Shown in pieces: positions 1 through 64,000 of a DNA stretch of 64,000 nucleotides. The notes beneath the pieces are model-generated. The model did not search any database. It was given only the letters and a program-made list of their open reading frames with translations, and was not told the DNA's origin. The stretch spans positions 78,306 through 142,305 of the forward strand of contig DATY01000029.1 of assembly GCA_002504905.1 (NCBI GenBank). Direction: 5' to 3'. The stretch comes from Euryarchaeota archaeon UBA605 (GTDB taxonomy: Archaea > Thermoplasmatota > Poseidoniia > Poseidoniales > Thalassarchaeaceae). The translations under genes and the position numbers were made by a program. Within the stretch, counting starts at the first letter, position 1; each line of letters starts with the position of its first letter.

Positions 1-406
1 AGTAAACATGTTCCCAACCAGGCGAATACGTGTAAATCTCATTCATCGATACATCGATGTCGCCTTCATCGAAAGTACTAATGTTTGATCTTGTTCCATC
101 ATCAAGTAGGGTGATTTGTTCTAAATCTTCAATAAAATTAGTTCCAAAAAATCGACCTGTGTCTAAATCTGCTCCATCCCACACAATACCAGGCTCCATA
201 GAGGTTGCCATTTCTGTATTGGTGACGTGAAGCCAACCATCCTGAACAGTAGCATTACCAGGCACTCGGAAACCGGTCAGAGTAATACCCTCGTCGGGAG
301 GATTTACTGAACTTGGCCCAGTCCAAGAAGTTGTAGCAGCGGATGTTAGCGGGGCGATTATCATCAATAGCACTAGTGCAAGTGCAGTCCTACGGCGGTC
401 AGACAT
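1..406 (-). CDS. hypothetical secreted protein, 5' part only (gene continues beyond window start)
   Basis: Minus-strand ORF running off the window edge; ATG at 404-406 (reverse). N-terminus MSDRRRTALALVLLMIIAPLTSAATTSW looks like a signal peptide. Confidence 0.45.
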   Translation of the reverse strand, partial: MSDRRRTALALVLLMIIAPLTSAATTSWTGPSSVNPPDEGITLTGFRVPGNATVQDGWLHVTNTEMATSMEPGIVWDGADLDTGRFFGTNFIEDLEQITLLDDGTRSNISTFDEGDIDVSMNEIYTYSPGWEHVY

Positions 407-492
407 GTCTGTCTCGTTAGTTTGTTACATTATGAAGTTATTTCCGTAAGATTGTTGAAGGTACAGTAAAACAGTAATTTCAATTCTATAAA

Positions 493-567
493 TGGAGCCA
501 CTGGGGAGAATTGAACTCCCGACCTTCCCATTACCAATGGGATGCTATACCCCTAAGCCACAGTGGC
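493..567 (-). tRNA. tRNA-Thr (anticodon GGT), CCA encoded
   Basis: Cloverleaf with acceptor GCCACTG/CAGTGGC, anticodon loop TTGGTAA, T-loop TTCAATT and 3' TCCA; overlapped by spurious ORF 573..764. Confidence 0.85.
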
Positions 568-675
568 GACGTTTAATCCAAAAACAATCGCGATTTAATC
601 ACTACGGAAGAGGATTCAAAATCACATATGGAAAGCAACAGACTCAAAATGTCGGAGAGGTCCGGCAATAATGAA

Positions 676-761
676 GCCGAGGTCGCATAGCCTGGTATTG
701 CGCATGACTGGAAATCATGTGGGATTTTCCCTCGGGAGTTCAAATCTCCCTCTCGGCGCCA
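676..761 (+). tRNA. tRNA-Ser (anticodon GGA), long variable arm, CCA encoded
   Basis: Acceptor GCCGAGG...TCTCGGC, anticodon stem CATGA/TCATG with loop CTGGAAA, long variable arm, T-loop GGGAGTTCAAATCTCCC, 3' GCCA. Confidence 0.85.
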
Positions 762-868
762 CATTTATTCTAATGTTTATTTTGAAACATAGAATACCAT
801 ACATATAATGATTTTTTGAATCGGAATAAGGGAGTTACTTAATGCAGTATTTCCTGTCGCATAAACAT

Positions 869-874
869 AGGAGG
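869..874 (+). promoter_or_regulatory. Shine-Dalgarno AGGAGG 10 nt upstream of ATG 885
   Basis: AGGAGG lies inside a perfect palindrome GGAGGCCTCC. Confidence 0.45.
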
Positions 875-884
875 CCTCCGTTCA

Positions 885-2015
885 ATGAGTGATGGAACAG
901 AAATTGGAACACAAGAGTCTATCAGACTCAGTGAAATTACTTTGAATTATAACTTTTCAGAATATAATGAAAGGTTAAAGATTCTAGATAAATTTATGCA
1001 AGAATCTAAGTTTCATCTAAAGATGATTCTTAAGGGCTGGGGTGCATTCGAATTTTCAATTTTTGGCGTAGGAGTTCTAGCAATCCTACTCGGTTCATGG
1101 GATTTAGGAATAGGTGAATTGAGAAGCGGTGGAGACTACAATAGAGTTGGTAGCGAAGGAATGTTATTTCTAGAAGATCTCTCTCTAATGCTTTCACTTC
1201 TATCTATGATTGCTTGGGGGATTTTTGTAATTCAATTGTTTATTCGTTTTCCAATAATGAGAGAGAATCTAGTTTGGATGATTGTCGGGATGATTGCGGT
1301 ACAAATAGGATATATTATCACCTACTCTGACTATCCAAACTTTCCTGAAAATGTCAATATAGGAATGCTGGCTCCAATAATCCTTGCGAATCTAATTTTC
1401 TCATTTCTTGTAATCTTTGTAGTTCATAGAGCAGTTATCGAAACAAGAGATGTGCATGTAATTGAGAGGCATTCACATCCTGACCCTAGGGTTGTCGCTA
1501 CAGCTTGGAAAGATCATAGTTTGAGATTATGGAGTTTGGGGCTGGGAACATGGATGGTCCTGGTAAATATTTTCTCTTGGTCTTCATCAAAATCAGTAGC
1601 ATTAAGACCAATATCTTCTGAAGAAACCGTTTTTAATTATCCTTGGTTATATCTTGTTTGTAGTATAATATCAATTTTCTTTTTGATACACATTATTTGG
1701 TATCCTCAATTCATGCTTGGGGCAGCAGAAGATAGAATTCAATCAGTTAGAGCAAGAGAAGTTTCCGGAGAAATCGATTATAAATCTACAAAGGATGTTC
1801 AGGGTATTTGTCCGATTTGTAAAGAGGAAACCGCCGCTATTCAGAAAGCTAATGGAAAAATAACAATACCTTGCGAGTATAATTGTGGAGGAGTTGGAAC
1901 TCCCGGTTCAATTTGTAAGGAATGTGAGATGACCTTACCTACTAGAATTAATTGTGCCAACTGTAATTCTAATACTATAATTTCAAGTCATTTTAGTAGA
2001 CAAGATGCGTGGTAA
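885..2015 (+). CDS. multi-pass membrane protein with C-terminal Cys-rich zinc-ribbon domain
   Basis: Several hydrophobic segments; C-terminus ICPICKEE...CEYNCGG...CKECEM...CANCNS contains paired CxxC motifs. Confidence 0.5.
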   Translation: MSDGTEIGTQESIRLSEITLNYNFSEYNERLKILDKFMQESKFHLKMILKGWGAFEFSIFGVGVLAILLGSWDLGIGELRSGGDYNRVGSEGMLFLEDLSLMLSLLSMIAWGIFVIQLFIRFPIMRENLVWMIVGMIAVQIGYIITYSDYPNFPENVNIGMLAPIILANLIFSFLVIFVVHRAVIETRDVHVIERHSHPDPRVVATAWKDHSLRLWSLGLGTWMVLVNIFSWSSSKSVALRPISSEETVFNYPWLYLVCSIISIFFLIHIIWYPQFMLGAAEDRIQSVRAREVSGEIDYKSTKDVQGICPICKEETAAIQKANGKITIPCEYNCGGVGTPGSICKECEMTLPTRINCANCNSNTIISSHFSRQDAW

Positions 2016-2031
2016 TTGGTGTTAATAATAA

Positions 2032-3495
2032 TTGGTTGTTAATATGATTTGGGGAGTGTTTCTTGAAGTTATTTCATGGGTGTTATTTGATATTTTATGG
2101 GCAATAATCAAGTCAATCTATGATGGTTTTAGGTGGATTATAAATCTCATAAAAACTGTAATTTTTGCTATATTCAGTGAAATTTCAGAAAAAAAAGAGA
2201 AAAAAAACTTAGGTACAAATATGGAGAATTCAAATGGAGAAGAAAATATAATTGATGTAATTAATGCATCAAAAACAAGAGACGAAGATGTGTTCAAATT
2301 ACTTGTTGGCTTCTCTGCTACTTTGATATCAGGATTCATCTTGGCTGTAATACTTCTATGGCTATTTTTTACCATGAATGGAGAAGTATTTGGTTTCAGC
2401 CCACCTCAATCATTAGTCACTTGGGAAGATGAATATAGAGACATGACTGGAATAAATGAAATTGAAGGATTGGACGGAACAGGTGTATCATTATGCATAG
2501 TAGATTCAGGAATTGATATTTCACATCCAGATTTAGAAAATATAAATCTTTTAGGTTGGAATGATGTCATTAATTCTAGTCCAAATCCATATGATGATGA
2601 TGGTCATGGAACAGCAATGGCAGGTATAATTGTCGCAGATGGAGGATTAAATGGAATCGCAAAAAATGTCGATTTATTTATTGCGAAGGCAATAAATTCT
2701 GATGGTTCTGGTACAGATGACGGGATTGCAGAAGCGGTAGATTGGTGTGTTTCACAAGGTAGCGATATTATTTCTTTAAGTCTAGGAGGTGGACAAGGTA
2801 TTGGTGGTGATTTATTCACTACAGATTCACTTGAGGTTGCAGTAGAAAATGCAATCGATCAGGGAGTATATGTTGTTGCTGCAGCAGGGAATGATGGTGA
2901 GGATGATGATGGAGATGTATCTTCTCCCGGTTCTGTTAAGGACGTAATTTGTGTCGGAGGTGTAACTAGACTTGGTAACTCATGGTCTGGAAGTTCAGAA
3001 GGAGATAATAACGGAAGACTATGGCCGAATCCAATTCTTCCAAGAAATGATCCTGATAAAAAACCAGAAATAATCGCGCCTGGACTTGAGGTACCAGTGT
3101 TGATGATAAACTCGAATTCATGGTGGGGATGGTCGAGTGGTACATCTGCTTCAACGGCATGGGTGTCAGGTGGACTGGCATTGTTCTTACAAGAATATCC
3201 TGATTTTCAAAGAAATACAGATAGTGATTCGACAAAGATTGAAGAAATTAAACAGCTATTGAGTGAGAACTCACAAATGAAAAATGGACAAAGTCAACAT
3301 GATGATCATTTTGGTTATGGAATATTTAGAATTGATTCTTTAATAGATTCAGCCAAAACAAATTCTTCTAATCTAGAAAATATAATTGAGACTTCAGATT
3401 TAACTATGCAAAAAAATATATTCGAAATATTTCAAAGTGAACGACGAATGACGGCTAGAGTCCCACCAGACAATTCTATAAAAGCCATAGAATGA
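2032..3495 (+). CDS. subtilisin-like serine protease (S8 family), membrane-anchored/secreted
   Basis: Catalytic triad motifs VDSGID (Asp), HGTAMAGI (His), GTSASTAWVSG (Ser); N-terminal TM segment. Confidence 0.8.
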   Translation: MVVNMIWGVFLEVISWVLFDILWAIIKSIYDGFRWIINLIKTVIFAIFSEISEKKEKKNLGTNMENSNGEENIIDVINASKTRDEDVFKLLVGFSATLISGFILAVILLWLFFTMNGEVFGFSPPQSLVTWEDEYRDMTGINEIEGLDGTGVSLCIVDSGIDISHPDLENINLLGWNDVINSSPNPYDDDGHGTAMAGIIVADGGLNGIAKNVDLFIAKAINSDGSGTDDGIAEAVDWCVSQGSDIISLSLGGGQGIGGDLFTTDSLEVAVENAIDQGVYVVAAAGNDGEDDDGDVSSPGSVKDVICVGGVTRLGNSWSGSSEGDNNGRLWPNPILPRNDPDKKPEIIAPGLEVPVLMINSNSWWGWSSGTSASTAWVSGGLALFLQEYPDFQRNTDSDSTKIEEIKQLLSENSQMKNGQSQHDDHFGYGIFRIDSLIDSAKTNSSNLENIIETSDLTMQKNIFEIFQSERRMTARVPPDNSIKAIE

Positions 3496-4277
3496 TTATC
3501 ATTACAATCTCGTATCACTTCCATCCATTGATTAAATGATTCTACTTTCTTTTGGGCCTCATTGGGTTCTTGACCTTCTTCAGGCACACCAACATCACCT
3601 GTAGGTACTTCTGGCTCTTTAACAAGGATGAAACCACCTTTAGAAATCACATCTAATGCTGCTATTGTGGCAGATGCTCTATGATTTTCAGGTAGATCAA
3701 TAATTATCATATCTATTGGTTGGGGGAGAGGTGAAGGTTTCGCACTGGATGGTAATGCAGCTGTTGCAACAGACCATGAGGAGGTTTCAGCAGTAATTTC
3801 TTGCCATGATCTTGTCAAAACTTGTGTCCACTGTTCAGAAGAATGACGGCGGATAAGACGATCAATAATAACTCCAAATTTACCTGCTGGTTCAATGATT
3901 CTAAATGAATCTGGCCGAGGCCTATTTTCGACGGGTGGATTTGCAGGATCGCCAGTCCATAAGTCAAGTAACCAGGCAGTTAGATGACCAATTCCTCCAC
4001 CTACAAGAACCACATTTCTGGCTGGAATTTTAGATGTTATATCCCTAATTTTAACTCTAAATGCTCGTGATAAGGGAATCAAATTCATATGTAACATCTG
4101 TTGACCAATATTGGCTGCTATCTGAGGTTCTTCATCGCCAAAATCAGAATCTAAAGATAGTAATTGTTCAAACATTTCTCGCTCGGACATCTGTGGTAAT
4201 CCAATGCCGCCCCCGTCACTCATGTCAATGGCTATATTAACTTCAATTTCAACCATCCCATGCAAGGATGGCTTCAA
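3432..4277 (-). CDS. class I SAM-dependent methyltransferase-like protein (O-methyltransferase family 3-like)
   Basis: Gly-rich VVLVGGGIGHLTAWLL resembles MTase motif I; MIIIDLPE resembles an acidic motif; weak assignment. Confidence 0.35.
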   Translation of the reverse strand: MKPSLHGMVEIEVNIAIDMSDGGGIGLPQMSEREMFEQLLSLDSDFGDEEPQIAANIGQQMLHMNLIPLSRAFRVKIRDITSKIPARNVVLVGGGIGHLTAWLLDLWTGDPANPPVENRPRPDSFRIIEPAGKFGVIIDRLIRRHSSEQWTQVLTRSWQEITAETSSWSVATAALPSSAKPSPLPQPIDMIIIDLPENHRASATIAALDVISKGGFILVKEPEVPTGDVGVPEEGQEPNEAQKKVESFNQWMEVIRDCNDNHSMAFIELSGGTLAVIRRSL

Positions 4278-4301
4278 TAAAGAAAGTCATCTCGAAGGTA
4301 C

Positions 4302-4910
4302 ATGGAAGATACTGGCATCGATGAAGAAGTATTTGATGCTGCAGTATGTCCTGAATGTACAAAAATGACTGAACATGAAATTCTCAAAAGGAATGTAAAA
4401 GGAGACGGAGAAGATCTGTTAGTCAGATGTTTGATTTGTAGCAATGTCCATAACTTACAATTAAGACCACCTAAGTCTGTTTTGATTAAAACGACATTGT
4501 CAGATAGAATGGACAGTGAGCTGGCATTAATAGAAGCAGATGAAGACGAAGAAATTAACAAATATGATTATTTTCAACATAATGAGCAAACTTACAGAAT
4601 AACAAGAATAGAAGATTCTACATCTAGAGAATGTAAGAATCTTAATGCAGCTGATATATCTGCAATGTGGGCAGTTAGGGTAGATAGGACAATAGTTCCT
4701 GTAACAATGACTGAGGGTGAGATTAGCGTCCCTAGCAGTATAGAATGTGACCCTGATAGGATTTTCTCTTGTGGCGCAATTATGCAGATGAACGGTAGAA
4801 GATGGAGGATTAGAGCACTCCATACCGGTAAAGGTAGAACTCTCAATGGGAAAAGAATCGCTAGTGAAATTAGAAGAATCTATCTACATGTTCCAGATGA
4901 TGACCGATAA
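4302..4910 (+). CDS. hypothetical zinc-ribbon protein
   Basis: CPEC...CLIC near the N-terminus; start uncertain. Confidence 0.4.
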   Translation: MEDTGIDEEVFDAAVCPECTKMTEHEILKRNVKGDGEDLLVRCLICSNVHNLQLRPPKSVLIKTTLSDRMDSELALIEADEDEEINKYDYFQHNEQTYRITRIEDSTSRECKNLNAADISAMWAVRVDRTIVPVTMTEGEISVPSSIECDPDRIFSCGAIMQMNGRRWRIRALHTGKGRTLNGKRIASEIRRIYLHVPDDDR

Positions 4911-4919
4911 ATAATAAGA

Positions 4920-5948
4920 TTACTTTCTATTAGTCCAAGGCATAATTATGGTTTTAGTTACATGCCAAGCAATATCTGGATTTTCTCGGATTCTTCTAAC
5001 ACCATACTCATACCATTTCGTACCATATGGAACGTAAACTCTAGTTAAGTGCCCTTCTGATGCTAATTTTCTTCTAAGATTACCTCTGACACCGAGAAGG
5101 AATTGGAATTCGTATCCTGGCCCCTTTCCAACTCTGGTAGAAGAGGAATTATTTCTAGAATCGTGGTTTACAGATATATTCATTTTTTCCAATTTTTCCA
5201 AACTGTGATTAATTATGGGGATATCATGTGAGGCTACAGCAGTGTAACATCCCTTTTCTAACATCAAATCGATACATTCATTTGTTGAATCTACTATTTC
5301 TTGATATTTCGTATAAGAAATTTCTTCTGATTCTAAATATATTCCTTTGCAAATTCTAAAATCAGCTAGTGGCCCTAATTTCTGTGAAACTGCGACTATA
5401 TCCTCTTTGGTTCTGAATAATCTACCTTGTAGCACAGTTCCTATGTTCTGAAAACCCTTTTCTTGCATTTCCAAAACCACATCAATGGTTTCTTGTGTCA
5501 CTCTATGATCTTCCATATCTAATCGAACAAAGATATCATTCAGCGCTGCCTTTTTAAGAATCTCTTCTATATTTGATAATGCCGCATTTTTATCAATTAA
5601 TAATCCAAAAGCTGTGGGTTTCAAAGAAATATGCGCATCAATTTGATTAGATACTATTGAATCCAGAACTCTAGAATATTCATCAACAAAATACCTTGCT
5701 TCTTCAAGATCATTAATTTCTTCTCCTAAGACATCAATTGTAAAACAAGTATTTTCTTTAGACATACCCTTCATTAAATCAATTGCTGATTCTAGTTCTG
5801 ATCCCGCAACATAACGTCCCGCTATACGCTTAACCAAAAACTTCGGAGCAAACGGCATCAAACTAACAATGATTTTCCCAATCACTCCCATATACTGTCG
5901 AAGAGAATTAAAGATTTGATTATTCTCTTTGAGAGATTTGCTTACCAC
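4920..5948 (-). CDS. proline dehydrogenase
   Basis: C-terminal YEFQFLLGVRGNLRRKLASEGHLTRVYVPYGTKWYEYGVRRIREN matches the ProDH signature (YEFQ.L.G ... VYVPYG..W.Y..RR..E). Start may instead be the internal M (MGVIGK), which would remove the 29-nt overlap with dtdA. Confidence 0.7.
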   Translation of the reverse strand: MVSKSLKENNQIFNSLRQYMGVIGKIIVSLMPFAPKFLVKRIAGRYVAGSELESAIDLMKGMSKENTCFTIDVLGEEINDLEEARYFVDEYSRVLDSIVSNQIDAHISLKPTAFGLLIDKNAALSNIEEILKKAALNDIFVRLDMEDHRVTQETIDVVLEMQEKGFQNIGTVLQGRLFRTKEDIVAVSQKLGPLADFRICKGIYLESEEISYTKYQEIVDSTNECIDLMLEKGCYTAVASHDIPIINHSLEKLEKMNISVNHDSRNNSSSTRVGKGPGYEFQFLLGVRGNLRRKLASEGHLTRVYVPYGTKWYEYGVRRIRENPDIAWHVTKTIIMPWTNRK

Positions 5949-6858
5949 GCCTAACTTCTATACCTAATTCATCCAATTTTTGAATAATTACTGAACGTTC
6001 CCAACCCTTGAATGACTTTCTATCTAGGTGAGCAAAAATCTTACTATTAGGGAAAGAAATTCTTGTTGATTCAACAGTTTTTTCGATACAATCTGACCAT
6101 GTTCCGGAAGGATTCTCAGATTTAGATTTTTGATCGAATATTAGGGAATAATTTGCTATCAAATGTCCTAAATTAATTTCTGAATCAATAATAACTGCTT
6201 TATGTCTTGGAGCATAGTGACCACCCCCAAAACCAATCATCACCTCCAAATTAGAATTAAAAAATTTTGATTTACTATCAAACATTCCTAAAACATCAGA
6301 GATCACTTCCGCCCAACATTCCGCAACGTCATTTCTGTTCCACTCATTTTCAGTAGAACCTATCTCAATATACAAAGTAGGTGTTTTTAGTATTGGTCCA
6401 TGATGGGTGGTCTCCATAGTTAAATCAAAATCATGATGTAAATTTCTTTCTCTAGCCAAATTGTTCATTCTCCTGAAAAGTGATGCAAAATATCTGCTTG
6501 GTGGCACCAAAGTTCCATTTTTACCTCCAGATTTACCTTCCTGACCATATGGCAAGGCACCTGGAATGCCTATCGCATGCAAAGTCATTGCTGGAGTATT
6601 TGAACTTGAAACATGTCTAGATAAAATAAGTACGTCATCAACAGGAAGATTCGTACTTTTTTTAAAGGTGGAATCTATATCATTTGCTCTTATATGAATT
6701 TGATCAATAACTAATAGATAAACTCTACCACATTTATGTATAAAATAATCACCTACTGATGAAGAAAGAGTCTCACCCCAGCCATCTAATCGCAACATAG
6801 CATCGTACAATGTCATTGATGCTGAATCAGATTTAGAAGCCAAAATTAGCACTCCCAT
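5920..6858 (-). CDS. dtdA: D-aminoacyl-tRNA deacylase, archaeal type (DtdA)
   Basis: Motifs ILSRHVSSSNTPAMTLHAIGIPG, METTHHGP, LYIEIGSTENEW match the archaeal DTD family. Confidence 0.65.
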   Translation of the reverse strand: MGVLILASKSDSASMTLYDAMLRLDGWGETLSSSVGDYFIHKCGRVYLLVIDQIHIRANDIDSTFKKSTNLPVDDVLILSRHVSSSNTPAMTLHAIGIPGALPYGQEGKSGGKNGTLVPPSRYFASLFRRMNNLARERNLHHDFDLTMETTHHGPILKTPTLYIEIGSTENEWNRNDVAECWAEVISDVLGMFDSKSKFFNSNLEVMIGFGGGHYAPRHKAVIIDSEINLGHLIANYSLIFDQKSKSENPSGTWSDCIEKTVESTRISFPNSKIFAHLDRKSFKGWERSVIIQKLDELGIEVRRGKQISQRE

Positions 6859-6932
6859 GGGCGTCCCAAGGAGAGTTTAATTTTCAATCCTCTGAACCAC
6901 ACCTTGAAACACTGGAGTTTAGACGAGTTAAC

Positions 6933-7835
6933 ATGGTAGATTCCGGAACAGGTTTTGCTCCCATAAAAATAGACTCTGGTGAGAAAGTACATGTTATTTC
7001 TGGAGTCTCAGGACAATTACTGAAAGTTGATGAAAAACTAAATCCTATTGGAGAGGTTAGTCAACCATTTCCTGCTACAATTACATCAAGTACGATAGTC
7101 GATGATAAATGGATTGGAGTTTGGGTAGAAAGAGAACTCAGGCAGGCAAGAATGGCTGCATTTGACTTAAATGAAGAATGGTTAAATGGTGAAACAAAAG
7201 CAATTTTAAGGAATAGAAAAGCAGATTTTCTTTTACATCCCTCATCTAGCAATTGGTCACAGATATTAGATTCAGAGCCAACTGCACTATCAAAAATTGA
7301 TAATTCAATTTGTTTTTCTAGTATCAATAAAGGGATTTACAGAATTGATAATGAATCAAATGAAATATGGAGAGCTGAGATCCCTAAATGGAAAGAAATA
7401 GAAAAAATAAATTCATTTGATGAAATAGTTGGATTTATAGAAACAGAAGAAGGAATTGTATTAATTTCAAGAGCCGGTGGATTCGCAATTATGGATCAAA
7501 ATTCAACTATAATCCAGAAAGGAGTCTTGAGAATGCCAGAAATAATTACAGGATTCCAATATGAGAAAGGATGTGGGTGGTTCATTAAATTAAACGGAAA
7601 ATATTTCGCAACTCTATCTTCATTGACTGAAGCGCCAAAAATTTATAAGATTTTAGGGCCAGTTTATGATGTGAAAAATATCGAAGGAGATTGGATATGG
7701 ACTGGATGGAGGCACGATGGAAAACTGGATAAAAATGGCGAATTGTCTATTAAATCTAGAGAAAACATTGGCGTTGGTATTATTGGAGATAATGTTCTAA
7801 CAAATGATGGGAAATGGGAAAAAATTAGAATTTAA
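6933..7835 (+). CDS. hypothetical protein
   Basis: 300-aa ORF with no recognisable motif. Confidence 0.4.
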   Translation: MVDSGTGFAPIKIDSGEKVHVISGVSGQLLKVDEKLNPIGEVSQPFPATITSSTIVDDKWIGVWVERELRQARMAAFDLNEEWLNGETKAILRNRKADFLLHPSSSNWSQILDSEPTALSKIDNSICFSSINKGIYRIDNESNEIWRAEIPKWKEIEKINSFDEIVGFIETEEGIVLISRAGGFAIMDQNSTIIQKGVLRMPEIITGFQYEKGCGWFIKLNGKYFATLSSLTEAPKIYKILGPVYDVKNIEGDWIWTGWRHDGKLDKNGELSIKSRENIGVGIIGDNVLTNDGKWEKIRI

Positions 7836-8015
7836 TTACTCTTCTTCATCATTTGAATTATAACCACATTTGCCGCAGGATTTGCGATCTTCATGGATTG
7901 CCAAGAATACACCTGGGCCACAACCAGGCTCAGGACAAAACTCCGCCCGTTCTAGTTTGTCGCCATTAATCTTGTATTTTGACCACTTAGACTTTGGATT
8001 AGGTCCTTCTGCCAT
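7836..8015 (-). CDS. rps27ae: ribosomal protein S27ae (eS31), 59 aa; not in ORF track (<60 aa)
   Basis: Translated by hand: [59 protein letters not shown] with the C4 zinc finger; its ATG overlaps the S24e stop (TAATG). Confidence 0.8.
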
Positions 8016-8320
8016 TATTCATCGCCTCCTGTTTCTTTTACTGCACGAGTCTTTTCATGCCTTTCGACAATAAATTTTGGTTCTAATGAGGCCGACTCTT
8101 CTGAATCATAAATTAAAGCAATTCCAGTGGTTAATGGCATTCCATATCTAGTATTAACATTCTTTACAAAAACTAATTCCTTTTTCGATCCAGGTTCCGC
8201 CTTAGCTGCTGCCGTAATCATTTCCGATAGAGTAGGTGTTGGAAGGTTTGCATGATTCCATTCAAATGTTAATTCAACCCTTCCGAGTAGTGGATTTTCT
8301 TTTCTGTCTATTATTTGCAT
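8015..8320 (-). CDS. rps24e: ribosomal protein S24e
   Basis: [21 protein letters not shown]... is a typical S24e N-terminus; operon context with S27ae. Confidence 0.85.
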
Positions 8321-8334
8321 ATATTTTCCCTCCT

Positions 8335-8553
8335 TTATCTAATGTTTACCTTCAAAGCATAAGCGCCAGGATCATCTATATTCAGCCTTTTAGCAACTTC
8401 AGATCTTTTAGGATTAAGAATTATCACATAACCCTGCCAGTCAGTGGTTACAGGAGCATTAGGGCACCATTTACAATTAACTGGATCTTTTTTATTTTCT
8501 GGTTCGGGGAGAATGCGATTACATTCCCCGCAGGCAAATGGTTGCTTAGCCAT
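8335..8553 (-). CDS. spt4: transcription elongation factor Spt4 / RNA polymerase subunit E''
   Basis: MAKQPFACGECNRIL...CKWCPN zinc ribbon plus W.GYVIILNP; start trimmed to the internal ATG directly after the E' stop. Confidence 0.8.
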   Translation of the reverse strand: MAKQPFACGECNRILPEPENKKDPVNCKWCPNAPVTTDWQGYVIILNPKRSEVAKRLNIDDPGAYALKVNIR

Positions 8554-8554
8554 C

Positions 8555-9103
8555 TTAATCCTGCTCCTGTATCCACGAATATGCACCAAGTCCATCCATT
8601 TTACAATTCAAACCAATTTTACTAGCTCTTGGATCGTTCTGATTAATCGCTTTGGAAACTACACGAGAGCGTATGTAAGAACCCTCTTCTAGATATTTTC
8701 CACTGGATGAACCTTCAATTCTCTTGACTCCTAAATTAACATTTATTGGCTCATCAAGAATCTGTGATTTATGCAATAAAGCCTCCATAGGGCCTATTCT
8801 TACGAATGCACCATATTCTGAAATCTCAGATGCATATCCATCTACAACTTCATTATTTTCCATGTTAAAAAGAAGAGCCTTGAACTTAACTCGTTGATAT
8901 ATCGCACCATCTCCATGGATAATTTTTCCGCGACCCAAAGGTTCATGATCGAATGTTAAAACTGTATAATTTTCATCTGGATCGAAGCGACCTTCAAATG
9001 CATCATTTGCCAACTCATCGATATGGTCAACTAGGTTACGCCCTGCACGAATATATTCTGCAGGTATTCTTATTGTATCTTCGCGGGTAACTATGCTGTA
9101 CAT
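8555..9103 (-). CDS. rpoE: DNA-directed RNA polymerase subunit E' (Rpb7 homolog, S1 domain)
   Basis: N-terminal Rpb7-like fold followed by an S1-like region; GGAGG SD 7 nt upstream of the ATG; directly precedes spt4. Confidence 0.8.
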   Translation of the reverse strand: MYSIVTREDTIRIPAEYIRAGRNLVDHIDELANDAFEGRFDPDENYTVLTFDHEPLGRGKIIHGDGAIYQRVKFKALLFNMENNEVVDGYASEISEYGAFVRIGPMEALLHKSQILDEPINVNLGVKRIEGSSSGKYLEEGSYIRSRVVSKAINQNDPRASKIGLNCKMDGLGAYSWIQEQD

Positions 9104-9120
9104 GTTTTTTCCTCCATTTA

Positions 9121-9225
9121 ACGGACTGCTCCGAGGTTTGTCGGAGGAAGGCAGAAAGACCCCCCGTCCCTCATCGGCAAAGCCTCCAGAGGAGAAGTCC
9201 GTTGAGTCGCCGACTTACCACCCCT
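9121..9225. ncRNA. candidate structured RNA (unclassified), ~62% GC island in a ~36% GC genome
   Basis: Long imperfect hairpin: GGACU/AGUCC, CUCC/GGAG, GAGG/CCUC outer helix enclosing UUUGUCGG.../...UCGGCAAA. Followed by smaller hairpins (CAGACC-GUA-GGUCUG; GUUCAA..UUGAAC). Strand undetermined. Confidence 0.35.
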
Positions 9226-9359
9226 GTATAAGCGCAACGGATGAAAAATGACTTCGGAAAATCAGATTTACCCCACAGACCGTAGGTCTGGATGATAGTT
9301 TAGTGCGAATGTTCAAGTGGGTATTGAACCCCATTTAGACCCTGATGCGAGGGTTCACT

Positions 9360-12300
9360 ATGTCAAATCAATTAAACAAAGTTACTATTTGTTTGGTAAT
9401 GACATCTCTATTAGTGCTAATGCCTCATTCAGGATTATTATCAAATTATGGAGACTATAGTGATGAAATTAAAGAAAAAAGAATTAACTCATCTTCTTCT
9501 GATTCTGATTCGTTATGGGTAGATGGTGGGCAACCTTGGCCCCAGCCAGGTAGAACTTCTGGTAGAGAATCCACTCCGCCCAATCATGGACCTGATGGAG
9601 GAGCAGGATTGGGTGCTCCAGATAATATTACAGAATTACAGTCGATAGTAGACCCTGTAATCAACTGGCAATATAGCAATTATATTTATTCTACAGATGC
9701 GTTTGCTACTCCAATTGCTGACCTATCTGAATCAATTGTATCCGACGAAGATTCTGATGAAAGATGTGGAGGAGACTCATTATTCACTGTAATCATACAA
9801 ACAGAAGATGTTGGAGGAAGCTTGCATAGTTTCCTTAGAATAATAGAAGGAGAAGATGCAGATCTTGCCTGGGAAGTTGACCTAGGAGAAACTGATGAAA
9901 TTAAGGCATCTCCAGTAGTTGTAGATTTAGACTATGATGGGAAGCAAGAAATTCTTGTTTCCTTTGATTTAAGTGGAACATTCTATGTCAAAGGTTATTC
10001 TCCTGAATTAGTTTGTTCAGTAACCGGTTGGTCACCAGGAGGTAGTCATGTCACTGAATTATTGTGGACATACTCAGATTCTACGTTAATGATTGGAAGT
10101 ACTGATGGCCCTTACGTCAGTAATGCGTATGGCGGACACAAGCCTACTGCCCAGCCTCTACTTGCAGATCTAGACTTGGATGGAACAGCGGAATTAGTAC
10201 TTTCATTAATTGAGAAAAATTCTGAAGAACCAGTAATCTTAGCATTAGATATCACCGGGACTTCTGCAACCTCCATATGGGAGAAAACATTGGATAAAGG
10301 AACACATCCATCAGATCCAACATTTGTACAAACTGATGAAAATACTGCTTTCGTGATTTTAACTTCTGTTCAGAGTTCTACAAGTGCAATGTGGCTGTGG
10401 AAACTTGATGCAGCGGATGGTGACTCAAATTGGGATGGGAAATCATTGGAAAATCTAAATAATTTTGATTCCAATGTACCTCACATTAGGCTTCCAGGAC
10501 CTGTGATTGCAAATTTAGATTCTGATGACGCTATGGAGATGGTGGTTACAATACCATCTGATTTTGACGGTAGTAGTGCAGCATATGGTGCTGAATATTA
10601 CGGTATTGAAATTAGCGATGGTACAAAAATTTGGGATTTTGAGGCCTCAAACGGTTATGCGGATTCTGCACCTATAGTTATTGATACTGATGAAGACGGA
10701 GATCATGACAGAGTTTGTTGGATTACTTGGACTACTAACAGTTGGAACACGAATAGAGATGGTTTCGCAGGATGTCATGATGACACTGACGGAACCAATC
10801 CTCAAGAAGCATGGAGTAAAGAAATTCTTGAACCACAAGGAGCGCCGAATGACGGAATTGCAGTTTCTTCACCTATTTGGATGAATATAGATGACTCTGA
10901 CGAACCAGAATTAATTGTGCCATATGGTAGAGAATTAAGGGCTTATGATGGAGAATTAGGAACTATGGCTGGAATAAACTCTTTCTGGAGTGAACCAATT
11001 GCAATTAACCATAGACTTTGGGCATCACCATCATTAGCAGATATTGATGGAGATGCAACTTTAGATTTAATTCTTGGAGATACCGTCATTTCAAATCAAG
11101 TAGCTGATATAAGGCCTCAATTGGATGGAAGAAGCATAGAGTTCAGCCCAGTTGCTCCAGACCCAGGAGAAATGGTAACTATCACAGTATCTTTTGAAAA
11201 TTCAGGTACCGCAGAAACTGATGAGGATTCAGATGTTATCTTATATGCTGATAATCAGATCATAGCTCAAGAAAGATTTGGGAATATGCAACCTGTTGAT
11301 CCAACAGGTTCAGGTTCTCTATCTACATTTACTGTAGAATGGTCAGGAAATCTAGGTGAACATGAATTCAAACTAGTTTTAGACCCTTACAGGAACATTA
11401 CACAATCTAGATACGATAATGATATTCATATTACGACATTGAGCATAGTTAATCCATATAATGCTAGTTTTGAGATCCCCACTGAACCAACCGTTGTCAC
11501 ACCCGGTGAAAACTCACTATTTACTCCAAATATTCGTTCTACAGGTAGGTTAGCAGGAATATGGAGCCTATCCGTAGACGACACAAATCTACCGGAAGGA
11601 TGGACGTGGAGCGATGAAACTACTGATGGCTTAGATTCAATTCAGATAGGAGTTGGGCAAATATGGAGTCCGAATCTGAGAATATTTGCACCGAGTGATG
11701 CATTAGGTTCTGACTCGGGTTACTTGACCCTAACATTAACTTTAGATGACGATAACAATGTTTCAATCTCTGCACTAGCAGCGGTGGAAGCAAATAGAAC
11801 TAGAGGTCTCTCAATTAGAGGGCCCGATGGGACTGCAAATACTCATGGATATGGTCTAACTGGAGAATACGCAGAGGCATGGATACTAATTCATAATTTA
11901 GGAAATGCATTGGAAAATCAAATTATTATGTCTTGGGATACAACTTCATGGGGTAATGATCTGAAATTATATGATTTAGAAGGAAATCAAATTCCTGCTC
12001 TAACTCTAGAACCAGATGAGATAATTTATGTCACTGCAAGACTGGATGTACCTAGTAATGCAAATTTGGGAGATTCAGTTAGTACACCTCTAGAAATGTG
12101 TGTTAGCGAGAATATATGTCAAACAATCGATATCTCATTCACCGCTACTGGCGTGACCACAGATGTACATCAGAGAACCGTTCCCGGCAGGACATTGTCA
12201 TGGGATATTTCAGCAGACATGCCTGTTGGGGAGAATCAACTTGAATGGTCTATGAATGATGCAGGATTAGTGATTCCAGGATGGTCTTGGAGTACGACCG

Positions 12301-15008
12301 GCGATTTAGAAATAGTTGATGAATTACTAATTCTTACTAGATCAGGGTCATCAAGAGTCTATGGAACAATAATATTGAATTTACCTAATGATGCTCCTCC
12401 ATCATACCATACATTCATTGAACAAAGTAGTCAATCAACAGATCATATCTTACAATTCTCACTCGAAGTATTACAAATTTATCGAGCTGATTTGACAATT
12501 ACTTCTCCAATAGAACAACCATATGAAGTTGAAGTTGAGGAAGATGTTCTAGTTATGATAAAGTTAGAGAATCCAGGAAATGGATTCGATACTTTCATAT
12601 TAAGTTCAGAACTAGTTACAAACCTCAATAATGAGGAAGAATTTGAAGTAACAGTTTCATTTACTAGCAGTACAGTGTCGTTGGGTCCTGGAAGTCTTCA
12701 AACAATCCCAGTAATAGTTAGCCTACCAGAGAATACTCCGGCAAATACAGAAATCGAAATTCTGATTATCATGACATCTCAGGGAAATCAAAGTGTAGAA
12801 GATTCGGAAATTATTTCACTCTCAGCGAAACAAGACCATAGGTGGGAGATAAATGGGGAGTACCTAGGGATTAATCTCAGAAATAGCACTATAATAACAT
12901 CTCCAGGAGAGTTAGGAGAAGTGATCTTGAATGCTAAGAATATTGGAAATCTAGAAGACGATATTTCTCTTGAAACATCAATCAATATCATATATTCAGG
13001 TTCTGATGATTCACGAGGATGGAATGCTTCTGGGACGGCAATTCAAGGTGTTGGAGTTAATGAAACTGGAAATCCTTCTGTATCTTGGTCGGTGCCTAAT
13101 GGTGCTTGGAATGGAACAATAATGCAAATTACGGTAAATGCTAACGCTAGAGGAGAGATTGTAGATACAATAATCTTCGATGTAGAAGTACCTCATATCA
13201 AGGAATGGAGGGCGATTTCAAGTCAAGTTGATTTAGAAATTGATCCAGGGGGTTCATCAATTGATATCGAGATAATGCAATTGGGCAATTCGCCATCAAA
13301 TGCATATTCAAATGTATATGTGAATGGTTCAAATGACTGGATAGTTGAGACACCAGAAGAATTGCCAGTTTTATCTCCGGGAGAAAGTGCATTCATGACA
13401 TTGAATATCACACCCCCAGAAAATGCCCAACATGGTAAAACTGTTGAGCTACATATCAGACTTAGAGAAGGCAACTCGTTATCTGAAACTATAGTTCCGT
13501 TAAGAGTTGCTGTAATTCACCAATTTGATTTATCAGGTCAAGGACCATGGGTTGTTTCAGAACATGGAGGTTTTCCTCATGCAACATTACTCAATGAAGG
13601 AAATGCTCCAACTACTATTACAATTAATGTTAGAAGTTTACCATCTGGATGGGAAGTAACAGGTGAAACAACTACTGTATTAGCAGTTGGAGAACTAAAA
13701 GGACTTCCTATTGAATTGATACCAGATTCAAATTGGGATGGAAGTACGTACACAATAAAAATAGAAGCTATTGATGATTTAGGCAATGTTGATGAAATAT
13801 TACTAGATACTGTAAAACAAAATTATTCTTGGGCAATGTCCCCCATTATTACAATGATTAGTGGCGATAATACTCTGTTAAAGATTCATGGAACAGATTC
13901 TGAATCTTCTGTTATTGATGGAAGTCAAGGATTACTGAACTGGGAGGGCAGTGGTGGTTGGTTATGGTTAGCCTCTCAGTCTGTCCAAGATGGAGAAATA
14001 ACCATTGATTCAAATGAAGGATTAGTTTATTCTTCTTACATTTCTGAGGAGGTTAGCAGAGAAGGTAATTGTTTCTTATTAGGACAACAGGGCGACATTA
14101 CTGCATATTGTAGTATTTTCAATGGAACTGGAAATTTTGACTACACCTTGATGTTAATTGATGATAATGGAAAACTTCTAGACTCTTACTCAAATACATT
14201 GGAGCATAACGCTTCTCTAGAAAGATTGAATCTAACTGCTACTAATTGGAATCCAGAACCAGGAAAAAGAAGTCTGATTTTGAGGGCTCTGGACTCCAGA
14301 GGCATAGAGTTCATTAGTACAGAAAAAGAATTTGAAATCCGGAGAAGTGATTGGAATATAGGCCTAACAGGAATTGAACTGGTAGGGACTGGAAGTAATC
14401 AGCAAGTTCAAATCACAACTATTAGAGAAAATCAAAATCTTCTTACTAACGCAGATTGCTTACTTGAAGTAAGAATACCCTCACAAGGATATAATGAAAA
14501 ACATATTATGGACCCCTCGGCTGTCTATTTCTTACCTAAAATAGATCGTCCGAATAATATTCCTGATGGAGATGAATTGATAGTACAATTTAGTTGTGCA
14601 TTCCCATGGGATATTGAATCAGACTCAACAGATAATGAACAGAGAATAATTTTGACAGAAGGATCGGATGAAAATGATGGAATCGAAGATTTAGAGACAG
14701 GGATAGCAGCAGCAGCTTTGGTAATCGGAGTTTCTATAGCATTAGCTTGGTTAGTGAAAAATCATAGGGAAAGAAAAGAAATGATGGAAATGACTGAGAA
14801 AGCAATAAAACAGCATTTATCAAATAAGAAGAATACAATAAGTAACGTAGCAGAGCAGAAAGAGAAAACGGATCAAGAGGCTGTCGATATTATTGAGAAT
14901 GTGACTGAAGAAATAATGGAAACAGTCGAAAATAAAGAAGAAAAAATAGAAGATGAAGAAGAATTAGATGAATTCGAACTCAGACTGAGAAGACTGGGTA
15001 AGTTGTAA
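9360..15008 (+). CDS. giant cell-surface protein (FG-GAP beta-propeller-like repeats + CARDB/Ig-like repeats + C-terminal TM anchor)
   Basis: Signal peptide MSNQLNKVTICLVMTSLLVLMPHSG. DxDxDG motifs (ADLDLDGTAELV, ANLDSDDAMEMVV, ADIDGDATLDLILGD). CARDB-like PDPGEMVTITVSFENSGTAETD. C-terminal hydrophobic IAAAALVIGVSIALAWLV then a basic/acidic tail. Alternative start at 9345 (MRGFTM...). Confidence 0.75.
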   Translation: MSNQLNKVTICLVMTSLLVLMPHSGLLSNYGDYSDEIKEKRINSSSSDSDSLWVDGGQPWPQPGRTSGRESTPPNHGPDGGAGLGAPDNITELQSIVDPVINWQYSNYIYSTDAFATPIADLSESIVSDEDSDERCGGDSLFTVIIQTEDVGGSLHSFLRIIEGEDADLAWEVDLGETDEIKASPVVVDLDYDGKQEILVSFDLSGTFYVKGYSPELVCSVTGWSPGGSHVTELLWTYSDSTLMIGSTDGPYVSNAYGGHKPTAQPLLADLDLDGTAELVLSLIEKNSEEPVILALDITGTSATSIWEKTLDKGTHPSDPTFVQTDENTAFVILTSVQSSTSAMWLWKLDAADGDSNWDGKSLENLNNFDSNVPHIRLPGPVIANLDSDDAMEMVVTIPSDFDGSSAAYGAEYYGIEISDGTKIWDFEASNGYADSAPIVIDTDEDGDHDRVCWITWTTNSWNTNRDGFAGCHDDTDGTNPQEAWSKEILEPQGAPNDGIAVSSPIWMNIDDSDEPELIVPYGRELRAYDGELGTMAGINSFWSEPIAINHRLWASPSLADIDGDATLDLILGDTVISNQVADIRPQLDGRSIEFSPVAPDPGEMVTITVSFENSGTAETDEDSDVILYADNQIIAQERFGNMQPVDPTGSGSLSTFTVEWSGNLGEHEFKLVLDPYRNITQSRYDNDIHITTLSIVNPYNASFEIPTEPTVVTPGENSLFTPNIRSTGRLAGIWSLSVDDTNLPEGWTWSDETTDGLDSIQIGVGQIWSPNLRIFAPSDALGSDSGYLTLTLTLDDDNNVSISALAAVEANRTRGLSIRGPDGTANTHGYGLTGEYAEAWILIHNLGNALENQIIMSWDTTSWGNDLKLYDLEGNQIPALTLEPDEIIYVTARLDVPSNANLGDSVSTPLEMCVSENICQTIDISFTATGVTTDVHQRTVPGRTLSWDISADMPVGENQLEWSMNDAGLVIPGWSWSTTGDLEIVDELLILTRSGSSRVYGTIILNLPNDAPPSYHTFIEQSSQSTDHILQFSLEVLQIYRADLTITSPIEQPYEVEVEEDVLVMIKLENPGNGFDTFILSSELVTNLNNEEEFEVTVSFTSSTVSLGPGSLQTIPVIVSLPENTPANTEIEILIIMTSQGNQSVEDSEIISLSAKQDHRWEINGEYLGINLRNSTIITSPGELGEVILNAKNIGNLEDDISLETSINIIYSGSDDSRGWNASGTAIQGVGVNETGNPSVSWSVPNGAWNGTIMQITVNANARGEIVDTIIFDVEVPHIKEWRAISSQVDLEIDPGGSSIDIEIMQLGNSPSNAYSNVYVNGSNDWIVETPEELPVLSPGESAFMTLNITPPENAQHGKTVELHIRLREGNSLSETIVPLRVAVIHQFDLSGQGPWVVSEHGGFPHATLLNEGNAPTTITINVRSLPSGWEVTGETTTVLAVGELKGLPIELIPDSNWDGSTYTIKIEAIDDLGNVDEILLDTVKQNYSWAMSPIITMISGDNTLLKIHGTDSESSVIDGSQGLLNWEGSGGWLWLASQSVQDGEITIDSNEGLVYSSYISEEVSREGNCFLLGQQGDITAYCSIFNGTGNFDYTLMLIDDNGKLLDSYSNTLEHNASLERLNLTATNWNPEPGKRSLILRALDSRGIEFISTEKEFEIRRSDWNIGLTGIELVGTGSNQQVQITTIRENQNLLTNADCLLEVRIPSQGYNEKHIMDPSAVYFLPKIDRPNNIPDGDELIVQFSCAFPWDIESDSTDNEQRIILTEGSDENDGIEDLETGIAAAALVIGVSIALAWLVKNHRERKEMMEMTEKAIKQHLSNKKNTISNVAEQKEKTDQEAVDIIENVTEEIMETVENKEEKIEDEEELDEFELRLRRLGKL

Positions 15009-15026
15009 AAAATTGGGGTTTTAAAA

Positions 15027-15653
15027 ATGGGCGAATATATACCACCATCGGCTTTTTATACATTTGATCCGATTAGATATGATCCAATTTTGTTAATAGA
15101 ACCAATCCTATCATCTATAGGTGGAGATCATAAAGAAATTAAGAAAATAGTTCAATATTCTAATGAAATAAAAAATCTGATTGAGGGGAAAGAATCACCA
15201 TATGATCATTCTACAATGTTATTCCTAACTGCAATAGATTGGAAGGAGGGAGGAGGAACTCCGGAGCCCCTAGATAACGGAATTGCAAGAGATAGAATTG
15301 GTAGATTCCCCAGCGATACCGGAAATGCGATAGAATACATTCTTGAATTTACTAAAGAGAAAGAAGGAGAATTCTTTTTTCATGAATTACTGATAAAATT
15401 GACTAATGGATTATCTCCTGAAAATCTCGGAGAAGAAGGATTTGATAGAGGATTTGCCGGCATGGAACTTCTAGGATGGATAAATCATGAAGAAGTGGGA
15501 CTACTATTACGTTCAATGCAAAGTGGTAAATGGATTATTAAATCTAAGGAAACAATTGACGGAGGTGTTAGAGACTCACTGCGTCACTTACAGACATTAC
15601 TAAAGGCTGCAAATAGAAGGAAGTGCGGTATTTTAATGCGTAGACATCATTAA
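15027..15653 (+). CDS. hypothetical protein
   Basis: 208-aa ORF, no motif recognised. Confidence 0.4.
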   Translation: MGEYIPPSAFYTFDPIRYDPILLIEPILSSIGGDHKEIKKIVQYSNEIKNLIEGKESPYDHSTMLFLTAIDWKEGGGTPEPLDNGIARDRIGRFPSDTGNAIEYILEFTKEKEGEFFFHELLIKLTNGLSPENLGEEGFDRGFAGMELLGWINHEEVGLLLRSMQSGKWIIKSKETIDGGVRDSLRHLQTLLKAANRRKCGILMRRHH

Positions 15654-16583
15654 TCAGAATTGATTTCCAGTTAATCTCGTATACATATCTGAATACAAAT
15701 CTGCTGTCTTGTCAATTATCTCTTGAGGTAAAGCAGGTATTGGTGGTTCTTCCGTACCTTCTTCTCTAGCTTTATACAATTCATTATGATGCCCTGTAGA
15801 AAGATAATGTCCTCGTACAAACTCTTTCGAAAGTTGAACTATTTCTCCTTCCTTATATTTCTCAGCGTCCCACCATCGATCTTCATCTAAAGTTCCGAAG
15901 GAGTCTACCAGTACAGGGACACGATTGACCCCTAATGCAAATTCTTTTTTGCCATCAACATGAATCAATCCTCTTTTACCAGCTTCTGTTTCAATAATTT
16001 TATCGACTTGAACCACAATTGAAAGTATCGAATCGAACTCCTCATCTGTCAAATTAGAAATTTCTAAGGCTTCTTTCCTATCTAACAGTCTATCAAACTT
16101 CTCAAACTTGGTTGAAACCTCCAGATAAGGTTCGGGCAATTTGATTCCTTCATACAGAGCTGTACCTGGCTCAAAACCAAACTCTTCAGCAGAAGCATCT
16201 CCTCTTTCATATCTTCTCCAACCAGAGCCGGCAAGATAATGTCTGCAAATTACTTCAAGAGGGACGAATACATTTTCTTGATTTTTTGAGATTGCCCCAG
16301 GCTCTCTAATCACGTCAAAACGACGAGCTCTAACACGATCAGGAGCATTCATTTCAATTACATGTGTATCGCATATACCCGCCTTCTCAACTAATTCGAA
16401 CCAGTAACAAGAAGTTCTATTCAATGATTCACCTTTCCTAGGAATTAAACTTGGTATTATTTGATCGAAAACACTAATTTGATCAGTGTATCGAAATTCA
16501 ATGATATCCGGATCCTCAGTACTCCATACTTGCTTTACTTTGCCATGATACAACATCTCTACCATGCCTCTGTTCGGTAGCAT
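15654..16583 (-). CDS. purC: phosphoribosylaminoimidazole-succinocarboxamide synthase (SAICAR synthetase), long form
   Basis: LYHGKVKQVWSTEDPD...FDQIIPSLIPRKGESLNRTSCYWFELVEKAGICDTHV matches the PurC N-terminus. Confidence 0.75.
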   Translation of the reverse strand: MLPNRGMVEMLYHGKVKQVWSTEDPDIIEFRYTDQISVFDQIIPSLIPRKGESLNRTSCYWFELVEKAGICDTHVIEMNAPDRVRARRFDVIREPGAISKNQENVFVPLEVICRHYLAGSGWRRYERGDASAEEFGFEPGTALYEGIKLPEPYLEVSTKFEKFDRLLDRKEALEISNLTDEEFDSILSIVVQVDKIIETEAGKRGLIHVDGKKEFALGVNRVPVLVDSFGTLDEDRWWDAEKYKEGEIVQLSKEFVRGHYLSTGHHNELYKAREEGTEEPPIPALPQEIIDKTADLYSDMYTRLTGNQF

Positions 16584-16625
16584 TAACCCAATGAATATTA
16601 CTAATGAATAATCAGAAAAAAAAAA

Positions 16626-17501
16626 CTATCTAAACATAGATTCAGTAGCCTTAATTGTATTTGTCATAAGCATTGCAATGGTCATTGGACCTACTCCTCC
16701 AGGCACTGGAGTAATGTGACCTGCAACATTAAAAGCGCCTGAATCTACATCACCAGCTAATCTATATCCACTTTTCCTAGAAGAATCTTGTATACGATTA
16801 ATTCCTACATCTATTACAGTAGCACCTGGCTTTATCCAATCAGACTTTACAAACTCAGGCCTACCTATTGCAGCAACTACCAAATCTGCCTCTCTACAGA
16901 TATCAGGAAGATTTTTTGTTCTTGAATGAGCGATTGTTACTGTTGCATCGATTCCTCTTTGGGCGAGAAGAATTGACATTGGCATACCTACGATTCTGGA
17001 TCGACCAATGACCAGAGCATTTTTTCCAGATAAATCAATATTTGAAAGTTCCAAAATCTTCATTATTCCAGCAGGAGTACATGGTAAAAGACCCGAAGAG
17101 TCACCTTGAACTAATCTACCTAGATTCATCTTATGAAATCCATCTACATCTTTTTCAGGTAAAATTGCATCTGTAATCATTGATTCATTAATTCCTTCCG
17201 GAAGAGGACTTTGAACCAAGATTCCATGCACTGAATTATCAGAATTGAGCTTATGAATTATAGCTAAAATTTCTTCCTCTGATATTTCACCATCTAAGTC
17301 AATTCTAGTACTTTTGATACCACATCTTTCACAAGCCATCTCTTTGTTCCTAACATAAACATGGCTGGCTGGATCATCCCCAACAATAACTACTGCTAAA
17401 TGAGGAAATATATCCCTACTTTGAAGATTAATTATTTGATTATGGAGTTGTTCTTCTATCATACGGCCTATTTTTTTTCCGTCTAAAACCGTCGCGGACA
17501 T
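16626..17501 (-). CDS. folD: bifunctional methylenetetrahydrofolate dehydrogenase/cyclohydrolase
   Basis: MSATVLDGKKIG...; the ORF-track N-terminal extension (to 17630) overlaps tRNA-Thr and is spurious, so the start was trimmed to the ATG at 17499-17501. Confidence 0.85.
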   Translation of the reverse strand: MSATVLDGKKIGRMIEEQLHNQIINLQSRDIFPHLAVVIVGDDPASHVYVRNKEMACERCGIKSTRIDLDGEISEEEILAIIHKLNSDNSVHGILVQSPLPEGINESMITDAILPEKDVDGFHKMNLGRLVQGDSSGLLPCTPAGIMKILELSNIDLSGKNALVIGRSRIVGMPMSILLAQRGIDATVTIAHSRTKNLPDICREADLVVAAIGRPEFVKSDWIKPGATVIDVGINRIQDSSRKSGYRLAGDVDSGAFNVAGHITPVPGGVGPMTIAMLMTNTIKATESMFR

Positions 17502-17569
17502 AATCGATTCGGAAGGCTCTATACTCTTCACGTTGACGGAAGAGAATCTTGCAGATGATGGATTGTTAT

Positions 17570-17646
<77 letters not shown>

Positions 17647-17740
17647 TTGAATCGCCGAGGACGTTTAACATTTGAACCCTACACCTTGTAATCATGAAAT
17701 TATCCGGTGAATTGATGGGTAAAACCATCTACGCCAATAC

Positions 17741-18163
17741 ATGGAAAGAGAAGGGGGTGATTATCCTCAACGGAGCTACATGAAATTAAATATCGTAATT
17801 TCTGGATGGTTGTGCATTTTACTTGGAAGTTTACTATTATTTTCCTCAGGAGAATCCTCACTCATTCTATCTATTGCAGCACCAATTTCTGTATTGGGAC
17901 TAGTTCTACTAATTCTTGGTTTAATGTACAAGGATGAAAATAGTGTTAATAGTGAAGAAATTTTATCATGGGAACCTGATAAAACTCAAATGCCTGAATC
18001 TGGGAGAGTGATGTACAGAATAGATACTACGCTAATTGAACCTATTAGAACTTCAATATTATGTGGGAAATGTGGTAACATCTATTGGGAAGAGGGGGTT
18101 AAACCGAAGAGTTTTGATTGCCCAGATTGTCTAATCACACTTTGGTATGAAGAAGAAGAATGA
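17741..18163 (+). CDS. small membrane protein with C-terminal zinc ribbon
   Basis: Two TM segments then CGKCGN...CPDC. Confidence 0.4.
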   Translation: MEREGGDYPQRSYMKLNIVISGWLCILLGSLLLFSSGESSLILSIAAPISVLGLVLLILGLMYKDENSVNSEEILSWEPDKTQMPESGRVMYRIDTTLIEPIRTSILCGKCGNIYWEEGVKPKSFDCPDCLITLWYEEEE

Positions 18164-18222
18164 TTACTACTTTAAGCAACCATCAAGAGTAATCACTCTT
18201 TCGATGTTTAAGGAGGGGACCT

Positions 18223-19716
18223 ATGACACTAGGAAATAATGAGAAAAAAATGCTACGTTGTATGCGTTCTAAAGAAAATCATATTTGGACTCTTGAAGAG
18301 ATATTAGAAATCACAAAATGGAAAGATCAAGTTCACGTTGCTGGTGCTGGAAAATCACTAGATGAACACGAATTTGTAGAAACTACTGAGAGACATTTGA
18401 AATTTATTACTCTGGGTTCAGAAGGACTTAATGCCTTGGAAAATGAGTTACTTGAGAAAAGAATTTGGGAGTGGATACTTTCACAAAAAGAAAAAAATAG
18501 GACAATGAATGAATTATTCAAAGCAGGTTTTGAGAGACATGAAGCTGGGCCCGGGATAGGACTGTTGAAATCAATAGGGGTATCTATTGAAAAAGGAATT
18601 TTTACTTTTGTTAACGAAGAAGAAATTACAATAAAAATTTCTGAACGGGTTGATTTTATTAAAAAAATATCTATGGGAAAATTAGATTACAATGATTTAG
18701 ATAAAGGATTAATTGAACATTTTTCTGGCAGAAAGAATTTGATTAATATCGAAGAAAATATTTTAAGAGAATGGAAACTTACCGAAAAAGGGATTAATAT
18801 TTCTGAAAATGAGTTAGAAGAAGTTCAACTAATTGGAGAGATTACCCCAGAATTTTTACAAAATGAAGGTTGGAAAAACGCATCATACAAAGAATTTGAT
18901 ATCAATGCAGAAACTCCCATTCCTGTCGGAGGAAGACCACATCCAATGCAATCTCTAATTGAAAGGATAAGGTCGGTTTTCTTAGAGATGGGTTTCTCAG
19001 AAATAGAAGGAAATTATGTTCAATCAGCAGGTTGGAATATGGATGCTCTTTTTATTCCTCAATCACATCCAGCAAGAACTATGCAAGATACTTTCTATCT
19101 TGATGAGCCAGAAAAAATAGATATTCCTGAGGAAATGTTAGAATTATGGGCATCAGTTCATGAAAATGGGCACGATACTGGAAGTTTAGGTTGGGGTTCA
19201 AAATTTGATAAAGAAGAGGCGAAAAAAGGACTATTAAGAACTCATACAACTGTTAATACTGTGAAATATATCGCGGAAAATCCAGTGAGCCCCTCACGTG
19301 TATTTGGAATTGGAAGAGTATTCAGGCAAGAAACAATCGACAGAACGCATTTACCCGAATTTCATCAAATCGAAGGAATAATTCATGAGCCGAATGCGAG
19401 TCTACCAATGTTAATCTCAACTTTGAAAACATTCTATTCAAAAATGGGCTATCCTAATGTAAGAGTTAGGCCAGCATATTTCCCATACACTGAACCAAGT
19501 GTGGAAGTAGAGGTATATTGGAGAGGTAAATGGTTAGAATTGGGTGGTGCTGGAATTTTTAGACCAGAAGTAACAGAACCTCTTGGTAGCGAATGGCCTG
19601 TTTGCGCCTGGGGAATGGGCCTGGAAAGGTTAGCTATGCTAGTTCTGGAGTTAGACGATATTCGTGAACTTTACCAACCCGACTTAGAGCGATTAAGTCG
19701 AATGCCAATTCTTTGA
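18223..19716 (+). CDS. pheS: phenylalanine--tRNA ligase alpha subunit (archaeal type)
   Basis: Class II aaRS motifs FLEMGFSEIEG, HPARTMQDTFYL, GRVFRQE..DRTHLPEFHQIEG; SD GGAGGGG upstream. Confidence 0.85.
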   Translation: MTLGNNEKKMLRCMRSKENHIWTLEEILEITKWKDQVHVAGAGKSLDEHEFVETTERHLKFITLGSEGLNALENELLEKRIWEWILSQKEKNRTMNELFKAGFERHEAGPGIGLLKSIGVSIEKGIFTFVNEEEITIKISERVDFIKKISMGKLDYNDLDKGLIEHFSGRKNLINIEENILREWKLTEKGINISENELEEVQLIGEITPEFLQNEGWKNASYKEFDINAETPIPVGGRPHPMQSLIERIRSVFLEMGFSEIEGNYVQSAGWNMDALFIPQSHPARTMQDTFYLDEPEKIDIPEEMLELWASVHENGHDTGSLGWGSKFDKEEAKKGLLRTHTTVNTVKYIAENPVSPSRVFGIGRVFRQETIDRTHLPEFHQIEGIIHEPNASLPMLISTLKTFYSKMGYPNVRVRPAYFPYTEPSVEVEVYWRGKWLELGGAGIFRPEVTEPLGSEWPVCAWGMGLERLAMLVLELDDIRELYQPDLERLSRMPIL

Positions 19717-21400
19717 AGAAAAATCTTGTTCTGAAAATTAAGATTAACATAGAGAAAATAATAATTCCACTACTTGGAGGATTTGATTTCCAAGGAATTG
19801 TAACTAAGTTATTTTCAATAGACTGTTCTTCATTCCCATTTGGATCCCCATAATTACAAGATTCATCATCTAAATCCGCTTCTTGATCGAAGTTAGATGC
19901 ACTAGGATCTGTACAACCATATTTAATTCCCTCAAGGAAAAATGATACGACATTATCAAACTCTCTATCCGATGAATAAGGAAGATGATGTCCCGCATCA
20001 CCAACTAAATGTGTCACATTAGAAAATACATTCACTAATTCTGTGGAACCGTATCCAAACCAATCGTCACCCTCGCCTTCAAAAACCAGTGCTGGTGAAT
20101 CAAAAGGTGCCTCAACTTCAATTGTTTGATTAACTCCTTGATGTCCGGTTTCAAGATAACCATTAAACAAGATTACTTTTTCAAATTGAACATCAGAATA
20201 TGCAAGATAGATTACTGACATTGCGGCACCCTGTGAATAACCAAGAATTCCATAAAATGGACCGTTACTATCAATGAAATTATCTAAGTAAGTTATCGAT
20301 GTATCTGCCCACATTGGGTCATCGGTTCCTTGCTCTTTACCGTCAGGCGGATCGCGGACCCAGACTCCACCATCTTCAGGAGCTTCGGCAAAAATAAACT
20401 CGAAATCAGGAAGAGCTTCCATCAAATCTTGCATACCTGGTTGAGATTCAAAATCAGATACGCTTTCTCCACCTCCGTGAAGACTGAGAATCTTCAATCT
20501 GGTTGGTTGATGATAACTACATGAGCCATCATCTTCTGTAGCAGCAATATCAAAATTATTAGCTGTTGAATCAGTACATCCGAATACTTCTTCTTGACTG
20601 TAGGTGCAAGTACCGTCATCTTCTGTAGCAGCACTATCAAAATTATTGGCTGTTGAATCAGTACATCCTAATACAGAGTCAATAATATTGATATTTATAA
20701 TTTCAAGGTCAGAAGAAATTTCCCAAGTACCACATTCCCCCAGTATTGAGATAGATACATTGGACTCAATTATGGAAGGACCCCAAGAAAATGTCCCACT
20801 TTCTGAAAATGGTAATTTGAGGCTGAATTGATTAACATCTCCATCTGACCAAACTAAATCGCATGTTCCAAGATTTGGATGAACCAATGTACCATTTATT
20901 GTAACTGATTCTCCTTCAGAAATACTCAATTCGTTATTTTCTAATATCATAATTGTAGGGTCTTCATAGGGATAATGTATTGAAAATGTGGATGAAAGTC
21001 TTGATTCTTGGCCTAAAGAATCGGTAACAACTATCTTGAAAGAATGAGAACCAACACCAGTCTCAGAAATATCTACAACAATTACTCCTGTACTATTCGG
21101 TTCAATATTCAAAGGAGAACCGTCCAGAGTCGCTTCAATTTGTAGAGATGACATGTCTTCATCACTTACTGAAACATAGAGGGAATCTAAACTTCCAATC
21201 AAGATACTATCAGGAATCTCAGAATCAATTACAGGAGCAAGATTAACACCATCCGATTCAAAGTCATAGAAAAGTCCTCCAACTAAAACACTACCAATCA
21301 TTAATCCGGCTAAGAAAAGGGATCTTGCGGCTCCTTCATCATCATTCTTCGAACCTCTCATGATATAGTGTGTTATCAGTTTGCTATTAAACAATAGCAA
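19634..21400 (-). CDS. secreted/membrane-anchored alpha/beta hydrolase (FSH1-like serine hydrolase) with Cys-bracketed repeat modules
   Basis: N-terminal signal anchor; nucleophile elbow GYSQGA; two tandem 29-aa repeats GCTDSTANNFD[SI]AATEDDG[TS]C plus a diverged third copy; C-terminal hydrophobic segment. Overlaps the pheS 3' end convergently by 83 nt. Confidence 0.55.
   Translation of the reverse strand: MLLFNSKLITHYIMRGSKNDDEGAARSLFLAGLMIGSVLVGGLFYDFESDGVNLAPVIDSEIPDSILIGSLDSLYVSVSDEDMSSLQIEATLDGSPLNIEPNSTGVIVVDISETGVGSHSFKIVVTDSLGQESRLSSTFSIHYPYEDPTIMILENNELSISEGESVTINGTLVHPNLGTCDLVWSDGDVNQFSLKLPFSESGTFSWGPSIIESNVSISILGECGTWEISSDLEIININIIDSVLGCTDSTANNFDSAATEDDGTCTYSQEEVFGCTDSTANNFDIAATEDDGSCSYHQPTRLKILSLHGGGESVSDFESQPGMQDLMEALPDFEFIFAEAPEDGGVWVRDPPDGKEQGTDDPMWADTSITYLDNFIDSNGPFYGILGYSQGAAMSVIYLAYSDVQFEKVILFNGYLETGHQGVNQTIEVEAPFDSPALVFEGEGDDWFGYGSTELVNVFSNVTHLVGDAGHHLPYSSDREFDNVVSFFLEGIKYGCTDPSASNFDQEADLDDESCNYGDPNGNEEQSIENNLVTIPWKSNPPSSGIIIFSMLILIFRTRFFFKELAFDLIALSRVGKVHEYRLTPELA
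20526..20674 (-). repeat. intragenic tandem repeat, 2 units x 87 nt (29 aa)
   Basis: Units 20526..20587 and 20613..20674 differ at only a few positions. Confidence 0.7.
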
Positions 21401-21436
21401 TAATCAACTCAAGTAAAATTAGTTATATACGTATTT

Positions 21437-22558
21437 TTATTCGGAAGAAAGAGCTTTGATATCAAGAAGAAACTCTTGAACATCCCAGTTAATTCCAGTC
21501 CAAGCAACTCTCTTCCTAGTTTCTTTATCAAGAATAAACGTGACTGTAGAATGACCAACTCCGTACTCACCTAAAGATACTTCATGAGGATTAATTGAGT
21601 CTGAAGAGTTTCTATCTTCTGTTCCAATAACCATACATCCTAGCCAATTTCCATCGGGTCTTTCATATCCTTCGTCACACATACAATGTGCACTAGAACC
21701 TGATCCCATAATCCATCCCTTTCCATTACAGTCAACTCCTGGTGAAAGACTTGATAGATTGGAATTACTGGAAACCCATGCCAAATGAGTATTTATCTCA
21801 ACGTCAATAGAAGAAATATTCTGAGATTCTGAGAGGGACCAAGTTTGATTGAGATTGTCCCAATAATGAAGTAACCATGACCAACTAGAGTTAGTTGTCC
21901 AGTCTCCAATAGTTCCTTCATTATGAGTTAAATTATAAGTAATATTTGCATTATTGAATACATAGTCTGCAAAATCATCTCCATCAATGTAGCATCTATT
22001 TTCAGATATCTCGCCGCGACAAGGAGTATCAATAACTGTGGAGGAATTATCAGGATAAAGGATTGAAAATCTATTGGTAGATTCATCCGGAGGCTGACTG
22101 GCTTCAATATGGTCATTATCAACAACAATATTCCAACTGTTCCAGACATTTACTAGAGTGGAGGGGTTTTCCGCTGAAAGGTGGTCCCATTCGTACCCAT
22201 TTGCCTCAGTCCATTGAGCAAATCTTTCCACTGTATCCCTCGCAGGATCAATAGTAATTGATAAAATTTCAACATCATCGGAATACTCACCTAAGTTTTC
22301 GTGTACCCAAGCCAAATTAGCTGAAATTGCAAGACAAATATCTGGACAAGATGTATAAATGAAAGCGACTACTACTACCTTACCGTAATAATCAGAAAGC
22401 GTAACTGATTCACCGTCCTGATTCAATAATGTGAAATCAGGTGCATCTGGGGGGTTTTTGTATTCTGTACCATACAATTCTAAATTATTTGTTGACTGTA
22501 AACAACCAGAGAAAAATAAACATGATGCAATTAGAATAACAAGTATCTTTTTCATCAA
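21437..22558 (-). CDS. SCO1/SenC family copper chaperone (thioredoxin fold) with large insertion, lipoprotein-like signal
   Basis: GKVVVVAFIYTSCPDICLAISANLAWV (CxxxC); N-terminus ends FFSGC (lipobox-like). Confidence 0.7.
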   Translation of the reverse strand: MMKKILVILIASCLFFSGCLQSTNNLELYGTEYKNPPDAPDFTLLNQDGESVTLSDYYGKVVVVAFIYTSCPDICLAISANLAWVHENLGEYSDDVEILSITIDPARDTVERFAQWTEANGYEWDHLSAENPSTLVNVWNSWNIVVDNDHIEASQPPDESTNRFSILYPDNSSTVIDTPCRGEISENRCYIDGDDFADYVFNNANITYNLTHNEGTIGDWTTNSSWSWLLHYWDNLNQTWSLSESQNISSIDVEINTHLAWVSSNSNLSSLSPGVDCNGKGWIMGSGSSAHCMCDEGYERPDGNWLGCMVIGTEDRNSSDSINPHEVSLGEYGVGHSTVTFILDKETRKRVAWTGINWDVQEFLLDIKALSSE

Positions 22559-22567
22559 AACACCACT

Positions 22568-23296
22568 TTATTCATCTAATAGTAATTTAATATCTTCAAG
22601 AACTAGTTCTGCATTCCAGGCATTATCTGCCCACCAAACTCGCTGATTCATTTCTCTATCAACGATTATTGTCCCCGTAGTATGATCTACCCAATAGCTA
22701 AGTGGATGATGCATGGTTTGTACCTGGCTAGGTTCTTTTTGAGATTCACTACAACCTTCATTATCTACTTCTTCACCAGCAGTAGTATTTGCACATGTAT
22801 CAAATCCATCTGCAACTCCATCACCGTCTAAGTCTGAATCATAAGTTGCTAGACCTACCTCGAAATTTCTCCAAACTGGTTCAATTACCTCCAATTCTCC
22901 GGTTAGATGGGGCCAATCTAATCCTCTAGCATTTGAATAGTTATCCAGAACAGATGAATTATCAGTCCAAGGATCTACTGTAACGGTTAGAATCTGCACC
23001 TCAGTTCGATAAAGGTCACCTAGCAATTGAGCAACATAAGCTAAATTGGCACTGACTACTGGACAAACATCCGGACAACGAGTGAAAAGGAATGCCACAA
23101 CAACAACATCTCCTTCATAATCATAGAAATTAAAATCATTACCTTCTTCATCTGTTAAGGTGAAATCTTCGGCAGGAATTGAAGGAGAAATATCTTCGCC
23201 ATAGAAAATATCTACTTCTTGATTACCTATACAACCAGAAGTGACAAAACATAGAGCCATTAAAATTGCAAACAAATTTCTCGACATTTTAGCCAT
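22568..23296 (-). CDS. SCO1/SenC family copper chaperone
   Basis: GDVVVVAFLFTRCPDVCPVVSANLAYV plus a downstream conserved His (WVDHTTGTIIVD); lipobox-like VTSGC. Confidence 0.75.
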   Translation of the reverse strand: MAKMSRNLFAILMALCFVTSGCIGNQEVDIFYGEDISPSIPAEDFTLTDEEGNDFNFYDYEGDVVVVAFLFTRCPDVCPVVSANLAYVAQLLGDLYRTEVQILTVTVDPWTDNSSVLDNYSNARGLDWPHLTGELEVIEPVWRNFEVGLATYDSDLDGDGVADGFDTCANTTAGEEVDNEGCSESQKEPSQVQTMHHPLSYWVDHTTGTIIVDREMNQRVWWADNAWNAELVLEDIKLLLDE

Positions 23297-23312
23297 TACT
23301 CCCGTATATCCT

Positions 23313-23855
23313 CTATGTCCGTCCCTTTTTTACAATTCGACTGATTGCTGCTACAACAAAAAGAACTAATCCAACCCAAAGGAGTATCATATTTGATTCT
23401 GAAGAATTTGAAACTTCGTTACCAGAATTACCGCTTGGCAATACGAAATTGGGAGTTGTTTCATTGTGATTATCTAGAATAATTGTGATATTTATGGTGT
23501 GCCAAAGTGAACCATTAGAGTATACCAACGCTTGATAATTACCTGCGGACCAGTTCAGAGGGTCTAACCATAATTGGCATTCATCCTCATTTCCTGTACT
23601 ATTGTAAGGTTGAGCAGTACAAGACCAATTATGAGTGGAATTTTTAGGATTCTCCATCTCAATTGTTCTTTCTAAGTCCATGACAACGTTGTTGAAAATT
23701 ATACTATCATTTTGTGTTACTTGGGCATCATCTGGTTGGATTGAGCTATTTCTCATGATAAATTGGAACGTATTGGCACCGTGAGCATCAACTATTGGAT
23801 TGATGAATAAAATAATGACAAAAACTACAATTGAAACATTTTTCATCGAACTCAC
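23313..23855 (-). CDS. small secreted protein with C-terminal TM anchor; mature N-terminus predicted to be His (possible His-brace copper site)
   Basis: Signal peptide ...NPIVDA|HGANTF; C-terminal ILLWVGLVLFVVAAISRIVKKGRT. Confidence 0.45.
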   Translation of the reverse strand: MSSMKNVSIVVFVIILFINPIVDAHGANTFQFIMRNSSIQPDDAQVTQNDSIIFNNVVMDLERTIEMENPKNSTHNWSCTAQPYNSTGNEDECQLWLDPLNWSAGNYQALVYSNGSLWHTINITIILDNHNETTPNFVLPSGNSGNEVSNSSESNMILLWVGLVLFVVAAISRIVKKGRT

Positions 23856-23864
23856 CTAATCAAT

Positions 23865-25823
23865 TCATTCAGAATCCCATAGTGGTGGATAATCAAATCT
23901 TGGATCATAGTCTTCGTCAAATTGAACAACATAGACTCCTGTGACCATATCTGAAACGAAAACGAATCCTCTAGGGTCATATTGTAATCCCCAATTAAAT
24001 GGAATCATACAAGATGCCCAGCAATCCGCCATATCATACCCCATTTCAGTGGCTGGATCATCAATCCAAGGTGGACCGGCTGGAAGATAATAGCCAATGG
24101 TCTTAGTTTCGGCTAATTCTGAAATTGCTTGGAATCCTCTATCCGGCTCTGGAACTCCGTTTTCCCACACTATTTCATCCCAAATATCACCATGATCAGT
24201 TACCCAAGCTCCAGCATGATAGTGAGTGTAGTATACATGCCCTGATGGGCCAGTATCGCCATTATGCGGACTGAAAATATATCCACCAGGTATCCAATGC
24301 TGTGGATGTGAACCATTTCCTTTCATTCCCTCTCCAGGAAGCTTCCATTTTGAGACTAAGAAAGGTTCTGCAGGATCTGTTGTATCAATTGTCCATACGT
24401 AACCGGTATGATTCTCATTGGAACCGTATTCAGGAGCAATGTATGTGTAGTGTCTCCAGTTAACTCCATAGACTGGGTCTTCAAATCCAGTTCCACAGTT
24501 AGATGGCCAATTTTCTACAGGATCGAATACACTTATTCCTGAACAAATTAAGTAATCATTTGGAACTGCATAATGGATGTTATCATTTCCTTGATTGGCG
24601 TCGAGCCATTCGTCAGCATCCATATTTGCATGGCCACCACCTTCTGGACCATACCATCCATCATCAGCAGATGGGCAGCCCATCCAACGACCGACCTCAG
24701 GAGGCCAATTAATTCCTAAAGGATCTGGAACTTGAGGAGGAGTACTAACATCTACTAATCTCAAACCAGCACCCCAATAAGAAACTGCAAGTAATCTCTG
24801 CTGTGTTATAGGATGGACAAAGTAAACATTATCATGATTGAATATTGAACCACCACAGGTAGTGTATGGCTCTGGAGTGTAACCTCCCCAGCGAACTATT
24901 TCGCGATCAGAAGAATTTTCTTGTTCTTCATTTTGATTAGGATCCCACGAAGTAAAACCTCTTGGAACGTAAAATACTTGAGTTCCTTTGTAGAATGTAC
25001 CACTACTACCCTCGACCATTTCTGGATAAGGATCTGCTCCGAAAAGGAACAAATGACAATCTGCTTCATCCCACTGATTGACTGGATCAAAAGTAGGGTT
25101 CCAATCGCAATAAATTGCCAAATCTTGATTATGGAATCCTGCAGGAGGATTATTCCATTCTGCAACCTTCACCGGACTAGTTTTATCTCCAACATAAATC
25201 ACATCCATTCGATTTGCTCCACTATTAGCATCATCATCATTTGGAATAGGATCAAGTTCACTGTTTGTTAGTTCATGATTAACTAAAACCCAATTGTTAT
25301 CTTTAGTGACCTTGATATCAATCATTCTAGCTATTTCTGCATAATAAGTAGAAAGCATTTTTATGTTATTGGGATCACTAATATCGAGAATCTCAAATTG
25401 ATTGTAACTTGAAACATAAGCGTAACATCCACCAGTTCCGTCAGCATATATTTCACAATCTTCCATGAAATTACCTTCAATTGTTATTTCAGAGTTATCT
25501 CCAGGAGTAGGGCCTACATTCTTGTATTCATCTGAGCAAGGTCTTCCTGCAACATTATCTAATTCAGCAGGAGGTTTTTCGTTTCCATCGCAATTAAGAT
25601 TATGATAATCGATTAGTTTTGCATTGGCAGTGGATAATCTGTGAGCTAGCAGATCATTATGTGAGTGATTTTCATCTTCAATCTCTGTTACAGGATCAAT
25701 CCATTCCACATTTGCGTCTTCATCAGAGGAATCATCTCCAAGCATCGACATACACCCGGATAAGGGAGTTATTAGCATTAGAAAAACCATAAGAAACATT
25801 GGAAAATTAGAAATCCGTGACAT
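23865..25823 (-). CDS. secreted LVIVD-repeat beta-propeller-like protein, His-rich (paralog B)
   Basis: LVIVD-like strands EILDISD, LRLVDVS, VYVVQFD. Motifs HWIPGG..FSPHNGD and YHAGAW shared with paralog A. Lipobox-like LSGC. Confidence 0.55.
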   Translation of the reverse strand: MSRISNFPMFLMVFLMLITPLSGCMSMLGDDSSDEDANVEWIDPVTEIEDENHSHNDLLAHRLSTANAKLIDYHNLNCDGNEKPPAELDNVAGRPCSDEYKNVGPTPGDNSEITIEGNFMEDCEIYADGTGGCYAYVSSYNQFEILDISDPNNIKMLSTYYAEIARMIDIKVTKDNNWVLVNHELTNSELDPIPNDDDANSGANRMDVIYVGDKTSPVKVAEWNNPPAGFHNQDLAIYCDWNPTFDPVNQWDEADCHLFLFGADPYPEMVEGSSGTFYKGTQVFYVPRGFTSWDPNQNEEQENSSDREIVRWGGYTPEPYTTCGGSIFNHDNVYFVHPITQQRLLAVSYWGAGLRLVDVSTPPQVPDPLGINWPPEVGRWMGCPSADDGWYGPEGGGHANMDADEWLDANQGNDNIHYAVPNDYLICSGISVFDPVENWPSNCGTGFEDPVYGVNWRHYTYIAPEYGSNENHTGYVWTIDTTDPAEPFLVSKWKLPGEGMKGNGSHPQHWIPGGYIFSPHNGDTGPSGHVYYTHYHAGAWVTDHGDIWDEIVWENGVPEPDRGFQAISELAETKTIGYYLPAGPPWIDDPATEMGYDMADCWASCMIPFNWGLQYDPRGFVFVSDMVTGVYVVQFDEDYDPRFDYPPLWDSE

Positions 25824-25892
25824 CGCAAAACCTCGTACTAATTATTTCACACAAACTTCTACTTGTGAATGCTGCGGTGGTGATGTTAGAAA

Positions 25893-27650
25893 TTAACTGA
25901 CGTGATACGGTTTATCTATATCCAATTGAACAATATATAATCCCGTTGTAATGCAAGAAAGATATGTATATCCATTATGATATTCTGCGGCCCAAATAAA
26001 TGGAGTCCAACCAAAGTCATAGTATGAGCTTGAAAGAGGAATTCCATCTTGTCCATGAGGTAAATGATACCCAATAGTGGATACAGAATGTACTTCAGTT
26101 CTATTCAAATCCGGATTTAGAGCTTCTAACATTAGAGTCTCAATATCGATTATCCATAATCCTGCATGGTAACTAGAAAGATAAATTCTACCATCCCAAT
26201 TACCACCGAGGCTCTGATCGGGTAAGCCCAGTGCTGAATTGGTTTCGAAAATTTGCGCATCTGAATTATGAGGGCTGAAAAGTAACCATTCTTCACCACC
26301 AGGAATATGATGTTGTTCAGCAAAAGGAATCTCCCAACTATGAATTATTTTTGGTAGGAATCTGACTTGACCATTTAACATTTCAAACTCAGTCGTATCT
26401 AACAAATATCCAAGACCTGTTCCCACAGTGGTCTCTAAAACTTCAGTTGCAAGGAATGTTAAATGCATTTTACCTGCTGGATAACCTAAATGAGAAGCAT
26501 CAACCATTTCATCCATTGGCTCTGCATAATGAATGTATGAAGCTCTGCCTCCATTCTCATTCCCTGTACATCCACAATCAATCTGCCCGTCTTCATCAAG
26601 GTCTGCAAACTCCATCCATTGACCAACCTCTGGGGCTCTCCAATTACAAGTTAGTTGAGTACCTAATGTTGCAGCACATCCGCCGGCAATAAATGCATAT
26701 TCTATTGGTGAGTTCTGTGGGTGAGGAACGTCACTGACATCGAATATTCTTAACCCGGCTTCCCAATATGCGCCGTAAATATACGTCTTACCATATCTAG
26801 GGTCTTGTTGATCTTCTCCTGGCCAAGTTTGTACAGTCATGTCATGAATATATATCCAGCCACCTAATGTATTTTGCCAGTTAACTTCTGCTTCACCAAC
26901 CTTGAGAATTCGAGGGCTATCACTTGGACCATCGAAATTAAGATGAGCTATTGTAATTCCCCCACATGCATCACCTTGACCAATATCGCACTGCTCATAA
27001 TCAGGATTTGCAACAAAGATATACCACTCATTATCAATCATATGAGTATACAAATTATGAGGACCACTTGGATGATCAGCATCATACCATGCATCGACAT
27101 AGGTTGGGTTATATTTATCTGAAACATCAATTAAAGTTACTGTAACTTGAGCAGGATCTCCCCATTCACCAACGTTTGGATCTGCATTACCTGGATCTAC
27201 TAACTGATTCTGTACTATTACATATTCATCTCCATTATACTGTAAATATTTTACATCTAAGACTTGAGTATTTGGATCCACATAAACTCCAGTAACGGTA
27301 GTATTCTCTGGATTTGTAACATCTACAATATGCATCTCTGACCAGCCAGCGATATATGCATATGTGCCACCATCTGGAGATTCCGCAACCTGAACTTCAG
27401 CATTCCCAGGTGCAGTCAATTGATTAAAAGAAATTGGTTGAATATTATCTGTATACATTATGTGCTGGCTAGCATTTCTATGATCATGCCCCTCATCTTG
27501 CATGAGTGGATCAATAATTGAAAAGTTACCCTCTACTGATTCAGAAGTCTCATCGGAAAGGAAAATTGCAGCTACACTAGCTGTTAATAAAAAGAAGATT
27601 AGGACGCCTGCTAAAGCAACTCTACGGTTATCCATGTAGGTCGGAAGCAA
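25893..27650 (-). CDS. secreted LVIVD-repeat beta-propeller-like protein, His-rich (paralog A)
   Basis: VHIVDVTN, LRIFDVSD, LWIIDIE, LYIVQLD; HHIPGG..FSPHNSD; SYHAGLW; signal peptide. Confidence 0.55.
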   Translation of the reverse strand: MLPTYMDNRRVALAGVLIFFLLTASVAAIFLSDETSESVEGNFSIIDPLMQDEGHDHRNASQHIMYTDNIQPISFNQLTAPGNAEVQVAESPDGGTYAYIAGWSEMHIVDVTNPENTTVTGVYVDPNTQVLDVKYLQYNGDEYVIVQNQLVDPGNADPNVGEWGDPAQVTVTLIDVSDKYNPTYVDAWYDADHPSGPHNLYTHMIDNEWYIFVANPDYEQCDIGQGDACGGITIAHLNFDGPSDSPRILKVGEAEVNWQNTLGGWIYIHDMTVQTWPGEDQQDPRYGKTYIYGAYWEAGLRIFDVSDVPHPQNSPIEYAFIAGGCAATLGTQLTCNWRAPEVGQWMEFADLDEDGQIDCGCTGNENGGRASYIHYAEPMDEMVDASHLGYPAGKMHLTFLATEVLETTVGTGLGYLLDTTEFEMLNGQVRFLPKIIHSWEIPFAEQHHIPGGEEWLLFSPHNSDAQIFETNSALGLPDQSLGGNWDGRIYLSSYHAGLWIIDIETLMLEALNPDLNRTEVHSVSTIGYHLPHGQDGIPLSSSYYDFGWTPFIWAAEYHNGYTYLSCITTGLYIVQLDIDKPYHVS

Positions 27651-27656
27651 CCAGTC

Positions 27657-28316
27657 ATGTTGAAGTCATCGGAGTGCATGGGATGGACTGTGAGATACCA
27701 TCGGGCGATTGTAATTGGAGTATTATTTACTCTTTTATCATCATCAATTGCTTGTGCACATGACCAAAAAGAATACAATATTTTAATCAAAGAAAATGGT
27801 TTGACTCCTCCTTCTGTAAATCAGGGAGTATTGGTTGAAACAGATACATTATTTTTTAGAAATGTAGACAATAGAGAAAATGTAACACATAGAATTTTAG
27901 TAGATGCAGATCAAGATGGCTTATTCGAGGGGATTGATGACTTCGAAACGAGTTGGATGTCAAGCTCTTGTGAACTTAATGAAACTGGTGAAAAAGTAAA
28001 TCCAGATTGTGAGCAGCAAGCATTAATTCTATTAGATCCTTCAAACAGACTTTTACCAGGAAATATCTCGATGATACATGAAATAAAAGAGATTAATCAA
28101 TCTACGAATGAAACAACTAAAATTACATTGGTGAACTTCTATGTTAATTTCGCGCCAGATATCCATGAAGTAGATGAGAACCTACCTACAGGGAATAGTG
28201 AAGAAGAAATAATAGAAAGAAGTGCTAAAGAACAAGTTCTAGAATTAATAATTTTTATTTCTTTATTATGTGCATTTTTTGTAGGTACAGAGCTAATGAA
28301 ATCGAATAAGGATTAG
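27657..28316 (+). CDS. small secreted protein with C-terminal TM anchor; mature N-terminus predicted His
   Basis: Signal peptide ...SSSIACA|HDQKEY; C-terminal LELIIFISLLCAFFVGTELM. Divergent from paralog A with only a 6-bp gap as called, so true starts are probably internal. Confidence 0.45.
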   Translation: MLKSSECMGWTVRYHRAIVIGVLFTLLSSSIACAHDQKEYNILIKENGLTPPSVNQGVLVETDTLFFRNVDNRENVTHRILVDADQDGLFEGIDDFETSWMSSSCELNETGEKVNPDCEQQALILLDPSNRLLPGNISMIHEIKEINQSTNETTKITLVNFYVNFAPDIHEVDENLPTGNSEEEIIERSAKEQVLELIIFISLLCAFFVGTELMKSNKD

Positions 28317-28366
28317 AATCTTGAACGGTTGAACTCAAGAACCCCTTGTGTATCCGTTGACTCGTA

Positions 28367-28443
28367 GGGCGCTTAGCTCAGCTTGGAAGAGCACCTGGTT
28401 TGCAACCAGGTGGCCGGGGGTTCAAATCCCCCAGCGTCCACCA
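28367..28443 (+). tRNA. tRNA-Ala (anticodon TGC), CCA encoded
   Basis: GGGCGCTTAGCTCAGCTTGGAAGAGCACCTGGTTTGCAACCAGGTGGCCGGGGGTTCAAATCCCCCAGCGTCCACCA is a canonical cloverleaf. Confidence 0.9.
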
Positions 28444-28562
28444 TTAAATCTATGATAGAAGAAATTATTTCTGTTGCGAACATAATGCTGATTACTTTTT
28501 TACTTGAATCATAAAAATTATTTCGAACAACATTTCATTAACTAAATCCAACTACATTATTT

Positions 28563-28766
28563 ATGGATGAGAGGTTTGCAGCAAATCTTTCTTGGTATTA
28601 CCACTTAATTCCATTTATCACAGCGATTTTAGGGTTAATCGTCGGGAATATTTTAGTACAAAATTACGGTCCATTTGCGAAGACCATTTTTCCCTCTATG
28701 TGTCTAATAATTGGAGGATACGGCGGACTAGTAATTCTTGGAGAAATTTCTGAAAGGAAAAAATAA
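28563..28766 (+). CDS. small hydrophobic protein (hypothetical)
   Basis: 67-aa ORF with two predicted TM segments. Confidence 0.3.
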   Translation: MDERFAANLSWYYHLIPFITAILGLIVGNILVQNYGPFAKTIFPSMCLIIGGYGGLVILGEISERKK

Positions 28767-28792
28767 TATTTTTATTAAAGATACTTTGGAAA

Positions 28793-28955
28793 AATACAAG
28801 CATATTTATGTAAAAAATATAAATCTAAACAGACATTCATTAATGGATTATTACGAACAATAACAATGAACGCAGGACACATACTAGCAATCCTAATTGG
28901 TTTTTACGCTTCTTTCGCTGTTACAGTAATGAGCGTGACACCATTATTGGGTTAA
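28793..28955 (+). repeat. copy 1 of duplicated ~165-bp unit (conserved promoter-like leader + 29-aa ORF)
   Basis: Aligns with 32691..32863 (TTGGAAAAATACAAGCATATTTATGT... through the stop codon). The ORF part is very similar; the leader is less so. Confidence 0.75.
28866..28955 (+). CDS. 29-aa hydrophobic peptide (copy 1): MNAGHILAILIGFYASFAVTVMSVTPLLG
   Basis: Hand translation. Not in ORF track (<60 aa). The duplicated, conserved peptide sequence argues it is coding. Confidence 0.4.
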   Translation: MNAGHILAILIGFYASFAVTVMSVTPLLG

Positions 28956-28964
28956 TTGAAACAT

Positions 28965-29657
28965 TCATCTCCGAGACTGGATTTTGTTATCTTCCCTCCA
29001 CCAATTTCTCTCTGGTGAAATTCTATTGATAATTTCCTTAAATGAAAATATCACATCTCTAGCCTCTGGTATAGTTTCTACTGTAGCTAAATCTATTATT
29101 GATTTGTTGTCTAATTGTAAAAAAACTGTATTACTAAACACTATTTTTTGAAATTTAGATCCTATCCAATGTCCATCACTAATTCTTTCAACCATTTCAA
29201 CATCCCCCCTTCGAACATATGTCGGATCTTCATTATGCGTATTTTCTCGTATAAAGAAATCACACTTAGAATACTTCTCATTCTTTACGGTCTTAGATTT
29301 CTTATCTGTACCAATATGTAGTTCAATATATTTCCCTTCAGCAGGATTAATCTCCTTTCTAGTGATTTTATTAGATAAAAATGGAATCTGAAGATTGAAA
29401 TTAATTATTAGTTCTGGCATACCATTAATCCAAAATCCCAAGAAAATTATCAAAATGATACCAATGGGTAAAGAATATCCGTAAATTGAAATTCCAGAAA
29501 ATATAATGTAGATTGGATATGCGATAACTAATCCAAAAATCAGAAAAATAAGTTTAAGATATCTATAATGTCTTTCTTCCTTGAATAACACATTTTTCGA
29601 TGAATCGAATGTCCATTGAGAACTTGTATGAACTTTTTGACCGGATATTAAATCCAT
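28965..29657 (-). CDS. membrane protein (two N-terminal TM helices + bacterial PH-like soluble domain?)
   Basis: Hydropathy; no catalytic motif. Confidence 0.4.
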   Translation of the reverse strand: MDLISGQKVHTSSQWTFDSSKNVLFKEERHYRYLKLIFLIFGLVIAYPIYIIFSGISIYGYSLPIGIILIIFLGFWINGMPELIINFNLQIPFLSNKITRKEINPAEGKYIELHIGTDKKSKTVKNEKYSKCDFFIRENTHNEDPTYVRRGDVEMVERISDGHWIGSKFQKIVFSNTVFLQLDNKSIIDLATVETIPEARDVIFSFKEIINRISPERNWWREDNKIQSRR

Positions 29658-29754
29658 AGTGTATGCTGGAATAGTTTGTAGATAAATAAATCTACGGCAT
29701 TGGAAATTTAAATTTTAAGTGAGTAAAGCTCAATTTATTGATTAGATGGATTAA

Positions 29755-30624
29755 TTACCTGACTTTTGGTTTAGGGAAATTTATTGAAGAAATTCTAATT
29801 ATTGCAATTCCAATTATTCCACTAAGAACAAAAAGAAGCATTGATGAAACACCTGGTGATGATATAGCAACCCGAATTACTACAGTTGAAAGAACAAAAC
29901 CAGTATTTCTGGCTAAGTTTCCAAAATCTGTATAAAACCAGTATGAAATCAAAAGAATAAGTATATCTGCGAGGATTAAAAAGGTGAAGAAATCTAAGAA
30001 GAAAATCTCTCTATTTACAGCACCTTTCCCTTCAAATACTGATTCAATCCAACCAGACATGGACGTAAAAGTAATAATTACGAAAACTAATAGCATCATC
30101 AAAGCAATGACTTCTTTGGAAAAAATAAACGAGGATAGTCGATTATCTTGCAAATTTTCACTTTTTATCTCTTTGCTGATTCTTTGGTAAATCAATGAAG
30201 TGTAGAACAATACCAAAAATGCCAAACATTCTACTATCAGGAAGCCTAAATCTTCATCAATCTTCCATCCATCTTGAAATTCGATATTGGAAAGTCTTTT
30301 CAGAATATCTCTGACAACCAAGAGAGTAGCAATTTCATACTGCTTACCTACGGATGATGAAAAGGACTCAGGAATTGTTCGAATCAACTGATAGACTTCA
30401 TAAGCCAATAAAATTGAAAACGGAGTATATAGAGAGGATAATGGAGAATTGAACATTTCCATATTTTCTCCTGAGAGACTATATCTTTCGGTCTGAATTA
30501 ATAACCAAATCAGTAGATGGAGTGTGAAGCCAATTATCGCAGAAATAATAGCTATTTTTCTGACAATTTGGTCTACTTCCCGCCCCAAAAGTGACTCATA
30601 GTAGTATCCAACAGAAGATCGCAT
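29755..30624 (-). CDS. multi-pass integral membrane protein (hypothetical)
   Basis: About 7 hydrophobic segments. Confidence 0.45.
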   Translation of the reverse strand: MRSSVGYYYESLLGREVDQIVRKIAIISAIIGFTLHLLIWLLIQTERYSLSGENMEMFNSPLSSLYTPFSILLAYEVYQLIRTIPESFSSSVGKQYEIATLLVVRDILKRLSNIEFQDGWKIDEDLGFLIVECLAFLVLFYTSLIYQRISKEIKSENLQDNRLSSFIFSKEVIALMMLLVFVIITFTSMSGWIESVFEGKGAVNREIFFLDFFTFLILADILILLISYWFYTDFGNLARNTGFVLSTVVIRVAISSPGVSSMLLFVLSGIIGIAIIRISSINFPKPKVR

Positions 30625-30697
30625 ATACTTTAGTAATGAAAATTACTTTTTATTATGGGTTATAAAAAAAAATACAAAAAAGGTATAATTTTGCTAA

Positions 30698-32602
30698 TCA
30701 AACAGTTTGATTGAGCCAGTCCAAACAAGACTGATGGGTACATCTCGGTGGATCGAACAATAGTTTTTCCTCTGGATGAATTATATCTAGGAATAGATTG
30801 GAACTAGAACTTTCAGAAACTTCAACAATTGAGCTTGTAGATGCTGGTAGGTAGTCCTCTCCAGTACTAGCAAGTGACAGACGAATAGTATGGCCGGCTT
30901 GTATTTGTACATCCATGGCAAAGAACTCCATCTTGGCATTAATTGTTTCAAAAATAGGTAACCAAGTCTGTTCCTGATTCCCTCCCTCGTGATATCTCAA
31001 ATCCATAATAGCATGCCCAATGTGAATACAATTTCCTTCTTCGGAACAGTCTTCTAATAATGCATAGATTTGCCCGCCAACTGTTGCTGTAGAAACGTCA
31101 ATGTGTAATCTGGGTAAACCTGAAATCCAAATATCTTCAGTAAATTCTTCAGTCTCATAAATTGGTCCAAAGTTACCATTGGGAAGTATTGTAGTTGTAC
31201 CTCCTGCTACATTAATCAATCCACCTCCAAGATCTAATGAGATTGTTTCCATGTCTTGTGGAGGGTATCTTTCTTCAATTCTCCATTGGCCTTGATTAGA
31301 TTGTATCTCAACAAATAATCCTGGCTTATCACCAACTCCTTTAAGATACCAGTCAAACCATTCTAGTAAATCTTGCATCCAGTCAAATCTAACCATTTGA
31401 GGGTACGCCTCTCTACCTCTGCCTTCTCCCGAGCGGTCAAAATGATAATCAGGTCTATCTGGATAATCGTGGTCCCATTGACCGAATAATCCCTTAGATT
31501 CAATACCTGCATCAATTAATTGATTTATTACTGGGATAGCCATATGAGGATCAACATTCCAGTCATGCATTCCTTGAATGAGATACACAGAACCTTCATA
31601 ATTTTCTAATACTCTGTCTAGAAAATATCTCTCTTCCCAATATGTTCCTGCAAACTCACCGCCCCACATGTAAGCTGCAACTCCAGTACCCGGACCGATA
31701 ATATAATCTGGACAAACATTTCCAATATCTTCCTGGTCTCCATCAAATCCATATGACCCATAAACTCCATTATGCATTATCGGAGCTCTCGCTTCACTAC
31801 TACCATTTTTCCACATTAATTCCATTACCCCAATCAAACCAGAAATTGGCACAATTGTCTTAAGATATTCATTTCCAAATGTGGCTGCCTGCCACGGAGT
31901 AGAACCATCATATGATTTACCAATCATTGATACACCACCATTACTCCATTCTTGAGTACCTAGCCAAGTTACAGCGGCATCAACCCCAAGTTGTTCCGCA
32001 TTTCCCATCAAGTCCATACAATGATTCGAACGTCCGGTACCCATTACTGAGACTTGGGCAAAAGCATATCCGTGAGGTAAAATCTGATCTATTATCATTT
32101 GACCAAGCCATGTACCTGGAACTTCTATTGATGGAGTGTCGACGCTGACTTCATCAAAATAAGGTCCAAATTCTGCAATAACTGGTACTGTTACTCCTTC
32201 GGGCACATCTGGAAGCCAAACTGCAAGACTAACAACACCATTAGGAGCTGAACCTCCTTCGCTAAGTGGTAATTCAAAATTCACGAAATGATGAGTTGAG
32301 CCCCATTCATTATCAGTTTCCAGTAAATCATACTCGCCAAATTCCATGACAAATCCATTCGCCTGATCTGTGTTATACGGCCACTCCGACCTTTCCCATA
32401 CTGGAACTCTTTCATAAATCCCTAAATCTTTTTTGATTTCATCTACTACATCGTCAATTATCCAACCCTGTAGAGATAACAGTAACATGATTATTGTCAT
32501 TGACATTGCAACTGCTAATAATTTAGCATTAGAATTAGTAAAATTTTTAAATTTTTCAGAAAGAGGGGTTGATTTGTCTCCAACTGGAACTCCCTCTATC
32601 AT
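30698..32602 (-). CDS. S15-family peptidase / CocE-NonD family hydrolase (Xaa-Pro dipeptidyl-peptidase-like), secreted
   Basis: Nucleophile elbow MIGKSYDGS (GxSYxG); N-terminal signal anchor; ~630 aa with a C-terminal beta-sandwich typical of the family. Confidence 0.7.
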   Translation of the reverse strand: MIEGVPVGDKSTPLSEKFKNFTNSNAKLLAVAMSMTIIMLLLSLQGWIIDDVVDEIKKDLGIYERVPVWERSEWPYNTDQANGFVMEFGEYDLLETDNEWGSTHHFVNFELPLSEGGSAPNGVVSLAVWLPDVPEGVTVPVIAEFGPYFDEVSVDTPSIEVPGTWLGQMIIDQILPHGYAFAQVSVMGTGRSNHCMDLMGNAEQLGVDAAVTWLGTQEWSNGGVSMIGKSYDGSTPWQAATFGNEYLKTIVPISGLIGVMELMWKNGSSEARAPIMHNGVYGSYGFDGDQEDIGNVCPDYIIGPGTGVAAYMWGGEFAGTYWEERYFLDRVLENYEGSVYLIQGMHDWNVDPHMAIPVINQLIDAGIESKGLFGQWDHDYPDRPDYHFDRSGEGRGREAYPQMVRFDWMQDLLEWFDWYLKGVGDKPGLFVEIQSNQGQWRIEERYPPQDMETISLDLGGGLINVAGGTTTILPNGNFGPIYETEEFTEDIWISGLPRLHIDVSTATVGGQIYALLEDCSEEGNCIHIGHAIMDLRYHEGGNQEQTWLPIFETINAKMEFFAMDVQIQAGHTIRLSLASTGEDYLPASTSSIVEVSESSSSNLFLDIIHPEEKLLFDPPRCTHQSCLDWLNQTV

Positions 32603-32690
32603 ACAAACTCGTGTTGAAGAGTATTATTCAGACTTATGTATTTTTGATTGTTAAAAATTTTTAATAAAAATATGATTTAATGTTAAAATT

Positions 32691-32863
32691 AGCCTTGAAA
32701 AAATACAAATGTATTTATGTTGAAAAATGAAAAGTAAACAGACATTAATGAATGGATTGAGTTAACCAACAATAATGAATACAGGACACATACTTGCAAT
32801 CCTAATTGGTTTTTACGCTTCTTTCGCTGTTACGGTGATGAGTGTGACTCCATTATTAGGTTG
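32691..32863 (+). repeat. copy 2 of duplicated unit (leader + 29-aa ORF)
   Basis: See copy 1; its 3' end abuts or overlaps the photolyase start. Confidence 0.75.
32774..32863 (+). CDS. 29-aa hydrophobic peptide (copy 2): MNTGHILAILIGFYASFAVTVMSVTPLLG
   Basis: Hand translation; one aa differs from copy 1 with several synonymous changes, consistent with purifying selection on the peptide. Confidence 0.4.
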
Positions 32864-32893
32864 AAAAAAAAAACCCGTACCGGGGGAAGAAGA

Positions 32894-34459
32894 GTGAAAA
32901 ATGCCATAGTTTGGTTTAGGAAAACACTCAGAATTCACGATAACCCTATGTTAATTTGGGCAGAATCATCGCAGGATTTCGATTCTATAATTCCTATTTA
33001 CATACTGGAAGAGAATTGGAGTCATGAAAAGACAGGAAAACTAGGAAATAATAGATTGAGTTTTCTTTTCGATTCACTACTCGATTTAGATAATAATCTG
33101 AAAAATAATTTCGATACTAGATTACAAATATTCTCAGGAGATCCATGCGAGGTAATCGAATCAATCTTGAATACTAAAGATAGTAAAGTAAAATCTTTAC
33201 TTACTGACTACTGTTCCGAGCCAGGTAGCATTAATGATATTTTTCAGGTAACTGAAAATCTAGAAAAAAATGATATTAATGTGAAAGTTTTTCCTGCAGT
33301 AAATACTATCTTAGATATTGAGAAAATTATAAAGAATAAGAATTTTAAGTTGCCTAAATCTACTAATGATATGGAAAAAATATTCAACGATAATCATATT
33401 ATTGGACCCTATGGGAATCTAATAGATGGAGATCTACCAACTCCTAAAAAAATCTGTTCTGATTCATTATTTGTAAAATCAATTAAGAAACAAAAACATA
33501 TTTCAAATTTTTATATTCCAATAGAAGAAATTAGAGAAAGAAATTATCAATTGAAATTGGAAGTAGGGTTTGAGAATTCATATTTTCTGGGTGGAGAAAC
33601 TGAGGCTTTAAAAAGACTTGAAAAGAAAATTTCTGAGAGGCCTGATTTCGTTAACAGTTTTAGAAAACCTAAGACATACTCAACTAACGAAGATAACAAT
33701 CCAATGGAACCAACAACAACTGGACTTTCCCCCTATATTAGCAATGGGTGTTTGTCGGTTAGATTGGTTTGGAATGAGTGTGCTAGTATTCAAAATTCGG
33801 GACATACTAAACCTCCAGAATCTCTTCACGGACAATTAATGTTTAGAGAAATGTTCTACCTATTATCCAGATCTGTAGAAAATTGGGATAGCGATATTGG
33901 AAATATAAATTGTAAACCAGTAAAATGGGGAGATTATGATGAAGAAAAAATTAGAGCATGGGAATTGGGAAAAACAGGTTTCCCTTACATCGATGCAATG
34001 ATGAGGCAACTTGAGGCAACCGGATGGATGCATCATCTAGGCAGACATGCTGTTTCTTGCTTTCTAACAAGAGGACAGTTGTGGCAAAATTGGAAATATG
34101 GGAGAGATATTTTTGAAAGGAAATTAATTGATTCAGACTGGGCTGTGAATAACGGAAATTGGCTCTGGTTAGCTGGAGTTGCCCCCTTCTCAATGCCCTA
34201 CTACAGAGTCTATAATCCGTGTCCAGATAAGAAATCAAGTCTGAATGTGGAGACGGAAAAGGCTACTTTTATACGATATTGGATTCCTGAATTATCATTA
34301 TTCCCATCAAAATACATTTTTGAACCAAATTTAGCACCTTTAGAAATACAAAAATCGTCGAATTGTATAATTGGAGAAGACTACCCATTTCCAATTGTCG
34401 ATCGAAAGAATACTAGAAAGGAAAATCTAATTAAATTCAAATCGAATATTAAGCAATGA
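32894..34459 (+). CDS. cryptochrome/photolyase family protein, (6-4) photolyase / animal-cryptochrome type
   Basis: N-terminal IVWFRKTLRIHDNPML. C-terminal GWMHHLGRHAVSCFLTRGQLWQNWKYGRDIFERKLIDSDWAVNNGNWLWLAG...YYRVYNPC (FAD-binding region). Start ambiguous: the ORF track uses TTG at 32861, but the GTG at 32894 gives MKNAIVWFRK. Confidence 0.75.
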   Translation: MKNAIVWFRKTLRIHDNPMLIWAESSQDFDSIIPIYILEENWSHEKTGKLGNNRLSFLFDSLLDLDNNLKNNFDTRLQIFSGDPCEVIESILNTKDSKVKSLLTDYCSEPGSINDIFQVTENLEKNDINVKVFPAVNTILDIEKIIKNKNFKLPKSTNDMEKIFNDNHIIGPYGNLIDGDLPTPKKICSDSLFVKSIKKQKHISNFYIPIEEIRERNYQLKLEVGFENSYFLGGETEALKRLEKKISERPDFVNSFRKPKTYSTNEDNNPMEPTTTGLSPYISNGCLSVRLVWNECASIQNSGHTKPPESLHGQLMFREMFYLLSRSVENWDSDIGNINCKPVKWGDYDEEKIRAWELGKTGFPYIDAMMRQLEATGWMHHLGRHAVSCFLTRGQLWQNWKYGRDIFERKLIDSDWAVNNGNWLWLAGVAPFSMPYYRVYNPCPDKKSSLNVETEKATFIRYWIPELSLFPSKYIFEPNLAPLEIQKSSNCIIGEDYPFPIVDRKNTRKENLIKFKSNIKQ

Positions 34460-34782
34460 ATAAAAGTTAATCATTATCTAAATACCGTTATTATCTGTAC
34501 AATACAGAAATTTAATTTGAACTAATAATAATTTAAAAAAATGAGAAAAGTAATAGTTTCTTTACTACTAGTAGAATACTAGAATTAATCAGATCTTGCT
34601 ACAAGTAGTTCTAATTGATCTCCCAACCTTTGCCACAAGTCGTCTATTTGCTCACTAGTCATATCCAACGAAATGTACTTCTACATATATACCATTGTTT
34701 TCATAAGACATTTCAGGAAGTAAGTTATATTGCATTTTTATTTTACGTTTGACAGCAATAAAAGGCAAAAAAATTACACTTT

Positions 34783-34860
34783 TGGTGCTCGTGCCGGGAT
34801 TTGAACCCGGGTCGCCGCCTCGAAAGGGCGGCATGATGGACCGAACTACACCACACGAGC
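34783..34860 (-). tRNA. tRNA-Glu (anticodon TTC), CCA encoded
   Basis: GCTCGTG...anticodon stem CCGCC/GGCGG with loop CTTTCGA...T-loop CGGGTTCAAATCCCG...ACGAGCACCA; spurious ORF 34655..34867 overlaps it. Confidence 0.8.
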
Positions 34861-34926
34861 GATGCACTGCCGAGAAGCAGTCCCCACATAATTACAACGG
34901 TTCCAAATACTAGGAAAACTTAGCAA

Positions 34927-35535
34927 CTATACTTCTGTATTAGTCTCTGGATCCATGCTATTCCACCATCTCAGTAAAGGAATAAATATTATGATACAAA
35001 GAATAGAAATTAATGTGAAATTAAACCAATTTAATGAACTCTGAACGGATTCTCCATAAACTCCTAAAAGCAATCCTACTGAACCAAATCTAATTCCTCT
35101 GCCAAAAATTCCGGCTAATGCAAAAAGTCGTAAGTCCATTCTTCCTGCTCCAGCAATCCAAGCAAGAGCCTTGTAAGGTATGGGAGAAATTGCTGCAATA
35201 AAAACACCTGCTGAGCCATATTTATCAATCAAAAAATTTAATCTGTTAATGTTCTTTTGACTAACAAAGCGCTCTAAAATTGGAATTCCTCCGTAAAATC
35301 CGATTCCATAACCTAAAAATGCACCAAAAACGCTACTCAGAGTTGCAACCAGAACAATTAATAAAATTCCTAGAATACTATTTGCTTCGATTACCATTGG
35401 AATAACTAGGACGTCCGGAGGAATCGGTTGAAAGGCCGCTTCTGATGCTGAAACTAATGCTAAACCTATTAATCCAAAGCCATCAGCCCAATCAATAAAT
35501 GGCTGAAAGTAATCGCTCGGACTCATACCTCTCAA
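34927..35535 (-). CDS. DedA/SNARE-associated family membrane protein
   Basis: Hydrophobic protein with a Gly-rich G..G.F.GYGIGFYGG and a PIPYKALAWIAGAG motif typical of the DedA family. Confidence 0.55.
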   Translation of the reverse strand: MRGMSPSDYFQPFIDWADGFGLIGLALVSASEAAFQPIPPDVLVIPMVIEANSILGILLIVLVATLSSVFGAFLGYGIGFYGGIPILERFVSQKNINRLNFLIDKYGSAGVFIAAISPIPYKALAWIAGAGRMDLRLFALAGIFGRGIRFGSVGLLLGVYGESVQSSLNWFNFTLISILCIIIFIPLLRWWNSMDPETNTEV

Positions 35536-35628
35536 TTGTCTCCCGTATCACTATGCGGATGAACATTTTCCGAATATAATCATTAAATTACACCTATCAC
35601 TGATATGTAGTCGACCGCTCGCGGCATT

Positions 35629-36144
35629 GTGGGAGGGGAGGTTCTAGACACTGCAGCCTTGATTTCTTGGCCAATAAACAGGCTGAATGGTTGCTACGCA
35701 ATGCCATCACAAAAGAATGAATTGTTTAATGTAAATCCTGAAGAGGAAATTAAAATTGACTCTGCGCAAATAATGTGGATGATTCCTGATGATAAAAGTA
35801 TGGAAATTGCTACAAATATAGCAATTAGTACAGGAGATATGGCTGGACTATCTGAAATTGATCTGGGAATTCTTGCATTGTCTATTGATTTGGAAAAAAC
35901 CTTAGTCACAGACGATTATAGATTGCAAAATTTAGCAGAAAAAGCTGGTATAGAATGGATGACAGTGACAACTGAAGGAATAAAACAACTATGGACATGG
36001 GAATTGAAGTGCATAGCTTGCAAAAAGATATATCCACAACCAAAAAAACCTAATTTAAAAAAATCAGACTGGGGAGAATGTAAAGAATGTGGTTCTAAAC
36101 TTAGATTGAAGAGGATAAAAGGTAATCACTCTGATTCTTCATGA
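35629..36144 (+). CDS. Nob1-like endonuclease (PIN domain + C-terminal zinc ribbon)
   Basis: N-terminal VLDTAALI (PIN Asp); C-terminal CIACKK...CKECGSK. Confidence 0.6.
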   Translation: MGGEVLDTAALISWPINRLNGCYAMPSQKNELFNVNPEEEIKIDSAQIMWMIPDDKSMEIATNIAISTGDMAGLSEIDLGILALSIDLEKTLVTDDYRLQNLAEKAGIEWMTVTTEGIKQLWTWELKCIACKKIYPQPKKPNLKKSDWGECKECGSKLRLKRIKGNHSDSS

Positions 36145-36332
36145 TGTTCCTTAGTCATCCCACCACGATCAATATCTTCGCCAGCAATTGACATCCCCTC
36201 TTGAAGGCCTCTCTGAAATTCACCTTTAGCACGGCCTGCATTTCTAGCTAATTCTGGTATCTTTTTTGCTCCAAACATGATTGCAAGCATTATTACAAGA
36301 ATTACAATTTCTTGAGTACCTAAGATTCCCAT
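36126..36332 (-). CDS. tatA: twin-arginine translocase subunit TatA/E
   Basis: MGILGTQEIVILVIMLAIMFGAKKIPELARNAGRAKGEFQRG; the ORF-track N-terminal extension was discarded. Confidence 0.7.
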   Translation of the reverse strand: MGILGTQEIVILVIMLAIMFGAKKIPELARNAGRAKGEFQRGLQEGMSIAGEDIDRGGMTKEHHEESE

Positions 36333-36381
36333 ATTGAACCTGAAGAGGTTACAACCTTCAAAGTCTTCGGCTAAAAATCCT

Positions 36382-36648
36382 CTATCCACCGGAAACTGGT
36401 GGTAAAAAGGCGATTTCAGAGGAATCATGGACTTGAGTTTCCAAATCTACCCCGATATCTCCATCCAATGCTACTACTAATCCATCAGAAATCATAGATT
36501 TTAATTCAAACCTTTCAATTATTTGATTGATAGTTGTTCCATGCAGCAAGGATAAATCTATTGTTCTCTGGTTTAATTTCTCGGCTAATGGGCCAAAAAA
36601 TAGGAGTCTGACTTTGATTGCCCCCTCAATAGGTTCCTGTTTCTCCAC
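36382..36648 (-). CDS. MoaD/ThiS-family beta-grasp sulfur carrier (SAMP-like), C-terminal Gly-Gly
   Basis: IKVRLLFFGPLAE...EIAFLPPVSGG. Confidence 0.65.
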   Translation of the reverse strand: MEKQEPIEGAIKVRLLFFGPLAEKLNQRTIDLSLLHGTTINQIIERFELKSMISDGLVVALDGDIGVDLETQVHDSSEIAFLPPVSGG

Positions 36649-36761
36649 AACACTCGGAGAAGTATCTTAGCAATCAAATCATCTATTCATATTTATTAAA
36701 ATACGAAATATTAAACTTTTAATTAACAACAATTCTTAGGTACACCATCACTCGTTAAGGT

Positions 36762-37442
36762 ATGAATAAAGTAGAAGCGGTTGTATTCGACTGTGATGGG
36801 GTGTTGGTAGATATCACTTCATCATGGCAACAAATACACAACTACTTCGGGACAAATAATAAAGAAAATCTTACAAGGTTTCTTGAGAAGGAAATTACAG
36901 ATGATGAATTTATGGAATTAGATGTCAAGTTATGGTTGGAAATTCAAGAGGAAATCCATATGGATGAAATAATGAGATGCTTTTCCGGTGTTAAATTGAT
37001 GAAAGGAGCTAGAGAAGTTATCGATGAATTGAAGAGAAGAGGAATTTATGTAGCTATTGTTTCATCAGGAGTTGCAAGATTCATTGGTTCAATTGCACAT
37101 ATTCTGAAAGTCGATGATTGGGCTGCAAATGATTTTTCATGGGATAAAGAGGGATATTTATCAGGGCCAGCACCTGCTATGGTTGATTCGCATAACAAGG
37201 GTGAGATGGTTGAAAAACTGGCTAGAATAAATGGTTTTGAGGCAGAAAAAATATGGACAATAGGGGACTCAGGTACAGATTTGTCAATGCAAATACCCGG
37301 TTCTAATTTTATAGGATTCAATCCTGCAAGAGAGAGATCTATCAATAAATTTACTGATGCAAGTGTACCAATAATTGTAGATAAGGATTTAACAAAAATT
37401 TGGAATATTATTTTCTCAGAAGATTTTCCAAAGAATGATTAA
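36762..37442 (+). CDS. HAD-superfamily hydrolase (phosphatase)
   Basis: VVFDCDGVLVD (DxDG) and GDSGTD motifs. Confidence 0.7.
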   Translation: MNKVEAVVFDCDGVLVDITSSWQQIHNYFGTNNKENLTRFLEKEITDDEFMELDVKLWLEIQEEIHMDEIMRCFSGVKLMKGAREVIDELKRRGIYVAIVSSGVARFIGSIAHILKVDDWAANDFSWDKEGYLSGPAPAMVDSHNKGEMVEKLARINGFEAEKIWTIGDSGTDLSMQIPGSNFIGFNPARERSINKFTDASVPIIVDKDLTKIWNIIFSEDFPKND

Positions 37443-39070
37443 GCAAATGGTATTGATGCTGAAGCATGTGTATGTAAATTTATCACTGTCAAAATACAGG
37501 GTTTAGGTTGGAAGCCTAACATTCTCTGATAATCAGTCTGATCTTGCCATGTAGAACTGTGAACAATTGTTGTTCCTTTATGGTCTCCAATATATTGTCC
37601 ATGGACATGGCCTGTAACGAAAATATCAGGTATTGTTCCAATTACCATACTATCTTCAGGTTCAGGAGATAATGGAGTTTTTCCCCCCCATGATGGTGCT
37701 AAATGTCTTCTTTCGAGCATTGAACGCATGGCCATCTCAGGTTTTGCATAAGTTACAGATCTAAGCCCTGCAACAAAGTCATCTATACTTTTTCCATGGT
37801 ACGAGAGAATTCTAACTCCATGAAGACTAAAATCACAAGGATTACCCACGAAGATAGCGTCTGTATAGTCTTGTTGAACCTCTGGATCAAGAGCAGGTTG
37901 GGGTTCTGCTGGACGTACGGCATCATGATTTCCTGGAAGAATAATCACATCTACCCAGTCTGGTAAGTCGCTAAGGAGCATTGCAAGAGCTCCATATTGC
38001 TTGAATAAATCAGTGATAGCTAAATGCCTATCTTGTCCTGGATAAATTCCAACACCATCAACACCATCTCCACTCAATACGAAATATTTGATTGTCTTGG
38101 CTAAAGGGTCTGTTTTGAACCAATTTATCATTTTCTGCCATTGAGGCTCAAGGAAGGTTTTGCTACCGACATGAACATCGGAAAGAAAAGCTGCAGAAAC
38201 AGATTCTTCAATATTAGCAGCATTTTTTGCTCTACGAGGTAGAGGAGGAAAGTGAATATTTGAAATAATAAATAAGTCTGTTCTGTCACCAATAAAAAAT
38301 CCACTAACTCCAACTACATCATCATTCATTAATCCATCAAGAGCAGCATGGAGAGGATTGGCTCCGGAAGGTGGCTTTAGTAGACATTGAATCTGAGTCG
38401 TTTCATCTTCTAAAAGAAACATAAGATTTCCTGATTTAGCCCAACGAGGTTCACTAACTAGACCAACAATAGTAATCTCGTATTCATTTGAAGAATAACG
38501 TTGACGATTTCTATATGCCTCAGAATTAGAAATCGGCCTTCTTGGTAATGAACGACCTTCAATCATTAGATTTCGAATTTGATGTAATCTACTGTTAAAA
38601 AATGATTTAATATCTGACAATTTACCTTCAGTAACTGAATTTCCCGTAATATCAAAATGTACTTCAATCTCTGAATCAACATCTTTTGCTAACATTGGAA
38701 AATCTTCAAGACTGTAATGAGATAAACCATGAGGTCTAGGTGCTGGAGAAATTTCATTGCTAGAAATTGGGGCTATTACTCTGCCAATTGGCGAGGGGTT
38801 ATCCGGAGTGGGGAGAGTCACTTGAGACTTCTTATGTGAAATCTGTAATTCCTCGGTAATAGATTCATCGATAGAAACTAAAGATAATAATTCATCTATA
38901 GATTTAACTGTAAGAAATTGAACATTTGATGAATTTGCGGCTTCTATCAATGGGTTAATATCTACTAATTGTTCAATTTTTTCTTTGGCTTCTAGGCCCA
39001 TTACGAGAAGTCCTGCAGCACTCAACATTTTCTGTTGTTGCGCCCAATCACCGGATGCCATACGGCTCAC
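37439..39070 (-). CDS. DNA polymerase II (PolD) small subunit DP1 (OB fold + calcineurin-like phosphoesterase)
   Basis: LSDVHVGSKTF, VLSGDGVDGVGIYPGQ, ILPGNHDAVRPAEPQP motifs. Confidence 0.75.
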   Translation of the reverse strand: MSRMASGDWAQQQKMLSAAGLLVMGLEAKEKIEQLVDINPLIEAANSSNVQFLTVKSIDELLSLVSIDESITEELQISHKKSQVTLPTPDNPSPIGRVIAPISSNEISPAPRPHGLSHYSLEDFPMLAKDVDSEIEVHFDITGNSVTEGKLSDIKSFFNSRLHQIRNLMIEGRSLPRRPISNSEAYRNRQRYSSNEYEITIVGLVSEPRWAKSGNLMFLLEDETTQIQCLLKPPSGANPLHAALDGLMNDDVVGVSGFFIGDRTDLFIISNIHFPPLPRRAKNAANIEESVSAAFLSDVHVGSKTFLEPQWQKMINWFKTDPLAKTIKYFVLSGDGVDGVGIYPGQDRHLAITDLFKQYGALAMLLSDLPDWVDVIILPGNHDAVRPAEPQPALDPEVQQDYTDAIFVGNPCDFSLHGVRILSYHGKSIDDFVAGLRSVTYAKPEMAMRSMLERRHLAPSWGGKTPLSPEPEDSMVIGTIPDIFVTGHVHGQYIGDHKGTTIVHSSTWQDQTDYQRMLGFQPKPCILTVINLHTHASASIPFA

Positions 39071-39110
39071 GTCAGGTACGTACGCTCATGATAATATCGA
39101 TACAGGGAAG

Positions 39111-39755
39111 TCATTCATCCCAGTCTGTTAATGATGCAAGATCTACTTTTTGTATTTCTTCCGCAACAGTAGTGTCTTCTACTTCCCAGGTCATACTTCC
39201 TTCCCACTGTTCCGAAGAGGGGTCCATTTGAGAAATATCAGATTGAGATTCTTCGATTTCGTCATCATTCTCTATAACATCATCTTGCTGTTCTAATCGA
39301 TCTAATGTTTCAAGTGCCAATCGAAGAGCGAAGACTGCAAAAGAACGTTTATTATCCAATCTATCATTTTCACCAAAATCCATCCTTCTCACGAGAAAAT
39401 AGTCCTGAGCTATTACAGCAACATGTACTCGACCAACTTCTTTTTCCAAAGTTGACCCACCTGGGCCAGCGATTCCTGTAATTGCGATAGCTACATCAGA
39501 ACCTGATTGATATCTAGCGCCTTTAGCCATTTGAACCGCTACTTCATGAGAAACTGCACCGGCTTCACCTTCATCAAATGCTGATTTTTGTACTCCTAAC
39601 TCCCTCATTTTTGCTTCATTAGAATAAACTACCCATCCCTGATTAAACCATTGAGTAGCACCTGAAATATCAGTGATTAATGAAGCGAGTAAACCTCCTG
39701 TACAGGACTCTGCTGTTGAGACTGTCCAGCCCTTCTTCCTAAGGCGTCTTGTCAT
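39111..39755 (-). CDS. CinA C-terminal domain protein / nicotinamide-nucleotide amidohydrolase (PncC-like)
   Basis: TVSTAESCTGGLLAS...GATQWFNQGWVVYSNEAK...SGSDVAIAITGIAGPGG; the ORF-track extension to 39947 overlaps tRNA-Val and was trimmed to the ATG at 39755. Confidence 0.75.
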   Translation of the reverse strand: MTRRLRKKGWTVSTAESCTGGLLASLITDISGATQWFNQGWVVYSNEAKMRELGVQKSAFDEGEAGAVSHEVAVQMAKGARYQSGSDVAIAITGIAGPGGSTLEKEVGRVHVAVIAQDYFLVRRMDFGENDRLDNKRSFAVFALRLALETLDRLEQQDDVIENDDEIEESQSDISQMDPSSEQWEGSMTWEVEDTTVAEEIQKVDLASLTDWDE

Positions 39756-39846
39756 CCGGGAAGCTAGTCCCGCAGTCTCTTCTACCACATGCACCCCTAC
39801 TAGTAATCCTTCTTGATTGTTTACACTTAATCTTGAAGATTTGAGT

Positions 39847-39921
39847 GGTGGGCCCGGCAGGAATTGAACCTGCGATCTTCGCTTTGTAAGAGCAACGTCA
39901 TAACCCCTAGACCACGGGCCC
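39847..39921 (-). tRNA. tRNA-Val (anticodon TAC), CCA encoded
   Basis: GGGCCCGTGGTCTAGGGGTTATGACGTTGCTCTTACAAAGCGAAGATCGCAGGTTCAATTCCTGCCGGGCCCACCA. Confidence 0.85.
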
Positions 39922-39989
39922 CACGAGAGACTCGGGTAGCGTCGCATTCAAATCATTGGTGGTCAAAGCATCTGTTAGAGAGTGCTTGT

Positions 39990-40982
39990 TTGAAGGATAT
40001 TGAGGAACTTATAATTAGATTGGGAGAAAATGGTTTTCCAATGGATGAAAGTCTTAAATTTGCATTTAAAAACGCTAATATTGACTATTTCATTAAATCA
40101 GGAAATAACCGATTTTATTCGGATAATCCGGTTGAATTCATGAAAACTAGTAAAGGAGTTACAAAAAATATTTCTGCACCGCATATGTTAGTAACTTTAT
40201 TACATCATTTAGAAATAAAAAAGGGACAAAAAGTTCTATTGGTTGGATCAAAAGGGGGCTATCTAGCAGCTATTCTAGATTATCTTCTCGGAGAAGAAGG
40301 AATTATTACATTGATAGAGCCACATGATGAAGTTCTTGAACATACAAGAAGAGTTTTAGAAAACTACCAAACAAGAGGAATTATTCGTGTTCTTTCAATA
40401 ATAGATTTTGAGTTCTACGATGAATCTGCAAAAGAATTTGATAGAATTTTGATAACTGGAGCTGTTAGAGAAATTCCTGATTTTCTTAGTTTGAATTATC
40501 AAGAAGGATCTTTTATCTTAGGCCCATTCGGAAGTAATATTCAACAAAGACTTCTGAAAAAAGAAAAACAATCGGGAGAATGGTTAGATACAGACTTAGG
40601 CGGAGTAGTATTTTCCCCTATGGATACGAGAATTTCAGAACGGAATCCATTGGACCCTATTGTTCTAGCTGAAGGCCTTGAAGATTCATTTAGTTTAATA
40701 TGCGAAATAATAGAAGTTGATGAAGAAATTTTACAAGGAATTGAACAATTAATTCAATCACTGAGAGAATTACCAAGAGATATTCCGTCTATCGGAGAAC
40801 ATTCATCTGATGAAGAAATCATGGAAAATCCAGTTATGGACTTAATGATGTCAGAGATGGAAAGACTTGCACCCATTTGGCCAATAATTGAACACTTTAT
40901 GTCAATAGAATTAGTTAATATCTTCAACTCAGAAGATGAATCATCATTCATTACCGGAGGGCATGAAGACCTTGTTCCTTGA
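39990..40982 (+). CDS. pcm: protein-L-isoaspartate O-methyltransferase with ~120-aa acidic C-terminal extension
   Basis: ISAPHMLVTLLHHLEIKKGQKVLLVGSKGGYLAAIL. The ORF-track start (39864) lies inside tRNA-Val; TTG at 39990 places ISAPHM at the expected distance from the N-terminus. Confidence 0.7.
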   Translation: MKDIEELIIRLGENGFPMDESLKFAFKNANIDYFIKSGNNRFYSDNPVEFMKTSKGVTKNISAPHMLVTLLHHLEIKKGQKVLLVGSKGGYLAAILDYLLGEEGIITLIEPHDEVLEHTRRVLENYQTRGIIRVLSIIDFEFYDESAKEFDRILITGAVREIPDFLSLNYQEGSFILGPFGSNIQQRLLKKEKQSGEWLDTDLGGVVFSPMDTRISERNPLDPIVLAEGLEDSFSLICEIIEVDEEILQGIEQLIQSLRELPRDIPSIGEHSSDEEIMENPVMDLMMSEMERLAPIWPIIEHFMSIELVNIFNSEDESSFITGGHEDLVP

Positions 40983-42034
40983 ATAGGAGTATTCTTGCAC
41001 TAATGGCTAGTGGCGGTATTGTGCTTAAAGCGACTATACGCCAGTTGAACAATAAAGATGTTCGATTAAGGAGAAGAGCTGTAAGGAAGCTGTTTGAACT
41101 AGATGACCCTGTTGCAATTGATGCTTTCGTGCCATTACTGAATGATGAAGATGAATGGTTTAGGGGAAAGGCACTAATCGCGATACAAAGATGGGCCTCA
41201 ATGAAAGACCTTGATTTAGCAGAAAGACTTTCTAATTCAGATAAACCTGAAGAAAGGATATTGGCTTGTAGAATTGCGCCCGTTGTGGGGAAATCAAGCG
41301 AGAGGATTTTAACAAGAATGTTAGATGATGAGAATAATCTAGTTAAACAGAATGCTTGGAAAAATATACTAGAAATAAATGAAGATTTTATTGAAGGTGC
41401 ATTGGAAAATAACGATGTAGGAATACGATCATTGGCAATTGAGAGAATACAATCAATGGATGAAGTAGATAATGATACTCTGAAAAAAATTCTCAGTGAC
41501 GATTCGAGTAGAATAAGGAAAAAGGCAATTAATCTTCTGAAATCTAAACCTGAAAAGTATTCTTCGGGAGAATTTGATGAAATTATAATAAAAATTGCAG
41601 AAAATGATGATAGAATTCAAGTTGATGCTCTAATAATGCTAATTGAATCGGGTAAAGAAAACGAATTGTTCAGTCGAAAAATACCTATTTGGCTGGAAAA
41701 TGAAGACCCAATGATGATTAAATTGATTGCAGAGACAATAGAACAAAAAGATTGGTTAGAAATTAATTGGCTTATAAAAAAGATAATCAAATCATCTAAT
41801 GATAAACTAATTTCTAGAGTACTAAGAAGGAAAAAATCGGTTGAGGCAGATGAAATTCGTAAAGAGATTCTACTAGATGAAACGAGAGATGCCGTAATAA
41901 GGTCTAGAATAATAGAAGATTTATTTGGTAAAAAACATAATGAAGAAATTACAAAGATAATATTTGATTTGGAGAATAATAATCAAAAATCTATTTCAGA
42001 AACTGCAAAAATGTATAGAGAAAGCATCTCATGA
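40979..42034 (+). CDS. HEAT/PBS-lyase-like repeat protein
   Basis: Repeated ~30-aa units with DEDxxVRxxA patterns; start overlaps the pcm stop (ATGA). Confidence 0.5.
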   Translation: MNRSILALMASGGIVLKATIRQLNNKDVRLRRRAVRKLFELDDPVAIDAFVPLLNDEDEWFRGKALIAIQRWASMKDLDLAERLSNSDKPEERILACRIAPVVGKSSERILTRMLDDENNLVKQNAWKNILEINEDFIEGALENNDVGIRSLAIERIQSMDEVDNDTLKKILSDDSSRIRKKAINLLKSKPEKYSSGEFDEIIIKIAENDDRIQVDALIMLIESGKENELFSRKIPIWLENEDPMMIKLIAETIEQKDWLEINWLIKKIIKSSNDKLISRVLRRKKSVEADEIRKEILLDETRDAVIRSRIIEDLFGKKHNEEITKIIFDLENNNQKSISETAKMYRESIS

Positions 42035-42040
42035 TTTCTT

Positions 42041-42448
42041 CTAAACAGCTGGCAACATTAATCTTGAAAGTGGAACAGCTATAGGAGGAAGGTGATCAGA
42101 TAGGCGATGTCTGCTGGTTTTAGGGGAGAATAATGGCCCAAATAATGCTGCATTGATTACTTCTTGTTTGGTAACTGAATCGCGACCACAATTAGGCCAA
42201 ACATCTAACTCAATTAAGTCATCTTCAAGATAATTGATGAAAACACAAGGTACGCAACTCAGTCCTAATCTCTTTGCTACATGATATCGATGATGTCCAT
42301 CTAAGATAGTTCCTGAAGATTTATCAATTAACAATGGCTTTGTATAAGCATTCCACCTATGAGTCATTTTTTCTAGTTGATCAACTTTTTTTGGCAATAT
42401 TTCTTCATGTGGTCTGAGAATCTCTAAAGGGACTAGCTCGACCTTCAT
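42041..42448 (-). CDS. ParB/sulfiredoxin-fold nuclease-domain protein
   Basis: ILDGHHRYHVAKRLG motif. Confidence 0.5.
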   Translation of the reverse strand: MKVELVPLEILRPHEEILPKKVDQLEKMTHRWNAYTKPLLIDKSSGTILDGHHRYHVAKRLGLSCVPCVFINYLEDDLIELDVWPNCGRDSVTKQEVINAALFGPLFSPKTSRHRLSDHLPPIAVPLSRLMLPAV

Positions 42449-42521
42449 GAAGGTCCGAGAAGGATATTGTTGTTAGTTTTGGTGCCGAAGATATGATGTT
42501 TAGTTGTACTAACGCAGATAC

Positions 42522-43748
42522 ATGGTTGACACTGAGCTGTACCTCTCTCCAGAGGATAATTTAGTCTTAGATCGACTTAGAGAAAACGGTGAAGCTTGGA
42601 TCGTTGGAGGATGGGTTAGAGAAACTTTACTAATGACTGAATCAAAATCTGACCTTGATATTGCTACAACACTTTTACCTAAAGAAGTGATAGAAATATT
42701 TCCAAGAACTATTCCAGTAGGTGAAGAATATGGAACAGTTATTGTTAGATTAGATGGAGAATCAGAGAAACAATGGGAAGTAACAACTCTACGGAAAGAC
42801 GGAAGTTATGGAGATGGTAGGAGACCTGATAATGTTTCATTTGGAACAAATATTATTGATGATTTAGCTCGACGTGATTTCACAATAAATGCTATGGCAA
42901 TAGGAATTGATAACGAGTTAATTGACATTTTTGGCGGGAAAAATGACCTAGAACACAACATTGTTAGAGCAGTTGGTAATGCGAATAAGAGAATAGCAGA
43001 AGACGGCCTTAGAATATTACGTGCTTTCAGATTCTTAGATTTGGGAGGGGATAATCTTAGAGTTCTAGATTCAGAACTAGAGTTAGCGATTAAAGAAAAT
43101 ATTGAGATGTTAGAAAAAGTATCAAAAGAAAGAATAACTGAAGAAATTAGGAAAATATTGTCTGGAAAAAACTCATATGGAATATTATTAAAAATGAAAG
43201 AATTAGGTGTTCTGAATTATATTTTGAATGACCTGTCTGCAGAGATAGAAGATTTAGGCGAGGCAAGCTCAATGGTTATCCTTGCAAGATTTTTAAGAAA
43301 CAATGAATGTAACGGAGAACAATTAACTGAAATTTTAAAACAACGATTAATTTTGACAAAAAAAGAAATCGGACAAATCTCTTTCTTACATGAAAATAGA
43401 AATTTAAAATTTGATTACAGTTTAGAAAGTATTAGAAGATTTCAGGTATTACTTTCAAAAGAACAAAAAATATCAATTTTACAATATCATAATGATGAAA
43501 AATTTATTGAGAAATACAAAAATCTGGGAAATGGAGAAGAAATTATGCAACCTATTCTTAATGGAACAAAAATTTCTGAAATTACTGGAATAAAACCTAG
43601 TAGGAAACTTGGTCTACTAAAAGAATGGTTATTTAGAATTCAAATTGAGCAAAATATCCAGAAAGAGGAAAAAATTATACAAATCCTAGATGAAATTAAC
43701 TGGAATGATTCAGATCCGGAATCTTGGCCAAGATTATCATGGCCTTGA
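42522..43748 (+). CDS. class II (bacterial/eukaryotic-type) tRNA nucleotidyltransferase / poly(A) polymerase family protein
   Basis: WIVGGWVRETLL..DLDIAT (GGxVRD...DxD) and RRDFTINAMA head-domain motifs. Confidence 0.7.
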   Translation: MVDTELYLSPEDNLVLDRLRENGEAWIVGGWVRETLLMTESKSDLDIATTLLPKEVIEIFPRTIPVGEEYGTVIVRLDGESEKQWEVTTLRKDGSYGDGRRPDNVSFGTNIIDDLARRDFTINAMAIGIDNELIDIFGGKNDLEHNIVRAVGNANKRIAEDGLRILRAFRFLDLGGDNLRVLDSELELAIKENIEMLEKVSKERITEEIRKILSGKNSYGILLKMKELGVLNYILNDLSAEIEDLGEASSMVILARFLRNNECNGEQLTEILKQRLILTKKEIGQISFLHENRNLKFDYSLESIRRFQVLLSKEQKISILQYHNDEKFIEKYKNLGNGEEIMQPILNGTKISEITGIKPSRKLGLLKEWLFRIQIEQNIQKEEKIIQILDEINWNDSDPESWPRLSWP

Positions 43749-44288
43749 TCAAAGTTCATTTAGATACTCTATGTATTCATTTTCATCTAAATATTGATCA
43801 GCATCATAGTCGAATGGTTGTACAATTACACACCATCCATCAGCATATGCATCATCATTAACAAGATCTGGGTTATCCTCAACATCACCGTTTAAAGATA
43901 CTATTTTACATGAAAATGGAGCATTAATCAGTAATTTTTCATATTCTGTAGTGACGGTAATCAGTAAATCATCCAGGCCTAATTCGTCTCCACTAGTCAT
44001 TGGAGTTGGTGCATCATCATCCTGTGATACTTCTCCATCATCATCATCTGAGTCCTCCATTTTAAATTCAGAATCATCTTCAGGTTTAGTTAGAATTACT
44101 CTAATTATATCCCCATGTTCTGCTCTGATGAATTCGCTCAAGCCTATCTTTACCTGAGAGTCATCCTTCTTTTCGTCTAATACTTGTAACCATAAATGTT
44201 CCAAAGTATATTTACGTCCTTGTGCCACACTAAATTCGACATAATCGCTATCAGCCATACCAATTCTCGACCTGCGCCCATCTGACAA
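43749..44288 (-). CDS. gcvH: glycine-cleavage H-protein-like lipoyl carrier with ~35-aa acidic insertion
   Basis: YTLEHLWLQV, VKIGLSEF..GDIIRV, TEYEKLLINAPFSCKIVSLNGDVEDNPDLVNDDAYADGW align with E. coli GcvH including the lipoyl-Lys position. Confidence 0.6.
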   Translation of the reverse strand: MSDGRRSRIGMADSDYVEFSVAQGRKYTLEHLWLQVLDEKKDDSQVKIGLSEFIRAEHGDIIRVILTKPEDDSEFKMEDSDDDDGEVSQDDDAPTPMTSGDELGLDDLLITVTTEYEKLLINAPFSCKIVSLNGDVEDNPDLVNDDAYADGWCVIVQPFDYDADQYLDENEYIEYLNEL

Positions 44289-44378
44289 CCGTTTTGAATT
44301 GTTCGATTGGAGAAGTTGTTACATTTGCCATTACGAGACATTAACAATACCTTTCTCTTCGGACACTCTGGTGAGATA

Positions 44379-45551
44379 ATGGAGTTCATGGAAACAGAAG
44401 AACAAAGTATGATTCGAGAGATGGTTCGTAGCTTTGCTGAAGAGGTCTTAGCGCCTACTTGTTTAGATAGAGACAGGAATGCTGCACCACCGTTAGATGA
44501 ATGGCAAAAATTTTGTGAATATGGCTTACAGGGCATCACAATTCCTGAAAAATATGGAGGTAGTCCTGTTGATGATATTTCTGAGTCAATAATTATCGAA
44601 GAGCTTGCAAGAGTTGATCCGTCATTTGCAGTAATGTACTGTGTTCATGTAGGACTATGTGCAAAAACAATTGAAATTCATGGAAATGAGGTACAGAAAG
44701 AAAAATATCTAACTAGACTTGCTGGAAACGAAATTGGAGCATATTCACTTTCTGAGGCAGGTGCGGGAACAGATGCAGCTGCAATGGTTTGTAAAGCTAA
44801 AAAGACAGATGACGGTAAACATTTTATCATTAATGGAGAAAAAATGTGGGTTACAAATGGTAAGAGTGCAGATATTTACGTATTATTCGCTAAAGATGTA
44901 GATCATCCCGATTTCGGTGTTAAAAAGCATGGAGGGACTACTGCTTTTATCGTCGATTCATCGATGGAAGGATTTAGTGTTGGTAAAAAAGAAGAGAAAT
45001 TAGGGATTCGATCTTCTGATACGTGTGTATTACTTCTTGAAAATTGCAAAGTTCCTATTGAGAATGTTTTGAAAGGAGTTGGAGAAGGATTTCCTATTGC
45101 AATGAATGCACTTGACAATTCGAGAATTGGAATAGCTGCTCAAGCATTAGGAATTGCACAAGGTGCATTTGAGTCAGCACTGAATTATTCCCATGAAAGA
45201 CAAGCATTTGGTAAACCAATTGCACATCACCAAAGTATTGGAAATTATCTTGCGGATATGGCAACACAAATTGAAGCAGCTAGAATGATGGTTTACAAAG
45301 CATCTTGGGCTAAACAGAGACACTATGAGAATGGAGGACATAGACATACGAAGGAAGCCAGTATGGCTAAACTATTCGCAGGAGATACAGCAATGTGGGT
45401 ATCTGAGAGAGCCGTACAAGTACTTGGAGGATATGGCTATACTACTGATTTCCCTGTTGAAAGATTTTTCAGAGATGCGAAAATCACTCAGATTTATGAA
45501 GGAACTCAGGAAGTCCAAAGAATTGTCATAAATAGAGCAATTAAACCTTAA
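44379..45551 (+). CDS. acyl-CoA dehydrogenase
   Basis: ACAD N-terminal, middle and C-terminal domain motifs (YGGSPVD, WVTNG, ...GGYGYTTDFPVERFFRDAKITQIYEGT); start set at MEFMETEEQ with GGTGAG SD. Confidence 0.8.
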   Translation: MEFMETEEQSMIREMVRSFAEEVLAPTCLDRDRNAAPPLDEWQKFCEYGLQGITIPEKYGGSPVDDISESIIIEELARVDPSFAVMYCVHVGLCAKTIEIHGNEVQKEKYLTRLAGNEIGAYSLSEAGAGTDAAAMVCKAKKTDDGKHFIINGEKMWVTNGKSADIYVLFAKDVDHPDFGVKKHGGTTAFIVDSSMEGFSVGKKEEKLGIRSSDTCVLLLENCKVPIENVLKGVGEGFPIAMNALDNSRIGIAAQALGIAQGAFESALNYSHERQAFGKPIAHHQSIGNYLADMATQIEAARMMVYKASWAKQRHYENGGHRHTKEASMAKLFAGDTAMWVSERAVQVLGGYGYTTDFPVERFFRDAKITQIYEGTQEVQRIVINRAIKP

Positions 45552-47105
45552 TTATTCAACCCATGAATATTTTCTTTGACCTTCTAGAACATCATCCCCG
45601 CCCACAGAAACTAAGGCAAATTCATTTTTTGGAGATAAAATTGATTTTTTCGCAGTGCCTCTATGCAGTGATTCATAAATTTCTTTATCGATAGGATGTC
45701 GTTCATCAAGTCTGTTAAATAAATTGAATCTTGCTGCAATTTGTTTCCATTCTGGTTGTAAAATTCCTTCAAAGACTTTTGCTTTAGCACCCGATCCATA
45801 ACCACACAGACCTATTCTTTCACCGATCATTTTTTCATTATCCAAATGATCTGACTCAATTGTAGACATTAAAGCTAGAAAAATCGAACCTGTATATTGA
45901 TTTCCAACAAGGCTAGATGCCCTTTGTGCTTTCTCAATTCTAGCATCAACAAAATCCTTAAACATCGAAGTTTTAGAAATTAATCGGCGATATTGATCGT
46001 TGGCTTTCTCAAACTCTTCATATCCTTCCGCAGAATCTTCAAAATCTCCTGGAAGAGGTTCGTCTCCAATTTCTTCAATAATTTCATTCCATAAAGGTAG
46101 ATTTCTTCTATCATGTCTAAAAACATCTGGAAACATTCTTTTTCCTTGAAATGCATAAGGTAGATGAACAATTATTCTCTTCCACTGTTCGGTCAAAATA
46201 TCATCTTCATCAGGATTATACCGGCCAGACCTAATTGCTTCAATTCTAAAATTTATGAATGCTTGTTTAACAGATTCTGAATAACAACGATTAGAAAACT
46301 GACCATCGAAAACAGGAGTATCTTTATGAATCTTCAAAGTTTTAGACTCAAAAAGAATATTATCTTTAAGTGTCGAAAAAGGTAATACGTCAAGTATTTT
46401 CTCCACTAGTCCTGACTTTCTAGGTTTTTCACCAGCTTCTTCAGCCAGATCTAGGACGTTCTCTACCACCGTTTTCATATCTACTTCTCTCCTAGGTTTG
46501 AAAAAGTCATGAACAGGCATTGTTGAAACCCCCCAATTATCTGGAATTACAATTAATCTAGGATTATGTCGTATTAGTATCGCTCCCCCTCCAGCGCCTT
46601 GAGTATATTCTCCAGATGACTCAAGATCATATTTTGCATTATCTGCGAAAACAACTATTCCAATTCTATCTTGAGATTCTCCTCCTCTTGCAACCCAATC
46701 TAGTGTATTGTGCATTGCATCTACAGCCCCTATACAAGCAAATGTCAAATCTACAACATCACAATGCCTAAAACAATCTTCTCCAAATTGTTCTTGATAT
46801 CTTTGTTCTAACATATCCATAATGTAAGTTGCAGTAGGTTTAGCGCCATCAAGTGCTGATTCAGTACCGAGATAGATTCTACCAATATTATTAGGATCGA
46901 GATTATTTCGATCTATTAATCTAGCACAGGCATTAGCACCCATAGTAGCTGTATCTTCATGCACGTCTGGAATTGCCATTGCTTTCAATCCAAGACCTCG
47001 ATTTAGTTTTCCAAAATCAGCACCACGAAACTCAGCAAAATCTTCCATATCAAAATATAGTTTAGGAAAATGTATGGATATATCGTCAATTCCTACCTCT
47101 GTCAT
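45552..47105 (-). CDS. hydroxymethylglutaryl-CoA synthase, long (eukaryote-like) form
   Basis: VGIDDISIHFPKLYFD, LGTESALDGAKPTATYIMDML, the catalytic Cys region and GYGSGAKA. The alternative ORF-track start at 47195 overlaps the tyrS stop (ATGA). Confidence 0.7.
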   Translation of the reverse strand: MTEVGIDDISIHFPKLYFDMEDFAEFRGADFGKLNRGLGLKAMAIPDVHEDTATMGANACARLIDRNNLDPNNIGRIYLGTESALDGAKPTATYIMDMLEQRYQEQFGEDCFRHCDVVDLTFACIGAVDAMHNTLDWVARGGESQDRIGIVVFADNAKYDLESSGEYTQGAGGGAILIRHNPRLIVIPDNWGVSTMPVHDFFKPRREVDMKTVVENVLDLAEEAGEKPRKSGLVEKILDVLPFSTLKDNILFESKTLKIHKDTPVFDGQFSNRCYSESVKQAFINFRIEAIRSGRYNPDEDDILTEQWKRIIVHLPYAFQGKRMFPDVFRHDRRNLPLWNEIIEEIGDEPLPGDFEDSAEGYEEFEKANDQYRRLISKTSMFKDFVDARIEKAQRASSLVGNQYTGSIFLALMSTIESDHLDNEKMIGERIGLCGYGSGAKAKVFEGILQPEWKQIAARFNLFNRLDERHPIDKEIYESLHRGTAKKSILSPKNEFALVSVGGDDVLEGQRKYSWVE

Positions 47106-47191
47106 AGCAATCCTTCCGAGTCTCGCGCAAAGCAATGGGGTTATGATATCTACTATAGAATTAGGTTTAACCTGCCGATAATTAAAACGCA

Positions 47192-48307
47192 TCACTGCGA
47201 GCCGGTGATTTTATTCATATTATCTAATAAATCATTATTATCTGAAAAATGCTCAGAAATCGGCTTTAATACATCTGCTAATCCTTTGGCCACAGCCATT
47301 TTAGCATCAAAAGGGTGTACATTTCCTTCGTTAATTGCTGAAATAAGTGAATCGGTACTTTCCCAAGACGAAGGTTGGCCGAATTCAGGTTTAGGTTCAA
47401 TATTTAATCTACCAATTCTTGGTATTATTATGTATCTAATAATTTCATAAACAGCAGAATTATCATTACCTATTTCGAGGAATGCTTTACGTAACTTTTT
47501 CTCTAATTTTTTAGGAGTATCATGCAATAGAATCGCATTATTTGGGTCAGATTTAGACATTTTATGATCATATGAATCCATTCTACCACTAGCACCCTTA
47601 AGACCGGATAACATTGGAGTGTGTATACAAGTAGCTTTAGTCCATTTATTCCTATCTGCAACTTCCCTCATGTACATGTGAGCTTTTCGCTGATCCATTC
47701 CTCCAAGTGCTATATCAATTTCTAACTCAAAAATATCCGCAGATTGTAAAGCAGGATAGAAAAACGCTGATAAATCGTGATCTGATGAATCTTCATCCCG
47801 ACCCATGATACTGAATGTTCTCCTAACTCGAGATAAACTCATATTTTTTGAGCATCTCAATACTCTTTCCCAATATTTCCCAGAATCCATTATTTCAGAT
47901 GCTCGAATAAATCTTAATTGACCCGGACCATTTCCTTCTTCTGGAAAATTAAGTAAAACTCTGAAAACTTCAGACATATAATCAGCCGCTAGAGATATTT
48001 TCTCCATATCTCTTGAAAACTTATCATTTACCCATGCATGCCAATCAGCTAGTAAAACTGTAACGTTTACTTTCTCCGCAAGTAAATTTTCCATTGTTTC
48101 TGCTAAAACCATCCACCCAAGATGAGCTTTTCCACTTGGTTCTAAACCGATATATGCATTAATCTGATTATTGCCTGAATGACTTTTGCCTCCAGAAATA
48201 ATATTTTCAACATGTTCAATACCAATGATTTCTTCACAATTACTGAACATTCTGTTAATTCTTGAACGATCTTTATCATTAAGATTTGATAAAGGTTCTG
48301 AACTCAT
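47192..48307 (-). CDS. tyrS: tyrosine--tRNA ligase (archaeal type)
   Basis: YIGLEPSGKAHLG (HIGH-like) and KMSKS; alignment to M. jannaschii TyrRS recalled from memory. Confidence 0.8.
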   Translation of the reverse strand: MSSEPLSNLNDKDRSRINRMFSNCEEIIGIEHVENIISGGKSHSGNNQINAYIGLEPSGKAHLGWMVLAETMENLLAEKVNVTVLLADWHAWVNDKFSRDMEKISLAADYMSEVFRVLLNFPEEGNGPGQLRFIRASEIMDSGKYWERVLRCSKNMSLSRVRRTFSIMGRDEDSSDHDLSAFFYPALQSADIFELEIDIALGGMDQRKAHMYMREVADRNKWTKATCIHTPMLSGLKGASGRMDSYDHKMSKSDPNNAILLHDTPKKLEKKLRKAFLEIGNDNSAVYEIIRYIIIPRIGRLNIEPKPEFGQPSSWESTDSLISAINEGNVHPFDAKMAVAKGLADVLKPISEHFSDNNDLLDNMNKITGSQ

Positions 48308-48319
48308 TTAATCACCAAA

Positions 48320-48865
48320 TTATTTGAATAATTTATCTAATTTTTCACCGCGACCCGCTGCTCTAGTATTTTCACCTTCTTCCAAGGCTGCTTCAATCTC
48401 AGCAATCAATGCCTCTGCTTGAGATTTTTTCTCATCCGAAACATTACTTGACATCTTCATGAAATGTCTTGCTGAACTAACTGCGGATTTAGCCTTAGAA
48501 GCTTTTTTTGCCCATTCCTTTGCTTTATCACCGCGTTGCTTCGAATTATATCCAGTTGCCTCATCAAGAAATTGCGTCCATCTTTTACGGCTATCCTGTG
48601 CAATTTTCATGGCTTCTGGATCATCAAAATTAGGAGGTACATTCTTCACATCAATTACTAAAGCACCAGTTTCTGAAAAACTTCCCTCTATTGAAGTCAT
48701 AATATCATGAGAACCAGAAAAAGAGCCATCATCATTAGCCTCCACTTTCTCAAAATATTTACCAGCCAATACTGCTAAACCACCATCTGCATTAATTTGT
48801 TTCATCAATCCTCGCTTAACGTCGAATCTCTCCATAAGCCTAGCGCGAAGTAATTGCTTATTCAA
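48320..48865 (-). CDS. hypothetical protein with Lys/Ala-rich C-terminal tail
   Basis: No motif recognised. Confidence 0.4.
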   Translation of the reverse strand: MNKQLLRARLMERFDVKRGLMKQINADGGLAVLAGKYFEKVEANDDGSFSGSHDIMTSIEGSFSETGALVIDVKNVPPNFDDPEAMKIAQDSRKRWTQFLDEATGYNSKQRGDKAKEWAKKASKAKSAVSSARHFMKMSSNVSDEKKSQAEALIAEIEAALEEGENTRAAGRGEKLDKLFK

Positions 48866-48934
48866 TACTACGAGAGAAAGATAACCACAGATGACAATAA
48901 ACAGGCCTAAACCTACATCCGTTTTCGCAAGACT

Positions 48935-50152
48935 ATGACTGCGTTGAGAACGGTTATTGTTGGGTTGATGACGACTTTAGTATTCGCATCACCTATTGTT
49001 GGTGCGGAATCAGCAGTAGAGCTTGATTCAGTTATTCATCTAAGTGAGGCCGATTTATCGATAAAAGGGATTGCAGAAAATCCAGAAGAAACAAAAATTC
49101 TAGTCTATGCTGAAGGAGGTTATGCCAGTATTATCTCATCAAAGAATCCTGGAAATGAACAAGTATTACTCGCTGCAAGTGACAATCAAACAATGAGGGA
49201 TGCTGATTGGCATCCAGGCGGAGGAACTGCATTTTTAGTTGGAGACGAAGGGATGATTCTTCGATATGCAGCAGATGATTTTTCCTTAACACAAGCCGGA
49301 GAAAAAATGAACTTCGGACAAACAGATTTAAATTCAGTTGCATGGAATACTGCCGGTTCATGGGCCTATGTTGGAGGTGATGATGGATGGTTATGGAGAA
49401 TTCGAGCAGAAGGTGATGGTGGACTTGATACTCATCTAATTGAAGGACGTGGAGAGGGAGACATATCAGATATTGATTGCCACGATGATATCATGCTTTG
49501 CGTGGTATCTTCAGTAACGGATGGAATTGGGATAATAGATAGAAATCATGTTCTCACTTGGATTGGAGGGAGTTTCTATCCATGGACAAGTGTCATTTGC
49601 CCTTCAAACTATTACTTATCTTGTGTATCAGTTTCCAGTAGTCAAGAAATGGGTTTAATTCAATTACATTCAACAAATGCTGTAGAAAGTCAATTATCAG
49701 TTAGCACTGTTAAAGGAGTTGAAGGGCAATTTACACATCTTAGTCATCAAGATGATGCTAGATCACTAATCGTAGTAGCACCATTTGCATTACTTGAGCA
49801 CGATGTTAGTAAAAATGCAACATTCCCATGGTTAGAAAATGGAGATGCACAAAAATTTGATATTGAAATTTCTGGTGAAAGAATAATTGGAACTTGGAAC
49901 TCTGGAGAAGATAGTGGATGGCTAATTACAAGTCGTGGCACTGTGATTGAGTTTCACTCTACAGAGAAAGGAAGTGAAATTGGAGTAATACTTGGAGGCA
50001 TTGTGGGCTTCTTAATTCCATTAACTATCGGATTGTTGATACTAACTTTAGTCTACACCGCTTCCCCCAGACTACAATATTGGATGACAATGAAGTTCGG
50101 AAATAAACAAGAAAAAAGAGATGCGAAGAGAAGAGGGAAAGGAAAAAGATAG
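48935..50152 (+). CDS. secreted beta-propeller-like protein (BNR/Ycf48-like repeats) with C-terminal TM anchor
   Basis: Signal peptide; repeats such as LVGDEGMILRY and YVGGDDGWLWRI; C-terminal VILGGIVGFLIPLTIGLLILTLV plus a basic tail. Confidence 0.45.
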   Translation: MTALRTVIVGLMTTLVFASPIVGAESAVELDSVIHLSEADLSIKGIAENPEETKILVYAEGGYASIISSKNPGNEQVLLAASDNQTMRDADWHPGGGTAFLVGDEGMILRYAADDFSLTQAGEKMNFGQTDLNSVAWNTAGSWAYVGGDDGWLWRIRAEGDGGLDTHLIEGRGEGDISDIDCHDDIMLCVVSSVTDGIGIIDRNHVLTWIGGSFYPWTSVICPSNYYLSCVSVSSSQEMGLIQLHSTNAVESQLSVSTVKGVEGQFTHLSHQDDARSLIVVAPFALLEHDVSKNATFPWLENGDAQKFDIEISGERIIGTWNSGEDSGWLITSRGTVIEFHSTEKGSEIGVILGGIVGFLIPLTIGLLILTLVYTASPRLQYWMTMKFGNKQEKRDAKRRGKGKR

Positions 50153-50211
50153 GGTTAGATTTTGACTAGTCCAATCAGGAACATTCATGTGGCCTCTATT
50201 ATCGCCCGCAA

Positions 50212-51393
50212 ATGAGAATTATGGCATATGAGGCTCTAGACTTCTACGATGTTGACTCGTTATTGACTGAAGAAGAAAGAATGGTTCGAGACATGGTACG
50301 CGATTGGGTAGATGAAGAAGTCATTCCAAACATCGAAATTGCTTGTAGAGATGGAGTATTTCCAGATGAGTGGAGAGTTGCTTTAGGAGAAATGGGAGTA
50401 CTTGGTGCGCCCCTAAAAGGTTATGATTGCCCAGGACTTTCATATACCGCTTATGGTGTTATTTGCAGAGAATTAGAAAGAGGCGATAGTGGTCTTAGAT
50501 CTTTTGCTAGTGTCCAAGGTTCTCTTGCAATGTATCCAATATGGGATTTCGGTAGCGAAGAACAAAAAAATCACTATTTACCTAAAATGGCAAGTGGAGA
50601 ATGGATTGGCTGTTTTGGACTGACAGAACCAGATTATGGATCTAATCCTGGTGATATGATTACCAAAGCAGAAGATATGGGAGACCATTATCTTCTAAAT
50701 GGCGCGAAAATGTGGATAACTAATGGTTCAATTGCAGAACTTGCAATAGTTTGGGCGAAATTGGATGGAGTTATTCGAGGATTTATTGTTGAAAAGAATG
50801 ATCCAGGTTTTTCTGCTCCTGAGATGAAAGGTAAACATTCTCTAAAAGCTAGCGTAACAAGTGAATTAGTATTCCAAGATTGTAAAATTCCAAAAGATAG
50901 AATGCTTCCAGGAGTAAAAGGATTGAGAGGTCCTTTTTCCTGTCTAAATAATGCAAGATTTGGAATTTCCTGGGGAGCACTGGGTTCTGCTCAAGCATGT
51001 TTTGATTCTGCTAAAGATTATGCTATGAGTAGAATCCAATTTAATCATCCGATCGCATCATATCAATTAGTACAGAATAAATTATCTTGGATGTTAAGAG
51101 AAATCACGAAAGGGCAATTGTTAGCATACCATTTAGGGCAAAAGAAAGATGCTGGAACTTGGATTCCAGAGCATATTTCGCTGGCTAAAATGAATAATGT
51201 CGATATCGCTCTTGAAATTGCGAGAGTCGCAAGAGACATCCACGGAGCTAATGGAATATTAGATGAATATCCTATTATGAGGCATATGGCAAATTTAGAA
51301 TCAGTAAAAACATATGAAGGTACTCATGATATCCACAATCTAATTATTGGTAGACACATTACTGGAATCCAAGCATTTACCAGAGAAGCTTGA
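50212..51393 (+). CDS. glutaryl-CoA dehydrogenase-like acyl-CoA dehydrogenase
   Basis: LDFYDVDSLLTEEERMVRD N-terminus is typical of GCDH; ACAD core motifs present. Confidence 0.7.
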   Translation: MRIMAYEALDFYDVDSLLTEEERMVRDMVRDWVDEEVIPNIEIACRDGVFPDEWRVALGEMGVLGAPLKGYDCPGLSYTAYGVICRELERGDSGLRSFASVQGSLAMYPIWDFGSEEQKNHYLPKMASGEWIGCFGLTEPDYGSNPGDMITKAEDMGDHYLLNGAKMWITNGSIAELAIVWAKLDGVIRGFIVEKNDPGFSAPEMKGKHSLKASVTSELVFQDCKIPKDRMLPGVKGLRGPFSCLNNARFGISWGALGSAQACFDSAKDYAMSRIQFNHPIASYQLVQNKLSWMLREITKGQLLAYHLGQKKDAGTWIPEHISLAKMNNVDIALEIARVARDIHGANGILDEYPIMRHMANLESVKTYEGTHDIHNLIIGRHITGIQAFTREA

Positions 51394-51432
51394 AACATAC
51401 TATAAAATTGATAAAAAAAAAGAGGGGAAAAA

Positions 51433-52188
51433 ATGAACATAACTGTACTGCTAAAACAAGTCCCAGACACAACAGCAAAAATTACTATCTCAAATGGGAA
51501 AGTTGATGAGAACTCAGTAAGTAAGTGGTCAATGAGTCCTTACGATGAGTATGCTCTAGAATCCGGACTTCAATTAAAAGAAGCAACTGGAGGGAATCTT
51601 GTAGCGATAACTTGCGGCCCTGAAAGAACAAAAAAAATGCTCACCGATGCCGCTGCTGTTGGTGCTGATACTCTTGTTCATATCTCAGATGACGGAGTCA
51701 CCGATAGTACTCATGTCCAACAATTACTAGCAGCTGCTGTAAAAAAATATGACTCTCATGTAGTGTTATGCGGCAAACAAGCAGCAGATACCAACGCTGG
51801 TTCAACTGGACCGGGGGTTGCTGAATTAATTGATGCTGCATGCATTACTTTGGTTTCAGAAGTAAATCATTCTGAAGGTAATTTTTTGACAATTAGGCCA
51901 AGTAATTCAGGAACAGAGAAAGTAATGGTTTCCGGGCTCAGTGTTTTCGCATTTGATAAAGGTACATCAGAACTTAGGCGGCCTAATGTTAGAGGAATAA
52001 TGATGGCTAAAAAGAAGCCTATTGAGGCAATATCATCTAGCGATTTGGGAGTCAATTTAAGTTCTTCAAATGTAAAGTTGAATTCTCAAAACCCTCCTCC
52101 GGAAAAGCCCGCAGGGCAGAAATTTGAAGGAGCAGAGCATATCAATGAAGTAGTATCAAAATTAAGAAACGAGGCAAATGTAATTTGA
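51433..52188 (+). CDS. etfB: electron transfer flavoprotein beta subunit
   Basis: MNITVLLKQVPDTTAKI...SPYDEYALE. Confidence 0.85.
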   Translation: MNITVLLKQVPDTTAKITISNGKVDENSVSKWSMSPYDEYALESGLQLKEATGGNLVAITCGPERTKKMLTDAAAVGADTLVHISDDGVTDSTHVQQLLAAAVKKYDSHVVLCGKQAADTNAGSTGPGVAELIDAACITLVSEVNHSEGNFLTIRPSNSGTEKVMVSGLSVFAFDKGTSELRRPNVRGIMMAKKKPIEAISSSDLGVNLSSSNVKLNSQNPPPEKPAGQKFEGAEHINEVVSKLRNEANVI

Positions 52189-52197
52189 GGTGGAAAA

Positions 52198-53115
52198 ATG
52201 AACTTTACAATAATAGCAGAAACTAATGGTGATGCACTTCACCCAACTACATACCAACTTGTAAGAGCAGCGGCTAATATGGGCTCTAATTCAACTGTAA
52301 TTTGTCCAAATGGAATTGGAGCTGATGAAGCAGCAAAAATTAATGGAGTAGACAAAGTAATTTCAGCAACTGGAGATTGCTTCAATATCTTTGATGGTGG
52401 AGCATGGGCATCCGCTATATCTCCAATTTGTGGAGATATAACCTTAATCTCTGCATCACCTAATGGTAGAGAGATAGGTTCTAGAATTGCAGCGATAAAA
52501 GATATACCAATTATACAAGATATAGTGTCAATGACTGAAGGAGTTACGGTTACTAGGCCAATTTATTCAGGTAAAGCTATGGAATCATTGACAATTTCTG
52601 GGAATGCTGTAATCACATTAAGACCAAATGCCTTTGAAGCAGCGTTGACGGGAAATGATGCCCCAATAAGTGTCGTAAATCAATCAGCAGACGTAAAGAT
52701 TGCAATTCAAGAAGCGATCGATAAAGCAAGTGAGAGATTAGATGTTACTGAGGCAGATATTATTATTTCAGGAGGAAGAGGGATGGGCACAATTGATAAT
52801 TTCTCTCATCTGGAAGAAATTGCAGATACAATTGGAGCAGCAGTTGGAGCAAGTAGAGCGGTAGTTGATGAATGGGGTATGCCTCACAGAATGCAAGTTG
52901 GACAGACCGGAAAAACAGTAACTCCATCGCTTTATATCGCTGTAGGAATTTCTGGAGCTATACAACATCTAGCAGGAATGAGATCTAGCAAATATATTTT
53001 GGCTATAAATAAAGATCCTGATGCACCAATTTTTGCTGTTGCAGATTACGGTGTAGTTGCAACATGGGAAGAGGCAATCCCTGCACTAAAAACCGCTCTT
53101 TCAGAGTTACAGTAA
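52198..53115 (+). CDS. etfA: electron transfer flavoprotein alpha subunit
   Basis: IISGGRGMG ... PSLYIAVGISGAIQHLAGM...ILAINKDPDAPIF. Confidence 0.85.
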   Translation: MNFTIIAETNGDALHPTTYQLVRAAANMGSNSTVICPNGIGADEAAKINGVDKVISATGDCFNIFDGGAWASAISPICGDITLISASPNGREIGSRIAAIKDIPIIQDIVSMTEGVTVTRPIYSGKAMESLTISGNAVITLRPNAFEAALTGNDAPISVVNQSADVKIAIQEAIDKASERLDVTEADIIISGGRGMGTIDNFSHLEEIADTIGAAVGASRAVVDEWGMPHRMQVGQTGKTVTPSLYIAVGISGAIQHLAGMRSSKYILAINKDPDAPIFAVADYGVVATWEEAIPALKTALSELQ

Positions 53116-53160
53116 TAATTTGTTGCAATGCGTTAAATTAAGATACCGCTTCGAAAGGTC

Positions 53161-53799
53161 ATGGAATCTAATGTATTCGAAGATGGAACAGTCCGATTGG
53201 TTGTTGCTTCGGCAATGATTCTTGGAATATTAATTGGGTTAAGTCTCGCAGATATTGTTTTTGATGATTATCAAACAGGCTTGGCAGATAAAGATGGAGA
53301 CAATGTTCCAGATATCTCTGATTTAGAACCTAATGGGGATGCTGGAATCAGATTCACATTAGTAGAAATCATTCATCAGGAATTAGAATCGGATGCCAAT
53401 ATCACACTAGTATTGGGTTACAATGACAATGGAGACAGTGAAGGGAAGTTAAATGGGCAAGTCTGTGTTCTAAATCTCACAATTAAAGAGAATACAACTG
53501 TCACTAGACCATCACATAATTGTATTTTTCAAGTAGCAGATTATGCGCTAAGATCTGTGTCATTTGAATACAGAATGTTCGAAGAGAAAATAATTAACCA
53601 TGAAATAATTAGAGAAAATTGGGATATTTTCGCTGGAAATGATAATGAAAACCCGTGGGGAACGAATACTACTGTAGATCCAGCATTTCTATCAGTAGGA
53701 AGTACAATATTGTTGGACGGAATGTCGGATAGTGACGAATGGGAGAAGAATGCTAGAGTTATTTGGTATACTAATAGTGTTGAAATTTTCGCAGATTAA
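53161..53799 (+). CDS. hypothetical signal-anchored extracellular protein
   Basis: N-terminal hydrophobic segment; Asp-rich. Confidence 0.4.
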   Translation: MESNVFEDGTVRLVVASAMILGILIGLSLADIVFDDYQTGLADKDGDNVPDISDLEPNGDAGIRFTLVEIIHQELESDANITLVLGYNDNGDSEGKLNGQVCVLNLTIKENTTVTRPSHNCIFQVADYALRSVSFEYRMFEEKIINHEIIRENWDIFAGNDNENPWGTNTTVDPAFLSVGSTILLDGMSDSDEWEKNARVIWYTNSVEIFAD

Positions 53800-55280
53800 A
53801 TAACCTGAATTGTTAAACTTGCCTTGGATGAAGCGCCTCTATCATCCACAACGGTGAGATAAAAAATATGTACGCCTGTTGATAATTTCACATTTACTAG
53901 AGAATTATTTGAAATGACTTTACCTGAATCATTCTCCCATGACCAACTCTTAATGGTTCCATCAGGATCATAGGATTTACTACCATCAAGTAAGACCATG
54001 GTTGTACCATCTGAATCAGAATTTACAGTTTTATCTTCACCTACATCAACAACTGGAGGTAAATTTAGTGATTTAGCCGATTGTGATAAATCTTCTAATA
54101 TATCGACCTCAATAATTGGAGGAGAGGTTTCAATCTCTAATTCTTCATCTAATGCTTCAAGAATTTCTGATGAGTTTGACGGTAATAATGGTTTCATGTA
54201 TGATGCTTGTTCTTCTTCTGGCGATAAGGCTCCAGAATATTTAGAATCGAAACTTTCTTCTTTGAAATCATAATCATCAGAAATAATCTTAGAATCCGGA
54301 TCTATTATGAAGATAGGGGTAGGAATATCCATCTTCTTATCATCACCCAAAATACCAACTCTAGAATCTCCCATTGATACTATATTCTCTACTATTCCAA
54401 TATGTTCAACTCTCCAAATTATTTTTCCTTGCATATCTAATCTGTAAATGTCAAACCAAGATGCTACGAGTATATCTTGTTTCCAAGGAAAAATCTGCTT
54501 AATTGAATAGTCAAACTTACATAAATGATTATATCTCTTAGATTTAATTTCTAGTTCTAACAGTTCCCCATTAAAGCAGCCCAAGATTACTCCTTTCTCC
54601 GTAGAATTAATACAATTAACCAAACTTTCCACTTCACAACTGTGTATCATCCCTTTCTTAACACTCCAACACTCTATTCTATTTTCAGGCCGATCATCAA
54701 TGGTCATTCCGAGCGAATTACGTGCAACAACGAGAATTTCTCCAGGTCGAAATATCATAGCAGAAATAGTTTCAATGTCATCAACTGTAGCTACTGATTT
54801 TCTTATCTCTTCTCCGTAAGAATTTACCATTATGAAATCTCCGTTTTCTAGAGCAATTGCTGAGATATCTCCATTTTTATTACTACAAAGATGAGTTATC
54901 TGTCCAAACTCTCTTTCCCATAATAATTGTCCATCAGAATTAAATTTAAATAAATTACCGGAACTATCTGCAACTAAAAAATAAGAACCGGATAAAGAAA
55001 TTTTATCGCATCCAGATTCTAATTCATGTTTCCAAATTATTCCTTCGGAATATGCACATATACCAGATATACTAGAACCTACAATTAACTTATCTTCAAT
55101 TTCGAATAATCCGATAATTTCTCCTTCAAGATTAAATGATTCTTCGATAATCCCATTGGAAGAAAGAATACTTACGACACCTGTTTTACTACCTACAGCT
55201 AAATTCCCATCTGACATTTCAAAAGCAGCTGTAAGGATACCGCCAATTTCGACAGAATTGAGTATCTCAATGGAATCCAT
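53796..55280 (-). CDS. PQQ-like beta-propeller repeat protein with C-terminal PKD domain
   Basis: Repeated aromatic/Gly beta-strand units; C-terminal VDVGEDKTV...LDGSKSYDPDGTIKSWSW...TVVDDRGASS is PKD-like. Confidence 0.5.
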   Translation of the reverse strand: MDSIEILNSVEIGGILTAAFEMSDGNLAVGSKTGVVSILSSNGIIEESFNLEGEIIGLFEIEDKLIVGSSISGICAYSEGIIWKHELESGCDKISLSGSYFLVADSSGNLFKFNSDGQLLWEREFGQITHLCSNKNGDISAIALENGDFIMVNSYGEEIRKSVATVDDIETISAMIFRPGEILVVARNSLGMTIDDRPENRIECWSVKKGMIHSCEVESLVNCINSTEKGVILGCFNGELLELEIKSKRYNHLCKFDYSIKQIFPWKQDILVASWFDIYRLDMQGKIIWRVEHIGIVENIVSMGDSRVGILGDDKKMDIPTPIFIIDPDSKIISDDYDFKEESFDSKYSGALSPEEEQASYMKPLLPSNSSEILEALDEELEIETSPPIIEVDILEDLSQSAKSLNLPPVVDVGEDKTVNSDSDGTTMVLLDGSKSYDPDGTIKSWSWENDSGKVISNNSLVNVKLSTGVHIFYLTVVDDRGASSKASLTIQVI

Positions 55281-55326
55281 GAATATACTAGATGCCCGTT
55301 ACCTATCATTCTAACTGGGAAATGTG

Positions 55327-56829
55327 TTAAGCAGATGCTGATTTTTTCGCTTTGTCATTTCTTGATTGCTCGATCTTATTAAGATAATCTTCTGTAATTC
55401 CACCAGTCACATAAACCCCATCAAAACATGAACAATCGAATGTTGCAACATTATTTTTACCTGCACCTAAACAAGCCTCTACCAAATCATCTAGATCCTG
55501 ATATATCATCCAATCAGCACCTATAGCGGTACATATCTCGGAAATTTCCCTATTATATGCGACATATTCATTTTTCGCCGGCATATCAATTCCATATACA
55601 TTAGGATGTATTATCGGAGGTGCAGCAGACGCAAAGAAAACTTTCTTGGCACCTGCATTTCTAGCCATCTCAACTATTCTTTTCGAAGTATTTCCTCTAA
55701 CAATACTATCATCGACAATTAGGACAGTTTTTCCTGAAAACTCACTAGGAATTGTATTGAGTTTTTTGCGGACTGAATCTTTCCTAACAGACTGGCCAGG
55801 CATAATAAAAGTACGTCCAATATATCTATTTTTTACAAAACCTTCACGGTAAGGAACTCCTAACTCTCTAGCTAATTCTAAGGCAGCTATGCAACCACTA
55901 TCTGGAACTGGAATTACAGCATCTATTCCATGTTGAGGATTCAGTTGTTCTATTCTACGGGCTAATGATGCACCCATTCGAAGACGAGCAGAATGAACAG
56001 ATATTCCGTCAATTATAGAATCAGGTCTTGCAAAGTAGACATGTTCGAAAATACATGGACGATATTGAGGCTCAGGATGACATTGGCGGGAATAGAAAGA
56101 ACCATCACACCTCACAACAATGGCTTCACCTGGCATTACGTCTCTTTCTAATTCAAAACCTAAAGCCATTAGTGCAGCACTTTCTGAAGAAAATGCTCTT
56201 TCAACAAATCCTTCAACATTTCTCACACCCATGCATAATGGCCTGATACCATTAGGGTCTCTGAAAGCAATTATACCCCAGCCAGTAATTGAAGAGACCA
56301 CACTGTAACTTCCCTCAGCCCTCATATGTGTCCTTTCAATGGCTCTAAAAACATCTTCATGATCTAAAGCATCCATCCCTCCAGGTCTTCCATTGAGTGA
56401 TCTTTGAACTTCAGCAGCTAGTAAATTTAGTAATGCTTCGGAATCAGAACTAGTATTAATTCTCCTATGATCATATTCTAACAAGCTAGAAAGTATTTCT
56501 TCAGTATTATTGAGATTGCCGTTGTGAGCCAAACTAACGCCAAATGGTGTATTTGTGTAAAATGGTTGAGCCTCAGCCACAGACGAACTACCAGCTGTTG
56601 GATATCGTACATGACCAATGCCTGCAGAACCCTTTAGAGATTTCATATGTCTCTCTTTGAAAATATCTCTAACGTACCCATTCGCTCTTCTATGATATAA
56701 ATTCTCATTATCGAAGGTAACAATTCCTGCAGCATCTTGGCCGCGATGCTGCAGAACTAATAACCCATCATAAATATCCGAAGCAACTGAATATTCTGGA
56801 TTCCCAACAATCCCAATAATTCCGCACAT
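55327..56829 (-). CDS. purF: amidophosphoribosyltransferase
   Basis: N-terminal MCGIIGIVG (Ntn Cys) and a C-terminal PRTase domain. Confidence 0.9.
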   Translation of the reverse strand: MCGIIGIVGNPEYSVASDIYDGLLVLQHRGQDAAGIVTFDNENLYHRRANGYVRDIFKERHMKSLKGSAGIGHVRYPTAGSSSVAEAQPFYTNTPFGVSLAHNGNLNNTEEILSSLLEYDHRRINTSSDSEALLNLLAAEVQRSLNGRPGGMDALDHEDVFRAIERTHMRAEGSYSVVSSITGWGIIAFRDPNGIRPLCMGVRNVEGFVERAFSSESAALMALGFELERDVMPGEAIVVRCDGSFYSRQCHPEPQYRPCIFEHVYFARPDSIIDGISVHSARLRMGASLARRIEQLNPQHGIDAVIPVPDSGCIAALELARELGVPYREGFVKNRYIGRTFIMPGQSVRKDSVRKKLNTIPSEFSGKTVLIVDDSIVRGNTSKRIVEMARNAGAKKVFFASAAPPIIHPNVYGIDMPAKNEYVAYNREISEICTAIGADWMIYQDLDDLVEACLGAGKNNVATFDCSCFDGVYVTGGITEDYLNKIEQSRNDKAKKSASA

Positions 56830-56886
56830 AAGAACAAACCTCGCTAAGTTGTAAGGGTCTTAGCACTTTGCTATTTGGAACTTGGT

Positions 56887-57069
56887 TTATTTGCTACCCA
56901 TGGAACGATTTCTTTTACTCCATTGGTACTTGCGCATGCGTGAACTTGCTCCATATCCGCAGGATGAACATACGCCTTTTTGTTTGTGATAAGAATGACG
57001 GCCACATCGACGACAACGAATGTGAGTCGACTTTTGTCTCTTACCCATGCTTGGAGTACCTTTGGACAT
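56887..57069 (-). CDS. rpl37e: ribosomal protein L37e
   Basis: [37 protein letters not shown]. Confidence 0.85.
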
Positions 57070-57153
57070 GATAACACCTATTTGATAGCGCGGCGACTTA
57101 CCGACTTGTTATGAGAGTTACCCTTGAGAGGATTAGTCAAATTACTGTAGTTT

Positions 57154-57495
57154 TTATTCAGTCGCATCTAGCAAATCATCGAATGGACGCTTTCTAAAAG
57201 AAGCTCTGAATAGGAAATAAATCATTAAAATATACAATAATGGAATTATTACAAGGAGCCCTAACATACCCTCTACCAAAGAAAAACGAATTGCATCTAC
57301 AATAGTTTCTACATCATCATTTAATGAACTCACAATCATTGCCGAAATGAATATCATCAAACTTTGAATTATTATGGGGATGGTTGGTTTACTGTAGGGA
57401 TGTAAAGAGAACAGTTGAAAAATAATTAGTGAAAAATTGACCAATATGAAACCTCCAAAAGTATAGAAAAGAATTTCTAATAATGTCGAGTTCAT
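57154..57495 (-). CDS. small integral membrane protein (hypothetical)
   Basis: Three TM segments; overlaps upstream gene by ATGA. Confidence 0.35.
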   Translation of the reverse strand: MNSTLLEILFYTFGGFILVNFSLIIFQLFSLHPYSKPTIPIIIQSLMIFISAMIVSSLNDDVETIVDAIRFSLVEGMLGLLVIIPLLYILMIYFLFRASFRKRPFDDLLDATE

Positions 57496-58028
57496 TTTTC
57501 ATCAACTCCGATATTAGCTGAAATAATTTTTTTGACAAATATTATTTCTTCTTCGGTCAAATCAGGTGCTGGATCTTCTAGAGGAATTCTATTTTCAACA
57601 AATCTAACCAATAATATGAAAAATAATAATGAAATTATTCCACCTAATGCTGAGAATATTGCCATTAAAATGAAATTATCTGGTAGTTCATAGTATTCTA
57701 GATTTAGGTAAAAAGAAATTAGAATAATTGACCACCCAATAATCAACTGCGGAGGATGGGATTTCCAATAAATTGGTGAACCTCTAAGAACAAGAAAACA
57801 TCCTATTGAACAAACAAAGAACCACGGTGCAAAACCGCGTAAGTATCCTAGTAATTCTTCCTCTGGATTTTCTACAGGAAAATTATTGAAAGCTAGTAGT
57901 GAGATTCCAGCCATTATAATAGGGACGGCAAATTTATTTCTGGAAAAGGAAGGACCCATTCTAGCGAATGTAATACCGACTAATAATAAGAAAAAGGCGA
58001 GCCAAATCATCATGGAGCCGAAAATCAC
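57492..58028 (-). CDS. integral membrane protein (hypothetical)
   Basis: About 5 TM segments. Confidence 0.35.
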   Translation of the reverse strand: MIFGSMMIWLAFFLLLVGITFARMGPSFSRNKFAVPIIMAGISLLAFNNFPVENPEEELLGYLRGFAPWFFVCSIGCFLVLRGSPIYWKSHPPQLIIGWSIILISFYLNLEYYELPDNFILMAIFSALGGIISLLFFILLVRFVENRIPLEDPAPDLTEEEIIFVKKIISANIGVDEK

Positions 58029-58171
58029 GTTATTGCCTAATAGTCTCTACTTCATCTATGTTTTTTAATTAAAATCACTAATTCATGGTTTTCATCGCCA
58101 AAGATTGCGCGACAGAGTTCATATACGGGTCGTCAGTCGCCCGCATCGTCGTAAGACGCTGAGGTGCTAAA

Positions 58172-58453
58172 ATGGTTAAGATGCCGCGTAAAGTTATGCG
58201 TTACAGCCCTTCAGCAGGTAAGCACACTGAACATACAGTGGAGCGAGTTAAAAAAAGACGAGCTAGTGAATTAAAATGGGGTCAGAGAAGGTTCCGTAAA
58301 GTTACTTCAGGATACAGAGGTTTTCCAAGACCTAAGCCATCCGGTGAGAAGCCAACTAAACGTGTTAACCTAGTTTTCAGATGTACTGAAACAGGTAAGG
58401 GCCATTCACCTGCTGGAAAGCGTGCTAAGAAATTCGAACTAATTGATAAATAA
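58172..58453 (+). CDS. rpl44e: ribosomal protein L44e (eL42), zinc-free variant
   Basis: VKMPRKVMRYSPSAGKHTEHTV...PTKRVNLVFRCTETGKGHS; three of the four usual Zn-ligand Cys are replaced; GAGGTG SD. Confidence 0.8.
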   Translation: MVKMPRKVMRYSPSAGKHTEHTVERVKKRRASELKWGQRRFRKVTSGYRGFPRPKPSGEKPTKRVNLVFRCTETGKGHSPAGKRAKKFELIDK

Positions 58454-58466
58454 TTGAGGGATAATA

Positions 58467-58637
58467 ATGAGTGGAAGATTCATACGTGTAAGTTGCACAG
58501 ATTGTGGACATGAGACCATTATATTTGACAGGGCGTCAACCTCAATCGCTTGTTCAATCTGCGGTTCAACATTAGCAATATCCGCAGGTGGAAAAGCTAC
58601 TCTCTCAGGAAGCACAATTGTAGACGTCCTCGAATGA
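58467..58637 (+). CDS. rps27e: ribosomal protein S27e, 56 aa; not in ORF track
   Basis: Hand translation MSGRFIRVSCTDCGHETIIFDRASTSIACSICGSTLAISAGGKATLSGSTIVDVLE with the C4 finger intact. Confidence 0.8.
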   Translation: MSGRFIRVSCTDCGHETIIFDRASTSIACSICGSTLAISAGGKATLSGSTIVDVLE

Positions 58638-58650
58638 AGGGGACAGAAAA

Positions 58651-59439
58651 ATGAGTGAAGCCGAGGAAATATGGCCCGAAGAAGGTGAACTCCTAGTTTG
58701 TACTGTTAAGGGAGTTAAAGAAAACGGTGCATATCTTAATCTAGACGGATACGGGGACAAAGAAGGTTTCGTATTTATTGGTGAAGTTGCTTCTGGATGG
58801 GTAAAAAATATTAGGGCACACTTGAGAGAAGGTCAACGAGTTGTTGCTAAAGTTGTGACAATCAAAAAGGATAGAGAGAGAGTAGATCTATCTATAAAAG
58901 CTGTATCTGCTGAAAGAAGAAAAGATACCCTGCAAACGTGGAAAAATCAACAGAGAGCAAATCAAATTATGCGTGTTGCTGCTCAAAGAGTTAATTGGGA
59001 TGAAGAAAAAACCGAAGCAATTTCTGAGGAAATGACAGAAAAATTTGGATCTTTATACGGAGCATTAGAAGAATGTGCTATCTCAGAAACTGCATTATCT
59101 GATTCAGGATTTACTGGTAAATGGATGAAAGTTGTTACAGAATTAGCTGTTGAAAATATAGTACCTCCATTTGTAGAAATTAGAGGCGTTTTTGATATTG
59201 AAGTATGGGGTTCTGAGGGTGTAGGTGCAATAAGAGAGGCTTTATCAGAAGCAGAGTTAGTTGTTGAAAATGAAGAAGAAGTTACTCTTACATGCCATTA
59301 TGATGGTGCACCACATTATAGAGTAGATATTAGAGCTCCTGATTATTCATTGGCAGAAAACGCATGGGAAGCAGCAAAGAAAGCCGCCGTCGAAAAAATT
59401 AATTCTGTAGAAGGGTCAATATCTATAGAAAGGCTATAA
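58651..59439 (+). CDS. translation initiation factor 2 alpha subunit (aIF2-alpha)
   Basis: S1 domain N-terminus EGELLVCTVKGVKENGAYLNLDGY. Confidence 0.85.
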   Translation: MSEAEEIWPEEGELLVCTVKGVKENGAYLNLDGYGDKEGFVFIGEVASGWVKNIRAHLREGQRVVAKVVTIKKDRERVDLSIKAVSAERRKDTLQTWKNQQRANQIMRVAAQRVNWDEEKTEAISEEMTEKFGSLYGALEECAISETALSDSGFTGKWMKVVTELAVENIVPPFVEIRGVFDIEVWGSEGVGAIREALSEAELVVENEEEVTLTCHYDGAPHYRVDIRAPDYSLAENAWEAAKKAAVEKINSVEGSISIERL

Positions 59440-59502
59440 TGAAGAATTTCGAAGGCATTAATTCATACACCCTCAAACACCACGTTAGTATGAGGAGTCA
59501 CC

Positions 59503-59724
59503 ATGGTACGTACCAAATTACAACGATGTATCGATTGTGGAGAATATGGGCTTGGGGATATTTGTAAGAGTTGTAATGGTAAAATGATAGCTGTAGCTCC
59601 GTTAAAATATTCTCCAGAAGATCCACAAGGAGCTCGGAGAAGACAGAGGGTTGATGCAGGTAGTGAAGAATGGATTGAATCTCTGCCAACTCCTCGTGAA
59701 GTGATTAAAGGAGAGGAAGAATGA
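59503..59724 (+). CDS. nop10: H/ACA RNP protein Nop10
   Basis: CIDCGEYGL..CKSCNG zinc ribbon then APLKYSPEDP. Confidence 0.75.
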   Translation: MVRTKLQRCIDCGEYGLGDICKSCNGKMIAVAPLKYSPEDPQGARRRQRVDAGSEEWIESLPTPREVIKGEEE

Positions 59725-60482
59725 AAACAAAATTTCATTGGATAGTCGGGGATGGTTTACCCGAACATACAGCAATTCTTGAAGCGGTTCCAGGTGTTGG
59801 AAATGTGGGGAAAATTGTTGTAGATGCATTGGTAGAAAAACATCCTTCTAGAACTATTGGATGGATATTGCATCCTGATTTCCCCCCACATGCAACATTA
59901 TCAAAAAATGGATTATTATCTCCACCTAGGCTTGAAATCAATTCAGTAATACTTCCTGACGGTAAAACAATAATCACAATTGGTGGGAACTTACAACCCA
60001 TGACTGCAAAAGGACAATATGAAGTTGCTGAAAGTATTCTCGAAATGGCGAAGAAAAATAATACTCCAAAAATTCTAGTTCTAGCAGGCTTAGCAGCAGG
60101 TGCTGAAGATAGAGGTATTCATGTTATTTGTGCTGATTCAAATGTTAAGAAATCATTACAAGAAATTGATATTAATGTTACAGACGAACAACCCAAATCT
60201 GGAATGATTGGAATTGCGGGGTTACTAATTTCTCTATCACCATTACATGATGTACCTACAATTGGACTGGTTGCAGAAACAATAGGAGCCAGTGCTGACA
60301 CACTTGCTGCTGATAGGTTATCATCTTGGATTGAAGAGGGATTAGAATTACATCTGGATTTAGATTTAGATTCAACTGGAAAAATTGCTAGGAAACTATT
60401 AGCAACTATGGATGTTTCAGAAGATATTGATGAAATTCTGAATGGAAATGAAAAACAAAACGATTCAAATTTCTATGCTTAG
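59721..60482 (+). CDS. PAC2-family proteasome assembly chaperone-like protein
   Basis: Conserved archaeal neighbour of nop10; Gly-rich VPGVGNVGKI N-terminus. Confidence 0.6.
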   Translation: MKTKFHWIVGDGLPEHTAILEAVPGVGNVGKIVVDALVEKHPSRTIGWILHPDFPPHATLSKNGLLSPPRLEINSVILPDGKTIITIGGNLQPMTAKGQYEVAESILEMAKKNNTPKILVLAGLAAGAEDRGIHVICADSNVKKSLQEIDINVTDEQPKSGMIGIAGLLISLSPLHDVPTIGLVAETIGASADTLAADRLSSWIEEGLELHLDLDLDSTGKIARKLLATMDVSEDIDEILNGNEKQNDSNFYA

Positions 60483-60490
60483 GTGATCTT

Positions 60491-61213
60491 ATGAGGATAC
60501 TTCTAGGAAGTGGAGGAATTAGAACGGAAGAAAGAAAAAATCTATTCCTTGATCTAGTTAAAGAAAACTTTGAGGGATGTAAAAAAGTAATTTTCATACC
60601 TTTTGCTAGTGGAGATTATGATGAGTATACAAGTTCAGTGAAGGAAATATTCAGTAATTTAGGATTTGAAATTGTAGGAATACATGAGCTTGAGAATCCA
60701 TTAGAAGAATTAGAAAATATGGAAGGAATTTATGTGGGAGGAGGGAATACATTCTCATTGGTTAAAAAATTACATGAGGAAAAAATGATAGAAATTATCA
60801 GGAAAAAAGTGCTCAATGACGGAATACCATATGCGGGAGTTAGTGCTGGAGCAAATGTTGCTTGTCCAACAATGCAAACTACTAATGATATGCCAATTGA
60901 TCTAGTTCCATCCTTTGAAACATTCAATATTATTCCTTTTCAAATTAATCCACATTACCATCCGGGAAAGATCTGGTGGAAAGAAAATGATACATTAAAC
61001 GAGCATTTCGGGGAAACAAGAAAAAAAAGAATACAAGAGTATCATATGAATCATGACACTCCGGTAATAGGATTGTATGAAGGTGCTTTTCTTACTTGTA
61101 ATGATGAAGGAATAGAACTTCTTGGCAACAAAGCCGCTGTAATAATCAAAGGTTTAGAGATAGAAACAATTTCTCCGAATATAAAAATGAACTATGATTT
61201 ATCCACCAGATGA
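60491..61213 (+). CDS. pepE: peptidase E (S51 family alpha-aspartyl dipeptidase)
   Basis: Near-collinear with E. coli PepE: IFIPFASGDYDEYT, GGGNTFSL, GVSAGANVACPTMQTTNDMPI, FQINPHY. Confidence 0.8.
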   Translation: MRILLGSGGIRTEERKNLFLDLVKENFEGCKKVIFIPFASGDYDEYTSSVKEIFSNLGFEIVGIHELENPLEELENMEGIYVGGGNTFSLVKKLHEEKMIEIIRKKVLNDGIPYAGVSAGANVACPTMQTTNDMPIDLVPSFETFNIIPFQINPHYHPGKIWWKENDTLNEHFGETRKKRIQEYHMNHDTPVIGLYEGAFLTCNDEGIELLGNKAAVIIKGLEIETISPNIKMNYDLSTR

Positions 61214-61399
61214 AACTACGATTAATTCTATTTTTATATCTTCACTAATTGTTGAAGAATTAGGGATAATTGAATCATTGAAAACTGCTAGAACTGTTGA
61301 AGAAGGAATGTCTAACTCTGTTAGAATTGAAGAAATAGTTGCAGGTGTCTCGGACTCGAAAAACAGACTATCATTTTGGTAAACAACTTCGACTCGCAT
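61199..61399 (-). CDS. ThiS/MoaD-like beta-grasp sulfur carrier / SAMP-like protein, 66 aa, C-terminal Gly-Gly
   Basis: MRVEVVYQNDSLFFESETPATISSILTELDIPSSTVLAVFNDSIIPNSSTISEDIKIELIVVSSGG. The ORF track covers it only inside an 88-aa ORF (61199..61465) with a spurious N-terminal extension that reaches into tRNA-Ser. Confidence 0.5.
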   Translation of the reverse strand: MRVEVVYQNDSLFFESETPATISSILTELDIPSSTVLAVFNDSIIPNSSTISEDIKIELIVVSSGG

Positions 61400-61452
61400 A
61401 TACGCTTCGAAACGGGTCACGCTTATGACCAATACGCATCTAGGAATATTTA

Positions 61453-61538
61453 GCCGAGATCGCATAGCCCGGTATTGCGATGGATTCGAAATCCATTGTC
61501 CGTTGGACGCGGGGGTTCAAATCCCTCTCTCGGCGCCA
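61453..61538 (+). tRNA. tRNA-Ser (anticodon CGA), long variable arm, CCA encoded
   Basis: Same acceptor and D-arm as tRNA-Ser(GGA); anticodon stem ATGGA/TCCAT with loop TTCGAAA. Confidence 0.85.
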
Positions 61539-61585
61539 GAAATAAATATAGGTTAATTGATAAATAAAAATAGATTAGAATTAAT

Positions 61586-62278
61586 ATGCCTCAATATGAA
61601 ATTGTTGATAGTGAAGAATTAAGAATGGTAAAAGTCACATTAAATGGAGATACGGTGCGTGGAGAATCAGGTGCACTTCATTACATGATTGGTAATATAG
61701 AAATGGTAACTAAAGCACCAAGTGTAGGAGGTTTTCTGAAGTCAATGGTTTCTGGAGAATCAGTATTTAGACCTACATTTACCGGAGTGGGCGAAGTATA
61801 TTTTGGACCACCAACATTTGGAGAATACCATATTTTAGAGTTGGATGGTAATTCAATGGTTCTAGACTCAGGAGCATATGTGTGTTCAGATGAAGGAATA
61901 GAAGTAGGAATTATCAGAAATAAAGGTATGTCAATGTTGGCTGGAGGTGAAGGAATCTGGCAAACTACTGTTTCTGGAACTGGAACTTTAATATATTATT
62001 CAGAAGGACCTATTCAGGAAATCAATCTTTCAAATAGTACTCTTACGGTTGATGGCAATTTTGCAGTTGCTAGAGATGCATCATTAAATTTCGAAACAAG
62101 AATGTTAGGGAAAGGACTAATGTCAAAAATAGCAGGCGGAGAAGGATTCGTCAATATAATTTCAGGAACTGGAAAAGTATACCTCTCACCTGTTCCGAGT
62201 CGTTTCAATAATTTAGCAGGAAGAGTAATCAATGATACAGTAAGTGGAATGATTCCTTTCTTAAATAGAAATAATTAA
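61586..62278 (+). CDS. AIM24/DUF124 (TIGR00266) family protein
   Basis: Repetitive Gly-rich double-psi-like pattern (GESGA..M, SGESVF, AGGEG..Q, GGEGF) matches family architecture. Confidence 0.55.
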   Translation: MPQYEIVDSEELRMVKVTLNGDTVRGESGALHYMIGNIEMVTKAPSVGGFLKSMVSGESVFRPTFTGVGEVYFGPPTFGEYHILELDGNSMVLDSGAYVCSDEGIEVGIIRNKGMSMLAGGEGIWQTTVSGTGTLIYYSEGPIQEINLSNSTLTVDGNFAVARDASLNFETRMLGKGLMSKIAGGEGFVNIISGTGKVYLSPVPSRFNNLAGRVINDTVSGMIPFLNRNN

Positions 62279-62280
62279 GC

Positions 62281-64000
62281 TCAAAATGGCTTTAAATCTT
62301 CAGAGCTTTTCAATAGAACTACACGAGCGCCGGGGCCTAAACGTACTTGCTTTTGTCCAGCGAACTCTCCAATTTCGCCATTTAAAATCGCAATTTCATC
62401 TCCTCTAGATAAGCCTGCAGCAATTATGGGAATGAATTGCTTGAATGCCACAATACCTACAGATCCACTACTATCAACCAAAGTGATAGCCCAACGAGAA
62501 ACACCTTTTCCATTCGGGAAGGCATTTATAGACCAGATTCTACCGACTACATTTACTCTAGTTTCTATATCAATCATCTCTGAACTCTCTTCATCTTCAA
62601 CAACATAAATACTAGATTCAGAATCTAGATCTATCACCAACTCGCTTTTCCAAATGGAGGTTAATGCATTTTCAATTTTAACTCTAGAATCATTTTGAAT
62701 AGAGCGAGAAACTTTCTTTAGACCGCCTTGACGATGTGTTCTGACCTTCGCCCTTTCATAACCATCAACCAATCTGAATGTTAATTCAATACTACCATCA
62801 GATTTTAGCGTTGGTCCACTCAACTCTCTTACTTCACCAATTACTGTATGGCGAGTCTTAATTTCTTGCATAGGAGTTATTGGCCACGCATGAGAGAATT
62901 TCTCAAGTCTTTTTTCAGAAGGTAAAATTAATTCATAATTACTATTTTCACAAATTCCTCTTAGTTCACATCTATTGCAACGTGCCTTAGGATCGGGGTC
63001 AACAGCTACCTCAGAAGGTATTCCTCCAACTTCAAAATATCTTAAAGGAGAAGGATTAGCGGGAAAATCAGAGATTTCAAGTGAATCATTGTTGTGTAAC
63101 TTTTGATATAATTTCTCTAAATCTATATTCAACTGAGACATTTCTTTTTCACTCGGTATAGGAACTTGTTTAATTGTACCTGGACCTAAGTACCAGACTT
63201 CAAGAGATTCTACCTCGTTATTTCTAGAATGCGTTTCCCACCATAACCATGAATATAATCTCAATTGTTCAACATAGCCTCCTGAACGATCACCCTTACC
63301 TACAGAAGCTTTCAAGTCTACGATTCTGATTTTACCATTCCAACGATAGACCAAATCATATTCTCCCTGAAACCAGTCATCAGGGTGGCAAGTAGTCTCT
63401 GTAAATCCTGATGCATCTGGATCTACAAACCAAGGACGAGAGATTTCCCATGCCTCAACCCATGAAACACTAGAACCACTTTTTTGGGAGCATGGATGAG
63501 GAGATTTCCAATCTTTCGGAAATCCATCCGGAGATGGCCATTCAGGACGATATTGACCAACTCTCCAAGAATCTAAATTTGGTCCCCCATTATTATTCAT
63601 ACATGACTCAACTTGATCTAAATGAAGTCTAAGTCCGGCCTCTATCATTTGCATACCCTCATCAGGATTAATATCATCTGATTTACCTACACGATTTGGA
63701 CTTGATTCCCAATCAGAAATTGCATTGTTCCAACAATAATCGAAATGGACTTTTGCGCGAGAAATTGCCCATTCTTCTAATTCTTCTCTATTCTTAGGCC
63801 ATGAATCTTGTTCTCTTGTATCTAATTGAGGACCAATCCATCCAGTATCAGAATCATATGATACTGAACCGTCTTCATTCAGAGGAGAGGAAATCAAATT
63901 TCCATCATTAGGAGAAATTAGAACTGGAGATTCACGAAGTACTCTAGAGATACAATCTTCTACCGCATTACCCCTTAATATCTGTGGAGGTAGAGGACTC
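62281..64000 (-). CDS. Cas4/RecB-family PD-(D/E)XK nuclease with Fe-S cluster, fused to C-terminal OB-fold domain; 5' end beyond window
   Basis: Motifs D..EYDLVYR / IVDLK / QLRLY (QxxxY), Cys ...TTCHPDDW plus CNRCELRGIC (Cx2Cx5C), and an OB-like C-terminus. The frame is open upstream of the TTG at 63895-97 to the window end (no in-frame stop). Confidence 0.55.
   Translation of the reverse strand, partial: SPLPPQILRGNAVEDCISRVLRESPVLISPNDGNLISSPLNEDGSVSYDSDTGWIGPQLDTREQDSWPKNREELEEWAISRAKVHFDYCWNNAISDWESSPNRVGKSDDINPDEGMQMIEAGLRLHLDQVESCMNNNGGPNLDSWRVGQYRPEWPSPDGFPKDWKSPHPCSQKSGSSVSWVEAWEISRPWFVDPDASGFTETTCHPDDWFQGEYDLVYRWNGKIRIVDLKASVGKGDRSGGYVEQLRLYSWLWWETHSRNNEVESLEVWYLGPGTIKQVPIPSEKEMSQLNIDLEKLYQKLHNNDSLEISDFPANPSPLRYFEVGGIPSEVAVDPDPKARCNRCELRGICENSNYELILPSEKRLEKFSHAWPITPMQEIKTRHTVIGEVRELSGPTLKSDGSIELTFRLVDGYERAKVRTHRQGGLKKVSRSIQNDSRVKIENALTSIWKSELVIDLDSESSIYVVEDEESSEMIDIETRVNVVGRIWSINAFPNGKGVSRWAITLVDSSGSVGIVAFKQFIPIIAAGLSRGDEIAILNGEIGEFAGQKQVRLGPGARVVLLKSSEDLKPF

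Follow-up and report, generated by a model that had tools for sequence, protein, structure and literature searches.

What is the GC-rich block that separates the rpoE′ gene from the divergent gene of a giant surface protein in this Poseidoniales genome? An earlier note on this DNA had offered two alternatives, namely a free-standing small RNA gene or a structured 5′ leader of the rpoE′-spt4-S24e-S27ae operon. Known cis-regulatory RNAs are very few in Archaea, and to our knowledge the Poseidoniales (Marine Group II) have no cultured representative. No report of a cis-regulatory RNA in this group was found in the literature, nor was a description of the element found in work on Poseidoniales non-coding RNA, on S24e, S27ae or rpoE leaders, or on ribosomal leaders. 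Here, the whole stretch of 64 kb (the window) and related loci were analysed for composition, folding, promoter and ribosome binding signals, conservation and covariation.

Composition and anatomy of the region upstream of rpoE′

The GC content is 0.61 at positions 9125-9224 versus 0.369 across the entire 64-kb window, in agreement with the value of about 62% given for the block before. The long interrupted hairpin described earlier (GGACU/AGUCC, CUCC/GGAG, GAGG/CCUC, UUUG/CAAA) was recovered as the minimum free energy (MFE) fold on both strands. For positions 9104-9203 the MFE was -40.5 kcal/mol on the minus strand (z = -2.62, with 3 of 200 shuffles folding equally well) and -36.6 kcal/mol on the plus strand (z = -2.76, 0 of 200 shuffles). 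The 241-nt interval delimited by the earlier note also folded better than shuffles on both strands, to a modest degree (z = -2.06 and -1.28). The functional strand of the hairpin is the minus strand, because a CTTATA TATA box, a GGAGG Shine-Dalgarno sequence and the ATG of rpoE′ follow in this order on it. The alignment, with 254 G-U/U-G pair cells versus 117 A-C/C-A cells, agrees with this assignment.

The putative promoter of the rpoE′ operon is marked by the TATA box CTTATA (9227-9232, minus strand), which is invariant in the alignment of Marine Group IIb (MGIIb) loci. Directly upstream of it lies the block CCGTTGyG (9233-9240, minus strand), which is called BRE-like on account of its position and is nearly invariant in MGIIb loci (alignment consensus tCCGttG.gCTTATAc). 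The distance from CTTATA to TCTCCTC was 30-33 nt (134 distinct loci), and at the corresponding position other clades have a TATA-like box rich in A/T (TTCAAATA, TTTATATT or CTTAAAT). In Archaea, transcription usually starts about 23-25 nt from the TATA box; the start is therefore expected at about position 9203, the first base of helix P1 (predicted start 9203-9205, minus strand, with the pyrimidine-purine step C9204-A9203). A scan for bacterial-type promoters and terminators, which is uninformative since the host is an archaeon, returned one promoter-like site versus 1.6 expected and no terminator.

In the MFE fold the predicted transcript begins with an 84-nt leader hairpin (9120-9203, minus strand) composed of P1, P2, a 4-nt bulge, P3, P4, a UGA bulge, P5 and an apical stem-loop. 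According to the alignment, its 5′ arm is nearly invariant (CGGACyUCUCCUCyrGAGGCnnnGCCGAUGAnGGACGGGrGG, 9160-9201, minus strand). Within this arm are the invariant UGA of the asymmetric bulge between P4 and P5 (9171-9173, minus strand), which is kept in MGIIb, MGIIa and other clades, and the 5′ strand of P4 (UUUG.CG, 9175-9181, minus strand), which pairs with CG.CAAA at 9137-9143. The Shine-Dalgarno sequence of rpoE′, as read from the sequence, is GGAGG at 9111-9115 (minus strand), 4 nt past the foot of the hairpin. Across loci the gap between hairpin end and Shine-Dalgarno sequence is 3-5 nt, and in nearly all of them 7-11 nt separate GGAG or GAGG from the start codon. The rpoE′ gene (RNA polymerase subunit E′/Rpo7) occupies 8555-9103 on the minus strand in the list of open reading frames, with its ATG at 9103, and is followed in the same operon by spt4, rps24e and rps27ae; in syntenic loci the Pfam families S1/SHS2_Rpb7-N, Spt4, Ribosomal_S24e and Ribosomal_S27 were matched. 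The leader is predicted to constitute the 5′-UTR, of about 100 nt, of the rpoE′-spt4-rps24e-rps27ae mRNA of this MGIIb archaeon.

Folding of 71 distinct MGIIb leaders one by one gave one common architecture, consisting of P1 (ACGGAC/GUCCGU), P2 (CUCC/GGAG), the 4-nt 5′ bulge UCyr between P2 and P3, P3 (GAGG/CCUC), a variable P4 followed by the asymmetric bulge containing UGA, and P5 (GGGACGG with a pyrimidine strand) followed by a variable apical stem-loop. The long hairpin was the MFE fold in every clade, MGIIa and loci of 58-68% GC included, and was kept with different helix sequences in diverged loci. In the MGIIa-type loci L124 and L135, an extra GAC-UUCG-GUC tetraloop hairpin, absent from MGIIb, precedes the long hairpin at the predicted 5′ end.

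Two further hairpins had been proposed in the remaining intergenic region. The first is CAGACC-GTA-GGTCTG (9276-9290), a perfect inverted repeat that is conserved in the stretch separating the divergent promoters and has a single copy in the window. Nearly all MGIIb loci have it at a constant distance, and its 3-nt loop is found in both orientations (tac, gta, tat, ttc); in other Poseidoniales clades its place is taken by different perfect GC-rich repeats (TGGGCCC-gta-GGGCCCA, CCGCCC-gta-GGGCGG, GTGACCCC-ctta-GGGGTCAC and TGGGTCAC-ata-GTGACCCA). Its position upstream of the two predicted promoters sets the repeat apart from the leader; it may serve either as a transcription-factor site or as a hairpin. 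The second, GUUCAA-N7-UUGAAC (9311-9329), turned out to be peculiar to the window: close relatives differ in its right arm, and its left arm alone is conserved, within a promoter-like block of the giant gene. About 25 nt after this conserved block, GCGAAYGTTCAAGTGG at 9306-9321, comes TCTGATG, likewise conserved, with ATG 9345 as the start of the giant open reading frame (9345-15008, plus strand, 1887 aa in the list of open reading frames). The giant gene is probably transcribed as a leaderless mRNA, because the BRE/TATA-like GCGAAYGTTCAAGTGG lies about 25 nt before its ATG and no Shine-Dalgarno sequence was found between GCGAAYGTTCAAGTGG and ATG 9345. A resemblance was also seen between TTCAAGTG and the MGIIa rpoE′ TATA box TTCAAATA. 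The giant surface protein has about 1850-1975 aa in loci L124-L146 and the window, with faint FG-GAP, CARDB or NPCBM_assoc matches. Throughout Poseidoniales, and in MGIIa too, its gene and the rpoE′ operon form a divergent pair; synteny this stable is unusual for a cell-surface gene beside a housekeeping operon.

Distribution and covariation of the element

When GTDB species representatives were scanned with the RpoE′ protein, 80 loci were obtained, all from Poseidoniales (Marine Group IIb, Thalassarchaeaceae), with RpoE′ identities of 77-100% and GC contents of 37-62%; the RpoE′ of the window is 100% identical to that of MAG UBA257. About 130 nt 5′ of rpoE′ were conserved in 80 of 80 MGIIb loci, in the order CCGTTGyGCTTATAC, a semi-conserved stretch of 25 nt, ACGGACyTCTCCTCyrGAGGCnnnGCCGATGAnGGACGGGAGG, a variable 3′ half, GGAGG and ATG. 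A 16-base core pattern had one match, at the same place, in 77 of the 80 genome loci. The covariance model R1 gave a single match per locus in 92 of 94 sources and one match in the 64-kb window, and its matches were always at the 5′ end of rpoE′. With a 22-base core pattern at least 119 metagenome contigs were matched, 8 of which were cut by contig ends. Among the matches listed, rpoE′, encoding MY[ST][IL]..TIR, was directly downstream in 111 of 111 assessable metagenome contigs, and ATGTAY was found within 110 nt in 110 metagenome contigs and TTGTAC in one. Diverged loci were obtained via RpoE′ homologues of 56-67% identity and include one Poseidoniaceae (MGIIa) contig and contigs of 58-68% GC; they retain the synteny, the divergent giant FG-GAP/CARDB protein included. 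Neither the rest of the 64-kb window nor about 0.74 Mb of related loci contained a further copy, and in none of the loci and metagenome contigs searched was the element found outside the rpoE′ context. The 43 matches of the 16-base pattern in viral contigs were attributed to chance, as none was a covariance-model hit (best E = 0.7).

In public gene calls the N terminus of RpoE′ is over-extended through the leader (194-301 aa vs about 182), and some calls begin at a GTG within it; the entries P0004, P0005, P0010-P0012, P0075, P0090 and P0095 and the loci L130-L137 are affected. An N-terminal extension of RpoE′ was rejected: the leader is open and in frame (99 nt) in the window, but single-base indels between close relatives break the frame. 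By the same argument, a 52-aa open reading frame on the plus strand (9093-9251) was discarded. Going by the sequence, the true RpoE′ start is the conserved ATGTAY after the Shine-Dalgarno sequence, and adding the leader to Rfam could fix the over-extended N termini in public data.

An independent small RNA gene (SRP-like, an H/ACA or C/D guide, or a novel sRNA) merely located beside rpoE′ would also be GC-rich, stable and promoter-proximal, as are RNA genes in AT-rich archaea. However, a cmscan against Rfam returned only 7 tRNAs for the whole window at the gathering score, and only three weak, unrelated matches for 8950-9500 at E ≤ 10, which bears out the earlier note in its non-assignment of the element to SRP RNA, RNase P RNA, 5S rRNA or an H/ACA guide. 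The resemblance to SRP helix 8 that had been seen in the purine stretch GGAGGAAGGCAG is empty, because this stretch is on the plus, nonfunctional strand and partly in the variable apical part; an SRP-like reading also has no covariance-model match. ARAGORN found no tRNA or tmRNA in 8500-10000. An H/ACA guide was rejected on the variable sequence 3′ of P1 (UAAAU, UUU, CACU, CGAUU and others), which contains no conserved ACA box, and on the missing Rfam match. The best C/D box score, for sR38, was 13.2 bits versus a gathering score of 50 and fell at 9228-9314, outside the hairpin, and a C/D sRNA between the inverted repeat and the giant gene was dismissed as its C-like box is not conserved among MGIIb loci. 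Moreover, no conserved T-run terminator and no second promoter before rpoE′, whose Shine-Dalgarno sequence follows 4 nt after the hairpin, were found, and the element never occurs in another context. A separate RNA gene is therefore extremely improbable. Of the two alternatives that opened this analysis only the structured 5′ leader survives, and it can be adopted with high confidence: the TATA box and BRE-like block are conserved at a fixed spacing, the hairpin lies at the predicted start, the Shine-Dalgarno sequence and start codon come next, and the element is confined to rpoE′.

The element shows covariation, which is richest in P4. The compensatory variants of P4, recognisable by eye, include UUUG/CAAA, CAG/CUG, AUGG/CCGG, AUGGCCG/CGGCCGG, GUA..CGA/UCGUAC, GUGCAC/GUGUAC, CUCGCU/GGCGAG, GGCA/UGCC and UGUC/GACA. 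Pair 32-100 of P4 shows all six standard pair types, and the base after UGA is paired and covaries (pair 42-84; G-C in 65 and A-U in 10 sequences). In an unfitted MAFFT alignment the structure derived from the window paired 79% of cells, versus 44-57% with partners slid. For the pair counts, alignments were fitted with the covariance models R1 and R2, a procedure that biases covariation counts towards the structure; in these, 84.8% and 87.0% of cells were paired, compensatory changes occurred in 14 of 28 pairs versus 8.4 ± 1.6 and 9.0 ± 1.6 in shuffles (0/500), and double-change cells numbered 102 and 122 versus 36 in shuffles (0/500). The GC-rich block, conserved at every related locus examined and carrying compensatory base changes, is far more than a chance feature.

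Conservation at the level of DNA, as a transcription-factor operator or a constrained initially transcribed region, is highly improbable given these changes. CCTC-YR-GAGG does form a 10-bp near-palindrome just downstream of the predicted start, and the region from TATA box to start is also partly conserved. However, sites separated by 40-60 nt change in a compensatory manner and G-U cells outnumber A-C cells, both of which are signatures of RNA; the conservation also extends to about +45, past a typical operator.

Candidate functions of the leader

The two arms of the hairpin differ in their constraint. A 75-sequence alignment contained 24 invariant columns in the 5′ arm and 0 in the 3′ arm, which drifts; the conservation of the 5′ arm holds across genomes of 37-62% GC. 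Tolerance of G-U, by which a G-rich arm pairs with C or U, could account for part of this asymmetry. Because the pyrimidine strand of P2, the UCyr bulge and the UGA bulge are invariant as well, the pattern suggests that the 5′ arm is read by something besides its pairing partner.

The main rival to a protein-binding operator is a passive 5′-terminal hairpin that protects the mRNA from 5′-to-3′ exonucleases, e.g. archaeal RNase J/aCPSF2-type enzymes, or keeps translation efficiency constant without a specific regulator. A stabiliser would be in keeping with a P1 that begins a few nucleotides from the predicted 5′ end, with the high stability of the hairpin in every clade (mean MFE across leaders -42.5 kcal/mol), with a free Shine-Dalgarno sequence and with a 3′ arm that needs only complementarity. 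Yet a stabiliser requires a stem and not some 40 invariant nucleotides, and the UCyr and UGA bulges in a 5′ arm that is invariant across genomes of 37-68% GC point to sequence-specific recognition. We regard a purely passive role as rather unlikely.

The bulge containing UGA might alternatively belong to a K-turn or K-loop, an attractive candidate in view of GAUGA and because the 5′ half, when folded locally, contains a tandem G-A. The bulged strand reads (G/A/U)(A/G/U/C)U-GA in all clades, the two bases before UGA varying by clade (GA, GG, UG, UA, AC). On the opposite strand, the clade of the window has GA before the 3′ strand of P4 (CC-GA-CAAA); elsewhere this position is GU, GG, UG or absent and the strand is fully paired, e.g. 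GUCC-UCGG in L125. Neither GA is conserved outside some clades. The element is not a K-turn at the family level, because the partner G-A is absent in most clades and the operon contains no L7Ae.

The conserved GAGG and the AUG or GUG that follows 9-12 nt later in the bulge could together mark a real or decoy translation start, i.e. a short upstream reading frame, a ribosome standby site or a trap. Among 82 distinct leaders the triplet ending in UG is ATG in 72, GTG in 9 and CTG in 1, and GAGG is always upstream at a Shine-Dalgarno-like spacing. Against this, the reading frames range from 4 codons to read-through into rpoE′ and lie in different frames, the peptide is not conserved past M-[RK]-D-G, and conservation is at the nucleotide level with synonymous sites included; moreover, an invariant A follows UG although a start codon would not need it, and GAGG is paired in P3. 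A translation start in the bulge is very unlikely on this evidence.

A small-molecule riboswitch or a thermosensor, the two kinds of RNA switch considered, would require two states. The invariant 5′ half would fold locally first; the 3′ half would then either complete the long hairpin, with the Shine-Dalgarno sequence free, or pair through CUUCCUCC with GGAGGAA, turning translation off. RNAalifold on the MAFFT alignment prefers this local fold; 98.9% of cells are paired in it, and the variable sites are all wobble-compatible. When the local fold is forced, CUUCCUCC pairs with the Shine-Dalgarno sequence in many leaders, and the complementarity of the two is significant in the clade of the window (z down to -4). 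On the other hand, the local fold shows no compensatory change at all, costs about 13 kcal/mol relative to the long hairpin, and loses its tandem G-A in MGIIa and other clades (GG, UG, UA, AC); being neither supported by covariation nor kept in MGIIa, the local 5′-half hairpin was rejected. Sequestration of the Shine-Dalgarno sequence is supported in some clades only and does not hold for the family as a whole (median z = -0.9, with 28% of leaders below -1.64), and for an operon that is not metabolic no ligand is apparent. A switch is accordingly considered quite unlikely.

Most likely the leader controls the expression of its operon. For a leader read as a protein-binding operator for feedback control of the operon we see even chances, the proposed logic being that of bacterial ribosomal-protein/RNA-polymerase operon leaders. 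This reading is favoured because the element is positioned by the ribosome binding site, has a single context, carries an invariant bulged arm and precedes an operon of RNA-binding proteins. As is typical of ribosomal-protein leaders, the element has a position by the ribosome binding site of such an operon (with a predicted start) and a covarying structure (in fitted alignments). Since the Shine-Dalgarno sequence is free in the MFE fold, the hairpin alone is not obviously repressive. According to the operator model, transcription from the CTTATA promoter would begin at about 9203, and the first 84 nt would fold into the long irregular hairpin with its foot 4 nt before the Shine-Dalgarno sequence. 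The near-invariant 5′ arm with its UCyr and UGA-containing bulges would offer a recognition surface for a macromolecule, most likely an RNA-binding product of the operon, i.e. S24e, S27ae or the stalk subunit E′ with its S1 domain. Binding beside the ribosome binding site would throttle the translation of rpoE′, and with tightly packed downstream genes the throttling might extend to the whole operon. More specifically, and with somewhat less than even odds, a product of the operon may feed back through the leader on the RNA polymerase stalk, Spt4 and two small-subunit ribosomal proteins; this product could be eS24, eS31/S27ae, or E′ itself sensing the nascent invariant 5′ arm.

If true, this would be the first autoregulatory RNA described for eS24, eS31/S27ae or E′. 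An operator would show how Poseidoniales balance their transcription and translation machinery and would provide an RNA-protein pair amenable to in vitro study without culturing. As a motif, the leader is a clean candidate with a single copy, a fixed context, strong covariation and an unusually invariant arm.

Comparison with known systems

Hairpins that stabilise the 5′ terminus of an mRNA are known from the leaders of E. coli ompA and B. subtilis aprE and need little sequence conservation. The leader shares with them a stable stem at or near the (here predicted) first transcribed nucleotide, and differs in that about 40 nt and two bulges are invariant.

The archaeal L7Ae K-turn is likewise a hairpin of an mRNA leader near the start and is considered to bind a ribosomal protein (PMC5539422; PMC6298567). 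In reading R-U-G-A, the bulge of the present leader is like a K-turn's bulged strand or the opening half of a box C; unlike the L7Ae element, it has no opposite-strand G-A in most clades, and L7Ae is not encoded in the operon.

In their survey of archaeal and bacterial ribosomal leaders, Eckert and Weinberg (2020; PMC7247131) proposed the candidate archaeal leaders eL15 and L4-Archaeoglobi by comparative genomics and listed no motif for S24e, S27ae, rpoE or Spt4. The present element was also recognised by comparative genomics as a covarying motif 5′ of archaeal ribosomal-protein genes; it differs in its lineage, the Poseidoniales, and in belonging to operon genes without a motif in that survey.

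Among bacterial ribosomal-protein leaders, the L10 leader governs rplJL-rpoBC, and S4 controls the alpha operon with rpoA. The host of the present leader is an archaeon, and no similarity in sequence or structure to these leaders was found, no Rfam leader family having been matched. What is shared, on a comparison from general knowledge, is a conserved structured 5′-UTR by the ribosome binding site of an operon that mixes ribosomal proteins with transcription subunits and, as proposed here, feedback by an RNA-binding product. If this proposal is correct, the leader would represent an archaeal counterpart of the bacterial coupling of ribosome and RNA polymerase operons, in an uncultured archaeal group that ranks among the most abundant of the surface ocean.

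Follow-up and report, generated by a model that had tools for sequence, protein, structure and literature searches.

A conserved gene cluster of marine archaea suggests a new kind of copper enzyme, with two putative surface metal enzymes and four proteins of copper-binding type

Introduction

The sites of SBP56, thiocyanate dehydrogenase and NosZ are carried on propellers and are rich in histidine, with Asp, Glu and Lys in addition, and the mtoX gene has been reported adjacent to SCO genes, as an earlier note on this DNA pointed out. Hydrolase centres of the classical PTE and urease types carry a carbamylated lysine. The Cu(II) motif of CopC consists of an N-terminal His and a DxH. The closest relative of the propellers described here is Sb-PTE, a phosphotriesterase of Sphingobium sp. 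TCM1, with a binuclear Mn site whose ligands we take to be H258, H317, H389, E407 and H475 together with the bridging Glu201 (Mabanglo et al., 2016). In FtrB, a protein with a cupredoxin domain, Cu(II) is proposed to bind at a C-terminal Asp/His pair, and the mutant D118A did not bind Cu (PMC11966278).

A compact and conserved unit

The cluster lies in a window (the whole stretch of DNA that was analysed, 64 kb in length) and comprises seven ORFs, all of them found in the sequence where the earlier note had placed them and with the gaps that it gave:

PropA, 25893-27650, minus strand: propeller protein, ORF of 585 aa (from the database start M6, at 27635, the gene is 25893..27635 and encodes 580 aa)
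PropB, 23865-25823, minus strand: propeller protein, 652 aa
small1, 23313-23855, minus strand: small cupredoxin-like protein, 180 aa
ScoB, 22568-23296, minus strand: SCO1/SenC protein, 242 aa
ScoA, 21437-22558, minus strand: SCO1/SenC protein, 373 aa
FSH1-type serine hydrolase, 19634-21400, minus strand: 588 aa
small2, 27657-28316, plus strand: small cupredoxin-like protein, 219 aa (likely start M8, at 27678)

The six genes on the minus strand are separated by 69, 9, 16, 9 and 36 bp. In 66-69 species the distance was measured between each stop codon and the codon for the lipobox Cys or His1 of the protein that follows; the medians are 52-71 nt, against 138 nt from PropA to PropB. The 52-71 nt are about what the signal peptide alone takes up, and genes packed in this way leave no space for promoters of their own between PropB, small1, ScoB and ScoA. 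The single compact unit proposed in the earlier note was borne out by the synteny across related genomes to which it had pointed: the core order, small2 followed by PropA-PropB-small1-ScoB-ScoA, was preserved in 80 of 80 GTDB species loci of the Thalassarchaeaceae. This figure counts the species with sufficiently long loci, and the cluster is present in at least 80 species. The Thalassarchaeaceae are the Marine Group IIb (MGIIb) archaea, an abundant, uncultured marine group. Most loci have small2 adjoining PropA (exceptions include L058 and L080). The flanks vary among the 80 species loci, with loss of FSH1, an ahcY-metK insertion and differing upstream genes. The flank genes pheS and folD are also syntenic, so that part of the conservation of the cluster may be simple vertical inheritance.

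The FSH1-type serine hydrolase, which is membrane-anchored and matches Pfam FSH1 over residues 301-477 (PF03959; E = 8.9e-16, 58.6 bits vs a cut-off of 21), had been described as the end of the unit. It does not belong to the core: it is missing from about ten species loci (L014-L019, L057, L064, L074 and L081), a YHYH protein takes its place in L002, and it is best described as a variable accessory gene outside the conserved core.

Elsewhere, members of the propeller family stand alone next to housekeeping genes, and no SCO or cupredoxin was found near propellers outside the MGIIb-type cluster (L084-L087 and 33 soil-metagenome loci), L088 excepted. The soil loci represent a distant propeller subfamily without SCO1, and a PropB ortholog (48% identical) also occurs without SCO1. 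Propellers without SCO1 in relatives, which the earlier note had named as one half of an argument against its copper reading (the other half being a link of the SCO1 genes to a heme-copper oxidase or nosZ elsewhere), have thus been found, among them this ortholog and the distant subfamily. The contig L088 (47% GC) keeps the small2-PropA pair, with a PropA that is 65% identical and an M28 peptidase as the next gene, and is a possible exception to the stand-alone propellers outside the Thalassarchaeaceae. Neither cox nor nosZ appeared in the scan of the 64-kb window, which covered the ORFs of 120 aa or more as far as 59.4 kb, and no Ftr1/EfeU, CopD or P-type ATPase permease appeared in the cluster and its immediate neighbours or in the rest of the scanned window.

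Propellers related to Sb-PTE

PropA and PropB are paralogs (26% identical, E = 7e-34) with one detected LVIVD repeat each (PF08309), above the gathering score in both cases (31.7 and 23.3 bits vs a cut-off of 20.2), in agreement with the two large LVIVD-like paralogs of the earlier note. The AF2 model of PropA (pLDDT 80, pTM 0.85), a kind of check that the note had proposed, is seven-bladed and has an N-terminal helix at residues 3-25. PropA is anchored N-terminally in the membrane and PropB through a lipobox with a conserved Cys24 (lipoboxes and cleavage sites were read from the sequence by eye). The top Foldseek match of PropA is 5HRM (1.8e-12), and the profile of the propeller family retrieves 5HRM from the PDB sequences at E = 3.1e-22, Sb-PTE being the sole match of that search. 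The two proteins, which the earlier note had placed in no characterised cuproenzyme family that could be recognised, have seven blades and are homologous to the Sphingobium phosphotriesterase Sb-PTE, a haloalkylphosphorus hydrolase. Membership of SBP56, NosZ or thiocyanate dehydrogenase was also considered; there was no Pfam match, including for the SBP56 and NosZ propellers that the earlier note had in mind, and none of the three appeared in the PDB profile search or among the best 50 Foldseek matches.

In order to locate the metal site we have used the ligands of Sb-PTE as a reference; each of the six numbered positions is an E or an H in the reconstructed Sb-PTE chain. H258, H317, H389, E407 and H475 of Sb-PTE align with H193, H264, H369, E398 and H456 of PropA, all invariant or near-invariant, whereas the bridging Glu201 aligns with a near-invariant lysine (K129). 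The bridging carboxylate was not found at this position; a conserved D127 stands two residues upstream, with an uncertainty of about one residue in the alignment. As aligned, then, the propellers retain five of the six binuclear-metal ligands of Sb-PTE. Four more His of PropA (H50, H52, H58 and H490) are kept, together with the ligand set, in 83/83 orthologs. The set of PropB consists of K171, H231, H330, H417, E465 and H520, plus H53, H55, H61 and H536, and these residues are conserved in 69-70 of the 70 orthologs.

The four additional His, three of them in an N-terminal HxHx5H motif and the fourth in YHAG, are by this alignment specific to the family. Of the 25 family representatives, 21 have H50, H52, H58 and H490, or 22 with the inclusion of P0221, which has Ser at position 50, and the loss of these His is linked: the two or three representatives without the N-terminal His also lack H490. 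Judging by the symmetry of the blade repeats, H490 would stand on strand B of blade 6 where the metal ligand E398 (E407 of Sb-PTE) stands in blade 5. The conserved multi-His set that had been noticed in the two propellers stands up to the comparison of orthologs. Among the shared His motifs listed at the time, FSPHN and YHAG are family-wide; H[HW]IPGG lies in an insertion and lacks conservation across the wider family, and no more than 56/83 PropA orthologs have the second His of the motif. Conserved Cys pairs are found in the propellers as well as in the small proteins.

Partner proteins of copper type

Both small proteins have the same plan and are distant paralogs (23% identical, E = 6e-5). 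small1 consists of a signal peptide, a cupredoxin-fold domain that starts with the mature His1 and includes a C55-C69 pair, a D104-x-H106 that follows immediately on the last strand, and a C-terminal TM helix; small2 has the same H1, Cys pair, DxH and C-terminal TM helix, plus a well-conserved His in 'xHR(I/V)'. The A|H cleavage that would leave His as the first residue, already predicted in the earlier note, has an invariant context in all small1 and small2 orthologs (an alignment of 71 sequences, with the sites read by eye), and H1, D104 and H106 are invariant in the same 71 sequences, a mature N-terminal His and DxH of CopC type. The fold is a cupredoxin-like beta-sandwich closest to FtrB, EfeO and Cupredoxin_1, so that the resemblance to copper proteins seen earlier holds. 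The gathering score of Cupredoxin_1 (PF13473) was not reached (best E = 0.021, with 10/65 members; 0.21 for the protein of the window), and all cupredoxins score alike against small1. Neither sequence nor structure places the small proteins in CopC (PF04234). A type-1 blue copper or CuA site was also looked for; there is no CxxH...M motif, and the only conserved Cys are those of the mid-domain C55-C69 pair. Lacking type-1 and CuA ligands, the small proteins give no indication of a classical electron-shuttle role.

ScoA and ScoB are lipoproteins that match Pfam SCO1-SenC (PF02630) at 6e-23 and 4.5e-24 (81.7 and 85.4 bits vs a cut-off of 22.8). They are 40% identical (E = 1e-30), and the N- and C-terminal parts of ScoA both align to ScoB. 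ScoA has CPDIC (C71, C75) and H336, with a Cys-rich insertion of about 170 aa before the His loop; ScoB has CPDVC (C74, C78) and H205, with a TSP3-like insertion of about 41 aa just before the His loop, and aligns to the Thermus Sco 2k6v, including the His of 'YLVDHT'. Both proteins keep an intact CxxxC...H copper triad, invariant in 63-64 of 64 orthologs for ScoA and in 67 orthologs for ScoB. The earlier identification of an SCO1/SenC pair was right as to the family and the CxxxC; the motif given for it, CPD(I/V)CP, is not that of ScoA, which reads CPDICL.

Interpretation and alternatives

Taking together the gene order, the folds, the homology to Sb-PTE, the conservation of the ligands and the SCO and cupredoxin motifs, the cluster suggests a new kind of copper enzyme, in which two putative surface metal enzymes are accompanied by four proteins of copper-binding type. 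The reading that we prefer, tentatively and with confidence a little short of even, is that of a pair of surface multi-histidine metalloenzymes whose metallation or servicing falls to dedicated copper proteins. The catalytic parts would be PropA and PropB, membrane-anchored seven-bladed propellers on the Sb-PTE scaffold. Their putative metal centre would lie on the propeller axis and be made up of an innermost-strand His from each of four blades and a Glu, with the near-invariant Lys of both proteins at the position of the bridging Glu, and the HxHx5H and YHAG His would surround this core as a second layer, which suggests a metal cluster larger than or different from the Mn2 of Sb-PTE. Each propeller gene adjoins one for a predicted membrane-anchored cupredoxin-like protein of EfeO/FtrB type, in which a Cu(II) site would be built from the N-terminal His of the mature protein and the C-terminal DxH. 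The two SCO1/SenC lipoproteins with their triads would complete the unit. The SCO and cupredoxin-like proteins may supply the propellers with copper or with electrons, and the propellers would be copper-dependent extracellular enzymes acting on some substrate. This supposes copper as the metal, an interaction between the proteins and redox rather than hydrolytic chemistry.

The homologous site of Sb-PTE, by analogy, speaks against copper, as it binds Mn2 and is hydrolytic, and the ligand set is nearly unchanged. Because the conserved core His and Glu are the ligands of that binuclear Mn site, a non-copper hydrolase is a serious alternative, even if we think it on balance unlikely: the propellers would be ordinary binuclear Mn, Zn or Fe metallohydrolases (phosphoesterase- or lactonase-like) degrading extracellular organic matter, and the copper genes, co-located only, would serve general copper trafficking, for example to the CuA of cytochrome oxidase or to blue copper proteins. 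Homology to Sb-PTE in both sequence and fold with five of six ligands retained, the relatives standing alone beside housekeeping genes, and the nearby surface hydrolases (FSH1 and an S15 peptidase) all fit such an explanation, and the Lys at the bridging position may recall the carbamylated Lys of PTE- and urease-type centres. What it leaves aside is the tight packing across about 67 species, without space for promoters from PropB to ScoA, the cupredoxin-like paralog that each propeller has beside it (small2 and PropA are still paired in L088), and the four extra co-varying His, which would be superfluous for a Mn2 site of Sb-PTE type.

A module mainly for the acquisition or handling of copper (or iron), with the propellers as accessory metal-binding or reductase components, seems to us improbable. 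The small proteins, CopC- or FtrB/EfeO-like, would capture Cu(II) or oxidise Fe(II), and the SCO proteins would serve as carriers of Cu(I) or as thiol-disulfide reductases. The H1 and DxH do match the Cu(II) motif of CopC, the conserved Cys pairs could require an SCO-type reductase, and the nearest folds are the cupredoxin domains of FtrB and EfeO, which belong to systems for Fe(II) uptake (PMC11966278). However, no permease of the types looked for accompanies the cluster in the scanned window, and the propellers carry a complete ligand set of catalytic, binuclear type. Very improbable, in our estimate, are propellers that act as distant functional analogs of SBP56 methanethiol oxidase, thiocyanate dehydrogenase or NosZ. 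A conserved set of many His together with Asp, Glu and Lys, borne by a propeller of seven blades, resembles those sites in composition, and the SCO adjacency of mtoX points the same way, but Pfam, the PDB profile search and the best 50 Foldseek matches gave nothing in that direction, the cupredoxins differ little in their scores against small1, and the one-to-one mapping of ligands onto Sb-PTE suggests that the positions differ from those of CuZ, TcDH and SBP56.

The preferred reading of serviced surface metalloenzymes can be taken one step further, to a point that we regard as doubtful. The Sb-PTE scaffold may have been rebuilt in archaea as a new class of extracellular multi-copper enzyme, in which two or three Cu would be bound on the propeller axis by eight His, four of them inherited and four new. 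Loading of the metal or provision of electrons would be the task of dedicated membrane-anchored, cupredoxin-like histidine-brace partners and of specialised SCO chaperones with their insertions. If true, the cluster would be an analog, "split" and of independent evolutionary origin, of the architecture of nitrous-oxide reductase, and would endow one of the most abundant groups of marine archaea with a surface activity on an oceanic substrate.

Comparison with described systems

The likeness to NosZ is one of architecture only (a propeller of seven blades, each contributing roughly one axial His, a cupredoxin module and accessory Cu chaperones); neither Pfam nor the PDB profile search reveals a sequence relationship, the propeller ligands map onto Sb-PTE, and the cupredoxin partner is here a separate protein without CuA ligands. 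With CopC and other histidine-brace Cu(II) proteins the small proteins have in common the mature N-terminal His and DxH, a small Greek-key beta-sandwich and export. The EfeO/FtrB cupredoxin-like domains (Cupredoxin_1; 8VUK, 7WGU, 4HCF) likewise have no type-1 His-Cys-His-Met site, and they end in a conserved Asp/His pair, D118/H121 in FtrB (PMC11966278), to which the DxH of the small proteins may correspond; small1 and small2 differ in their invariant mature N-terminal His, in the C-terminal TM anchor, in the spacing of the pair (DxH vs DxxH) and in the absence of an Ftr1/EfeU permease partner. ScoA and ScoB share with described SCO1/SenC proteins (Thermus Sco 2K6V, human SCO1, B. subtilis Sco) the thioredoxin fold, the CxxxC and downstream His and the extracytoplasmic anchoring, and differ in being tandem paralogs, each with a large insertion before the His loop, and in having neither cox nor nosZ among the scanned ORFs of the window. 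Sb-PTE (5HRM, 5IOJ) has the same seven-bladed LVIVD-type propeller, with colinear blade order and five ligands in common. PropA departs from it in having K129 in place of the bridging Glu201, and both archaeal propellers differ in their four additional His, in being membrane-anchored surface proteins and in being encoded, in MGIIb, together with SCO and cupredoxin-like genes.

Gene content and conservation of the cluster

An earlier note had proposed an extracellular copper enzyme operon in this region, and the ORF map reproduces its layout of six minus-strand genes separated by 69, 9, 16, 9 and 36 bp, with a divergent small gene beside them. The anatomy of the cluster is firmly established:

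19634-21400, minus strand, FSH1-like hydrolase gene (FSH1)
21437-22558, minus strand, ScoA (SCO1/SenC)
22568-23296, minus strand, ScoB (SCO1/SenC)
23313-23855, minus strand, small1 (cupredoxin-like)
23865-25823, minus strand, PropB (anchored LVIVD propeller)
25893-27635, minus strand, PropA (anchored LVIVD propeller; residues numbered from M6)
27657-28316, plus strand, small2 (cupredoxin-like)

Pfam recognizes SCO1/SenC in two of the products (6e-23 and 4.5e-24) and LVIVD in both large proteins, with one repeat above threshold apiece. All three pairs are real paralogs, with identities of 26% between the propellers (E = 7e-34), 40% between the SCO proteins and 23% between small1 and small2 (E = 6e-5). 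Every protein of the six-protein core module (propellers, small proteins and SCO proteins) is annotated as hypothetical or generic, and near-identical copies, from a first homolog search that gave 95-100% identical matches only, come from MAGs labelled Poseidoniales, Thalassarchaeaceae or 'Euryarchaeota archaeon', which assigns the window to Marine Group IIb.

A scan of the genome collection returned 405 relatives; synteny rests on the best 80 of these, all from MGIIb (Thalassarchaeaceae/Marine Group II) species with PropA identities of 73-97%. The core module is kept in all of these best 80 species-level loci, and the order PropA-PropB-small1-ScoB-ScoA holds in every locus of sufficient length, with stop-to-landmark distances that leave room for signal peptides only. 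small2 is divergent and adjoins PropA in most loci, the exceptions being L058 and L080. In L080, genes for adenosylhomocysteinase (ahcY), a methyltransferase and SAM synthetase (metK), recognized by eye from translations, lie between the two (4059-7924), so small2 need not adjoin PropA; a comparable gap, ~2.9 kb long, is present in L058. In the window only ~42 bp separate the probable starts of PropA and its divergent neighbour small2 (27635-27678), so that two archaeal promoters would have to overlap or sit inside coding regions; this points to leaderless transcripts.

The flanks of the cluster are variable, and the upstream genes differ among loci. The hydrolase that was thought to end the operon does have an FSH1 domain in the window (Pfam 9e-16), but it is absent or replaced in several relative loci; in one close relative (L002, 17073-18173) a YHYH-domain protein (PF14240, 5.5e-30), putatively metal-binding and secreted, takes its place. 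The FSH1 protein has N-terminal Ig-like regions, a C-terminal hydrophobic tail and three ~20-aa repeats, 'GCTD(S/P)(T/S)A(N/S)NFD…DD(G/E)(T/S)C', that flank the hydrolase domain (residues ~240-300 and 495-520). On the flank, pheS and folD are syntenic too. The 3' ends of FSH1 (minus) and pheS (plus) overlap convergently by 83 bp (19634-19716), likewise in the relative locus L001, which may represent a real shared terminator region or an over-called FSH1 C-terminus. Within 16626-17646 the longest folD ORF (TTG start at 17630) overlaps a tRNA-Thr (17570-17646); since relatives are called at 298 aa, the true folD start is further downstream.

Other genes of the window
9345-15008, surface protein of 1887 aa (domains: FG-GAP, CARDB, NEW3-type Ig), ~5 kb away from the cluster
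2032-3495, subtilase
30698-32602, S15 peptidase
44307-53115, genes including two acyl-CoA dehydrogenases, ETF beta and alpha subunits and HMG-CoA synthase

The large surface protein, the subtilase and the S15 peptidase are consistent with a cell surface that carries many degradative proteins. The genes at 44307-53115 make up a fatty-acid/lipid catabolism neighbourhood of the kind usual in MGII, with no relation to the propeller cluster. Neither cox nor nosZ was found when window ORFs of 120 aa or more were scanned as far as 59.4 kb.

Small proteins and SCO proteins

Orthologs of the small proteins were gathered from 80 species loci and aligned as 71 predicted mature sequences of small1 and small2; the alignment used for structure prediction was rebuilt from search matches. 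In all 71 sequences a His follows an AxA-type cleavage site and would thus be the first mature residue, as the earlier note had predicted. Besides this His, both families have invariant Cys (C55 and C69) and D104-x-H106, and both end in a C-terminal TM helix. Among known folds, small1 is closest to FtrB/EfeO-type cupredoxins, followed by the NosZ CuA domain, NirK, nitrosocyanin, CupA and plastocyanins, and Cupredoxin_1 is the commonest sub-threshold Pfam match in the family (10 of 65 members). The cupredoxin fold and the H1/DxH motif are firmly established, and the alignment shows neither type-1 nor CuA ligands. For FtrB, a C-terminal Asp/His pair has been proposed to bind Cu(II), and Cu binding is lost in the D118A mutant (PMC11966278). 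An Ftr/Efe-type Fe-uptake system was rejected, no permease being found in the cluster or among the scanned ORFs of the window.

Some departures from the usual small-protein architecture were seen. One metagenomic member of the small2 family (P0271, 328 aa) is made of two small2 domains in tandem, in which a segment ahead of the DxH motif is repeated; this may reflect a true duplication or an error of assembly. In one sublineage (L058 8793-9626, L068, L069 and L080 11734-12567) small1 is ~270 aa long and carries an extra ~100-aa domain before the TM helix; within this sublineage, the 'xHR' His is missing from the small2 of L080.

Both ScoA and ScoB are lipobox proteins with CxxxC and a downstream His, invariant among orthologs, and ScoB aligns to Thermus Sco through the 'YLVDHT' His. 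There is little doubt that their SCO sites are intact. In ScoA a Cys-rich, EGF-like stretch of ~170 aa is inserted directly ahead of the loop with the Cu-ligand His; in ScoB the insertion at this point is ~41 aa long and contains a thrombospondin-type-3-like calcium motif (DxDxDGxxD). These insertions might mediate partner recognition.

The propellers and their metal site

The propeller family is narrow, with 235 clusters at E <= 1e-3, many of them fragments, among the 1.84 billion representatives of the 50%-clustered sequence library from which its diversity was drawn; most of the full-length relatives are lipoproteins, 440-520 aa long. Single-sequence PDB searches with PropA, and with small1, gave nothing useful. 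The view that the propellers belong to no recognizable family is wrong. Searching the PDB with the PropA model (Foldseek) gave as top match the phosphotriesterase of Sphingobium sp. TCM1 (5HRM; Sb-PTE), a haloalkylphosphorus hydrolase, and the family profile retrieved 5HRM at E = 3.1e-22 and no other PDB sequence. By sequence, the relationship is thus visible only with the family profile and not with PropA as a single query. Membership in SBP56, NosZ or TcDH was rejected on the basis of Pfam, the Foldseek top 50 and the PDB profile search. Twin-arginine export of PropA ('NRRV') was set aside, the RR being missing in a 65%-identical homolog (P0121).

In an alignment of 25 propeller members the invariant or near-invariant residues comprise a core of D127, K129, H193, H264-D265, H369, E398 and H456, together with the N-terminal motif H50-x-H52-x5-H58 and H490 (in YHAG). 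Sb-PTE has a binuclear Mn centre on its propeller axis, whose ligands are reported to be E201 (bridging), H258, H317, H389, E407 and H475 (Mabanglo et al. 2016). The ligand positions were cross-checked by chain offset: at +87, all six land on E or H in the HMMER-reconstructed chain. HMMER local alignments to 5HRM gave several blade-shifted registers and were dropped for a colinear MAFFT mapping that places all ligands consistently.

Sb-PTE metal ligands and aligned PropA residues (MAFFT)
E201 (bridging): K129, near-invariant Lys
H258: H193
H317: H264
H389: H369
E407: E398
H475: H456

PropB has the same ligand set, and the twelve conserved positions are kept in 83/83 PropA and 69-70/70 PropB orthologs. 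Homology to Sb-PTE and conservation of the ligands are firmly established, and the earlier suggestion that several conserved His form a metal site on the axis appears right, judging from this mapping. Of the 25 representatives, 21-22 have the four His outside the core (H50, H52, H58 and H490), the range being due to a Ser at position 50 in P0221; P0217 and P0247 lack both the N-terminal His and H490, and P0249 keeps only H52 of the N-terminal triad and also misses H490. From repeat symmetry, H490 should face the axis beside the alpha-metal site, because its spacing from the blade-6 His (~16 residues in the core family) parallels that of E398 after the blade-5 His (~20 residues).

Outside the MGIIb-type cluster the gene context of the propellers is different. 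On a contig with 62% GC, a PropB ortholog of 48% identity is found by itself, and no SCO or cupredoxin gene was found near three other such relatives or in the 33 loci of a high-GC subfamily. Among the loci examined, only L088 (PropA 65% identical) keeps the small2-PropA pair. A 48%-GC metagenome contig (L085, 2-5199) has three tandem propeller paralogs, of which the second and third are separated by a SnoaL-like gene, and no SCO or cupredoxin gene.

Possible role of the cluster

The propellers might be non-copper hydrolases that lie beside general copper chaperones. This main rival, which we consider the less likely reading, draws on the almost complete retention of the Mn2 hydrolase site of Sb-PTE and on the fact that the propeller family stands alone elsewhere. 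The reading we tentatively favour is that the PropA/PropB module is a copper-serviced surface metalloenzyme, because four of the six core proteins are of copper type, a cupredoxin-like gene of its own adjoins each propeller gene and the metal site appears enlarged by four co-varying His. That the propeller metal is copper, that the cluster proteins are coupled and that the chemistry is redox, we infer.

Marine Group II are among the most abundant planktonic archaea, to our knowledge never cultured, and their surface enzymes decide which oceanic organic matter is usable to them. The link to the metal site of Sb-PTE gives concrete residues to mutate and frames a concrete choice between a Mn/Zn/Fe hydrolase and a copper redox enzyme. 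Should copper prove to be the metal, the cluster would provide a new cuproenzyme scaffold and a new archaeal client class for SCO chaperones, with a bearing on ocean copper demand; if not, the propellers would still define the natural, non-xenobiotic branch of the parent family of a flame-retardant-degrading phosphotriesterase.

Literature searches on LVIVD and copper and on Marine Group II and SCO1 gave nothing relevant, and no report of such a gene combination was found. All components fall into known fold families, but neither the propeller nor the small-protein family is known to have been characterized. H1 and DxH form the Cu(II) motif of CopC, which the small proteins share, but they differ from CopC in fold rank and Pfam, and membership was rejected on these grounds despite the matching motif. 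Compared with other SCO1/SenC proteins, the large insertions before the His loop of ScoA and ScoB are unusual, and the four extra His of the propellers have no counterpart in Sb-PTE.

Follow-up and report, generated by a model that had tools for sequence, protein, structure and literature searches.

Enterococcal sex pheromones are cut from lipoprotein signal peptides and act after cleavage. The high-light-inducible (hli) proteins of marine cyanobacteria, which are abundant in the plankton, are small membrane proteins with a single helix and occur in many copies. Nascent peptides with a regulatory role can show sequence conservation, and the mRNAs of known type I toxins carry long structured leaders; to our knowledge no type I system has been shown experimentally in archaea. 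In the examples given in one account of bacterial type I toxins, Ibs, TisB and Lpt among them, the toxin is a hydrophobic single helix of 19–29 residues (IbsA 19, Lpt 29), encoded in several chromosomal copies at intergenic locations (PMC2887945).

The window analysed here, a 64,000-nt stretch of DNA from Euryarchaeota archaeon UBA605, contains two repeat units, each with an ORF of 29 codons (Table 1). The encoded peptide is similar in length to KdpF, CydX, oxidase subunit IIa and yeast Cox7, and like them would be a single hydrophobic helix; the units differ from these in never lying in the operon of such a complex and in occupying several loci rather than one. Like the hli proteins the product is small, multi-copy and predicted to be single-helix, and one copy is linked to a light-dependent repair gene. 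It has, however, neither sequence similarity to hli proteins nor a pigment-binding motif, and the light link is that of one paralogue clade. The enterococcal pheromones offer a lead only: here too a signal-peptide sequence freed from its mature protein would be the active entity, but the pheromones are released by cleavage whereas the signal peptide of the unit is separately encoded.

The units form a direct repeat pair of 196 nt each, 78% identical without gaps; blastn aligned them over 199 nt at 81% identity. An exact 35-nt core of the repeat occurs twice in the window and not at all in shuffles. The first-pass annotation had described two units of ~165 bp in the same orientation; the repeat is real, but its left edge lies ~30 nt further out. 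Its account of the interval, two membrane proteins and an S15 peptidase, agrees with what we find, the hydrophobic stretches of the 230-aa and 289-aa ORFs being read from their translations alone. Copy 1 does adjoin the first of these genes (convergent, 9 nt between stops), but the label "PH-like" did not hold up, the 230-aa protein having no significant Pfam or NCBIfam match.

Table 1 Features of the two repeat units and their surroundings (positions in the window)
Feature	Position	Strand	Basis
tRNA-Ala(TGC), upstream of unit 1	28367–28443	+	tRNA search; Rfam
67-aa hydrophobic ORF, between tRNA-Ala and unit 1	28563–28766	+	ORF list; weak DUF2273 match; annotated gene in public assemblies
Repeat unit 1 (upstream boxes and ORF), clade B paralogue	28758–28953	+	Repeat search; blastn E = 8e-46 to unit 2; nhmmer with family model E = 2.6e-49
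Box 1, unit 1: AAAAATACAAGCATATTTATGT, AT-rich, ~63 nt before ATG; "TATA" of the first-pass annotation	28790–28811	+	Kept in all units, surface-protein genes and distant units
Box 2, unit 1: TAAACAG (BRE-like), ACA, TTCATTAATG (TATA-like, starts 30 nt before ATG)	28826–28845	+	Most conserved non-coding stretch
Peptide gene 1: MNAGHILAILIGFYASFAVTVMSVTPLLG, stop TAA	28866–28955 (stop included)	+	ORF list; allele comparison
230-aa protein, hydrophobic stretches, convergent with gene 1	28965–29657	−	ORF list; Pfam, NCBIfam
T-run TTTTGTT after gene 1, inside 3′ end of the convergent 230-aa gene; possible archaeal terminator	28982–28988	+	Sequence
289-aa protein, several hydrophobic stretches	29755–30624	−	ORF list; Pfam
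S15 / CocE-NonD family peptidase, divergent from unit 2	30698–32602	−	Pfam; sequence comparison
Repeat unit 2, clade C paralogue (S15/photolyase position)	32667–32862	+	Repeat search; blastn; nhmmer; clade placement
Box 1, unit 2: AAAAATACAAATGTATTTATGT	32699–32720	+	Sequence; alignment
Box 2, unit 2: TAAACAG, ACA, TTAATGAATG (starts 30 nt before ATG)	32735–32754	+	Sequence; relatives
Peptide gene 2: MNTGHILAILIGFYASFAVTVMSVTPLLG (MNTGH...), stop TGA	32775–32864 (stop included)	+	ORF list; allele comparison
Spacer, 29 nt: A-run and Shine-Dalgarno-like GGGGGAAG (32882–32889), T-run absent	32865–32893	+	Sequence
(6-4) photolyase / animal-cryptochrome-type gene, real start GTG 32894	32894–34459	+	Pfam; PDB 3fy4 E = 1e-93; start aligned to relatives' ATG

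The two ORFs differ by one replacement, A3T, by seven synonymous third-position changes and in their stop codons. The corresponding values are pS = 0.32 and pN = 0.016 (Fisher p = 2.5e-4), and the chance that third positions take at least seven of the eight differences is 0.0026. A metagenome scan, using a search pattern that left start and stop free, gave 48 loci. Frame-destroying changes in relatives, which the first-pass annotation had named as the mark of a non-coding repeat, are not the rule: when these loci are combined with those fetched earlier (all on other contigs), 52 of 53 stand-alone units have the ATG and a stop at codon 30, with TAA, TGA and TAG all in use. Over 29 distinct alleles the variable sites are distributed 13:3:26 among the codon positions and pN/pS is 0.18; the pattern fixed parts of codons 13–26, inflating conservation there, and the codons left free are still constrained (0.26). 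Across the paralogues 17 of the 29 positions are invariant, while their synonymous sites differ by ~37%. Profile searching across 1.84 billion proteins turned up remoter members of 29 residues, MNAGQILVFLIGSYASFAIAVMAAAPILA and MTTRTVLVVLIASYASFAVTAMTITPLLS among them. DNA was retrieved for three, which lie on less AT-rich contigs, and in these the two boxes stand at the same distances as in the units and the ORF has exactly 29 codons. Judged by these comparisons the ORF is a genuine coding gene under purifying selection on sequence and length, as had been suspected from the silent changes between the window copies.

The peptide is very hydrophobic, with a GRAVY of 1.5 (2.1 for the core), and carries a small-residue motif, G12-x-x-x-S16. 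Lys and Arg are absent, thus standard tryptic proteomics would not detect it. The closest entry in a PDB sequence search was yeast Cox7, which is not significant (E = 2.5). The ORF is lost in one relative (L001) and a copy in another (L058) is 5′-truncated; the gene is therefore dispensable at individual loci.

The TATA-like elements reported earlier, ATATTTATGT (28802–28811) and GTATTTATGT (32711–32720), are present and conserved and lie in Box 1; their reading as core promoter is probably wrong. It is Box 2 that matches the boxes of tRNA genes: TTCAAATG-type boxes of the same form begin ~30–35 nt before the 5′ ends of the window tRNAs, and many window genes have a Box 2-like box ~30 nt upstream. 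Measured from its TATA-like part, the distance from the start of Box 2 to the ATG is 30 nt in the units; it is 29–32 nt in the remoter members and in the surface-protein genes described below. Box 2 rather than Box 1 is more likely to be the core promoter, implying a leaderless mRNA, and Box 1 would serve as a second promoter or as an upstream element. A published analysis placed all 11 of its Thermoplasmata genomes in the mostly leaderless class, their promoter box lying ~26 nt from gene starts (PMC6028130). Transcription of the units would start ~25 nt after TTCATTAATG, at or beside the AUG.

The neighbour of copy 2 was correctly identified as a (6-4) photolyase; its nearest solved structures are (6-4) photolyases and animal-type cryptochromes. 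Copy 2 was said to end exactly where the photolyase ORF begins, which is true of the mechanical ORF (TTG 32861) but not of the gene, whose real start lies 29 nt past the stop. In relatives the spacer between peptide and photolyase is conserved, being 28–40 nt long with a Shine-Dalgarno-like site and without a T-run; such sites also precede other window genes that have no box at about −30. This arrangement suggests read-through from copy 2 into the photolyase gene, and the two are probably the first and second cistrons of one transcript. The proposed link to light or stress is weak. One unit clade does precede the photolyase, but other units adjoin tRNA-Tyr, tRNA-Asp, purH and so on, and the photolyase linkage is not general.

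Units 1 and 2 fall in separate deep paralogue clades, with positional orthologues for each. A relative, L026, carries orthologues of both copies, 3154 nt apart; copy number per genome is directly known for this and the window population, two in each. Between the copies the window has C40, C5 and S15, L026 has C5 and S15, and L059 has C40 and S15 with the left copy absent. The genes inside the 3.7-kb interval, whose variable presence the first-pass annotation had proposed to check, thus vary between relatives, but the repeats do not mark the limits of the variation. The two deep clades and their positional orthologues indicate that the duplication is ancient and that the interval is not an inserted block. 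Elsewhere units follow tRNA-Tyr, tRNA-Asp or purH, or face a convergent gene, and about half of all units have a convergent gene within 10–130 nt downstream. In two cases the unit is followed by the gene of a large protein whose sequence has subtilase-like motifs; the ORF lies 28–40 nt before the photolyase in clades C and E and ~175 nt before a 191-aa gene in clade D. Among the loci compared there is no consistently adjacent partner gene, the neighbours being unrelated except for a recurring divergent S15 peptidase, whose pairing with the unit is retained in three clades. The multiple loci, intact ORFs and selection give good support to the first of the two earlier suggestions, that tiny membrane peptides form a family here and have a promoter of their own.

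At three loci (L004, L027 and L071) the same upstream boxes precede a 52%-identical peptide that is the N-terminus of a 520-aa protein. The sequence of this protein suggests FAS1 repeats, a cupredoxin domain and a PGF-CTERM anchor (precomputed Pfam Fasciclin and Copper-bind matches on the near-identical homologue P0018; PGF-CTERM read by eye). Its gene directly precedes the photolyase, and in L004 the full-length gene occupies the position of unit 2. The unit model matches the surface-protein 5′ regions over model positions 7–165 (E = 1.7e-9) and also L076 (E = 1.2e-4). The surface-protein N-termini are MNTRMIMPIIVGMYVTF..SPIVAA/EE and MHKRNALIALIMTACLMTMPIAMA/D, where the slash is the cleavage site placed by eye; the stand-alone ORF stops a single residue short of the predicted signal-peptidase site. 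The likeness to this Sec-type signal peptide comprises Box 1, Box 2, their spacing, the start codon and a core with YASFA...M.V.P. The stand-alone ORF differs in having no mature domain, in being kept under selection in several copies and at position 4, where the Arg or Lys usual in a signal peptide is replaced by a Gly that is invariant in the units, one distant member excepted. On this evidence homology extends over the whole unit, whose counterpart is the 5′ module of the fasciclin/cupredoxin/PGF-CTERM genes, made up of two AT-rich boxes, a spacer and the signal peptide.

On balance we favour the reading that the units are stand-alone genes for a free signal peptide, old paralogues of a family of Marine Group IIb archaea. 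The peptide might instead be idle and the unit a portable promoter with a translated leader (upstream ORF) that drives or tunes a downstream gene such as the photolyase. The positions in clades C, D and E and before the protein with subtilase-like motifs would suit such a role, as would the L001 photolyase gene, which keeps the Box 2 motif although the ORF is gone. Unit 1 and many others (after tRNA-Tyr and purH; L026a) face a convergent gene, however, leaving no downstream target, and amino-acid sequence and exact length are kept in all contexts and in distant lineages; we consider this explanation unlikely. An archaeal counterpart of a type I toxin, with a membrane-damaging peptide encoded in several copies per genome and its mRNA restrained by a putative antisense RNA, seems to us more doubtful still. 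The length, hydrophobicity and number of loci are those of the bacterial toxins, the non-coding flanks are conserved, and the transcript of a convergent gene could overlap the ORF in antisense. Against this, the mRNA is probably leaderless, with no conserved or unusually stable structure (folding z-scores 0.05 and −0.9; no covarying base pair), the invariant positions are too many at such synonymous divergence for mere hydrophobicity, Pfam and NCBIfam give no match to the peptide, and copy 2 is probably the first cistron of an operon with a housekeeping repair gene.

That the units are functionless is very improbable and already largely refuted. They would then be decaying 5′ remnants of surface genes or, as the first-pass annotation offered as its alternative, the duplicated ends of an inserted or rearranged 3.7-kb segment. 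Homology to the 5′ end of a larger gene, the differing gene content of the flanked segment and the truncated and deleted copies could all be taken this way. The differences are nevertheless overwhelmingly synonymous, nearly every unit is intact with the shared stop position, and the interval is not gained or lost as one piece. The duplicated-ends version was rejected on the ~81% identity of copies that stand in old clades, both represented in L026. Nor did nhmmer with the family model find additional degenerate copies, or inspection by eye significant terminal inverted repeats. We give the lowest credence to a non-coding RNA or mobile miniature element in which the ORF is incidental. A repeated intergenic unit of ~200–250 nt, sometimes beside tRNA genes, would be in keeping with this, but the variation by codon position is that of coding sequence, Rfam matched only the tRNAs in the window and not the units, and there is neither covariation nor excess stability. 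The apparent spread beside tRNA-Tyr fragments is accounted for by islands that have entered the tRNA upstream of a unit which itself stays fixed.

In the reading that we favour, the family arose from the 5′ module of a Marine Group II surface-protein gene with fasciclin repeats, cupredoxin domain and PGF-CTERM. The truncated module retains the two boxes, their spacing and the signal peptide, its product being in effect a free signal peptide, and was then maintained as a gene of its own at several loci by purifying selection. Each unit would be transcribed independently and its peptide would most likely form a single membrane helix. The copy 1 transcript would end against the convergent gene, while that of copy 2 would continue into the photolyase, translated from its own Shine-Dalgarno-like site. 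A chain of 29 residues would be too short to leave the ribosome before termination; being still inside the ribosome at that point, it would insert into the membrane post-translationally and have its effect there. The G12-x-x-x-S16 motif, like the invariant positions, suggests a peptide that packs against itself or a partner. The main new finding, which the first-pass annotation missed, is the origin of the unit in the 5′ end of a surface-protein gene, its promoter together with its signal peptide.

A repeat search of the window recovered two direct repeats of 196 nt with 78% ungapped identity, and blastn aligned unit 1 with unit 2 at 81% over 199 nt (E = 8e-46). A 35-nt core occurs exactly twice in the 64 kb and not at all in shuffled sequence; the repeat is real. 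Each unit carries two AT-rich boxes, Box 1 and Box 2, upstream of a 29-codon ORF, and the similarity ends at the stop codon. ORF 1 and ORF 2 show eight sense differences, seven synonymous at third positions and one replacement (A3T); pS is 0.32 and pN 0.016 (Fisher p = 2.5e-4), and the probability of at least seven of the eight lying at third positions is 0.0026. The 29-residue peptide has a hydrophobic core with a GRAVY of 2.08.

The neighbourhood agrees with the first-pass annotation, which listed membrane-type ORFs and an S15 peptidase between the copies and a photolyase after copy 2. Hydrophobic stretches are visible in the translations of the 230-aa and 289-aa ORFs; the label "PH-like" attached to the 230-aa protein found no support in Pfam or NCBIfam searches. 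The nearest solved structures to the photolyase are (6-4) photolyases and animal cryptochromes (3fy4, E = 1e-93). Its start had been placed exactly at the end of ORF 2; TTG 32861 is the start of a mechanical ORF only, and the ATG of relatives aligns with a GTG 29 nt beyond the ORF 2 end. In one relative (P0009) the unit directly follows a tRNA without the 67-aa ORF found in the window. Further upstream, two adjacent large proteins are paralogues that cluster in an all-against-all comparison.

Features of the window around the two units
Feature	Position	Strand	Remarks
Large protein, 652 aa	23864-25823	minus	adjacent to its 585-aa paralogue
Large protein, 585 aa	25893-27650	minus	matches LVIVD repeat
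tRNA-Ala	28367-28443		upstream of copy 1
67-aa hydrophobic ORF	28563-28766		between tRNA-Ala and unit 1; two hydrophobic stretches by eye; DUF2273 match weak, below threshold
Unit 1	28758-28953		direct repeat
ORF 1	28866-28955		29 codons, at repeat end; product MNAGHILAILIGFYASFAVTVMSVTPLLG; stop TAA
230-aa ORF	28965-29657	minus	between copies
T-run	28982-28988		after ORF 1, inside 3' end of convergent gene
289-aa ORF	29755-30624	minus	between copies
S15/CocE-NonD peptidase	30698-32602	minus	between copies
Unit 2	32667-32862		direct repeat
ORF 2	32775-32864		29 codons, at repeat end; product MNTGH...; stop TGA
Photolyase start (GTG)	32894		3' of copy 2
Chance Box 2-like match	46251-46269	minus	TAAACAAGCATTCATAAAT, two mismatches to Box 2; inside 547-aa coding region (HMG-CoA-synthase-like by eye)

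Many contigs of ocean metagenomes, from Tara Oceans and other assemblies, carry the S15 peptidase sequence without a change. Gene order on these contigs is the same and their units are near-identical; they represent the same population and carry no evolutionary signal. The window photolyase is 56-69% identical to photolyases of Thalassarchaeaceae (Marine Group IIb) genome bins. A photolyase-anchored comparison among species-representative genomes yielded a single informative relative, L004, and synteny is poor at that distance.

Queries of 29 residues are too short for protein searches, and the family was surveyed with concatenated variants, a degenerate DNA pattern and a profile. The two peptide variants joined as one query returned 13 predicted proteins, each consisting of the 29-mer plus one of two gene-call artefacts: a spurious upstream extension of the ORF through the stop-free promoter region, or a TGA translated as Trp (e.g. 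...PLLGWKKKPVPGEEEWKMP). Such artefacts affect the public calls P0001, P0002, P0003, P0005, P0006, P0008 and P0134, P0002 being ORF 2 exactly, read through its TGA. Genetic code 4 appears to have been used for these AT-rich short contigs. In the window population's own assemblies the 29-codon gene is never called by gene callers.

The degenerate pattern comprised codons 13-26, with the window's own alleles excluded and the start and stop codons left free. It matched 48 loci in a metagenome collection and none in viral contigs. Together with loci fetched earlier this gave 53 stand-alone units, i.e. units with no mature domain attached, of which 52 begin with ATG and terminate at codon 30; TAA, TGA and TAG are all present. 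Among the 29 distinct DNA alleles, variable sites at codon positions 1, 2 and 3 stand at 13:3:26, and pN/pS is 0.18 overall and 0.26 over the codons that the pattern left free. The sole exception, in locus L058, is a 5'-truncated copy (minus strand, ~3110-3150; reverse-strand position 10838). It retains codons 8-29 and the stop only, with T20P, lies left of a homologue of the 289-aa protein, and is the one clearly decayed copy seen. A search of 1.84 billion proteins with the profile (first row 30 aa) added distant members, each exactly 29 residues from Met to stop: MNTGTILAFLIGTYASFAIAVMAATPLLA, MNAGQILVFLIGSYASFAIAVMAAAPILA, MNIGTILAFLIGTYASFAIAVMAVTPLVA and MTTRTVLVVLIASYASFAVTAMTITPLLS. DNA was fetched for three of these four (P0136, P0137 and P0140), and the contigs are visibly less AT-rich. 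We note that in this distant lineage (L077:3210-3300 and L080:1717-1881) the 29-codon gene comes after genes with products matching the Pfam families of geranylgeranyl reductase and polyprenyl synthetase; ~27 nt beyond it lies another small hydrophobic ORF (MVFKTLFAMLV...), preceded by a GGTGG site.

These figures bear out the earlier suggestion of selection on the peptide. Frame-destroying changes in relatives, which the first-pass annotation named as the sign of a non-coding repeat, were looked for, and the ORF stays conserved as coding sequence. Its other reading frames are closed or nearly closed. Folding of the units gave no excess stability (z = 0.05 and -0.9), a 21-sequence unit alignment contained no covarying pairs, and the Rfam covariance models matched tRNAs only; a structured RNA was rejected on these grounds. 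An overlapping element, which suppressed synonymous variation might have indicated, was also rejected, the variation along the ORF being uneven and not striking. Since the ORF is kept intact and neither RNA structure nor an Rfam match is found, the expectation of frame destruction fails and the coding interpretation is right; that the units are a non-coding element is hardly credible.

The units occupy diverse positions: after an intron-containing tRNA-Tyr, after tRNA-Asp, after purH (the neighbour product matches AICARFT_IMPCHas), divergent from an S15 peptidase and followed by either a photolyase or a 191-aa gene, ahead of a large protein whose sequence has subtilase-like motifs, and left of the 289-aa protein's homologue. 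Around half are followed by a convergent gene, and the divergent S15 peptidase is the only recurring neighbour. Most neighbours were classed by reading their sequences and a few through precomputed Pfam matches; they are unrelated to each other, and functional linkage through neighbours was therefore rejected. The proposed link to light and the photolyase holds in one part of the unit tree and is weak overall.

The intron-containing tRNA-Tyr(GTA), missed by ARAGORN and found by Rfam, lies ~120 nt before the unit in relatives. Many contigs have two or three direct copies of its 3' end (GGTTCAAGTCCGGGAGCGCGGA) with variable DNA between them (L033:2555-2655; L028:1762 and 2756; L051:4736, 1601 and 607; L068:100 and 3003; L070:4871 and 260; also L035 and L065), a pattern typical of insertion into that tRNA by one element or several. 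The unit always follows the last fragment. Movement of the unit with the tRNA fragment was rejected, as the pattern is explained by a unit that stays in place while islands insert into the tRNA-Tyr ahead of it.

In the unit tree copy 1 and copy 2 fall into two separate deep clades, B and C. Copy 1 groups with L026a (left of the 289-aa homologue), with L031 and L036 (both after tRNA-Asp), and with L024 and L030 (before the large protein with subtilase-like motifs). The clade mates of copy 2 lie between an S15 peptidase and a photolyase (L021, L026b, L042, L059, L063, L023 and L050). Both copies are present in L026, a locus of another species, separated by 3154 nt with a 289-aa homologue and an S15 peptidase in between; they are 67% identical to each other, and each is 77-83% identical to its window counterpart. 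The interval holds the 230-aa, 289-aa and S15 genes in the window, the 289-aa and S15 genes in L026, and the 230-aa and S15 genes in L059, where the left copy is absent. Among the relatives compared the interval never varies as a whole block bounded by the repeats, and a family-model search of all fetched loci found no further or degenerate copies. The first-pass alternative that the repeats are the duplicated ends of an inserted or rearranged segment is contradicted by the 81% identity, the separate old clades and the piecemeal variation of the interval. Near-identical repeats bounding a block that is either present or absent are not what is found, and a decaying remnant or a pair of insertion ends is very improbable. 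Units of clade D, adjacent to S15 with the 191-aa gene downstream, cluster with clade A (tRNA-Tyr, purH) and not with clade C, which suggests that copies in one genome evolve in concert or that units reached the S15 position independently.

Both boxes are kept in every unit, in the less AT-rich distant members and in a family of surface-protein genes described below. Box 1, of the form (G/A)TAT(A/T)T(A/T)T, starts ~62-65 nt before the ATG (73 nt in L073). Box 2, AAACA(G/C)..TTCAT(T/A)(A/G)(T/A), starts 30 nt before it in units and 29-32 nt before it in distant members and surface-protein genes. Most of the window's seven tRNA genes have boxes (TTCAAATG, CTCAAAATG, ATTTGAATG or GATTAAATC) ~30-35 nt before the mature 5' end, and many window protein genes have a similar box ~25-35 nt before the ATG without a Shine-Dalgarno site. 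In a published survey 11 of 11 Thermoplasmata genomes were mostly leaderless, with a promoter box ~26 nt from gene starts (PMC6028130). Together these observations favour Box 2 as the putative BRE/TATA element of a leaderless mRNA. Box 1 is the element first described as TATA-like: it is conserved but less likely than Box 2 to be the core promoter. It may be a binding site, or a second promoter whose transcript would have a 33-nt leader. The motif TAAACAGRCATTMATKAAT was rejected as the mark of a wider regulon; in 609 kb of related sequence it was found before no other genes, occurring only in the units, before the photolyase of L001 and in one chance coding-region match. The palindrome ATTCATTAATGAAT, considered as a general operator, was rejected as it is not enriched in the window.

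No T-run follows ORF 2; an A-run and GGGGGAAG lie ahead of the photolyase GTG, and GGGGGAAG resembles sites before other window genes that have no box at about -30. The spacing between ORF 2 and photolyase is 28-40 nt in relatives. The missing T-run, the Shine-Dalgarno-like site and the preserved spacing suggest that the unit 2 transcript probably continues into the photolyase as its second cistron. The closest species representative, L001, has lost the peptide ORF, and its motif TAAACAGACATTAATGAATG lies 66 nt before the photolyase ATG; this promoter appears to serve the photolyase without the peptide. There TAAACAGACATTAATGAATGAATG is kept (L001:9912-9936), directly after the stop of a 309-aa upstream gene (nitrilase-like by eye). 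A run of ten A follows the ORF 2 TGA, and the -1 frame is open from TTG 32861 into the photolyase (32861-32896), so that the mechanical ORF of 532 aa is misleading. We rejected fusion of peptide 2 with the photolyase by a -1 frameshift: relatives (e.g. L021) have the frame closed, and its being open here looks like chance.

The origin of the unit is indicated by L004, in which a 520-aa protein lies directly before the photolyase, at the position of unit 2. Its N-terminus (MFNARMIMPMLVGLYASFAIVAMTVTPIVAAEE) is 52% identical to the peptide over 27 residues (tblastn, E = 2e-6 in a small search). The remainder can be read as a pair of fasciclin repeats plus a cupredoxin domain and a PGF-CTERM anchor. 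Precomputed Pfam matches on the near-identical P0018 back the fasciclin and copper-binding domains, and the anchor was assigned by eye; we take the 520-aa product as a putative surface protein. With the unit model, nhmmer matches the 5' region of this gene in L004, L027 and L071 (model positions 7-165, E = 1.7e-9) and a more distant homologue in L076 (E = 1.2e-4); the search space behind these E-values was small. With >7,600 matches this protein family is very large in these archaea; no publication on Marine Group II fasciclin proteins was found. Members of the family begin with ordinary signal peptides that are similar in form (MNTRMIMPIIVGMYVTF..SPIVAA/EE, MNARLALVAVITTAMLLAPPVVIA/DD and MHKRNALIALIMTACLMTMPIAMA/DS, the slash marking the cleavage site as judged by eye from alignments). 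After the conserved Pro26 these proteins have four residues and then the mature protein; the units have three and then the stop at codon 30. In the by-eye alignment the stand-alone ORF lacks both the small-x-small cleavage site and the mature domain. Position 4 is Arg or Lys in the FAS1 (fasciclin/cupredoxin) signal peptides and invariably Gly in 17 peptide variants, a replacement attainable by a single AGA to GGA change; the distant member P0140 alone retains Arg. With the last residue missing and the charge at position 4 replaced by Gly, the predicted product is a signal peptide with nothing attached. The wide presence of related signal peptides and boxes in the large family (L073) favours derivation of the stand-alone gene from a truncated copy of a surface-protein gene over capture of a unit by an L004-type gene.

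The unit is a real gene, old and under selection, that occurs at several loci, encodes a very hydrophobic 29-mer and descends from a signal-peptide module. Shared coding and upstream homology place it by descent with the Marine Group II FAS1/cupredoxin Sec signal peptides; it differs from them in lacking a cleavage site and cargo and in carrying Gly4 in place of the positive N-region that defines such peptides. No family of conserved genes for a signal peptide alone is known to us, nor did the searches here bring one up. The units encode a putative small membrane protein; Pfam and NCBIfam searches with the peptide gave no family, and a PDB sequence search gave no significant match (best yeast Cox7, E = 2.5).

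On balance we think it probable that the product is a functional membrane microprotein derived from a signal peptide. A chain of 29 residues would still be inside the ribosome at termination, so membrane insertion would have to follow translation. The invariant small residues G4, G12, A15, S16 and A18, with G/A/S at position 29 and the conserved Y14, H5, M22 and P26, suggest a helix that packs specifically against a partner or itself rather than one conserved for mere hydrophobicity. The promoter type, and so the expression pattern, is probably shared with the surface-protein gene. The microprotein could act on signal peptidase or signal-peptide peptidase, act in the pathway of an envelope protein, or be the precursor of a signalling peptide. 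A less likely possibility is that the free signal peptide is itself the functional product, several signal-peptide-only genes being kept under the same promoter as the surface protein. It might then modulate signal peptidase or signal-peptide peptidase, affect the envelope-protein pathway or serve as precursor of a hydrophobic signalling peptide, with one copy tied to the photolyase transcript.

Were the ORF purely a cis-acting leader peptide or upstream ORF, a gene to be regulated should follow it. Unit 1 and those of L020, L026a and L033, among others, are followed by convergent genes and have nothing downstream to regulate, and we regard this explanation as unlikely. A type I toxin-like peptide is more doubtful still. 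The units resemble such toxins (PMC2887945) in copy number, in hydrophobicity (core GRAVY 2.08) and in size: at 29 residues the peptide is below the 60-residue limit and would form a single hydrophobic helix. However, the structured mRNA leader of the toxins is absent (z = 0.05 and -0.9; no covarying pairs in 21 sequences), the mRNA being probably leaderless; no antisense RNA is known at the units, and the nearby convergent genes are not evidence for one. The very tight conservation of the peptide sequence also speaks against a toxin.

Few archaea in surface ocean water are as abundant as Marine Group II, which has no member in culture. The peptide gene escapes most gene callers and in public assemblies is usually absent, extended upstream or read through its TGA. 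The layout of Box 1 and Box 2, with the leaderless arrangement, can be used for annotating gene starts in these genomes, and the peptide sequence is specific enough for searching ocean metatranscriptomes and non-tryptic proteomes; with neither Lys nor Arg in it, the peptide would be missed after trypsin digestion. The main interest is that a gene for a signal peptide alone arose and has persisted in very abundant uncultured archaea. It looks like a case of microprotein birth: a large surface-protein gene would have supplied its promoter and signal peptide, severed ahead of the cleavage site, and selection would then have preserved them at several loci. If the peptide acts on secretion, envelope assembly or cell-cell signalling, it would represent a new regulatory layer in an ecologically important group.

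Follow-up and report, generated by a model that had tools for sequence, protein, structure and literature searches.

The window analysed here, a 64-kb stretch of DNA, ends inside a minus-strand gene that encodes a nuclease domain followed by two OB folds. The 572 codons contained in the window are open down to the stop codon at 62281-62283, and the TTG codon at 63897 given as the start by the ORF lister is merely the first start-like codon, as the frame runs on to the window edge. The first-pass annotation had described the frame as open to position 64000; it is open at the edge, although its last position is 63999. We retrieved 505 homologues in a search of 5.8 billion proteins; the complete ones among the top hits (611-617 aa, 56-88% identity) can be aligned with the window fragment from its very first residue onwards, so that only 43 N-terminal residues lie outside the window. 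The features that we have located are the following, from the stop codon upwards:

62281..63999, minus strand: fragment of the nuclease-OB coding sequence, residues 44-615 of a protein of ~615 aa (open frame and homologue alignment)
62281-62283, minus strand: stop codon of the nuclease-OB gene
62308..62559, minus strand: OB fold 2, residues 524-607 (PF01336; P. abyssi RPA profile match; Foldseek)
62602..62910, minus strand: OB fold 1, residues 407-509 (beta-barrel in the model; weak Sulfolobus SSB and NCBIfam SSB matches)
62950..62979, minus strand: CX2CX5C triad CNRCELRGIC (C384, C387 and C393), 100% conserved in clade A
63253..63267, minus strand: QxxxY motif QLRLY (Q288 and Y292 invariant; family alignment)
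63310..63324, minus strand: motif III, IVDLK (D271-x-K273 invariant; family alignment)
63343..63363, minus strand: motif II, EYDLVYR (E256 and D258 invariant; family alignment)
63379..63933, minus strand: family-specific insertion of ~190 aa, between motifs I and II (alignments; model pLDDT 88.9; split PDDEXK_1 match)
63418-63456, minus strand: invariant block of the insertion, EAWEISRPWFVDP (EAWEIxRPWFVDP across the family; alignments)
63601-63612, minus strand: conserved cysteine of the insertion, in VESC (alignments)
63955..63975, minus strand: motif I helix, RGNAVED (G53 and E57 invariant; family alignment)

The first 43 codons, beyond the window edge, are expected to specify a sequence resembling MPVRRANPEV...CPRLWYYSYIPKLK. 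In the homologues this stretch contains RLSASQVITWxxCPRLWYY, including a conserved cysteine, C30 (in CPRLWYY); it corresponds to the usual N-terminal helix of Cas4/AddB-type nucleases, which carries the first cluster cysteine. The possibility of further N-terminal domains, such as a helicase, had been raised on the basis of the open frame. However, neither the homologue alignment nor the Pfam analysis of 31 members revealed a helicase or any other extra domain in the full-length protein, and a hidden N-terminal helicase is ruled out by homologues that start just 43 residues upstream of the window edge. Furthermore, at ~615 aa and lacking a helicase, the complete protein does not match a Dna2-like or AddB-like family; such a match was what the first-pass annotation had named as able to overturn its reading. 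The 505 homologues, together with motif residues that are invariant across 31 diverse members, show that the gene is real and exclude chance by far. Its G+C content is ordinary for the window, and its homologues are annotated in public records solely as "PD-(D/E)XK nuclease family protein" or "hypothetical protein".

Nuclease domain and C-terminal OB module

The N-terminal ~400 aa constitute a RecB-like PD-(D/E)XK domain of the Cas4/AddB/Dna2 kind with intact catalytic residues. In Pfam the window fragment matches PDDEXK_1 (PF12705; E=4.4e-9, 37.1 bits against a cut-off of 22), and this model is also matched by all 31 diverse family members (best E=9e-20); the protein thus belongs to PF12705, with a score above the gathering cut-off and the D, (D/E)xK and QxxxY motifs in place. 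In an alignment of these 31 members, with identities down to 21%, G53, E57, E256, D258, D271, K273, Q288 and Y292 are invariant, and the seven catalytic ones (all but G53) are conserved without exception in both of the clades, A and B, into which the family divides. EYDLVYR, IVDLK, QLRLY and CNRCELRGIC, the motifs picked out in the first reading of the sequence, are all present. The description given there, a Cas4/RecB-like nuclease of the Fe-S type, is supported, but the protein is not Cas4 proper, as it belongs to PF12705 and not to PF01930: the Cas_Cas4 profile (PF01930) gave a weak match in one member out of 31 (E=0.0043). The Dna2 Pfam models were matched by none of the 31, and a search of PDB sequences with the family profile found no nuclease relative, only weak matches in the OB region.

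A family-specific insertion of ~190 residues separates motifs I and II, so the PDDEXK_1 match is split in two stretches, as seen in the full-length homologue P0002. According to the model and the alignments, the insertion is mostly helical, with two long helices, a PAPDGFP loop and the conserved cysteine of VESC, C176, which is near-invariant among the 31 members and comes in addition to the cluster cysteines.

One N-terminal cysteine followed by CX2CX5C is the canonical arrangement of Cas4, AddB and Dna2. Clade A shows no variation at C30, C384, C387 or C393, the first of which is visible solely in the homologues, and these four residues are the predicted ligands of a [4Fe-4S] cluster. The CX2CX5C part of the signature had been correctly recognised before, but the upstream cysteine assigned to it, that of TTCHPDD (63376-63396), occupies a position that varies among C, S and A in the alignment and is rejected as a cluster ligand; the conserved first cysteine is C30. 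In clade B, C393 is missing from 3 of 13 representatives, and one of the 13 lacks all four cluster cysteines.

The model of the full-length protein is mediocre (pLDDT 71), with a nuclease domain, a cysteine loop of low confidence in this metal-free model and two beta-barrels clearly discernible. Residues 1-405, modelled with a more diverse alignment, reached a pLDDT of 88.9 and a pTM of 0.90. The best match of this nuclease-domain model in the PDB was Dna2 (5ean; E=2e-4, 410 aligned columns, query-normalised TM-score 0.40), and further matches were ACE1 (an Argonaute-associated Cas4-family protein), AddB, AdnAB, MGME1, Exo5 and Cas4. All of these, like Dna2, are DNA nucleases. The global likeness to Dna2, AddB and AdnAB is modest (query-normalised TM-scores of 0.3-0.4). 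Among viral models, the best matches were RecB-family/Cas4-like phage exonucleases of 250-290 aa, which fall wholly inside the domain with target-normalised TM-scores of at most 0.70. These matches place the nuclease domain in the Fe-S branch of the RecB-like DNA nucleases.

The remaining ~200 aa form two RPA/SSB-like OB folds with putative ssDNA-binding activity. The first-pass annotation had described a tail of ~150 aa with an OB-fold-like pattern and had proposed a structure prediction for it; the fusion of OB to nuclease was borne out, but the full-length model shows two beta-barrels (residues 407-509 and 524-607) and not one, in a longer region. The PF01336 OB model scores slightly under its cut-off on the window fragment (E=5.5e-5, 23.5 bits against 27) and is matched by 23 of the 31 members, and the NCBIfam SSB models give faint matches to OB fold 1 (E about 0.01). 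When the family profile was compared with PDB sequences, OB fold 1 matched weakly the Sulfolobus SSB (1o7i and 2mna; E about 0.04) and OB fold 2 the P. abyssi RPA (8aa9; E=0.012); overall, the RPA/SSB sequence matches lie at E=0.012-0.05, and the OB sequence scores are below the curated thresholds. A Foldseek search of the PDB with the C-terminal half retrieved proteins that bind DNA through tandem OB folds, namely HIN-200, POT1, TEBP-alpha and an RPA70-like chain, at E of about 1e-9 to 1e-7 and a probability of 1.0.

Distribution, gene neighbourhood and the paralogue pair

The family is narrow, with 220 clusters at E<=0.001 among 1.84 billion cluster representatives (HMMER), and its named members come from Poseidoniales, Thalassarchaeaceae, Poseidoniaceae or unclassified Thermoplasmatota/Euryarchaeota MAGs. 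Scanning the GTDB species genomes yielded 367 relatives, and the best 80 of these 367 belong, with the exception of one contig, to Poseidoniales, Thalassarchaeaceae or unclassified marine-archaeal (Euryarchaeota/Thermoplasmatota) MAGs. The exception is a 6-kb contig labelled Micrococcales, which is probably misbinned.

Across Poseidoniales loci the gene keeps its position next to a convergent block, PAC2-Nop10-eIF2alpha-S27e-L44e, and in some lineages AIM24 and a peptidase S51 gene are also near. It is therefore a vertically inherited chromosomal housekeeping gene of Marine Group II (Poseidoniales, Thalassarchaeaceae) with a conserved position beside ribosomal and translation genes, and not the "orphan" of defence-island or viral flavour that the first-pass annotation had implied. 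The same annotation had suggested looking for helicase or defence genes beyond position 64000, where the related loci of the window's clade carry PdxT and an uncharacterised radical SAM gene, both upstream of the nuclease-OB gene. We considered whether this radical SAM protein could be a DNA-repair enzyme such as SP lyase, and rejected the idea as it gave just generic radical-SAM matches far below any cut-off. No DNA-repair link was found among the gene neighbours, which are PdxT and the radical SAM gene in this clade and ABCE1 in the lineages described below, and in the loci with gene calls that we inspected no helicase or ATPase is conserved beside the gene except ABCE1.

With regard to CRISPR, neither tandem arrays nor CRISPR RNA families were found in the 64-kb window, and its 10 largest ORFs and the neighbours of the gene are housekeeping genes, in agreement with the earlier reading of the locus as lacking a CRISPR/cas context. 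The neighbouring genes that were called, in the window as well as in the related loci with gene calls, include no cas or defence genes. PADLOC gave weak, short, motif-level matches of 16-19 bits (best DruK, 18.2 bits; Cas4, 16-18 bits), and PHROG "exonuclease" families match with E down to 1.7e-8. Given the array-free window, the weak PADLOC matches and the housekeeping synteny, we reject a CRISPR/defence role at this locus.

A neighbour-joining tree divides the family into two clades, A, to which the gene of the window belongs, and B. In a 3.0-Mb contig, in Poseidoniaceae and in other Thalassarchaeaceae contigs, B and then A lie adjacent on the same strand straight after ABCE1/RLI; the pair follows ABCE1 at a distance of 14-168 bp in three divergent lineages, on its strand and within the translation-gene block. 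The identity of the upstream ABC ATPase is clear, as it scores 743-797 bits against the full-length equivalog NF009945 (cut-off 469), and a Rad50/SbcC-like partner is thereby ruled out. Moreover, among 80 metagenomic B loci found with a B profile, 75 have A directly downstream on the same strand (gap mostly 26-86 bp, range 26-862 bp) and 4 end at a contig edge, while the remaining one, with a cysteine-less B, shows no A within 5.4 kb. In all 85 window-type loci, by contrast, B is missing from the surroundings out to about 8 kb, and the 64-kb window contains neither B nor ABCE1. According to the tree and the loci, the A-only clade of the window falls inside clade A, next to a sister group that has B, so a single event at the base of the window's clade removed B from this position, by loss or by relocation. 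We infer that A ancestrally worked with its paralogue B, encoded immediately upstream, and, as only A remains at that position, in the window's clade it probably acts alone or as a homo-oligomer.

Proposed function and comparison with known systems

The protein is most likely a DNA-repair enzyme and not a part of a CRISPR/defence system. The function that we propose, with moderate confidence, is that of an uncharacterised Fe-S-type ssDNA end/flap nuclease with a built-in tandem OB module, acting in the processing of repair or replication intermediates. The tandem OB module would hold single-stranded DNA and feed a flap or free end to the active site of the nuclease, or anchor it there, and the ~190-aa insertion could be an arch or lid enclosing the strand, as in Dna2 and Exo5. 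As the OB module would itself hold the strand and feed the active site, the protein could, with no motor of its own, trim or resect ssDNA ends and flaps, either in recombinational repair or when replication intermediates are processed. Both the polarity and the substrate suggested here (DNA or RNA; end, flap or gap) are inferred from relatives alone.

Other functions have to be weighed against this one. The protein could, as one subunit, supply the nuclease and the DNA binding to a larger helicase-nuclease assembly of the AddAB, AdnAB or Dna2 kind, with the motor encoded elsewhere and no resection by the protein alone. It shares its Pfam family with the AddB/AdnAB nuclease domains, has AddB, AdnAB and Dna2 among its top structural matches, and its ancestral B-A pair recalls the two-subunit design of AddAB and AdnAB. 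However, the sole conserved adjoining ATPase in the inspected loci, ABCE1, is a ribosome-recycling factor by its equivalog match, and the fused OB folds already provide substrate handling, so that we regard this subunit role as unlikely, if still worth serious attention. The closeness to ABCE1 raises instead the possibility of an action on RNA, for example the degradation of mRNA or rRNA fragments freed when ABCE1 splits stalled ribosomes. The same-strand arrangement of the B-A pair 14-168 bp after ABCE1, in the translation block of three divergent lineages, would fit with this, and OB folds of the PF01336 type are known to bind RNA too. Against it, every characterised Fe-S nuclease of the Cas4/AddB/Dna2/Exo5 type cuts DNA, to the best of our knowledge, the OB folds most resemble RPA and SSB, and the window's clade separated the gene from ABCE1, with different genes now upstream, yet kept it intact. 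A role on RNA thus seems quite improbable.

We would give an even smaller chance to a solo Cas4 acting in defence or CRISPR adaptation, or to a recently acquired viral exonuclease. The Cas4-type motifs, the weak PADLOC Cas4 and DruK matches, the good structural matches to phage exonucleases and the PHROG hits speak for such origins, but the window has no CRISPR array, its called neighbours include no cas or defence genes, the Cas_Cas4 profile is touched by a single member, and a fixed chromosomal position, a wide spread across one archaeal order and an ordinary G+C content are at odds with both. Hardly credible is a catalytically dead nuclease fold whose sole task is to bind ssDNA in the manner of RPA: the tandem OB folds and the lack of cluster cysteines in some members of clade B would fit with it, but all the catalytic residues are invariant in 31 members with identities down to 21%. 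The reading as a motor-less ssDNA end/flap nuclease is the one that we retain.

A more speculative idea, to which we assign only a small chance, is that A and B form a motor-less complex with two nucleases and four OB folds or, alternatively, that the pair is functionally coupled to ABCE1. Such a complex, if it exists, would represent a novel type of archaeal machine for the processing of DNA ends in Marine Group II and might stand in for HerA-NurA or Dna2-type functions; the version carried by the window's clade would then be simplified to a single subunit. The coupling, if it exists, would connect the recycling of ribosomes with the degradation of nucleic acids. The ancestral tandem of two paralogues, both active to judge by their intact catalytic residues, is a natural experiment on the origin and subsequent simplification of two-subunit nucleases.

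Marine Group II archaea count among the most abundant surface-ocean microbes. As none of them is known to have been cultured, sequence is the sole source of knowledge on their machinery for DNA maintenance. The gene is widespread across Poseidoniales and highly conserved in this ecologically important lineage, and its characterisation would extend the known range of end/flap nucleases by a compact design that dispenses with a helicase. We found no published description of the nuclease-tandem-OB family or architecture in full-text literature searches, and no characterised family corresponds to it, in line with the earlier remark that a fusion to an OB/RPA-like module is not a standard architecture. 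It is a new domain architecture made from well-known modules, that is, familiar domains newly arranged and no new principle.

Close counterparts among known systems are the PF12705 nucleases (AddB/AdnAB domains and phage COG2887 RecB-family exonucleases), with the same motif I, D, DxK, QxxxY and C...CX2CX5C. The phage enzymes, of 250-290 aa, fit inside the present domain (target-normalised TM-score <=0.70), and the present protein differs from PF12705 nucleases in its ~190-aa insertion, its two OB folds, its lack of helicase lobes and its encoding by a chromosomal gene of an archaeal order. In a phylogenomic survey of Cas4, pfam12705 members are fused to UvrD or linked to COG1205 helicases, and an OB-fold fusion is absent from the contexts catalogued there (PMC5704561). 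Cas4 proper (PF01930; Sulfolobus SSO0001, PDB 4ic1) shares the RecB core and the four-Cys arrangement, with about 100 residues aligned at 22-24% identity. However, the present protein is three times larger, its family gives one weak match to the Cas4 profile in 31 members, and it has no cas1, cas2 or CRISPR nearby.

Dna2 (5ean) also combines a large Fe-S nuclease domain of ~400 aa (the Fe-S cluster being predicted in our protein) with an OB fold, but the present protein lacks the SF1B helicase and has its OB folds doubled and C-terminal, while that of Dna2 is single and N-terminal. Dna2 cuts RPA-coated 5' flaps that are threaded through a tunnel, and in eukaryotes the comparable combination is divided between separate proteins, Dna2 and RPA, the latter supplying the substrate binding. 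AddAB, AdnAB and RecBCD carry UvrD-like helicase lobes on the nuclease, which are absent here, although a two-paralogue pair does occur in related lineages. The archaeal RPA and SSB proteins (P. abyssi RPA, 8aa9/8aaj; S. solfataricus SSB, 1o7i) share the OB folds with weak sequence similarity, but they are free-standing, whereas those described in this work are fused to a nuclease and score below the family cut-offs. Finally, the haloarchaeal RPA-RPAP-phosphoesterase operons couple an OB-fold ssDNA binder to a nucleic-acid hydrolase by a similar logic, but as separate proteins and with a calcineurin-like phosphoesterase of unrelated fold as the hydrolase.

Reading frame and immediate neighbours of the nuclease gene

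The nuclease gene was listed by ORF calling as a complete 538-aa reading frame with a TTG start (window 62281-63897, minus strand). However, the TTG at 63897 was rejected as the true start, as the frame remains open up to the window edge. Just past window position 64000, according to the syntenic genomes, lies a gene for an uncharacterised radical SAM protein of ~380 aa, and this gene is found immediately upstream of the nuclease gene across the whole of the window's own clade, the A-only group nested within the larger paralogue clade A. In three of the window-type loci that we inspected with gene calls, it is placed as follows:

L002, 4807-5952: radical SAM protein
L003, 2526-3680: radical SAM protein
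L004, 4238-5377: radical SAM protein

In L001 it was called as two ORFs of 143 and 235 aa. The protein matches Radical_SAM, Fer4_12 and, weakly, DUF8061, and the search against NCBIfam returned no family near its cut-off.

On the other side of the nuclease gene the window contains the following features:

61199-61399, minus strand: ubiquitin-like SAMP2/ThiS-type gene, 66 aa, C-terminal Gly-Gly
61453-61538, plus strand: tRNA-Ser (anticodon CGA)
61586-62278, plus strand: AIM24/TIGR00266-family gene

Most of the loci with inspected gene calls also have a 66-aa ORF after the A gene, in the same orientation. In L088, a locus from another Poseidoniales lineage, the ORF in this place is SAMP2-like and shares 36% identity with the window protein. 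The tRNA gene sits between genes of the peptidase S51 and AIM24 families. The AIM24 gene is convergent with the nuclease gene, and the two stop codons are only 2 bp apart. The AIM24 gene was found in L001 and L004 and is missing from L002 and L003; its presence in some related lineages and not in others marks it as a variable insertion, while the rest of the neighbourhood is fixed.

A 6-kb contig (L056, NZLD01000096.1) from a MAG labelled 'Micrococcales bacterium' also has a window-type gene, with 58% identity. This contig most likely belongs to Marine Group II and was misbinned.

The tandem clade B paralogue

In other Poseidoniales lineages (L086-L172) a paralogue, belonging to clade B and 569-646 aa long, lies directly upstream of A on the same strand, and the pair is placed after the gene for the ribosome-recycling ATPase ABCE1. 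Examples are:

L088, 8001-11665: B-A pair
L091, 4617-8195: B-A pair
L086, 6017-9827: B-A pair

This B-then-A tandem occurs in 75 of the 80 B loci, and the sole B locus without a downstream A gene, with 5.4 kb of room for it, is L167. The clade B member at L167 (4381-6201), a relative of the homologue P0172, has lost all four cluster cysteines, the predicted [4Fe-4S] ligands.

Other genes in the window

Further genes of the window are:

9345-15008, plus strand: very large ORF, 1887 aa
23865-25823, minus strand: 652-aa ORF
32861-34459, plus strand: DNA photolyase
37439-39070, minus strand: DNA polymerase small-subunit-B/metallophosphoesterase protein

The 652-aa ORF gave nothing in Pfam at E<=1e-5. 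The 1887-aa ORF, whose single Pfam match is the NPCBM-associated NEW3 domain, probably encodes a giant surface or secreted protein. The protein at 37439-39070 is consistent with an archaeal PolD small subunit, and both its gene and that of the photolyase are more than 20 kb away from the nuclease gene.
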